Assembly: GCA_003144275.1 (NCBI GenBank)
Contig: NJBF01000001.1
Coordinates: 161,902 to 193,901, forward strand
DNA: 32,000 nt
Source: Candidatus Heimdallarchaeota archaeon B3_Heim
Lineage (GTDB): Archaea > Asgardarchaeota > Heimdallarchaeia > Hodarchaeales > Hodarchaeaceae
Direction of reading: 5' to 3'
Positions 1-32,000 of this stretch are shown here, one piece after another; the first letter of the stretch is position 1, and the number at the start of each line of letters is the position of its first letter. Both the position numbers and the translations under genes were made by a program. The notes beneath the pieces were generated by a model. That model was not told where the DNA came from and did not search any database. It was given only the letters and a program-made list of their open reading frames with translations.

Positions 1-7642: not shown

Positions 7643-8746
7643 ATGCGAATAATAAAATCTGACTTGCGTACAAATCAAGTAATTATTCGAGCTGAGTCTC
7701 CAACTGACTTATACATTTTGTCAACGATAATTGTCAATGGAGACAAAGTAATCGCTAAAACTTCTCGCCGTATCCGACGAACGGGAAGCGAAAGCAGATC
7801 GGGAGATGAAAGTCAACGCATTACAATGATTATTGGTATTGAAGTAGAAGGACAAAATTTTCAAGAAAGTGTCGCAAGTAATAGGTTACGAATCAAAGGA
7901 ACAATATTCAAGGGACCTGAACAGCATGTATCTATTGGTTCTTATCATACGATAAATGTTGGACTGTCAGATACAATAAGTGTTTTTAAAGCTGAATGGT
8001 CTCGGTATTATCTGAAAATCTTAGAAGATGCAGAAAACGCATCAAAAAAGCCGAAAATTGGGTTGCTAGCAGTGGATAACAATGAGGTCTGCATCGGAAT
8101 ATTGGATAATTATCAACTTAATGTTTTATTTCAAGAAAAATCAGGGGTTAGTCGAAAACATTCAAAAGCAAAAGTGAGGAAGGAGCAATCAAGTAGTTTT
8201 TTTGAAACAATAACACAAGTCATACAACGCAGTATCTTGCCCGAAACAAAGAACATACTCATAGGAGGACCAGGATTCGTTAAAGAACGATTAGCCGATC
8301 ATCTTAGGAACTCCATGCCTAAGGAAAATCTCAACATTGTAATTGGGAGTTCATTAAGCGGAGGAAATCGCATTGGTTTATTCGAGCTCATGAAATCAGA
8401 AGCTCTTGACAAATTAGCTAAAGATTTTCAAATCCTCGAGGAGCGACGAGACATCGATGAGTTTCTAGGAAGAATAAGCAAGGGAACAGGAGATGTCGCA
8501 TATGGTTATACTCATATTAATCAAATTGCGGAGACAGGAGTTATTGAAACAATCTTGATGATGGATTCTTATCTTCATGGAACTAATCAGGCTTCAGCCA
8601 CAGATATACAAAAATTACTAACAATGATAGAGCAGATGAAGGGAAAAATAGTAATAATTTCCTCACAAAGTGAGGCCGCATCCCAATTAAAGACATTTGG
8701 GGGAATTATTGCCCTCCTCCGTTATGCCCTCCGTTGGGAATCTTAG
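7643..8746 (+). CDS. pelA: Pelota/Dom34 ribosome rescue factor
   Basis: eRF1-like three-domain protein: DLYILSTII…GDKV, RLRIKG, GSYHTINV, GGPGFVK and C-terminal FGGIIALLRY. No GGQ motif. Confidence 0.93.
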   Translation: MRIIKSDLRTNQVIIRAESPTDLYILSTIIVNGDKVIAKTSRRIRRTGSESRSGDESQRITMIIGIEVEGQNFQESVASNRLRIKGTIFKGPEQHVSIGSYHTINVGLSDTISVFKAEWSRYYLKILEDAENASKKPKIGLLAVDNNEVCIGILDNYQLNVLFQEKSGVSRKHSKAKVRKEQSSSFFETITQVIQRSILPETKNILIGGPGFVKERLADHLRNSMPKENLNIVIGSSLSGGNRIGLFELMKSEALDKLAKDFQILEERRDIDEFLGRISKGTGDVAYGYTHINQIAETGVIETILMMDSYLHGTNQASATDIQKLLTMIEQMKGKIVIISSQSEAASQLKTFGGIIALLRYALRWES

Positions 8747-8881
8747 TAAGAATCACAAGTTTCATTGATCACACCTAAAAAATCAAATATTCATTCCTAT
8801 GTGCACATTATTAGTAGCTACTACTGACACTATGAGAGAATGTAAGATTCTACCTCAAATAAATCACCATCAGGGACTTCT

Positions 8882-10102
8882 ATGGACTCGTTAACATTTA
8901 TCATCTTAATCGGATTTGTTTGGATCGTATTAACTGGAATTTCAAGAATTTCATGGTTCAATGTGACTAATCCAGAAATTGGTCTAGGCTTTGCTTACTA
9001 TCGTACAACTAGATTAAATGCTATGATTTCGAAAATAGGCGAGCGTGGGAAAATATTTTGGAAGCTTCTCTGGGACATAGGTATAATAGCTGGTTTAGGC
9101 ATCCTATTCATAGGACTCATTGTATTTTCTATCAATATCATTACATTTTTTATTAAATTTTTACTTCCTAAATCGAGTAATGTTACTCCAATAGCCATCA
9201 CTCCTGTAATCCCAGGGATTACTGTCTCATTTGCGTCATTACCGTACTTCATTGTAGCAATCATGATCGGGGCCATTGTTCATGAGTTTGCACATGGTAT
9301 TGCTGCAATAAATGAAAAAGTTTCGTTGAAAAGTACAGGAATCTTCGTTTTTCTCCTATTTTTTGGAGCATTTGTTGAACCAGAAGAAGAGAAGATTCTT
9401 AAAGCCTCAAGTCGTTCAAAAATGAGAATTATGGCAGCAGGGGGCTTAGCGAACATGATAGTTGCCGTTTTTTTTCTCCTCGTACTTTTACTCCCGATGG
9501 GATTTCCATTCTTAATTTCTCCCTTCTATGAAACTGAATCTACTGGGGCTCTTATTGTCAATACGGTGTCAGGGACGCCTGCAAGACAAGAAGGGATACA
9601 AACAGGCTTTGTTTTAATTGGAGTAGAGAGTGAATTAGGCTATTTTTCCATAAATTCGGCTTCAGATTTTACGTCTTTTGTACAGGCTGAGGTTTACATC
9701 AACCAAAGTTTAGCGTTTCATTTTGCTGGGAACATTGATCCAATATCTTTGAAAACTATGAATAAATCAATAATCACAGATAAATCAATCGATAACACCA
9801 CCGGTTTTATTGGAATAGCTACTTGGGATTATAATGAACCCAAATTTTTATCCGATATTGTATTCATTCGATTAGTTCCTTACTGGTTATTTTATACTAT
9901 CCTATACACTTTCATGGTAAATTTGATGTTAGCATTAATGAATTTATTACCTGTACCGTTCTTAGATGGGGATAAATTACTTGCAGCATTTCTTGGAGAG
10001 AATAATCAGACTCTACATAAATGGGTCAAGTACTTCGCACTTACGGTTCTCGTCTCAAATTTAGCTCTTTCGTTCTTATTTATGGGATGGCAGCAGATCT
10101 AG
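8882..10102 (+). CDS. Site-2 (M50) intramembrane metalloprotease with PDZ-like insertion
   Basis: HEFAH zinc motif, AAGGLAN and NLLPVPFLDG. Several hydrophobic segments and a soluble insert. Confidence 0.9.
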   Translation: MDSLTFIILIGFVWIVLTGISRISWFNVTNPEIGLGFAYYRTTRLNAMISKIGERGKIFWKLLWDIGIIAGLGILFIGLIVFSINIITFFIKFLLPKSSNVTPIAITPVIPGITVSFASLPYFIVAIMIGAIVHEFAHGIAAINEKVSLKSTGIFVFLLFFGAFVEPEEEKILKASSRSKMRIMAAGGLANMIVAVFFLLVLLLPMGFPFLISPFYETESTGALIVNTVSGTPARQEGIQTGFVLIGVESELGYFSINSASDFTSFVQAEVYINQSLAFHFAGNIDPISLKTMNKSIITDKSIDNTTGFIGIATWDYNEPKFLSDIVFIRLVPYWLFYTILYTFMVNLMLALMNLLPVPFLDGDKLLAAFLGENNQTLHKWVKYFALTVLVSNLALSFLFMGWQQI

Positions 10103-10299
10103 ACTAAAACTACCCTGAGGTTGCAAATTCAATTTGGAGAAGGGAAGAAATTCCATTAAAATAAAATTTTGCCCTCTAGAATTTAGAATTAGATACACGG
10201 GGAGATTTTCGACAAGTATCACTACTTCAATCCGCAATTTTATAAACAGAAGAATCCAAGATGTAAACACAGAACGACAATTTAGAAGCTCGTATGTAA

Positions 10300-10902
10300 G
10301 TGGAGAGTACTATTTTGGCACTAGATGACGGATTATTTATCTTAGTAGATTGGAACTTTCTCCTCCTGATAATGGGAGGCTGTGTAGCTGCCTCATGGTT
10401 ATTGATTCGATTATCTTCAGTATCTGACTCAGAAGAAATTGTTTCTTTAGCAGAGAAAGTAGCTATATTAGGATTCCCAGTTGGAGTTATCTCTCTTTTG
10501 ATGATCGGAGCTGCATTTTATCTTGATTCGCAACCGATCGGTCTACCAGCTTCTTTTGATTTGATAACCCTTATCTGTTTCGGAGTATTGGGACTTGTCC
10601 TTATTCTGAGACCGATAAAAAATTTTAGGTTCGGAACTTTTCTATCATTAGGATTAGGATTGTTTGGAGCTGCTATTCTAGTTTTTTTAGGAGCAAATCA
10701 AGTCAAAATTATGGCAGGAGTCTTTATAATCATATTTTTAGTAATCTATGGATCAATAAAGATGGTTGAGGACTTATATTTGCTGATCGCAGAAATACTC
10801 TCAAATCCCATGATATCAGTAACAGTTGGAGTAATCTGTATCATTCAGGGATTATTACAACTTTTGAGTTTTTCATTAGCGAATTTTCTTTTCTTTATCT
10901 AA
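10300..10902 (+). CDS. Hypothetical multi-pass membrane protein
   Basis: 200-aa ORF made largely of hydrophobic segments. The start codon is uncertain. Confidence 0.7.
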   Translation: MESTILALDDGLFILVDWNFLLLIMGGCVAASWLLIRLSSVSDSEEIVSLAEKVAILGFPVGVISLLMIGAAFYLDSQPIGLPASFDLITLICFGVLGLVLILRPIKNFRFGTFLSLGLGLFGAAILVFLGANQVKIMAGVFIIIFLVIYGSIKMVEDLYLLIAEILSNPMISVTVGVICIIQGLLQLLSFSLANFLFFI

Positions 10903-10992
10903 GAACAATAGAATGCTCAAAACCAGGTATATAATTAAGTGCTAATGAATGATGAAGATTCAAATAAAACCATTAAGTTTAATTCAAAGATT

Positions 10993-11496
10993 TTATTGAA
11001 TTTCAATTCTCACTGGGTTTTTAGAGATTAATTTTGCAATTTGCTCTAGTTGATTCAAGGGAAACCTTAAATCATCAGGATTTCCACTCAATGTGATTCT
11101 CAACTCAACATCGCCTTCTGGTGGTACGAAGATCTGATCAATTTCTATAATATCCAGAGGGGCAAAGAATTGAGAAAAAGTGGTTCGTGTATCCCCTTTT
11201 CTTTCCACTATTTCAATAGGTTGTCTTAGTTCACTTTCTAAATAATCAAGAATCTCCTGATTCTCGAGCAGTACATTTCCATTTCTAGTTAAGAGTACTA
11301 CTGAGCCATTCATCTTATGTGCTCTTTCAAAAGTCACGTTTTGTAATTGTTTGGCATATCGGAGTTCAATTTTAGCAAATGCTTTCGAGATCTCTATATC
11401 TAACTGATTGATTTTCTTTTTACGGAGTTTTTGTTTACATTTCTTACATAGCACTCCAGTTTTCGCACAAAAATTGCATATGGGAGTATTAACCAC
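10993..11496 (-). CDS. NusA-like KH-domain protein with N-terminal Cys4 zinc finger
   Basis: TPICNFC…VLCKKC…INQLDIEIS pattern of the archaeal NusA-like family, followed by KH-like segments. Confidence 0.7.
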   Translation of the reverse strand: MVNTPICNFCAKTGVLCKKCKQKLRKKKINQLDIEISKAFAKIELRYAKQLQNVTFERAHKMNGSVVLLTRNGNVLLENQEILDYLESELRQPIEIVERKGDTRTTFSQFFAPLDIIEIDQIFVPPEGDVELRITLSGNPDDLRFPLNQLEQIAKLISKNPVRIEIQ

Positions 11497-11605
11497 TTAA
11501 TTTGCCTCTGTTAGTACATATATTATTCATCTTTGAATTTAAATAACTAATTCTCTTAATTATCTGTCGTTTAATAATTCATTTTTGCAGATATGAGATT
11601 TTTTT

Positions 11606-12532
11606 TCATATTAGGTTATTTAATACCGCTGCGACTGTATGTAATCGGTTTTCTGCTTCGTCAAATACAACAGAATGACTGCCATACATGACATCATCAG
11701 TAACCTCTTCTTTATGGCGTGGTAGACAATGCATAAAGATATAATCCTTTGCCGCACGGTCAATTAATTCCTCATTGACTTGAAAACCTTCAAATTTTTT
11801 CAGTTTCATTTTTGTCTCTGCTTCTTGCCCCATAGAAATGAAAGTATCAGTAACGACAACTTTTGCGTTTTCAACAGCAGCGATTGGATCATGTGTCACT
11901 ACTATCTGATCTGGAAAGGAGGCATTTGATTTACAATATTCGATTATACTTTTTTCTGGCATATAATCAATGGGAGTTGCTATATCCATCTGCATGCCCA
12001 TTTTAATTGAAGCTATCATCAAAGTATGGCACACATTGTTGCCATCACCTACCCAAGCAATTTTAACATCTTTCAATGTACCTAAATGTTCCTCTATGGT
12101 AAGTATATCCGCTAATCCCTGTAAAGGGTGGAACTGATCAGATAAGGCATTGATTACAGGTACATTTGCGTGTTTTGCAAGACTTTCCACGGTATCATGC
12201 GCGTATACACGAGCTAATACTGCCGAAACCATTCGTCCTAGAACTATTGCTGTATCGGATAATGATTCATTCACTCCTAGTTGTATATCGTCTTTCCCAA
12301 GAAAAAGAGCATGCCCACCGAGTTCAGCCATAGCTGTCTCTGTTGATACTCGTGTTCTTGTAGATCTTTTCTGGAAAATCATACCAAGCGTCTTGCCTTT
12401 TAATGGTTGACTTTGAATGAAATTTTGCCTATTTTGCTTGAAATCTTTTGCTTCATCTAATAAAAATCGAATTTCTTTCGCATTTAGATCTAAAAGCGTT
12501 AATAATGATCTACCTTTCATTTGAATTCCCAT
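11606..12532 (-). CDS. argF: Ornithine carbamoyltransferase
   Basis: KRSTRT carbamoyl-phosphate motif, HPLQ, GDGNNV, TDTFISMG, HCLP and EAENR. Confidence 0.96.
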   Translation of the reverse strand: MGIQMKGRSLLTLLDLNAKEIRFLLDEAKDFKQNRQNFIQSQPLKGKTLGMIFQKRSTRTRVSTETAMAELGGHALFLGKDDIQLGVNESLSDTAIVLGRMVSAVLARVYAHDTVESLAKHANVPVINALSDQFHPLQGLADILTIEEHLGTLKDVKIAWVGDGNNVCHTLMIASIKMGMQMDIATPIDYMPEKSIIEYCKSNASFPDQIVVTHDPIAAVENAKVVVTDTFISMGQEAETKMKLKKFEGFQVNEELIDRAAKDYIFMHCLPRHKEEVTDDVMYGSHSVVFDEAENRLHTVAAVLNNLI

Positions 12533-12564
12533 AATGCATTACTTTCCTATTATAATTTGATATC

Positions 12565-12849
12565 TCATCCACCGTGAATTACAGGGATGAAAGTAAGTTT
12601 ATCTCCTTGCTGTAGCGGAGAATCCATACCTCTTAATACAGAAATATCTTGTTCATTGATAAAAACAAGGACTGATCTTGTCGATTCATAGGAGTCTGTG
12701 AAAAATTTGCTCAATTCCTTATATTTTGGTAGTGCCGAAAGTTCCTGAACAGCAGATTTTACAGATGCCTCTTCTTTGAAATTATATGTTAGTTCCATTT
12801 GACCCAAATCGTATTGCAACGAACCAAGAAAAACTAAAAGGATTTTCAT
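12565..12849 (-). CDS. Ubiquitin-like beta-grasp protein (Urm1/SAMP/MoaD-like)
   Basis: 94 aa, VLVFINEQDI…LQQGDKLTFIPVIHGG, ending in a di-glycine. Confidence 0.88.
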   Translation of the reverse strand: MKILLVFLGSLQYDLGQMELTYNFKEEASVKSAVQELSALPKYKELSKFFTDSYESTRSVLVFINEQDISVLRGMDSPLQQGDKLTFIPVIHGG

Positions 12850-12876
12850 TCTATTATCAGTCCGCTTATGATTAGA

Positions 12877-12978
12877 TGCGCCAACCGGGATTTTCAGAAC
12901 TTCTCGAGAGAGATTTTCATTTGAACCCGGGCTATCACCTTGGGAGGGTGAAGTCCTACCAGACTAGACTATCGGCGC
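12877..12978 (-). tRNA. tRNA-Gly(CCC) with a 29-nt intron at position 59/60 (intron 12891-12919)
   Basis: Acceptor GCGCCGA/TTGGCGC, D stem GTCT/GGAC, anticodon arm TCACC-CTCCCAA-GGTGA, T stem CCGGG/CCCGG. Removing the insert gives a 73-nt cloverleaf. CCA is not encoded. Confidence 0.93.
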
Positions 12979-13042
12979 CTGAATCAGTATCTCAGGATAC
13001 TACTAAAGTCCAATTAATAGCATTCTCTTTATTGTTTTTTAT

Positions 13043-13786
13043 TTATCGGAAGACGTCGTTTTCTGGTTCACGTATCAATTCACGGGCAGAATTATCATTG
13101 ATTGAATAGTCGACCCCTCTCACGATAATAACTGGTGTTCCTTCATCAGCTTGCCCCATAACTATTCCTGCAGCTGCAGCTACTTCATCAACTCTTGCTA
13201 TAATTGTAGATCTTAGTTCATAACCAAATAAATCTGTCTTTCCACGAATATCTTCAAGTGAGTTAATACCTGCTAGGCCAATGGCAAAATTAACTGTACC
13301 GACTCTCAAAGGACGCCCAAAAGTGTCAGAAATAATTACCGCAACATTCTTATGTAATTTTTCTTTGATTTCATCTCTAATTTGACGGGCAGAAAAATCA
13401 GGATCATCTGGAAGGGAAATAACAGTGTCTCCAGGGGTATTAGATTTATCTATTCCACTATTCGCACAAATGAATCCATGATGGGTTGCAGTTATCAAGA
13501 CTTTTTCATTCATCCTGATTATTTCACTGCTCTCACGTAGAATAACTTCAATTTTTCGCGGATCCTTTCCTTGCATCCTACCAATCTGAAGAGCAAAAGG
13601 ACTGGGAGTAATCAGATTCAGATCATATACTTTATTCTCCGATTTTGAGAGAATGGTATGCGCAATTACAATGATATCTCTATTCTGTAAATCTATCTTA
13701 CGTAGCTCTTCTACAATTATCTCTGTTAATGAATCGCCAGGATTTATAAGTGGAAAATTTCTCAAAGGAAATATAGTTATCTTCAT
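13043..13786 (-). CDS. cofE: Coenzyme F420-0:L-glutamate ligase
   Basis: PLINPGDSL, ILSKSE, GFICANSGIDKSN, LPDDPDFSA, IISDTFGRPLRVG and VMGQADEGTPVIIVRG. Confidence 0.94.
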   Translation of the reverse strand: MKITIFPLRNFPLINPGDSLTEIIVEELRKIDLQNRDIIVIAHTILSKSENKVYDLNLITPSPFALQIGRMQGKDPRKIEVILRESSEIIRMNEKVLITATHHGFICANSGIDKSNTPGDTVISLPDDPDFSARQIRDEIKEKLHKNVAVIISDTFGRPLRVGTVNFAIGLAGINSLEDIRGKTDLFGYELRSTIIARVDEVAAAAGIVMGQADEGTPVIIVRGVDYSINDNSARELIREPENDVFR

Positions 13787-13898
13787 TGGTGTTCAATTCC
13801 ATTAAAAAGGAAAATCAGCCTCAGACCGCTCATCGCTCTTCATATTGGTAATCTGTACCTTTTAGCTAATCATCACTGGCTAAATTTTTTCAGTCCTA

Positions 13899-14648
13899 TT
13901 ATACTCCAAATTCAGATGGACGAATTTTTACCTGCTCGGTCAGGTCTTCTAAAAGCATTTTTACTTTTTCTGTTTGAGTCGTACTCCCCACTTTGACATA
14001 TTTTTCATGAGCCTTAACTAAAAGATCTATTGCTTCTTTCATGTTTTCTCTTGCGCTAATGAGTGATTTAGCACGACTATATAACGCAAGAGCCTCATAT
14101 CGAGTTGCGTCTTCCCTACCCTTCTTGAATTCCTCAACAGCTCTTTCTAAATAGTACGCTTTGTCAAAATCTGATTCCATGGCTGCAGCGCGTTGTACAA
14201 AAGAACGGGCGCGTGCCTTTGCAGCTTCCAATTCAAGTCCAGTTGTCGAATAAAGCGCACCCGCAGATTCAAATAAACGAGCAGATTCAATAAATTCACC
14301 ATTTTTTGCCTTAAGAATCGCTAATTCACCTTGAGTCTGAGCTTGAACCGTTCTTGCGTGTTTGGCCTCGTCTAAAAAACCCTCTGTCGAAAAAATTACG
14401 TTGGCTTTTCCAAAAGAGCGAATTGCTTTCAAAAAATTCGTTTCAATCATATCAGTGTACCCATATGCACAGAGTCTGAACGCTTCGGCTCTTTTACTCA
14501 ACTTTTTTTCATCCCCATCGTGGAAAAACTTTGAAGATCTCTTAAAATTCTCAACAGCCTCCTTATATCGTTGAGTTTCATAATAAGCCATGCCTTGATC
14601 GAACTGTTTTTGACCTTTCTTAATTTTACTTCCCTTGAATAATACCAT
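13899..14648 (-). CDS. TPR/helical-repeat protein
   Basis: Repeated helical pattern (e.g. GMAYYETQRYKEAVENFKRS, AARLFESAGALY). ATG at 14648 is preferred. Confidence 0.75.
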   Translation of the reverse strand: MVLFKGSKIKKGQKQFDQGMAYYETQRYKEAVENFKRSSKFFHDGDEKKLSKRAEAFRLCAYGYTDMIETNFLKAIRSFGKANVIFSTEGFLDEAKHARTVQAQTQGELAILKAKNGEFIESARLFESAGALYSTTGLELEAAKARARSFVQRAAAMESDFDKAYYLERAVEEFKKGREDATRYEALALYSRAKSLISARENMKEAIDLLVKAHEKYVKVGSTTQTEKVKMLLEDLTEQVKIRPSEFGV

Positions 14649-14920
14649 TAAAAGTAACTCCACAAATAAAGTAAAGCCCATAATAAGTGCTAATAATCAC
14701 AGAATAATTATTACTGAAGATTATTTCTCTTCAATAATCCCGTCAAACATAATAATGATTAATTTTTCTAATAAAGCTTCGCAAAGAGAATTTGAAAATT
14801 ATTAACAAAATTTTCTTTTTGGATTTATATATAGATTCTTGGAAAACTTAAAGAAATTTTGTAAAATGCCTATATGAAGAAGGAAGTACAATCATTTTCT
14901 TTTCAACATGACTAAATTTG

Positions 14921-16186
14921 TCAGACAACTTTGGAAATAAAGTTCTGGACAGGATGAGTCACATATCCGCTATCCGGCAGGCCCGACACCATAAAAGGTG
15001 TAGGAACCATAGGGACTACTTTAAACTTACATATATACCGTTGAAGAATATTCCGAGCCGCATTGTAATCTGCATTCAGGAAAAACCCACACGCTCGACA
15101 TACGAAGCACCCGCGAGATTTACGATTGCGTTTATCTACACACCCACATTGACTACATTGTTGGGAGGTATAAGCTTCGTCCACACGGACTACAGTCATC
15201 CCAACAAGTTTAGCTTTATATTCGAGCATTTTAACGAATTGAAGAAACGGAAGGTGAACAAAAGACTGGTTAGTTCGCTTTCCTAAGTTACAGTGTTGTT
15301 TCCACAGAGGATTATAGCCAATGATTAGTGTATCAATATTTTGCTGCACACAGTAGGAGATAATCTGCCGAGAGGTTTGATGAAAGACATCACGGAGCCT
15401 ATTCGTCCGAACACGCGAGAGGCGTTGAATCCGACGGGTAGTAACCTGTTGCTTGTGAATGGTAGCTAACGACCGATAATGGGCAAGTTGTTTATTATAC
15501 CACTGATTAATTGCCTTAACTACCCCGCCTTTGACGAGTAACCCGTCTGACGAAGTTACGAGGTTGTTAAGGCTGAGATCTAGCCCCATCGCACGAGGAG
15601 GGGAATCAGAGGTGGGAAAGTGTTGTACTTGCACTTCATACAGAATTTCTACCACAAATCGATCATAAAACGGAACTAAACGGGCACCGACACAGGTCTC
15701 GGCAGTAAGAGGCAGTGTTCCCAGCAGGAAGGTGGGAAACCCGCGAAGCATGAGATTTCGAGCAAACAGAATCTGGTTCTCACGGATTCGGACCCGAGGG
15801 CGGGGAAAGTTCAACATATGGAGCCCATTTTTGGGTTTATACCCTGGGATTCGGGGGCGACTCTGAAACTTGGTTGGATCTTTCTTCCACGCTTTTAACC
15901 CATTAAAAAAGCTCCGCCAGGTTTGTTCTACCTGCCGTAGAACTTGTTGGGGAAGGTAACTATCGGAGAGGGTTTTTAAGGCTAAATACACGGGTTCGGC
16001 CTTAAGCTGATGATACAGGGTGGTATATTGCACCCATTTACCTGTCTGAAAGAATGTTTGTCGGACCACATATGTTGCCCGATTGTACAGATTCTTTGCA
16101 CACGCACACAAATCGGTGAAAATTGGCCGTGGTTTCATTTGAATTCGGATGGCCAACTGTGGATGAGGGTGTTTTTTGGTACGCAT
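14921..16186 (-). CDS. tnpB: RNA-guided endonuclease TnpB (InsQ/IS200-IS605/IS607 OrfB family)
   Basis: AKNLYN…QQVLRQV, RuvC-I GLDLSLNN, IIGYN, VDEAYTS, zinc finger CSQC/CRAC and RuvC-III NADYNAARNI. Confidence 0.95.
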   Translation of the reverse strand: MRTKKHPHPQLAIRIQMKPRPIFTDLCACAKNLYNRATYVVRQTFFQTGKWVQYTTLYHQLKAEPVYLALKTLSDSYLPQQVLRQVEQTWRSFFNGLKAWKKDPTKFQSRPRIPGYKPKNGLHMLNFPRPRVRIRENQILFARNLMLRGFPTFLLGTLPLTAETCVGARLVPFYDRFVVEILYEVQVQHFPTSDSPPRAMGLDLSLNNLVTSSDGLLVKGGVVKAINQWYNKQLAHYRSLATIHKQQVTTRRIQRLSRVRTNRLRDVFHQTSRQIISYCVQQNIDTLIIGYNPLWKQHCNLGKRTNQSFVHLPFLQFVKMLEYKAKLVGMTVVRVDEAYTSQQCSQCGCVDKRNRKSRGCFVCRACGFFLNADYNAARNILQRYICKFKVVPMVPTPFMVSGLPDSGYVTHPVQNFISKVV

Positions 16187-16225
16187 TCCCACCTCATTGT
16201 GAGTCCTCGTGTTTATAACTTTACA

Positions 16226-16240
16226 AGAGAGAGAGAGAGA
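16226..16240. repeat. (AG)7 dinucleotide microsatellite
   Basis: AGAGAGAGAGAGAGA read directly, upstream of tnpB. Confidence 0.9.
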
Positions 16241-16601
16241 TTCATGAAAGTGGCGAATGTAGTGAAAATGAGGCTGATTTTGGTCTGAAGAGAACTTTTA
16301 TATTTCGTTGTCAGACAAATTCAACATGTAATCCCGAGGAAAAGTATCTCTGAAAGGAAAAAATACATACATTTTCACCTTTAAGCGATTTAAAGGCAAG
16401 AATAGATGTATAAAGCTGGTAACCTACATTCTATTATTAATAAATTGATATAAAAACTCCTTAATAGAATAAGGCAACATTAATTAATACAGGATTATAT
16501 AAAACGACTATAAGGAGTGTATCTTCACTAATGACTCAAATCTTAGGATAGCAGGCACTCCGACTTTTATCTGGGTTTTAATCAACACTCTGGTTGGTGA
16601 A

Positions 16602-19600
16602 TTGAAATTGTCAATACAAAATAAACGCTTATCACCGTTTTATTCAGTTTTACTTATAGTTCCTCTCTTAATCATGTCCTCCCTTTTATTACCCTTCGTT
16701 GGTATTATTCTTCCTCAGGAGAAGCAATCAGCAGGACATTACATTACTTCTTTACGTGATCCCGACCTTGACACAAATCCACTTCCCCAATCAGGAATTT
16801 ATCGTAATAAAGATTCACAAAACTCTCCTTATTACTCAATTGCTGAAATTGAACCAAATAAAGCAATTTATTTCCCTGAAGAAACAATAAGTGTTGCTAA
16901 TCGCTTCAATAGCGCTCAAACTGGGAGTTATGCGATTGTTTCTCAAGTTATCTATCTATATCTAAATAGTAGTACAATTACAAACCTTTCCGACACCACA
17001 CATCTTATTGCAACAACGGTGACTAACGGCACACATGCAAAGGATTATCCGGCCATCTCAGACGATCAAACTTATGGAATGATAGATGTAACATTTACAA
17101 TCCCAGAAATGACAAATTTAACCAACAGATATGGTATTTCACCCGGAGATAATGTATCAATTTTTCAATACTATCCTGGAGGTAGTACAAATACAACAGC
17201 GAAAATAGAAAATGTTGTAGCTTTCGCGAAAATTGATTATTTTACTGTTAGTGGATTTTCAACACTAACCGAAGTAAATCCAGGATTCATAAATACTGCC
17301 AGTGGTGATGAGACTTTTCGTCAGGGAGAGGAGGCAAGTGTTGTTCTTAAGGCTCAATCGGGTACCACACCATTATCAGGACTTATTGTAGATGTTAAAC
17401 TCCATGATGGGACCACACATACCCTAATATCAAACGGGGGCCCTCAGGGAATTAGCTATAATCTTCTCGATATGACCACAGGATTACCCAGTACGACAAC
17501 AAATGGAAATGGTGAGCTACGTCTGAATGTTACAACTACTTATCCAACAACTCCTGAAAACAACTATTATTTTGTTCTTAACACAACAATTGATCCGCTC
17601 TCTGGATACTTCACAGAGAATTATGACGGAAGTAATGCTGTAACAAATTATGCAGACAGTCATGCTAATTTCACTATTGAGAATGAAATGGATATTGCAG
17701 TTGTTGAGCTTGTTTCTGTGAATCCTTCATCTCCGATAGCTCCGCCTAATGAAAACTATACTCTTGTTACATTTAGAGTAGATTTATTTTATGCATATTC
17801 TAGTGATATTTACCAAGTTGCAGGGATCTTTGTTAATGCAACTTTGGATTCATACCCAACAGGCGTAAATCTAAAATTTGCAGATGATTTCAATGACAAT
17901 AGCTCTGGGTGGGCGGCGACGAATGCAAGTGGAATGATTCAATTCAATATTACGGCAGGGTTTCCTATTCCCTATCAATTAAAAACTCCTACAATCACTG
18001 TAGTTGCTGATTTACAACATAATAATGCGCCAGCAGGTTCTTACCCGAGTAGTTATCCAAATAATCCCCACCGATTTATCAGAAGCACAGGAGGCATGTT
18101 AACAGTTTCTTCAGCGGGTGATACAATTAGTATCGATCCCGATTTTTGGGTTGGTTTAATCAGCTTAAATTCAATTACTTCAACAAACATTCGGCCAGGA
18201 GAGTCCACAACTCTTGTATTTGAAGTAAATACAACCTCTGCACCACTAGTTGATTTTTCAGGTGTGCCAGTAAAGATTGAATTAAACCCATCAATAGCGG
18301 GAGTGTCGTTAACATTTACTAATCCTCAAAATACTCCATACAGTATTTATGGGTATCGGTATACCAATTCAAGTGGAATGATTGAAGTAACAGTCGATAC
18401 TACCTATTTAACTACGCCAGAATTTATTCCCCCTCAATCCGTAAATCTTGACTTAACGGTCGATTTTGAGAATGATTCACAGGCTCGATGGATTGGTACA
18501 CAACATTTGGGTACAACCACTTTAGCAGAATTCAATACCACCTGGTTAACTTCACAGGATGCTAGTTTATCTATTGATCCGAACTTTACATTCTATGAAA
18601 TTATACTCGCCTCGACCAATGAATCTGGAGATACTGTGATACGTTCTGGAGATATTCTGGAAATTAATTTCCGAGTTCAATCAAAAGTAGGAGGAATTGG
18701 TCTAGCAGGAGTTGATGTGAATGTTCTTCTAGGAGGAGCATACGCAGGTGTGACTTTGCTAGGAGGATTATCTACTACCAATGGATCTGGATATGTTACT
18801 GTTAATTTATCTACAACTTATCTGATAACCCCAAAAGATCTTGACATTGTACTCAATGCCACAGCTGACTTAACTTCTGATCCTGGAGTCTGGTTAGTAG
18901 GCCAAAAGTCAACCAATCCAAGTTTTTATTCAAATAGCTCGTATTCAGACGTTGAGGAAATAATTCAAGTTGATCCACAGTACTTCTTTGGAGAAATTAC
19001 TGCTCCTCCCGCAAACAACCCCATCTCAAGGATTGGCCAAACTGATGAAATTAATATCACCTTTAGACTACATTTAAGCGGAGAAGGAACTGTATTTCCA
19101 GATATTAACGATGTAAATATCTCCATTACTGTAGATGGCAATCTCCCTGGAGATTCCAACATGACTGTTCTTCCAGGAGCAAGTTTTCAAGATTCGGTTA
19201 GTAGTTGGGTCACATTTTCCCTTCGACCAACAGAAAACACTACTGAAAAATGGTATACTGTCAACGCTACAGCGCACTTCGGAGATGCTCAGGGATTAGT
19301 GTATAATATCACCACCCATTCCTCTGTGCCATCAAGACAGTTATCAGGTGTGTGGGTTAATGGTTCTCATACAAATGATATTTCCTTCACCACATTCGCT
19401 TTTGAAGTTAAAAATGTAGATCGAATCCAAATTTCAAGTCAAGATATCTCAGACGTAACACATACAGGTGTAGATGCACCAGGTTTGAATGTCTCAACTG
19501 GATATTATGAAATATATAGAGGAACGACTTATATCAATATTTCTGGCAGTTATTACGATCCAGTTGCAACTTTAGGCCTTCCTTCTACCCCTGTAAGAAT

Positions 19601-21701
19601 TTCCTTCAATTGGACCAATCTTGCTATGCAACCACAAACTTCTACTTTAGCAAATGTCACTACAGATGGCAATGGTGAATTTTGGGCTAATATTAGTATA
19701 CCTACATCTATTCCTTTGCAAGATATTCAAATTTACGGTTGGGATCCCGCCTTTCCTACCCCTCAAGAAAATCGCAATCCAATCACAAATATTCGACTGA
19801 TGTCTCGGGTCTTTATTCCTAATCATGCGCTCATTGGATACAATGGTAATGCAATTTTTGTTGGAGAAAACGTAACTTCAGCTGGAACTGTTCGAGACGA
19901 TCAAGGGGTAATTGTTAAATCTACTCAATTTATCGGTCTAATCGAGAATATTGGTTGGGATAGTACTCAAGAAGTAGGAACTGCTATTTCTGGAAGCCTA
20001 TCTTCGGGAAGTTTTTCATTAGATTATCAAATTCCGAATGATTACGCATTAGACGTAATTGCCATTAGAGCTAATGTTATTTGGGGAGCAGGACTAGTTA
20101 ATTACAGACCTCGAATATTCCAACTCTGGGTTAACATTTATAACGAGATCAATATATCTTCGTTCGAAATTTACCTCCCTGCTAACCGTTCTACAATATC
20201 TATAGTGAACGGTAGCACGTATGATATCCCTGGGGATTTGCATCGCCAAATATATATCTCAGGGAATTTAATTGATCAAAATAATAGTGGATTGAATGGT
20301 AAAGACATTAATGAAGCCTGGAATGGCACTGGTGTCACCATTACAAGCGGGGGAGGAGGATTTTTCAATCTTAGCTATGACTTTACTGGATTTACTAATG
20401 TCACTTGGATCTGGGGTTTCTCTCATACTCTAGATAATGGAACCACACTACCCACCACTTTCATTGTAACCTTCAGCTGGATTGCCGTAGATGACACAGC
20501 ACCTTTTATTACAATTAACTCTCCCTCAACTAATCAGACTGTAGCAATAGCCAATATTTCAACAACTCTAATAGAGGTTGATATAATTGACCCAGATAAT
20601 AGTACTGGTCCTGGTTATGTTTCACTTGGGCTAAATACGAGTTCAGTTACCATCACCATTAATGGTACAAGTACCACAATGCTGAATACAGTTGGATCAT
20701 TATTCACTTATGATTGGGACACATCAAATGTAAACGACACAAAATTCTTTATCTCGATTACTGCAATGGATTATGCAGGTAATCTTAGAAATAGCTCATT
20801 TTATGTAGTTATTGATGTAATTCTCCCTACAGCAACTATTAATGTGGTATCCACCACTGTAGACACTACTGTTTACGCAGTAATGAATGAAAACGGGGAT
20901 ATATTTATTTCAGGTAATCTATCCGACTCTAGTTCCAGTACAGGTCGCAATAGTGACATAGATAGTTCCAGCATACAATTAATTATCCGACCCCAAGGTG
21001 GTGCAGCAGTTTTAACATTGAATTCAGTTGATCTCAACGCTAATTCAAATTCCTATTATTATGCCTGGAATATTTTCAATGTTACCTCAAGATTACGTGA
21101 TCCTGATTTCAAATTGGACGAACTCAATTGGGAGTTGGTCTTATCATTAACAGATTATGCGGGAAATATTTATCAAACAATAGGAACTGTAGTATTAGAA
21201 AATGAAAACCCTGGGCTTTTCCCGATTGTGGGGCCTCCCTCACAAATTAGTGAAGGCACCTTTGATCTTATGGTTTCGTATTTTGATATTAAAAGTGGAA
21301 TAAATGAAGATCTTCTAAATTTTACACTCCATGATGCTGCTGATGGTACACTTCTCCAAACCTATAATTCTAATGCTGCTGAAGTAACCTTGATAGCTGG
21401 AACAAATGCTAGTCTAACTTTGAATGCCAATGATTTGAATGATGGACAATATTATGTACGTGTAACAGTTTATGATAATGTAGGTAATTTTGCACCAGCG
21501 CAATCTTCTGATTTCAGCATTCTACACCCAATAACCACTACATCTGCCCCTCCAACTACAACAACCACATCTCCAAGTGGTCCTGGTGTATTACGCCCAA
21601 TTGACCTTATTCAGTTTCTCCTACTCGACATTATAGCCCTAGGCAGTGGAATTGGAATTGCAGTTATCTTTGAAAGAGTAAAATCTAGACGAAAAGCTTA
21701 G
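16602..21701 (+). CDS. Giant membrane-anchored surface (glyco)protein with tandem Ig-like domains, 1699 aa
   Basis: N-terminal hydrophobic signal/TM segment. Recurrent T(N/D)xxG and DxAGN/DNVGN Ig-like motifs and many N-x-S/T sequons. Thr/Pro-rich linker, C-terminal TM segment and basic tail. Confidence 0.85.
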   Translation: MKLSIQNKRLSPFYSVLLIVPLLIMSSLLLPFVGIILPQEKQSAGHYITSLRDPDLDTNPLPQSGIYRNKDSQNSPYYSIAEIEPNKAIYFPEETISVANRFNSAQTGSYAIVSQVIYLYLNSSTITNLSDTTHLIATTVTNGTHAKDYPAISDDQTYGMIDVTFTIPEMTNLTNRYGISPGDNVSIFQYYPGGSTNTTAKIENVVAFAKIDYFTVSGFSTLTEVNPGFINTASGDETFRQGEEASVVLKAQSGTTPLSGLIVDVKLHDGTTHTLISNGGPQGISYNLLDMTTGLPSTTTNGNGELRLNVTTTYPTTPENNYYFVLNTTIDPLSGYFTENYDGSNAVTNYADSHANFTIENEMDIAVVELVSVNPSSPIAPPNENYTLVTFRVDLFYAYSSDIYQVAGIFVNATLDSYPTGVNLKFADDFNDNSSGWAATNASGMIQFNITAGFPIPYQLKTPTITVVADLQHNNAPAGSYPSSYPNNPHRFIRSTGGMLTVSSAGDTISIDPDFWVGLISLNSITSTNIRPGESTTLVFEVNTTSAPLVDFSGVPVKIELNPSIAGVSLTFTNPQNTPYSIYGYRYTNSSGMIEVTVDTTYLTTPEFIPPQSVNLDLTVDFENDSQARWIGTQHLGTTTLAEFNTTWLTSQDASLSIDPNFTFYEIILASTNESGDTVIRSGDILEINFRVQSKVGGIGLAGVDVNVLLGGAYAGVTLLGGLSTTNGSGYVTVNLSTTYLITPKDLDIVLNATADLTSDPGVWLVGQKSTNPSFYSNSSYSDVEEIIQVDPQYFFGEITAPPANNPISRIGQTDEINITFRLHLSGEGTVFPDINDVNISITVDGNLPGDSNMTVLPGASFQDSVSSWVTFSLRPTENTTEKWYTVNATAHFGDAQGLVYNITTHSSVPSRQLSGVWVNGSHTNDISFTTFAFEVKNVDRIQISSQDISDVTHTGVDAPGLNVSTGYYEIYRGTTYINISGSYYDPVATLGLPSTPVRISFNWTNLAMQPQTSTLANVTTDGNGEFWANISIPTSIPLQDIQIYGWDPAFPTPQENRNPITNIRLMSRVFIPNHALIGYNGNAIFVGENVTSAGTVRDDQGVIVKSTQFIGLIENIGWDSTQEVGTAISGSLSSGSFSLDYQIPNDYALDVIAIRANVIWGAGLVNYRPRIFQLWVNIYNEINISSFEIYLPANRSTISIVNGSTYDIPGDLHRQIYISGNLIDQNNSGLNGKDINEAWNGTGVTITSGGGGFFNLSYDFTGFTNVTWIWGFSHTLDNGTTLPTTFIVTFSWIAVDDTAPFITINSPSTNQTVAIANISTTLIEVDIIDPDNSTGPGYVSLGLNTSSVTITINGTSTTMLNTVGSLFTYDWDTSNVNDTKFFISITAMDYAGNLRNSSFYVVIDVILPTATINVVSTTVDTTVYAVMNENGDIFISGNLSDSSSSTGRNSDIDSSSIQLIIRPQGGAAVLTLNSVDLNANSNSYYYAWNIFNVTSRLRDPDFKLDELNWELVLSLTDYAGNIYQTIGTVVLENENPGLFPIVGPPSQISEGTFDLMVSYFDIKSGINEDLLNFTLHDAADGTLLQTYNSNAAEVTLIAGTNASLTLNANDLNDGQYYVRVTVYDNVGNFAPAQSSDFSILHPITTTSAPPTTTTTSPSGPGVLRPIDLIQFLLLDIIALGSGIGIAVIFERVKSRRKA

Positions 21702-21852
21702 AAAAAATTGAAAATTGTAAAAATGATGATAATTGATTTCAGAACAATTATAAGAAAAAAGTATTATGAGGTAAAATCAACCTATTATTTACCAATACCA
21801 AAATAATATATCAAGATATACTTGAATCAGAACTAAATAACAAGACAAATTA

Positions 21853-22353
21853 GTGATAAGAATGAAAGGATTAAATTTCTTTGCTCAGATTGGCCCAGAA
21901 CTTTATATATTTGCTTTTGTTGTGCTAATAGTAGCTAGTGCTTTGGTTTATTACTTCCGTGAAAGAATTATAGACGCGTTAGGAATTACCGCAGCCAAAA
22001 AAACAATTTTGGAACAAGAAATCGAACAACGACTGGTACAAATTAGACAGTTAGCACGACAACAAATGTTTAAGGACGCAGCTGTACTAATGTGGCAGAC
22101 TATGACTCTTGCTTCCGAGGGCTTCCTCGGTGTAGGTCGTGCACCTAATGAATCCGCAAGACAATTAGGTGTTAAACTGATGAACAGAGGTGATCTAGAC
22201 CCTGGCGCAATAAACGCAATTATTGTTGCTTTTGAAAAAGCAAGATACGGTCAAACTCCCTTAACCAATCAAGAATTTAAGGATGGCTTATCAGGCCTGC
22301 ATCAGTTCCTCCAAATGGCTACATCACTTGGAGAAATATCCATCGCAGAATAA
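21853..22353 (+). CDS. DUF4129-like protein with N-terminal TM segment
   Basis: RAPNESARQ…AFEKARYG…LT pattern. Adjacent to DUF4350 and MoxR genes. Confidence 0.75.
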   Translation: MIRMKGLNFFAQIGPELYIFAFVVLIVASALVYYFRERIIDALGITAAKKTILEQEIEQRLVQIRQLARQQMFKDAAVLMWQTMTLASEGFLGVGRAPNESARQLGVKLMNRGDLDPGAINAIIVAFEKARYGQTPLTNQEFKDGLSGLHQFLQMATSLGEISIAE

Positions 22354-22397
22354 CAACTACGATGAACGATTAATACTTGTTTACGAAGTGAGATATC

Positions 22398-24101
22398 ATG
22401 GCTGAGATCAATAAAACAACCAGTGCTTTTATTATTCTAGCCATATTCATTTCTTATCCATTCGCATCTGCTTCCTTGTTTGGGTTTCTTTTTACGAATA
22501 ACTCGACCAATTTTTCGATTTATAATACTGGTTGGAACGGTGCTAGTACGTTTAAAGATCGTTTTATTGAGGATGGAGCACAAATTTCCACAATTGTAGG
22601 AAGTAGTAATGTCCTCAACCGATTAAACCAATCCGAATTAGGGGGCAATCAAGGGTCATTGATCATTCTCGGACCATCCGTTCATTATGATCCTACAGAA
22701 TCGCTAGCTATCTTGATGTACGCCATAAATGGCGGAAGAGTGATAATTGCTGATGATTTTGGTACAGGCAATGACATACTAAGCGTTTTGTCCATATTTT
22801 TAGGATTTATCTCAGAGGTCAACTTGACATCGATGGGATTTGGTGATTCAGGAGGTATAAGTCCTCTTGGACTGAATACAAGCACTGCCAGTCAAAATAT
22901 AACATTTCCAATAGCAGGGATTGCCTTTAATGGAAGTTTATTAGCTGATCAAGGTAGTTATGATGATACCCCACTTACACCTATCTTTCACGCTCCGAGC
23001 ACATCTCAAGAAGGAACGACCTATAAAATGCCTGCTCCTTGGGTTACTGATTTCACGGTAGGATTGAGTGGGAATGGTGTAATTGGGAACTTTGCATCGA
23101 TTATCACAATGAAAGTCCGTTACCCTGACCCCGACAAAAACGAAACAGACCCTGACGCGGCCGAATATATAACCAAATGGGTTCCGATGGGAGAATTCCC
23201 CGCGTCAGCTGCCTCTGCTTATGAAAATTTAGAATTACCTCCAGGAGTTGAGCTCCCTGATATGTCATTTAGTCTTCAAATCGCAGTATTATATAGTAGC
23301 ACACAAGCATGGTTGGAATCCGATATATCAGCAGCAAAAGCCAATGTTAACAACATTGCACCAAATCAGACCGAATGGGCAAATCCAAATGTTGGTTTCC
23401 CAGTATTTGTATACTTTCCCTTTCCATTAGGTGGTCAGATTATTTTGTGTTCAGACCCCTCAATATTCATAAATCAGTACCTAGATACGGAAAACGAGAA
23501 GTATCCAAATGCTAGCCGATATGATAACAGCGCATTCGCAGATAATGTCGTAAGAATTATGATGAATGAACGCCCAGGACAAACAATTATTTTTGATGAA
23601 GGTCATCTGGCAAATAGTCCATTCTCACCCATATTCCCCTTAAGTCTTTATCTTAAATTCTTGAATATGATAACGATGTTTCCACTGTTCGCAATTTTCT
23701 TAGTACCCATTACATTAATTTTGTCACGTAAATTTATTCCAAGAAAGACTCAAGCAAAACCATTGCTACTCACACGAGTTGAACGTTATTACGGACGAAG
23801 TTTCTTTGCTGTAAAAATGAGATGGTTTCTTGAATACAGACAATACTCAAGAGGGCTTGAACTAATTTTTAGAAGATTAAAACGAAATATTATTAAGCGT
23901 TATAGTCCTGAGGAGGATTTAACTCCTGATATTATTGCTACATACCTGATTAATGAATTTCCAGAAACTTTTTCCTTTAAAAATCTCATGGAGAACTTTT
24001 CATTAATTGAAACCATAATTGAATCACGATCATTGATAACTGAAGAGGAATTCCTCGATCATTACTTTTTCCTCAAAAATGTAGGATCAGTAATAAGCTA
24101 A
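22398..24101 (+). CDS. DUF4350-like membrane-anchored protein
   Basis: FSIYNTGWNGASTF, GGRVIIADDFGTGNDIL, SDPSIFINQ and IIFDEGH. TM segments near both ends. Confidence 0.8.
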   Translation: MAEINKTTSAFIILAIFISYPFASASLFGFLFTNNSTNFSIYNTGWNGASTFKDRFIEDGAQISTIVGSSNVLNRLNQSELGGNQGSLIILGPSVHYDPTESLAILMYAINGGRVIIADDFGTGNDILSVLSIFLGFISEVNLTSMGFGDSGGISPLGLNTSTASQNITFPIAGIAFNGSLLADQGSYDDTPLTPIFHAPSTSQEGTTYKMPAPWVTDFTVGLSGNGVIGNFASIITMKVRYPDPDKNETDPDAAEYITKWVPMGEFPASAASAYENLELPPGVELPDMSFSLQIAVLYSSTQAWLESDISAAKANVNNIAPNQTEWANPNVGFPVFVYFPFPLGGQIILCSDPSIFINQYLDTENEKYPNASRYDNSAFADNVVRIMMNERPGQTIIFDEGHLANSPFSPIFPLSLYLKFLNMITMFPLFAIFLVPITLILSRKFIPRKTQAKPLLLTRVERYYGRSFFAVKMRWFLEYRQYSRGLELIFRRLKRNIIKRYSPEEDLTPDIIATYLINEFPETFSFKNLMENFSLIETIIESRSLITEEEFLDHYFFLKNVGSVIS

Positions 24102-24138
24102 TGAGAAATAAATAATAATGCATGCTAATAGATAAGAA

Positions 24139-25206
24139 GTGGAAGAAATGAGTAATACCAGTACAAAGGGCAAGGATTTCACGAGTGATGAAATCACGCA
24201 TGAAATGCTTGATGTGAGTGATATCGCACGAGCATATCAACAAATAATGGGGGAAATCCGTAAAGTATACATTGGAAGAACTGAAATATTTGAAATGCTT
24301 TGGATAGCAATGCTGACTGGAAAGCATGTTTATTTAGAAGGGGTTCCAGGAATTGGAAAGACATATATGGCTAATACATTCTCACAATGTCTTGGTACTG
24401 ATTTCAGTCGTATCCAGTTTACTCCTGACATGCTTCCATCGGATATTGTGGGTACAAATATCTTTAATCCGAAAACAGGGACATTTAGACTGAAAAAGGG
24501 TCCAATCTTTGGTAACGTCATATTAGCTGACGAAGTAAATAGAGCACCACCTAAAACCCAATCTGCTATGCTTGAAGCAATGGGTGAAGGACAAGTTTCT
24601 ATAGAAGGAGAAACGCACAAACTCGAAATACCGTTTGTGGTCTTAGCTACATCTAACCCAGTTGAACAAGAGGGTACATATCCTTTACCAGAAGCTCAGC
24701 TTGACCGATTTATGCTCAAAGTAATAATACACCATTCATCTCCCGATGACGAATTAAGAATTATTAAATTCAAGAATGAACCTGTTCCAGCTATAATTAA
24801 ACAAGTGGTCTCACCTCAAACTATCGTAGCCATGATGGACGTAGTAAAACGAGTATACGTATCTCCTGAAATTCTAGAGATGATCCGCGATATTACAGTT
24901 TCTACACGTACAGATCCACGGTTAATTCTAGGTTGTTCTCCAAGAGGCAGTGAGAGTTTACTGCTTTCCGGAAAATCAAGAGCTGCTATTCATGGACGAG
25001 ATTTCGTGATCCCAGATGATGTTATTCTTATGATTCCGCATGTTGTACATCATCGTCTTATCCTCAAACCTGAGGCTGAACTAGAAGGAATTACCCAAGT
25101 CCGAATTTCTGAGGATGTACGGGATAATTTAACAATCCCAGTCGATCCAGTTGAAGAAGAAATGGTGTATGAAGAATACATAGAAGAAATTGCTGATGAA
25201 GATTAA
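24139..25206 (+). CDS. moxR: MoxR-family AAA+ ATPase
   Basis: Walker A GVPGIGKT, RIQFTPDMLPSD, Walker B ILADEVNRAPPKTQSAMLE and ATSNPVEQEGTYPLPEAQLDRF. Confidence 0.95.
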   Translation: MEEMSNTSTKGKDFTSDEITHEMLDVSDIARAYQQIMGEIRKVYIGRTEIFEMLWIAMLTGKHVYLEGVPGIGKTYMANTFSQCLGTDFSRIQFTPDMLPSDIVGTNIFNPKTGTFRLKKGPIFGNVILADEVNRAPPKTQSAMLEAMGEGQVSIEGETHKLEIPFVVLATSNPVEQEGTYPLPEAQLDRFMLKVIIHHSSPDDELRIIKFKNEPVPAIIKQVVSPQTIVAMMDVVKRVYVSPEILEMIRDITVSTRTDPRLILGCSPRGSESLLLSGKSRAAIHGRDFVIPDDVILMIPHVVHHRLILKPEAELEGITQVRISEDVRDNLTIPVDPVEEEMVYEEYIEEIADED

Positions 25207-25252
25207 CAAAAGATTCCCGTCAATTGAATTTGGTGAAAAGGTGTATCCTTGA

Positions 25253-26722
25253 ATGCTTTCGTCTCGCGGTGCTTTTATTGCTATTGGAGGAATCTTACTC
25301 TTATCGGTTGGACTCAGCGCGAAGGGAATTGGAACAGTTACTACTATGATTCCGATTCTCTTTAGTGGAGAGGGATTAATACAACAATCTGGCAATCAAA
25401 CAGCAAGCGGTTTGCCTGAAGGGATGGAATTTCTCGAAGCTTTTGAAATTTTAAACAGTTCTCCGATTGTAGATTACAGTATGTTTTTAGGAACTTTACT
25501 GATTCTGGCTAGTGTCATAGGATTACCATTCTTCAGAGCATCAGCAAATGCTTCATTAATACGCGTTACACGTAGGGTAGATAGAGAAAAAGCTTTTGCA
25601 GGGGAGTACGTACATGTAACAGTTAGAGTAGAAAACACTGGCGGAAAAAGAATTGATTTTCTCGAAATATATGATGCTATACCAGATATGTTTGAAATTG
25701 TTATAGGGGAGAATTTCATTATAACTCAATTAGCTGGTCATGAAACGAAAGAATTCTCATATATAATACAGGTTAGCACGAGAGGAGTATATCAGATAGG
25801 CCCTGTGAAAGTCATTATTCATGATCGATTAGGTTTCTATTTTGAAGAAGATGTGAGACACTTTTATACTGAAGTGTTATGCTATCCATCATACGAAGAT
25901 ATTCGTAGAATGGAGGCATTGAGTAAGCGAAGGCAACAAGGTAAAATGTTTGGCGCTCATAAAACGAGACAAAAAGGCATGGGTGATGATTTCCATTCTT
26001 TAGCACGTTATTATCCTGGAGCACCTTTCAAATCATTAGACTGGAAAGCCTTTAGTCGTACAGGGGAATTAATGGTACGAGAATTTGAAGCTGAAAAGAA
26101 TATACGTATCGTTCTATTTCTTGACCACAGTGGAAGTATGGGGGCTGGTATCCCAAACAATACAAAACTAGATTTTGCCATCCGATCGGTGATGCTAGTC
26201 ATGAAGATGGCTGAAGAACGACAAGATCTTTTTGGACTATTAACGTATGCTGACAGACCCACATCTTATTTACCTCCTGGGGGAAGTAAATCGATGTTTC
26301 ATCAACTTCTAGAAATACTTGCATTAGTTGAACCAGAAGGTCGTTCAGATCCTCTTGCTGCCGTTGACTATGTTATGCAAAGATTACCAAGAGCGTCATT
26401 TTATGTTTTTCTAACTGACCTTGAATCTTCTGATTCAGAGATTTTTACTGAAGCAGCTAAAAGAGCACGTTCTAGAAAAAACAGGATAACAGTAATTTCG
26501 CCTTTCGGACCATTATTCGAAACGAAACTGACCGACTTATCAACTACTGAAAGAGCCATTGCCGAGGCCATCTTTGAGGAATATTTAGGATATCGTAAAC
26601 AAGTAGAAGATAGTTTAAGAGGACTTGGGGTAGAAATCATCAATGTAGGTCCTGATGATATTCTTCCTAATGTAATAAAGACGTATATGAAAGGAAAACA
26701 AGTTGGAAAAGGTTCGGTGTAA
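25253..26722 (+). CDS. DUF58 / von Willebrand A domain protein
   Basis: N-terminal TM segments, Ig-like VRVENTG segment, FHSLARYYPG…LDWKAFSR and MIDAS-like FLDHSGS. Confidence 0.88.
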   Translation: MLSSRGAFIAIGGILLLSVGLSAKGIGTVTTMIPILFSGEGLIQQSGNQTASGLPEGMEFLEAFEILNSSPIVDYSMFLGTLLILASVIGLPFFRASANASLIRVTRRVDREKAFAGEYVHVTVRVENTGGKRIDFLEIYDAIPDMFEIVIGENFIITQLAGHETKEFSYIIQVSTRGVYQIGPVKVIIHDRLGFYFEEDVRHFYTEVLCYPSYEDIRRMEALSKRRQQGKMFGAHKTRQKGMGDDFHSLARYYPGAPFKSLDWKAFSRTGELMVREFEAEKNIRIVLFLDHSGSMGAGIPNNTKLDFAIRSVMLVMKMAEERQDLFGLLTYADRPTSYLPPGGSKSMFHQLLEILALVEPEGRSDPLAAVDYVMQRLPRASFYVFLTDLESSDSEIFTEAAKRARSRKNRITVISPFGPLFETKLTDLSTTERAIAEAIFEEYLGYRKQVEDSLRGLGVEIINVGPDDILPNVIKTYMKGKQVGKGSV

Positions 26723-26727
26723 TCAAA

Positions 26728-28113
26728 ATGGCAACAAATCAAAGCGCAGCATACTTCTTCCGAGTTATCTATATGGTCTTGTTTATTTTTTCGGGATTCC
26801 TTGTAATTTCCAGTATCGATTCCGCAATGTTTGATTTTGCTAAAGTTTTTGAGATTCTAAATTATGTAATGCTGATTGTTCAAGGGATTGTGAGTGCTAT
26901 GGGGGAAATAGCGAAATTAATTACCAATTATATTCTTTCAGTTAAAGCGTCTATTCCTTACCTTGGAAATATCATTGGAGATCCAAGCTTAGGGACACTT
27001 AATATCGTTGACATAGAGCAAACGCTTGCTAGCATTTTTAACCCTGATAATGGTTTTTATCCTCATTCAACCATAGATCTTGCTGAAGTAGATATTATCC
27101 AAGAGTTCTCAATCTTCTTTGGTGCAACAACAATTTTGATTTTATTACCAATTGCATTTTTCTCAGGAATAGGCTTTCTACGAGAAGGCGATACAAAATT
27201 GGCAATTTATTCATTTTTAGGGTTTCAAATGATCTTGATTGTGGCAATTTTTACTCAGAATATAAAAATCTCAACCCAGATTGATACTAGCTCATTGTTT
27301 TCAATGATTATTAGTCCAATCTTCACATTGGGCTTCCTGTTGTATTTACTCCTTGAAGTGGCATTTCAAACCTCGTATACCCTCAATATTATTGAACCAA
27401 TGTCGGAACGAGAGAAAAGAATTCAAGGCCACCTTAAACGAATCAGAACCTTTGTACCAATTGAAGAAGGAGCTAAAAGTACCGATCAATCAATACAAAG
27501 TATGCAATCAAGTAAACATGGCCTATTAGCAGCAAGCTATTTGCGTGAAATGGTAGAGCGACGTGTATTTAAAAGGGGAGAAACGGTTCGTGATTCGAAA
27601 TCTATGATGAGATTGCAGTCTTATCTTGCTAACCTTCAACAAAGTGATCCACGTGTAGATTTAAAATTAGCTGCTCAAACAGCTCAACCAGACGCGAGCT
27701 CATTAATCAAATATTTCATTCCAGCCATGATATTTCGAATTATCGCGGTAGTAGTCCTTGCATATTTCATTATGGCCCCCGAGGGTGTATTGAATCTTGA
27801 AATACTCGGAATTAAGCTTTTCATCTTTCCAGCATTGGTGGATAGTCTCGAAATATCCCAGCCAGAATTCCAGACAATACTTATCTTAAATATGGTTTTA
27901 ATTCTTATACTCGTTGGTGTAATTTTAAAATACTTGACAAGTGGTAAAACTAGGAAAGTCATGGAGCGTGTAGTACAACGAATAGACACTCTAGTTGATT
28001 TTGATCGCTCTACTCCGCAACCCACAGCTTCTAGCGAACCATCCGAAGAAGACAGTATATTAGATGAGGAGGAGGAAGAACTATTAGACACGGAGGAGGA
28101 AGAACAGACCTAA
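26728..28113 (+). CDS. Hypothetical multi-pass membrane protein with acidic C-terminal tail
   Basis: Several hydrophobic segments, a polar central loop and an E/D-rich C-terminus. Starts 5 nt after the DUF58 stop. Confidence 0.8.
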   Translation: MATNQSAAYFFRVIYMVLFIFSGFLVISSIDSAMFDFAKVFEILNYVMLIVQGIVSAMGEIAKLITNYILSVKASIPYLGNIIGDPSLGTLNIVDIEQTLASIFNPDNGFYPHSTIDLAEVDIIQEFSIFFGATTILILLPIAFFSGIGFLREGDTKLAIYSFLGFQMILIVAIFTQNIKISTQIDTSSLFSMIISPIFTLGFLLYLLLEVAFQTSYTLNIIEPMSEREKRIQGHLKRIRTFVPIEEGAKSTDQSIQSMQSSKHGLLAASYLREMVERRVFKRGETVRDSKSMMRLQSYLANLQQSDPRVDLKLAAQTAQPDASSLIKYFIPAMIFRIIAVVVLAYFIMAPEGVLNLEILGIKLFIFPALVDSLEISQPEFQTILILNMVLILILVGVILKYLTSGKTRKVMERVVQRIDTLVDFDRSTPQPTASSEPSEEDSILDEEEEELLDTEEEEQT

Positions 28114-28135
28114 CCTCCCTCTTGAGAGAAAAATC

Positions 28136-28669
28136 ATGCCGAAACTAGATCCAGAGAGTAGCGATGCACGGAAAAAGCTAAATAGTCAAATTCCTGGTTA
28201 CCTTTGCTATGAAAAACAACCAGATAGAAAACATTCTGATACTTCAATCAAAAAATATTTAGAAAATCGTTTATCGACCTGCTCAGATGACGTTAAGAAA
28301 ATTCAAGAAGCTGCGTTGATGAGTCAGATGATTACGACTTGGTCAGATCTTGATAGATTGGTTTCTAGCTTCACAGATTCTCGATATGTAATTAAAGCGT
28401 CGAAATATGGAATAAGTACTTTCTTTGATTCCGGTTTAATCAAAGACTTTGATCTAGGCTATTTATACACTTTAGAAAAAACAGTTCTCGATGTAATTGA
28501 CCGATTAGATGAGAAAATAAAGCAATTTGATGATTCGATTGAAAGCGGGATGCTTTCTGACAGTAGTAGACTAACAAATGAAATTCTGGAAGATCTCGGC
28601 GCAATTCAGGATGCTTGGCTAGAAAGACAAAAATTGGTTGCTGATTTTCAGAAACTAGGCTTAGTCTAG
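28136..28669 (+). CDS. Hypothetical helical protein
   Basis: 177 aa (IPGYLCYE…YGISTFFD…LYTLEK). Last gene of the co-directional cluster. Confidence 0.7.
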   Translation: MPKLDPESSDARKKLNSQIPGYLCYEKQPDRKHSDTSIKKYLENRLSTCSDDVKKIQEAALMSQMITTWSDLDRLVSSFTDSRYVIKASKYGISTFFDSGLIKDFDLGYLYTLEKTVLDVIDRLDEKIKQFDDSIESGMLSDSSRLTNEILEDLGAIQDAWLERQKLVADFQKLGLV

Positions 28670-28708
28670 AAAAATAAAAAGGGAGAAAAAAAGCAGAGGG
28701 ATTCTCGC

Positions 28709-30022
28709 TTATTTTCGGTTTAGGTATTCTGCGAATGCAGCTAATCCCACTGCAACAATAGCTCCAACCGCACAAACGATAAAAGCAGGTGCATAAGAAG
28801 AACCTGTAATGGTCGTGCTACTACCTTTGATTGCATCGATAACAACGGCGGGAATTATAGCTCCAAGTATTCCTGCAACTCCATATGCAGAAAAGACAAA
28901 TCCATAATTATTACCAACATTTTTTGTTCCGAAATAGTCTGCGGTAGTGGATGGGAATAATGCAAAATTACCACCAAAACAAAGTCCAATAATACATGCT
29001 ATTACTGTTATCATAAGAATTTCAGTTTGGAAACCAAAAGTAAACATTGCTATTGCAAGAAGGGCAAACATCATGATCATGGTGGGAGCGCGGTTGATTT
29101 TATCAGATACAAAACCCCAAAAAATACGGCCACCTGCGTTAAATATAGCCAAAATTCCCACGATGGATGCTGCTAAATTATCATCAATTGCACTATTTGC
29201 TGCCTGAAGGAATGTTTTTAGAATACCTAATGTCATCAATCCAGCTGTAGCTGCAAGAACAAACATGCTCCAAAGTAGCCAAAATTGTGGAGTTCTGAGA
29301 ATTTCACGCCATTCATAATCCCGACCTAAACCTGTAGCTGTAGGTACAGGCGGCTGCCATCCTTCAGGTGTCCATCCCTTAGGAGGATTTCTTAGAAGTT
29401 GTGCACCGAGGATAACTGCAATAAGATAAATTAATCCACAGATTAATAATGCAGGAGCAATATCACTTTCTATTATAATTCCTTCAGGATCTCGGGCAAT
29501 AACTTTGATAAAAGCTGTCTCAACTCGTGCAAATATCAAAGCACCAGCACCGAATCCAGCAACTGCAATGCCTGTGATTAATCCTTTTTTGTCGGGAAAC
29601 CATTTAACAAGCGCTGCAATAGGACAAACATATGCTAACCCGATACCTGCCCCACCTATTATACCATAGGTAAGAACAAGCCAAATCAGTGAAAGATTGG
29701 GATCTGTTTCAAAAAAAGTTACACCTGTTGCTAAAATATATCCCACTCCAAGCAGGATTCCTCCCGTCGTTGCAACACGACGTGGACCAACTTTATCTTG
29801 CCATTTCCCGGCAAAAATCATTACCACTGCAAAAGTCGCTAATCCAATTGCAAAAGGTAACAAGCTTTCAAATGTACCTAAATTGTATGGTGCTTTCTTT
29901 AAAGAAGTCTGAAAGATTGACCAGGCATAAATAGAGCCGAGACAAAGTTGAACGATAAGTGCACCTATAACAACAAGATACCGATTATACAATGTATCGG
30001 AATTCTCTGTCAGTTTACTCAC
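28709..30022 (-). CDS. MFS transporter, oxalate/formate antiporter (OFA) family
   Basis: CLGSIYAWSIF, KWQDKVGPR, KWFPDKKGLITG, NAGGRIFWG and FGGNFALFP…DYFGTKNVGNNYG. Confidence 0.9.
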   Translation of the reverse strand: MSKLTENSDTLYNRYLVVIGALIVQLCLGSIYAWSIFQTSLKKAPYNLGTFESLLPFAIGLATFAVVMIFAGKWQDKVGPRRVATTGGILLGVGYILATGVTFFETDPNLSLIWLVLTYGIIGGAGIGLAYVCPIAALVKWFPDKKGLITGIAVAGFGAGALIFARVETAFIKVIARDPEGIIIESDIAPALLICGLIYLIAVILGAQLLRNPPKGWTPEGWQPPVPTATGLGRDYEWREILRTPQFWLLWSMFVLAATAGLMTLGILKTFLQAANSAIDDNLAASIVGILAIFNAGGRIFWGFVSDKINRAPTMIMMFALLAIAMFTFGFQTEILMITVIACIIGLCFGGNFALFPSTTADYFGTKNVGNNYGFVFSAYGVAGILGAIIPAVVIDAIKGSSTTITGSSYAPAFIVCAVGAIVAVGLAAFAEYLNRK

Positions 30023-30639
30023 CAGTATGTTTTGAATATTGTGAAAGAAAGGTTCTATATTGTAAATATGACCTGAATTTCGAAAATTTTTGTGAGTATA
30101 TATATTTAAAGTGAGATAAGTTGAATTAATAATGGTTACAATAAAGCCGTTTTTTGGACTAGTATTTTAGAACCGGGCAGAAGTTATAATTCTGAACCCA
30201 ACAAAATTCTGTTCGTAAACCTTATCTTAAAATTAGAACTAGGGAAACTATCCGAAAGAATGTTAATCTACTTTTTATTCCTTATTTCGTGCAAGAAATA
30301 ACAATCTGTTATATATTAATTACAATACAAGAAATAAACTTCTTAATCTGGAAACGAACTATTTTGAATTGGATTACAGAGTCAATTCACGCTCTGTAAC
30401 ACCACCTTGACACTATTTATAAAATGTCAATGGCATCATTCGTACAGAATTTTAATTAAAAAATTTTCTTAAAACAATTGCTCCCAAATTGGAAATTTTT
30501 GTTGTTTGAGGCTCTTTCCTTTTTAGACTCAAATTAATCCCTTTAAAGCAAATGTATTATTCTGAAATAACTTAATCGAATAATATAAAATACTAATGGT
30601 AATTTCAATGACCATTACATACAAATAGACTTCTCCCCG

Positions 30640-30693
30640 TGTGGACATGGTGTGGACAAAATGACTGAAAATGACTCAGTCTAAGTGACTCAG
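30640..30693. repeat. Tandem short direct repeats next to the tRNA 3' end (integrase arm-site-like)
   Basis: TGTGGACA x2 (30640-30647, 30651-30658), AAAATGACT x2 (30658-30666, 30668-30676), TGACTCAG x2 (30672-30679, 30686-30693). Confidence 0.6.
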
Positions 30694-30741
30694 GCTAAAA
30701 ACAAAATTAAAAGAAAGAGGCTAATTTCTTGAGAAAGCTAA

Positions 30742-30828
30742 TGCCGGAGGAGGGACTCGAACCCTCAAGGAACTATACGTTCCGCTGGATTTTGAATCCA
30801 GTGCGTCTACCAATTCCGCCACTCCGGC
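30742..30828 (-). tRNA. tRNA-Leu(CAA), bacterial-type
   Basis: Acceptor GCCGGAG/CTCCGGC, D arm GCGGAATTGGTAGACGC, anticodon arm CTGGA-TTCAAAA-TCCAG, long variable arm GGAAC/GTTCC, T arm GAGGG-TTCGAGT-CCCTC. 87 nt, CCA not encoded. Confidence 0.95.
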
Positions 30829-30925
30829 ACGTTTAGTGCCAATAACAGGGCCTTCGTACCTTTCCTTTGCTTGGCTCTTATTCTGGTTCTTTTCTTCAAG
30901 AATCCTAAGAAACATCCTCCGCTGT

Positions 30926-31789
30926 TTATTTTTCTCTTAGTGAGGAGTAAATGAGCTGCTGAAGATTTTTTACAAACTCTATCTTTTCAGGCTTTGAGGG
31001 TTTGGCATTCTCAAAGGTTAACGGCGGTAAAAACTCAACCGTCAGACAATATTTCTTGTAGCTTTTTATCTTGAGCAGATTCAGAACCCATCTTATTGCT
31101 TTGTAGATAAAGATCCTGTCTGCAAGATAACGCCAAAACATCTTCTTATCAATCGCAGGTCTCTCTTTAACAACACTGGGCACTATTTTTACTACCTTTC
31201 CTCGCTTGAAAAACATACTTGCCAGGGAAGGAACGATTGTCTGGTAAACAGGGTTTTCAATGCCTTCGTGTGTTTTGCCTCCGCTTGGCGCAATTGCAAT
31301 AGGAATATTATTTTCCAGGCTTTCGATGCACTTTTTTAAAGCCTGCTTATTTGTTCTTTGTTTCTCAAGCCTTTCTTCATCTGTGTTAGGTTCCTGTAAA
31401 TCTACAACTATAGTATCAAGCCTGTTTACTTGGGCAACAATGTATCTTGCTATGAAATCGATCAGCTTATTATAGAATGAATTTGCCCAGCGTCTTCTTC
31501 TTATCTTTTCTCGAAACCCAGTAGGAAAAATTGAGTCTTCAACATCCTTTCTCAGGATTGGCAGGTATTTCTTGGCTGCTATCGTGACCTCAGCCAGAAA
31601 TCTTATTTTGGGCTTATTTGGAGCAGCCACTCCCAAATGAATTGGTTCTCCTCGTCTGGTTGTGTGATTGTAGACATAGATTATCGGGCCATTTTTTGGA
31701 ATGTTTTCCAGCCCCACAGGTTTTGGCTTTGGGCAGACGGGAAGTGTTCTTCCCAGAGTTCTTAGAAAATTGTACGGGAAACTCAGCAT
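30926..31789 (-). CDS. Lysophospholipid acyltransferase (PlsC-like) family protein
   Basis: GLENIPKNGPIIYVYNH (block I), RFLAE, IAIAPSGGKT (block III-like) and KIVPSVV. Confidence 0.65.
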   Translation of the reverse strand: MLSFPYNFLRTLGRTLPVCPKPKPVGLENIPKNGPIIYVYNHTTRRGEPIHLGVAAPNKPKIRFLAEVTIAAKKYLPILRKDVEDSIFPTGFREKIRRRRWANSFYNKLIDFIARYIVAQVNRLDTIVVDLQEPNTDEERLEKQRTNKQALKKCIESLENNIPIAIAPSGGKTHEGIENPVYQTIVPSLASMFFKRGKVVKIVPSVVKERPAIDKKMFWRYLADRIFIYKAIRWVLNLLKIKSYKKYCLTVEFLPPLTFENAKPSKPEKIEFVKNLQQLIYSSLREK

Positions 31790-32000
31790 CTTTCAGACAA
31801 AATAACATAGGGAAAATTTGAAGTCAACTGGGGGATATGTATGTACCAAGGCCACGTGATTATTTTAGATTTTCACCTGGTAAGGACTTACGGTTCTTAA
31901 CAACGTAAGGAAAGGGAGGTAATTAGTGCTTGATTTCAAATCTTGCCGGCAAGTCTGAAGAACCTCGCTTCGCTTTCTTAGGGGCTACTTTTTATAGGCA

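Follow-up and report, generated by a model that had tools for sequence, protein, structure and literature searches.

The window analyzed here, a 32,000-nucleotide stretch of contig C57 in assembly G000 of a Hodarchaeales (Asgard) archaeon (3.9 Mb, 94% complete), contains a non-autonomous insertion sequence that encodes only TnpB and is bounded by terminal inverted repeats of about 23 bp (Table 1). We propose, as its probable mode of spread, an IS607-like exchange at a CATG target, catalyzed by a recombinase supplied in trans and followed by omegaRNA-guided retention. Cas12 and the eukaryotic Fanzors both descend from TnpB, and Asgard archaea are the archaeal lineage closest to eukaryotes.

The window TnpB matches the Pfam families OrfB_IS605 (PF01385) and Cas12f1-like_TNB (PF07282) and the NCBIfam model guided_TnpB (NF040570; 223 bits), and its translation contains the RuvC D/E/D motifs and a CxxC...CxxC zinc finger. 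Judged by its domains and the RuvC D/E/D residues, the protein is a predicted RNA-guided nuclease of the OrfB_IS605 type. Homologs 43-58% identical to it were found by search. The leader between the left end and the gene is a possible archaeal promoter and is kept in the gene-less mini-elements described below.

Table 1. Features of the tnpB element and its flanks (window positions; left and right ends are named in the tnpB orientation).
Feature	Position	Strand	Remarks
Whole element, CATG at both ends included	14907..16328	-	1,422 bp; one of the two CATGs is the target's
tnpB	14921..16192	-	423 aa; GTG start; in-frame ATG 2 codons downstream
Right-end terminal inverted repeat	14907..14929	-	Box TTGTCnGACAA + 7-nt linker + CATG; holds the tnpB stop; kept at all right ends
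Left-end terminal inverted repeat	16307..16328	-	CATG + 6-nt linker (TTGAAT, tnpB orientation) + box
Right-end hairpin	14927..14944	-	6-bp stem, 6-nt loop; stems vary among copies, complementarity kept
Conserved 3' block, presumed omegaRNA scaffold	14907..15030	-	Overlaps the tnpB 3' end; common to gene-less mini-elements
Host flank 3' of the right end, presumed guide-encoding segment	14887..14906	-	Starts TTGAA; present at the G013 empty site
Left copy of the 9-mer TTCAACATG	14902..14910	+	5 nt host flank + right-end CATG
Right copy of the 9-mer TTCAACATG	16320..16328	+	5 nt element-internal left linker + CATG
Leader between left end and tnpB, putative promoter	16205..16245	-	(CT)n run + TTATAA-like box ~30 nt ahead of the start codon; kept in mini-elements

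An earlier note on this DNA had described inverted repeats at the two ends of the element, and these are borne out. The arms at 14915-14929 and 16307-16321 are 93% complementary over 15 nt, the 8-mer AAAGTTCT at 14939-14946 is mirrored at 16291-16298, and the palindrome TTGTCAGACAA includes the tnpB stop codon (14921-23, TCA on the + strand). Since the same ~23-bp ends recur at every copy in G000, in its sister genome G013, in G031 and in other Hodarchaeales assemblies, the inverted repeat is far beyond chance. Read in the tnpB orientation, every left end consists of unrelated DNA followed by CATG, a 6-7-nt linker and the box TTGTCnGACAA, and every right end consists of the same box, a 7-nt linker and CATG, after which unrelated DNA begins. 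The 7-nt linkers of the two ends are mutual reverse complements. Copy-to-copy similarity begins and ends at the terminal CATGs, and the flanks of the window element are contiguous in G013. Overall, the ends are genuine inverted repeats of about 23 bp, unlike those of IS200/IS605 elements. The 8-mer AAAGTTCT is specific to a subfamily rather than a family-wide feature; together with the nine-nucleotide spacer that had been counted as part of the repeat, it corresponds to one arm and the loop of the right-end hairpin. That hairpin is conserved among copies, and a hairpin at the left end is not.

The family is large and includes many gene-less derivatives. About 45 copies in G000, and more in sister genomes, have CATG on both sides and lie in unrelated flanking DNA. 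Besides the window copy, G000 has five full or near-full tnpB copies (70-77% DNA identity) along with several truncated ones, and about 30 matches in this genome cover only the last 75-117 nt of the element. These short matches are the right ends of gene-less elements of ~360 bp that have both ends of the family; still shorter derivatives are a 146-bp form and 33-bp forms, the latter made up of both linkers around a single box. Six or more mini-copies in G000 are identical to one another except at a few positions. Every pair of inward-facing ends in that genome has a spacing of 33, 146, ~360 or ~1,420 bp, and no element with these ends longer than 1.42 kb was found in that genome. An apparent 2.6-kb pair on C8 was considered as a longer element and set aside, as it encloses a host membrane-protease-like gene. 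A second TnpB-only family, with unrelated ends, is also multicopy in G000.

By exact-pattern search over 22 genomes of the genus, we counted 59 ends in G000, 54 in G013, 25 in G031, 11 in G018, 5 in G003, 3 in G004, 2 in G012, 1 in G010 and none in the other 14. The exact right-end pattern was absent from viral contigs and present in six metagenome contigs, all of them with mini-elements.

Comparison with the sister genome G013, which is 95-98% identical to G000, reveals reciprocal presence and absence of the window element. Its site is empty at G013:C152, where the flanks are contiguous, and a 98% identical copy lies at G013:C179, the counterpart of an empty site at G000:C19; the window element has thus been mobile recently. 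Filled and empty alleles were paired by blasting G013 loci against G000 and by adding the G013 sites of G000 insertions, which gave nine usable pairs; C67 and C69 (filled in G000, compared with G013) were left out as too diverged or containing remnants. A single (C/T)AT(G/A) is found in the empty sites of L045, L047, L048, L050, L056, L064, L080 and C44. At L045, L047, L056 and L064 the empty allele and both junctions read CATG, and L080 shows the same pattern apart from a later mutation of its right junction to CAGG. The three cases with variant targets are informative about the position of exchange: L048 (empty CATA) has CATG on the left and CATA on the right, L050 (empty TATG) has TAT(T) on the left and CATG on the right, and C44 (empty TATG) has TATG on the left and CATG on the right. 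Because in all three the outer junction base is the target's and the inner base the element's, the exchange maps to the central AT of CATG or its immediate surroundings. These data fit a 2-bp core and a zero-duplication insertion at CA^TG alike.

Tallies over 78 right and 42 left ends agree in placing variants mainly at the outer positions, with T at position 1 of the left side four times and A at position 4 of the right side six times. The base at -1 of the left end is A or C in 34 of 42 copies, and that at +1 of the right end is A or G in 28 of 38; the preferred target is (A/C)CATG(A/G). The asymmetry of the flanks suggests a 5-nt TAM, predicted to read (A/C)CATG in the frame of the element. 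At three pairs, both filled junctions read CATG but the empty allele is another: CTTG at the window site, TACG at L082 and TATG at a mini-element on C57. At the window site the outgroup G031, though poorly aligned, weakly suggests an ancestral flanking 5-mer and an origin of CATG within the lineage of G000. Excision scars that escape TnpB were considered as the source of the odd empty alleles at the window site in G013 and at L082, and were rejected on the strength of this comparison, which weakly suggests one ordinary substitution per lineage.

The direct 9-mer TTCAACATG that had been taken for a target-site duplication is indeed present at both ends of the window element, but its two copies differ in origin. 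In the tnpB orientation it reads CATGTTGAA, and it takes four of its nine bases from the CATG that terminates every copy on either side. The right-end CATG is where the element stops, and the TTGAA beyond it is host flank, present in the G013 empty site. At the left end, TTGAA lies inside the linker between CATG and the box; it belongs to the element, as the same GTTGAAT linker is found in six related copies (G013:C179, G000:C8:224, L093, L094, G031 and G003). L093 and L094 are two other Hodarchaeota MAGs. All subfamily relatives have a left linker of 7 nt, GTTGAAT; in the window copy a G has been lost from it, leaving 6 nt, and it is this 1-nt loss that makes the nine bases contiguous.

A chance origin of the five remaining bases agrees with the family at large. 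For 46 elements in both directions (92 comparisons), we compared the internal 5-mer with the opposite flank and found that linker/flank identity tracks the expectation from shuffled sequences. Among 92 comparisons, 0.24 matches at all five positions are expected, and 22% of shuffles contain one or more; the run contained one such case, a mini-element inserted on another element's end, and the window copy, which had been dropped by the pairing filter, counts as a second. Of 100 shuffles of the window itself, 8 contained the 9-mer twice. Moreover, none of the other copies, comprising nine filled/empty pairs and about 45 further copies, has an 8-9-bp duplication; the earlier note would have taken different 9-bp duplications at other copies as support for a target-site duplication. 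The empty site in G013 has the length expected when the element and one 9-mer are removed, yet two bases differ, with CTTG followed by A in place of CATG followed by T. Overall, the 9-mer is the family's CATG plus a chance 5-nt identity between the left linker and the host flank. The fallback offered in the note, that the 9-mer reflects the TAM or guide, is nearer the mark: most likely, CATG serves as the TAM or target, and the TTGAA on the right would begin the guide-encoding flank.

The right end of the element also has features that would suit an RNA scaffold. Thirteen diverse copies, coding as well as gene-less, align well over their last ~125 nt, and 8 of the 26 pairs in the consensus fold show compensatory changes. 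A search of Rfam over positions 14000-17000 returned no relevant match. The conserved block fits a putative omegaRNA scaffold that ends at CATG and takes its guide from the flank; we infer this role for the adjacent host segment from the biology of TnpB as reportedly described by Karvelis and by Altae-Tran in 2021.

TnpB is known in association with Y1, serine, DDE and tyrosine-recombinase partners and with an Asgard Cas1, and solo TnpBs with borrowed ends have been described (Altae-Tran et al, 2023; PMC10691335). We found no tnpA within the element, in G000 or beside any family member. Of the signs that the note listed as refuting its reading, the other copies show a fixed shared motif and a lack of duplications, but no accompanying Y1 or serine TnpA. 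Y1 TnpA (PF01797) is absent from G000 and from 20 of the 22 genus genomes; the Y1 genes of the other two are both degenerate and are associated with a different, box-less tnpB family. Neither Cas1 nor an IS607-type TnpA was detected in G000, where tblastn with five IS607 TnpAs of the genus and one Y1 gave no match. The sole serine recombinase of G000 is a Hin-like invertase adjoining a reverse transcriptase on C2, without counterpart in other genus genomes, and no serine recombinase was found in G031 or G003, both of which carry the family. A repeat census of G000 identified four other insertion sequences (two DDE_Tnp_1, one DDE_5 and one encoding a 470-aa protein without a Pfam match), none of which has the element's ends, their terminal inverted repeats being unrelated. 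A search of the genome for a transposase with the same ends, as the note had recommended, therefore yielded none in G000.

The relatives of the window TnpB point towards IS607. The closest TnpA-linked TnpB, at 37% identity, belongs to an IS607 element at G013:C54 whose tnpA scores 168 bits on NF033518 (IS607 transposase); G000:C14 has the corresponding site without an insertion. The ends of the genus's IS607 elements are different and lack the box. Outside Asgard MAGs, the best match (L098; 33% identity) is directly preceded by a serine TnpA. Taken together, lineage evidence and junction geometry lean towards IS607.

We therefore favor a model in which the element inserts into a single CATG-like site, with strand exchange falling inside the tetranucleotide, around its central AT. 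A double-stranded circle would recombine, through a short core at its joined ends, with the same core in the target, and a recombinase supplied in trans would catalyze the exchange, presumably by serine-recombinase-like chemistry. CATG appears at both ends without a true duplication because, on this model, the exchange falls inside it. TnpB, together with an omegaRNA made from the last ~120-200 nt of the element, would read a guide from the flank that starts with TTGAA and would cut the restored empty site, which combines the TAM (...CATG) with a guide match, and this cleavage would favor retention of the element. Counted against this model are the absence of an IS607-type TnpA from G000, the lack of any serine recombinase in G031 and G003, the different, box-less ends of the genus's IS607 elements, the three odd empty alleles, the inverted ends and the small number of informative junctions, which is three; a Y1 enzyme that acts on either strand of a symmetric element would lead one to expect these junctions too.

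In these metagenome-assembled genomes, contigs end within copies of the family, so that a master copy with a tnpA could have escaped assembly systematically. It is possible, and in our view unlikely, that the mover is neither of the two classical TnpB partners: it could then be TnpB itself, or an unrecognized Hodarchaeales recombinase that binds TTGTCnGACAA, with strand exchange at the AT of CATG.

IS200/IS605 elements have asymmetric ends with subterminal hairpins on one strand, lack terminal inverted repeats and are moved by a Y1 (HUH) TnpA; they insert 3' of a 4-5-nt target, such that the left tetranucleotide is the target's and the right one the element's. A Y1 enzyme acting in trans could have moved the family as single-stranded DNA, inserting it 3' of (C/T)ATG with either strand active, as the ends are symmetric. 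TnpB-only elements of the IS1341 type are classically placed in IS200/IS605, and the family shares with them the absence of a target-site duplication and a covarying subterminal hairpin at the right end. The junctions of L050 and C44 match the IS200/IS605 pattern, and that of L048 does so only if the opposite strand was used; use of either strand would also yield the T at left position 1 and the A at right position 4. A Y1 gene is found close to some of the more remote relatives (27-32% identity). Against this stand the scarcity of Y1 genes described above and the 7-nt linkers, whose reverse complementarity would be needless for an enzyme that acts on one strand. The left-end hairpin is not conserved, and the nearest TnpA-linked relatives are of the IS607 type. 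We consider Y1 transposition in trans a rather doubtful explanation.

Lower still in our estimation is cut-and-paste transposition with a 2-bp (AT) or 4-bp stagger at CATG, by a DDE transposase or by a CATG-specific nuclease with end-binding proteins, which would leave a very short true duplication. The inverted-repeat ends speak for it, as does the presence of CATG or AT on both sides of filled sites and once in empty ones; a 4-nt overlap followed by mismatch repair could moreover explain the C57 mini-element. A 4-bp duplication is at odds with L048, L050 and C44, where the two sides differ, and no candidate enzyme with these ends was found in G000. A duplication of AT would look identical to a 2-bp recombination core in these data.

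The family could, finally, be autonomous, with TnpB itself, with or without omegaRNA, excising the element and integrating it at CATG. A recent burst in genomes where no transposase with matching ends was found would agree with this, as would the second TnpB-only family that is multicopy in G000. Gene-less copies would nonetheless need TnpB in trans, and a tnpA-bearing master copy may merely be unassembled. TnpBs studied so far are not required for transposition, and we know of no precedent for a TnpB that catalyzes its own; we regard this explanation as very improbable. The IS256/Mutator-type DDE transposase that the earlier note had proposed to act in trans with a 9-bp duplication is already contradicted and almost certainly wrong: it draws on true terminal inverted repeats, on the exact direct 9-mer of the window copy and on the known presence of TnpB within TIR-bounded DDE transposons (PMC10691335), but five of the nine bases are element-internal at the left end in six related copies, other copies lack such duplications, the other insertion sequences of G000 do not have these ends, and no longer element has them either.

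If an unrecognized recombinase or TnpB itself proves to be the mover, RNA-guided nucleases of the Asgard lineage would have a new transposition module in this family. What the sequences document is an actively spreading TnpB-only family in Asgard archaea whose ends are inverted repeats, whose target is a palindromic CATG and for which no transposase was seen; to this picture the window copy contributes a reciprocal filled/empty pair and junction mapping. They also offer a compact putative TnpB/omegaRNA pair with a predicted (A/C)CATG TAM. The apparent 9-bp duplication provides no evidence for a DDE-type mechanism.

Among known systems, IS607 elements form double-stranded circles that recombine at a short core, GG, through a serine-recombinase TnpA with an N-terminal HTH. 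IS607 insertion occurs at a dinucleotide (PMC10711439), and IS607-family elements are described as lacking terminal inverted repeats (PMC6188088). Like IS607 and ISXfa1, the present family makes no target-site duplication and has a short core at both ends that occurs once in the target, as judged from three informative junctions, which leaves the first flanking base nearly fixed (compare PMC10711439), and the 3' end of tnpB lies at the right end of the element. Unlike IS607, its core is AT within a palindromic CATG rather than GG, it has ~23-bp inverted repeats around a palindromic box, and no serine TnpA was found for it.

The tnpB-only IS1341 group and its PATE derivatives have been described in haloarchaea (PMC3119063). 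The family resembles them in carrying only tnpB, in making no target-site duplication, in its subterminal hairpin at the right end, in its many gene-less derivatives and in its mobility without an intact tnpA in the genome. It differs from IS1341 in having true terminal inverted repeats and symmetric linkers, in the lack of an intact Y1 partner in the lineage, and in a crossover placed within the target tetranucleotide, not on its 3' side. With TnpBs in TIR-bounded DDE transposons and with solo TnpBs it shares symmetric inverted ends and a solo form that is presumably mobilized in trans; unlike IS256/Mutator-like DDE transposons with terminal inverted repeats and target-site duplications, it has no 8-9-bp duplication and no DDE partner with the same ends. 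Overall, the family behaves most like IS607, yet it fits the definition of neither IS607, IS200/IS605 nor DDE elements.

Gene-less copies of about 360 bp occur in the source genome (G000), carrying both ends as in the window's tnpB element together with a conserved interior that is presumably an omegaRNA module. At least six copies of one subfamily differ from one another at only a few positions, and the best match to this subfamily in the sister genome (G013) reaches only 79% identity. Judged by these identities, this combination indicates a very recent burst of the subfamily in G000.

Comparing mini-element sites between G000 and G013, we found one chromosomal site that is filled in both genomes by mini-elements of different subfamilies, which have about 25 terminal nucleotides in common and unlike interiors. 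Beside the mini-element on contig C85, G000 is missing about 1.2 kb relative to G013, which may reflect an adjacent deletion tied to the mini-element. At another site, on contig C82, the right flank of a mini-element runs on into left-end-like sequence, showing that this copy inserted at the CATG that terminates a second, degenerate element; targets are recreated by element ends. The shortest form is a near-perfect palindrome of 33 bp with the layout CATG-linker-single box-linker-CATG, and these palindromes are either minimal mobile units or products of deletion between two boxes.

Coordinates of mobile elements and neighboring features (G000 unless stated)
Feature	Location	Remarks
~360-bp gene-less mini-elements	C67:3690-4051; C76:27830-28191; C82:112033-112394; C85:15982-16343; C23:85682-86046	examples
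Site filled in both genomes	C8:18882-19240; G013:C191:~21722-22083 (L078)	
G013 locus compared for the missing sequence beside C85 copy	G013:C83:20434-21636 (L205)	
Mini-element at degenerate element	C82:62618-62978	
33-bp palindromes	C8:64499-64531; C35:1462-1494; C50:11147-11179; L181, L182	L181, L182: metagenome loci
Second TnpB-only family, ~1.66 kb	C38:57938-59598; C61:21532-23188; C82:50635-52296; C96:23641-25294; others	
IS607 element, tnpA + tnpB	G013:C54:5509-8919 (L188)	bona fide
Empty site of IS607 element	C14:~21585-21591	
IS607 derivative	C33:15721-16914	
416-aa ORF adjoining Hin-like serine invertase	C2:5629-7440 (L031)	7.7-kb contig
Two-copy 1.6-kb element	C30:3818-5423; C31:8610-10215	~20-bp TIRs
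1,699-aa ORF	window 16602-21701 (+)	starts ~270 bp from left end of tnpB element

Two further features were noted in G000. The 416-aa ORF on contig C2, which we read solely from its sequence as a putative reverse transcriptase, could form a retron- or DGR-like module with the adjoining invertase, or could be contamination. The two-copy element encodes a 470-aa protein that has no Pfam match and may be an unclassified transposase.

A second TnpB-only family is present in seven to eight G000 copies with asymmetric ends; its TnpB contains an HTH_OrfB domain and is 22-24% identical to the window TnpB. As for the window family, no TnpA for this family was found in the G000 genome. The bona fide IS607 element of G013 has an empty site in G000, and all that G000 retains of this type is a tnpA-less, frameshifted derivative, 85% identical to the G013 element.

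What the first reader, a model, noticed from the sequence alone, without database searches (positions are those of the whole stretch)
16602..28669. Giant Ig-repeat surface protein coupled to a DUF4129-DUF4350-MoxR-DUF58 module: candidate surface-structure assembly system
Seen in the sequence: seven co-directional genes with gaps of 151, 44, 37, 46, 5 and 22 nt. They encode a 1699-aa anchored Ig-repeat protein, three membrane-anchored partners, a MoxR ATPase, a vWA/DUF58 protein with TM and Ig-like parts, and a small helical protein. Established knowledge: MoxR ATPases work with vWA partners as chaperone-like remodelers, and DUF4129/DUF4350/MoxR/DUF58 cassettes are widespread but largely uncharacterised. 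Here DUF4129 stands alone, with no transglutaminase domain that I could see. Inference: a membrane-spanning machine in which cytoplasmic MoxR/vWA powers maturation, display or remodelling of the large surface protein, possibly for adhesion or partner contact in an Asgard archaeon.
Basis: partly seen in the sequence, partly recalled or inferred. Interest (0 to 1): 0.72.

Follow-up and report, generated by a model that had tools for sequence, protein, structure and literature searches.

The report
Asgard surface giant with MoxR module
A Hodarchaeales (Asgard) archaeon has a real seven-gene cluster pairing a huge, fast-evolving, sugar-coated surface protein with a membrane-bound MoxR ATPase module; it is a split, enzyme-less variant of a cluster found across Asgard archaea, predicted in 2015 and never tested.

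Summary
Seven co-directional genes with the stated gaps encode a 1699-aa anchored beta-sandwich surface protein, DUF4129, DUF4350, MoxR, DUF58/vWA, a 7-TM protein and a small protein.

The giant is part of the module, not a chance neighbour. In 13 of 18 loci sampled from 16 other Asgard families, the gene just upstream of DUF4350-MoxR-DUF58-membrane protein is one 1170-2377-aa protein. Its layout is TgpA-like membrane part, transglutaminase core, MG/Ig-like repeats, TM helix, cytoplasmic DUF4129.

A profile of the window's giant aligns with that ectodomain and TM (hhalign 97.8%). The 166-aa DUF4129 protein aligns co-linearly with the fused TM+DUF4129 tails. This genus therefore carries a fission variant without the transglutaminase: the giant has no cysteine, and no orthologue of the sister-family enzyme was found in 21 genomes of the genus.

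The giant is the fastest-evolving gene in the block (36-43% identity against 60-90%).

The function is untested. Makarova et al. (2015) already predicted the general idea, and the bacterial TgpA, PFNA and Esr systems are close parallels. This scan has noted the cassette before on other DNA (490 notes, including a Lokiarchaeum follow-up).

Verdict: new variant of a known, unexplained kind; moderate interest.

The parts
16474..16490 (+). Promoter-like AT-rich box (ACATTAATTAATA; genus consensus ACATAAATAAAG), about 115 nt upstream of the giant's start
   Evidence: The only block conserved across 15 genus orthologues in the upstream alignment. Inferred BRE/TATA; no transcription start data.
16602..21701 (+). 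Giant surface protein, 1699 aa: N-terminal signal/anchor, about a dozen MG/Ig-like beta-sandwich domains, Thr/Pro stalk, C-terminal TM helix, 9-aa basic tail. It has no cysteine and 56 N-X-S/T sequons.
   Evidence: The profile aligns with the ectodomain plus TM of fused Ig-TM-DUF4129 proteins of sister families (hhalign prob 97.8%, E 8.7e-13).
17217..19406 (+). Five ~145-aa internal repeats (aa 206-935) within the giant
   Evidence: Segment-against-whole hhalign, prob 84-99.6%. AF2 all-beta, pLDDT ~70. Foldseek matches MG-domain arrays.
20472..21551 (+). Three Big_13-like Ig repeats (aa 1291-1650) within the giant
   Evidence: Pfam Big_13, repeat hhalign, AF2 pLDDT ~90.
21528..21698 (+). Thr/Pro-rich stalk, C-terminal TM helix and basic tail of the giant (aa ~1643-1699)
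   Evidence: Aligns with the TM that precedes DUF4129 in the fused homologues.
21702..21852 (+). AT-rich spacer between the giant and DUF4129. It has no run of five or more T, it has TATA-like stretches, and a conserved GTGATAAGAATG lies at its 3' end.
   Evidence: An internal promoter or read-through are both possible; this is unresolved.
21853..22353 (+). TM-anchored DUF4129 protein (166 aa; likely start ATG 21862). It is the detached equivalent of the cytoplasmic tail of the fused giants.
   Evidence: Pfam PF13559; TM 17-35; co-linear alignment with the TM+DUF4129 C-termini of 14 fused proteins.
22398..24101 (+). DUF4350 (arCOG01314-type) protein: N-terminal anchor, ~395-aa glycosylated ectodomain, TM 424-442, ~125-aa cytoplasmic tail
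   Evidence: A homologue is present in 141 of 151 Asgard genomes.
24139..25206 (+). MoxR AAA+ ATPase (Walker A GVPGIGKT at 68-75; Walker B-type ILADE)
   Evidence: AAA_3 E 5.9e-63 and AAA_lid_2; motifs. No TM, so cytoplasmic.
25253..26722 (+). DUF58 protein: two-TM hairpin, Ig-like (BatD/DUF11-like) domain, vWA domain with MIDAS DHSGS at 291-295
   Evidence: D291, D389 and neighbouring residues are invariant in 29 Asgard orthologues.
26728..28113 (+). Seven-TM protein with a 121-aa basic loop (209-329) and an acidic C-terminal tail; a conserved last gene of the Asgard module
   Evidence: HMM hits at this position in 15 of the 18 loci sampled from other families. No Pfam family and no fold match.
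28136..28669 (+). 177-aa soluble protein, specific to Hodarchaeales
   Evidence: Present after the 7-TM gene in genus loci only. All 64 sequence homologues are Hodarchaeales/Heimdall-labelled or unlabelled, at 56% identity or more. No family.

Best explanation
This is the local version, in one genus of Hodarchaeales (Heimdallarchaeia), of an Asgard-wide envelope module.

In most Asgard families the module's first gene is one giant protein. It has a TgpA-like membrane part, an extracellular transglutaminase core, a long array of MG/Ig-like beta-sandwich domains, a TM helix and a cytoplasmic DUF4129 tail. It is followed by DUF4350, MoxR, DUF58 (vWA) and a polytopic membrane protein.

In this genus the transglutaminase part is gone. 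The beta-sandwich array is a separate, C-terminally anchored, cysteine-free, heavily N-glycosylatable 1699-aa protein. The TM+DUF4129 tail is a separate 166-aa protein.

Shown: homology, conserved order, fusion and fission, topology, intact ATPase and MIDAS motifs, and fast evolution of the giant.

Inferred mechanism: the parts form one trans-membrane complex.
- Outside: the giant's array and the GldG-like DUF4350 ectodomain.
- In the membrane: their TM helices, the DUF4129 anchor and the 7-TM protein.
- Inside: the DUF4129 domain, the DUF4350 tail, the membrane-tethered DUF58 vWA adaptor and the MoxR hexamer.

MoxR, recruited through the vWA/MIDAS adaptor, would use ATP to remodel the cytoplasmic tails. 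This would control insertion, oligomeric state or turnover of the surface giant. It would be an inside-out, housekeeping envelope-maintenance machine rather than a signalling device, because the conserved gene set carries no kinase, FHA, transcription-factor or effector output.

Odds: the giant is a true module component, about 0.85-0.9. The inside-out assembly/maintenance direction, about 0.45.
For: - Same-genus synteny of all seven genes in 13 complete loci, with three more cut by a contig end or an insertion.
- Sister families of the class have a ~1050-aa Transglut_core protein, then a 1200-1360-aa Ig-like protein with C-terminal DUF4129, then a small DUF4129-like protein (matched by the DUF4129 query in about half of these loci), DUF4350, MoxR, DUF58 and a membrane protein.
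- Of 18 loci from 16 other Asgard families, 13 have a 1170-2377-aa TGase/MG/Ig protein directly upstream of DUF4350. Its DUF4129 is fused at the C-terminus in ten and lies on a following small protein in three. Gaps are often zero or overlapping.
- The giant profile against the fused-protein profile gives prob 97.8%, E 8.7e-13, with giant 663-1695 aligned to ectodomain plus TM.
- P0002 aligns co-linearly with the TM+DUF4129 tails.
- Independent split forms occur in other families (L046, L050/51, L042).
- A DUF4350 homologue is present in 141 of 151 Asgard genomes, which fits a housekeeping role.
- Topology and sequon density: 56 sequons in the giant and 11 in the DUF4350 ectodomain, against 2 in the 395-aa post-hairpin part of DUF58.
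- Walker A and MIDAS motifs are intact and conserved.
- The flanks hold no signalling genes: F420 ligase, TPR, TnpB, MFS.
- The giant shows 36-43% identity where MoxR/DUF58 show 84-90% and the flanking F420 ligase about 70%.
- Near-identical short contigs of the giant, MoxR, DUF58, the DUF58/7-TM junction and the 7-TM gene occur in one sediment metatranscriptome library. This is a weak sign of expression.
- Published predictions of the same kind of complex: PMC5898192.
Against: - No physical interaction, localisation or phenotype is known for any archaeal member.
- The giant is separated from the cassette by a 130-190-nt AT-rich spacer in this genus, with TATA-like stretches. It may have its own transcript.
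- Within the genus the flanking genes are syntenic too, so genus-level conservation alone proves nothing. The argument rests on the wider phylum sample and on profile-level homology of repeat-rich proteins, which can be inflated by Ig-like repeats.
- One family (f5) keeps TGase, Ig-DUF4129 and DUF4350 without an adjacent MoxR/DUF58. The ATPase pair is therefore not always linked.
- Loss of the transglutaminase means that a possibly central activity of the ancestral system is missing here.
- The direction of action, inside-out or outside-in, is pure inference.
Confidence: 0.5

Rival explanations
1. Outside-in sensor. The hypervariable giant is an extracellular filament that detects a ligand, a partner cell or a parasite. 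The signal passes through the TM partners and DUF4129 to vWA-MoxR, as proposed for the Esr pathway of Actinomycetota and the MoxR-vWA ternary conflict systems.
For: - Esr combines a surface filament of 14 Ig-like domains (EsrA), MoxR, vWA and a transglutaminase that retains EsrA on the cell. Deleting esrA1 abolishes the response to an epibiont (bioRxiv 10.64898/2026.09.08.750141).
- The giant here is the fastest-evolving gene of the block, as expected for a receptor in an arms race.
- MoxR also matches the bpMoxR profile (E 2.2e-11).
Against: - There is no kinase, phosphatase, FHA, transcription factor or effector gene in the conserved set or in the flanks.
- No beta-propeller or other distinct sensor head was seen. 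Both AF2 models are beta-sandwich arrays.
- The module is near-universal in Asgard, unlike patchy conflict systems.
Confidence: 0.2
2. A novel secretion system, as in the model of Makarova et al. 2015. The GldG-like DUF4350 protein, the membrane proteins and MoxR/vWA would export or translocate the large Ig-like proteins or other cargo.
For: - Published prediction for arCOG01314 neighbourhoods (PMC5898192).
- DUF4350 gives a weak ABC_transp_aux/GldG-type signal.
- Most components are membrane or extracellular proteins.
Against: - The giant has an ordinary N-terminal signal/anchor, which suggests Sec export.
- No channel-forming or ABC component is present.
- The DUF58 Ig-like and vWA parts follow a two-TM hairpin and are predicted to be cytoplasmic, not secreted as in that model.
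Confidence: 0.12
3. Membrane-proximal protein degradation or quality control, as in the model of Zhang and Aravind 2012 for MoxR-vWA-TGL operons. The vWA protein recruits substrates, MoxR unfolds them and a transglutaminase-like peptidase cleaves them.
For: The ancestral Asgard gene has a Transglut_core domain, and the MoxR-vWA-TGL triad is the core of that model (PMC3495828).
Against: - In this genus no transglutaminase-like domain is in the cluster, and the giant has no cysteine.
- In the Asgard fused proteins the TGase core lies between the N-terminal TM block and the Ig array, so it is extracellular like the periplasmic TgpA domain (PMC3507681). That puts it on the opposite side of the membrane from MoxR.
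Confidence: 0.1
4. The giant is only a neighbour: a lineage-specific surface or S-layer-like protein that sits next to an independent MoxR cassette.
For: - Own promoter-like box, and a 151-nt spacer with possible internal promoter.
- The flanks are also syntenic within the genus.
- In f9 (L044) no giant is adjacent.
Against: Profile homology to the ectodomain of the fused proteins, the same position across 16 families, and recurrent fusion and fission with DUF4129.
Confidence: 0.08

Closest known systems
arCOG01314 (DUF4350)-associated 'putative novel secretion or membrane-remodelling complex' of archaea (Makarova, Galperin, Koonin 2015, PMC5898192)
   Same: A membrane-anchored DUF4350 protein with an extracellular flavodoxin-like domain, a MoxR COG0714 ATPase, an Ig-like+vWA protein, Ig-like surface proteins and multi-TM proteins in one neighbourhood.
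   Different: Here, and across Asgard, the Ig-like partner descends from a TgpA-like transglutaminase giant with a DUF4129 tail. The DUF58 vWA part is predicted to be cytoplasmic, not secreted. The arCOG02884-type 'S-layer' partners named in the paper were not seen.
MoxR-DUF58-TgpA operon of bacteria (P. aeruginosa PA2875-PA2874-PA2873; PMC3507681; MoxR-vWA-YebA/TGL operon of PMC3495828)
   Same: A MoxR, DUF58/vWA and membrane protein set with a DUF4129 tail. The Asgard fused homologues also carry weak TgpA_N and a clear Transglut_core.
   Different: The window's cluster has no transglutaminase core and no TgpA_N. It adds DUF4350, a 7-TM protein and a ~1600-aa beta-sandwich ectodomain. DUF4129 is a separate protein.
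Esr pathway of Schaalia odontolytica (bioRxiv 10.64898/2026.09.08.750141) and the PFNA cluster of Bifidobacterium (pkb2, fn3, aaa-atp, duf58, tgm; PMC8430577)
   Same: A long Ig/FN3-repeat surface protein encoded with MoxR and a vWA/DUF58 protein. The surface protein is the divergent component.
   Different: Esr and PFNA have a transglutaminase, Ser/Thr kinase, phosphatase and FHA outputs, and EsrA has a beta-propeller head. None of these is present here. DUF4350, DUF4129 and the 7-TM protein were not among the Esr/PFNA components named in the passages read here.
Asgard clusters noted earlier in this scan (Lokiarchaeum ossiferum seven-gene cluster with a giant transglutaminase-like surface protein; Heimdall-group paralogous modules)
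   Same: The same module and the same conclusion: a known but unexplained kind with a fast-evolving giant.
   Different: This genus lacks the transglutaminase part and has the DUF4129 tail detached.

Membership tests
arCOG01314-associated module (Makarova 2015) | DUF4350/arCOG01314 protein with signal/anchor, large ectodomain and a C-terminal TM | tested here: met
   PF14258 E 1.2e-10; TM 10-28 and 424-442; 11 sequons in the ectodomain.
arCOG01314-associated module (Makarova 2015) | Adjacent MoxR (COG0714) ATPase and an Ig-like+vWA protein | tested here: met
   AAA_3 5.9e-63; DUF58 8.9e-25, VWA_2 and a BatD/DUF11-like part.
arCOG01314-associated module (Makarova 2015) | Ig-like-domain surface proteins and multi-TM proteins in the same neighbourhood | tested here: met
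   Giant beta-sandwich array; 7-TM protein.
TgpA-type MoxR-DUF58-transglutaminase triad | Transglut_core domain with a Cys-His-Asp triad | tested here: not met
   No PF01841 hit in any of the seven proteins. The giant has 0 Cys. hhalign of the giant against the sister TGase profile gives prob 1.6%. No orthologue in 21 genomes of the genus beyond E ~5e-4 hits to an unlinked ~810-aa ORF.
TgpA-type MoxR-DUF58-transglutaminase triad | N-terminal multi-TM TgpA_N (DUF3488) block | tested here: not met
   The giant has a single N-terminal hydrophobic segment and no PF11992 hit. Weak PF11992 hits occur in fused homologues of other families.
TgpA-type MoxR-DUF58-transglutaminase triad | Cytoplasmic DUF4129 after a TM helix | tested here: met
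   Present as a separate protein: PF13559, TM 17-35, aligned with the fused tails.
Esr / PFNA-type sensing clusters | Ser/Thr kinase, phosphatase and FHA output genes in the cluster | tested here: not met
   No such domains in the seven proteins or the flanks, nor in the conserved Asgard gene set.
Esr / PFNA-type sensing clusters | Long Ig/FN3-repeat surface protein with a distinct sensor head (beta-propeller in EsrA) | tested here: inconclusive
   The repeat array is present. The N-terminal ~50-205 region is a separate, non-repeated, beta-rich domain of unknown type. No propeller was seen.
MoxR AAA+ ATPases | AAA_3 core with Walker A and B, plus AAA_lid_2 | tested here: met
   GVPGIGKT at 68-75; ILADE read directly from the sequence.
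vWA domain (MIDAS-competent) | DxSxS motif plus a downstream conserved Asp | tested here: met
   DHSGS at 291-295. D291 and D389 are invariant among 29 orthologues.
Archaeosortase (PGF-CTERM-type) substrates | A recognised C-terminal sorting signal and an archaeosortase in the genome | tested here: inconclusive
   No NCBIfam sorting-signal hit. PF09721 was not found in the 94%-complete genome, but the control rang in only 1 of 14 genomes, so sensitivity is doubtful.

The most novel reading that the evidence does not exclude
In Hodarchaeales, the archaea placed closest to eukaryotes, the module could be an outside-in contact sensor. The hypervariable, glycosylated MG/Ig filament would recognise a syntrophic partner or a parasite. 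It would pass the signal through the now-detached TM-DUF4129 adaptor to a vWA-MoxR pair. The MoxR family is held to be the closest prokaryotic relative of the dynein/midasin AAA domains (PMC3495828). This would make the module a primitive cell-cell recognition device, with loss of the transglutaminase and the fission marking a switch from covalent wall-building to reversible sensing.
Probability: 0.12. Interest if true: 0.8.

Novelty: new variant of a known kind. Interest (0 to 1): 0.4.

Why it matters
The DUF4350-MoxR-DUF58-DUF4129 module is among the most widespread unexplained membrane gene sets of archaea and bacteria, and in Asgard archaea it is near-universal. This locus adds two things.

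First, the giant surface protein is an ancestral part of the Asgard module. It descends from a TgpA-like transglutaminase-Ig-DUF4129 protein, and recurrent fusion and fission tie the ectodomain to the cytoplasmic DUF4129 tail. That names a concrete client or partner for MoxR/vWA.

Second, one genus of Hodarchaeales works without the transglutaminase. Whatever the module does can therefore be separated from that catalytic activity.

Both points give testable handles on how Asgard cell surfaces are built or sensed. This bears on how these archaea contact partners. It does not reveal a new kind of system.

Tried and rejected
- Complex prediction of DUF58 (95-489) with the DUF4129 cytoplasmic domain (40-166), both with alignments: no verdict, score 0.01. 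This is not evidence either way.
- RNA: one metatranscriptome run holds only 151-213-nt contigs. None bridges the giant/DUF4129 spacer, and DNA carry-over cannot be excluded, so co-transcription is unresolved.
- Hidden transglutaminase in the giant's N-terminal third: rejected. No Pfam hit in 15 orthologues, hhalign prob 1.6%, no cysteine, and all-beta models.
- Sequence search of the giant against the PDB: nothing, best E 0.55.
- NCBIfam for six of the seven proteins: nothing useful.
- DUF4350 cytoplasmic tail as a cryptic DUF4129: hhalign prob 23%, not supported. The 7-TM loop and the 177-aa protein resemble none of the other parts.
- ESM Atlas for the 7-TM protein gave only Asgard hypothetical clusters and no fold match.
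- ESM Atlas feature hits of the 177-aa protein to bacterial clusters (0.93) were not borne out by sequence search, which found Hodarchaeales homologues only.
- Archaeosortase search in the genome: negative, with a weak control.
- Trans-acting transglutaminase: a 776-aa Transglut_core protein exists on another contig next to a topoisomerase, with no link to any MoxR module. Left open.
- The sigma-70 promoter/terminator scanner was not used because it does not apply to archaea.
Full report
**1. Observation**

The ORF list gives seven + strand ORFs at exactly the stated coordinates, with gaps of 151, 44, 37, 46, 5 and 22 nt.

Pfam assigns:
- Big_13 to the C-terminal end of the 1699-aa protein.
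- DUF4129 to the 166-aa protein.
- DUF4350 to the 567-aa protein.
- AAA_3 and AAA_lid_2 (MoxR) to the 355-aa protein.
- DUF58, VWA_2 and a weak BatD/DUF11-like Ig part to the 489-aa protein.
- No family to the 461-aa and 177-aa proteins. NCBIfam adds nothing.

Hydropathy gives the following TM helices:
- Giant: an N-terminal segment, and a C-terminal TM followed by nine mostly basic residues.
- DUF4129: one TM.
- DUF4350: an N-terminal segment and TM 424-442.
- DUF58: a two-TM hairpin.
- 461-aa protein: seven TMs.

N-X-S/T sequons are dense in the predicted outside parts. There are 56 in the giant and 11 in the DUF4350 ectodomain, against 2 in the 395 residues of DUF58 after its hairpin. With the basic residues after each TM, this places MoxR, the DUF58 Ig-like and vWA parts, DUF4129 and the DUF4350 tail in the cytoplasm.

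MoxR has GVPGIGKT and ILADE. DUF58 has the MIDAS motif DHSGS, with D291 and D389 invariant in 29 Asgard orthologues.

The DUF4129 gene probably starts at ATG 21862, behind a conserved GTGAT motif.

**2. Is the giant an Ig-repeat protein?**

Pfam alone supports only the last ~350 residues. Three further lines fill the gap:
- Segment-against-whole profile comparison shows five related ~145-aa units (206-935) and three Big_13-like units (1291-1650).
- AlphaFold2 with 15 orthologues gives all-beta models for 37-935 (pLDDT 70) and 936-1660 (pLDDT 87.5).
- Foldseek ranks MG-domain arrays of bacterial and animal alpha-2-macroglobulins and complement C3, then titin Ig arrays, at E 1e-13 to 1e-17. Global TM-scores are low, as expected for flexible multi-domain chains.

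The protein has no cysteine, so it can have neither a thioester nor a transglutaminase active site. It is 30% Thr+Ser+Asn and ends in a Thr/Pro stalk before the TM. The claim holds as 'about a dozen MG/Ig-like beta-sandwich domains'.

**3. Organism and distribution**

Record titles of the nearest loci name Candidatus Hodarchaeota/Hodarchaeales and Heimdallarchaeota MAGs. The window lies on a 194-kb contig of a 3.95-Mb, 94%-complete genome.

A homologue of the DUF4350 protein was found in 57 of 61 relatives and in 141 of 151 Asgard genomes sampled evenly across the phylum.

**4. Neighbourhoods**

*Own genus.* In 13 complete loci all seven genes keep their order, and three more loci are cut by a contig end or an insertion. 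The flanking F420 ligase, TPR and MFS genes are also syntenic, so this alone proves little.

*Sister families of the class.* The order is:
- a ~1050-aa Transglut_core membrane protein,
- a 1200-1360-aa Ig-like protein with TM and C-terminal DUF4129,
- a small soluble DUF4129-like protein (the DUF4129 query matches it in about half of these loci),
- DUF4350, MoxR, DUF58 and a ~500-aa membrane protein.

One family has an 826-aa Ig-DUF4129 protein instead. Another keeps the first four genes without an adjacent MoxR/DUF58.

*Other Asgard families.* In 18 loci from 16 other families, 13 have a single 1170-2377-aa protein directly upstream of DUF4350. It carries weak TgpA_N, a clear Transglut_core, many CarboxypepD_reg/MG2/Big_1/MG4-type domains and a TM. 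DUF4129 is fused at its C-terminus in ten of them and lies on a following small protein in three. It often overlaps or abuts the next gene.

*Split forms.* These recur independently:
- a 2377-aa TGase-Ig protein followed by a 158-aa DUF4129 protein (L046);
- a three-way split (L050/L051);
- a giant-like protein followed by a 162-aa DUF4129 protein (L042).

**5. Homology of the window's parts to the fused gene**

A profile of 15 giant orthologues aligns with a profile of the sister Ig-TM-DUF4129 proteins over 918 columns. Giant 663-1695 matches ectodomain and TM at prob 97.8%, E 8.7e-13. It aligns with the 826-aa group at prob 96.3%, and not with the TGase proteins.

The 166-aa protein aligns co-linearly (TM, basic stretch, helical domain with the conserved R...E.xRE...FEKARY block) with the C-terminal tails of 14 fused proteins. 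It is more like these tails than like the small soluble copies.

This genus therefore carries a fission product of the ancestral gene: ectodomain plus TM on one protein, and TM plus DUF4129 on another.

The transglutaminase part is missing. The own genome gives no match to the sister enzyme. The 21 genomes of the genus give only marginal hits to an unlinked ~810-aa Transglut_core ORF. Its copy in this genome sits beside a topoisomerase. Genus members without the TnpB insertion also lack a gene there.

**6. Evolutionary rate**

At the same species distances the giant keeps 36-43% identity. The 7-TM protein keeps 57-64%, DUF4350 63-72%, DUF4129 69-78%, the F420 ligase about 70% and MoxR/DUF58 84-90%. 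Length and domain count stay constant (1563-1740 aa).

**7. Transcription**

A conserved AT-rich box lies ~115 nt upstream of the giant. The spacer after the giant is AT-rich, has no run of five or more T, and has TATA-like stretches. Read-through and an internal promoter are both possible.

One sediment metatranscriptome library holds near-identical 151-213-nt contigs in the giant, MoxR, DUF58, the DUF58/7-TM junction and the 7-TM gene. None bridges the spacer, and DNA carry-over cannot be excluded.

**8. Literature**

- Makarova et al. 2015 described arCOG01314 (DUF4350) neighbourhoods with MoxR, an Ig-like+vWA protein, Ig-like surface proteins and membrane proteins. They proposed a new secretion or membrane-remodelling complex.
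- Zhang and Aravind 2012 described the MoxR-vWA-YebA/TGL operon of bacteria and archaea and proposed membrane-proximal proteolysis.
- TgpA of P. aeruginosa is an essential inner-membrane protein. Its periplasmic domain has transglutaminase activity, and it lies in an operon with PA2875 and PA2874.
- Bifidobacterium PFNA clusters join fn3, aaa-atp, duf58 and tgm.
- A 2026 preprint shows that the Esr pathway senses epibionts in Schaalia. The pathway comprises an Ig-repeat filament with a propeller head, MoxR, vWA, a transglutaminase that retains the filament, a kinase and an FHA protein.
- No paper in the library tests the archaeal module.
- This scan has 490 earlier notes on the cassette, including Asgard follow-ups with the same verdict.

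**9. Mechanism**

Shown: the parts list, topology, homology, fusion and fission, and intact catalytic and MIDAS motifs.

Inferred: a single trans-membrane complex in which the cytoplasmic vWA adaptor and MoxR act on the cytoplasmic DUF4129 and DUF4350 tails, and through them on the surface array.

I favour an inside-out assembly/maintenance role, because the conserved set has no signalling output and the module is near-universal in Asgard. The rivals are the Esr-like sensor, the secretion-system model, the proteolysis model and the chance-neighbour reading. All are scored in the rival list.

A complex prediction for DUF58 with DUF4129 gave no verdict.

**10. Verdict**

This is a new variant (fission, no transglutaminase) of a known, widespread and still unexplained kind of module. 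Interest is moderate.

Noticed in passing
window 14921-16192 (-), element about 14902-16328: A TnpB (OrfB_IS605 plus Cas12f1-like TNB) gene sits between the TPR gene and the giant's promoter region in this species only. Other genus members have a ~400-600-nt gap there, so the insertion did not displace any module gene.
   Followed up: partly
L094 (G000:C58) 486-2913 (-): A second, smaller MoxR set in the same genome: a 320-aa AAA_3 MoxR, a 297-aa protein with a weak DUF4129 match and a 191-aa ORF. ThiF-like and JAB-like (ubiquitin-type) genes lie a few genes upstream on the same strand.
   Followed up: partly
L038 (G001:C26) 11764-18900: In one genus member about 7 kb is inserted between DUF4350 and MoxR, and MoxR appears in two fragments (75 and 224 aa). 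The module may be disrupted there.
   Followed up: no
L028, L029, L035 (family f5): TGase, Ig-DUF4129, a small ORF and DUF4350 are kept, but no MoxR/DUF58 follows. Unrelated ORFs of 187 and 284 aa take their place. The surface half and the ATPase half of the module can therefore be unlinked.
   Followed up: no
L093 (G000:C80) 5137-7467 (+): A 776-aa Transglut_core protein next to a type IA topoisomerase. Orthologous ~810-aa ORFs occur in other genus members, one about 20 kb from the module in G006. It is a possible trans-acting replacement for the lost transglutaminase.
   Followed up: partly
window 28136-28669: The 177-aa protein has sequence homologues only in Hodarchaeales-type MAGs. One source labels a homologue 'gas vesicle protein', probably an automatic name. 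GvpN is a MoxR-family relative, so the label is curious.
   Followed up: partly
window 16474-16490 and genus orthologues: A conserved ACATAAATAAAG-type box upstream of the giant gene across the genus, about 85-115 nt before the start. This implies a long 5' leader.
   Followed up: partly
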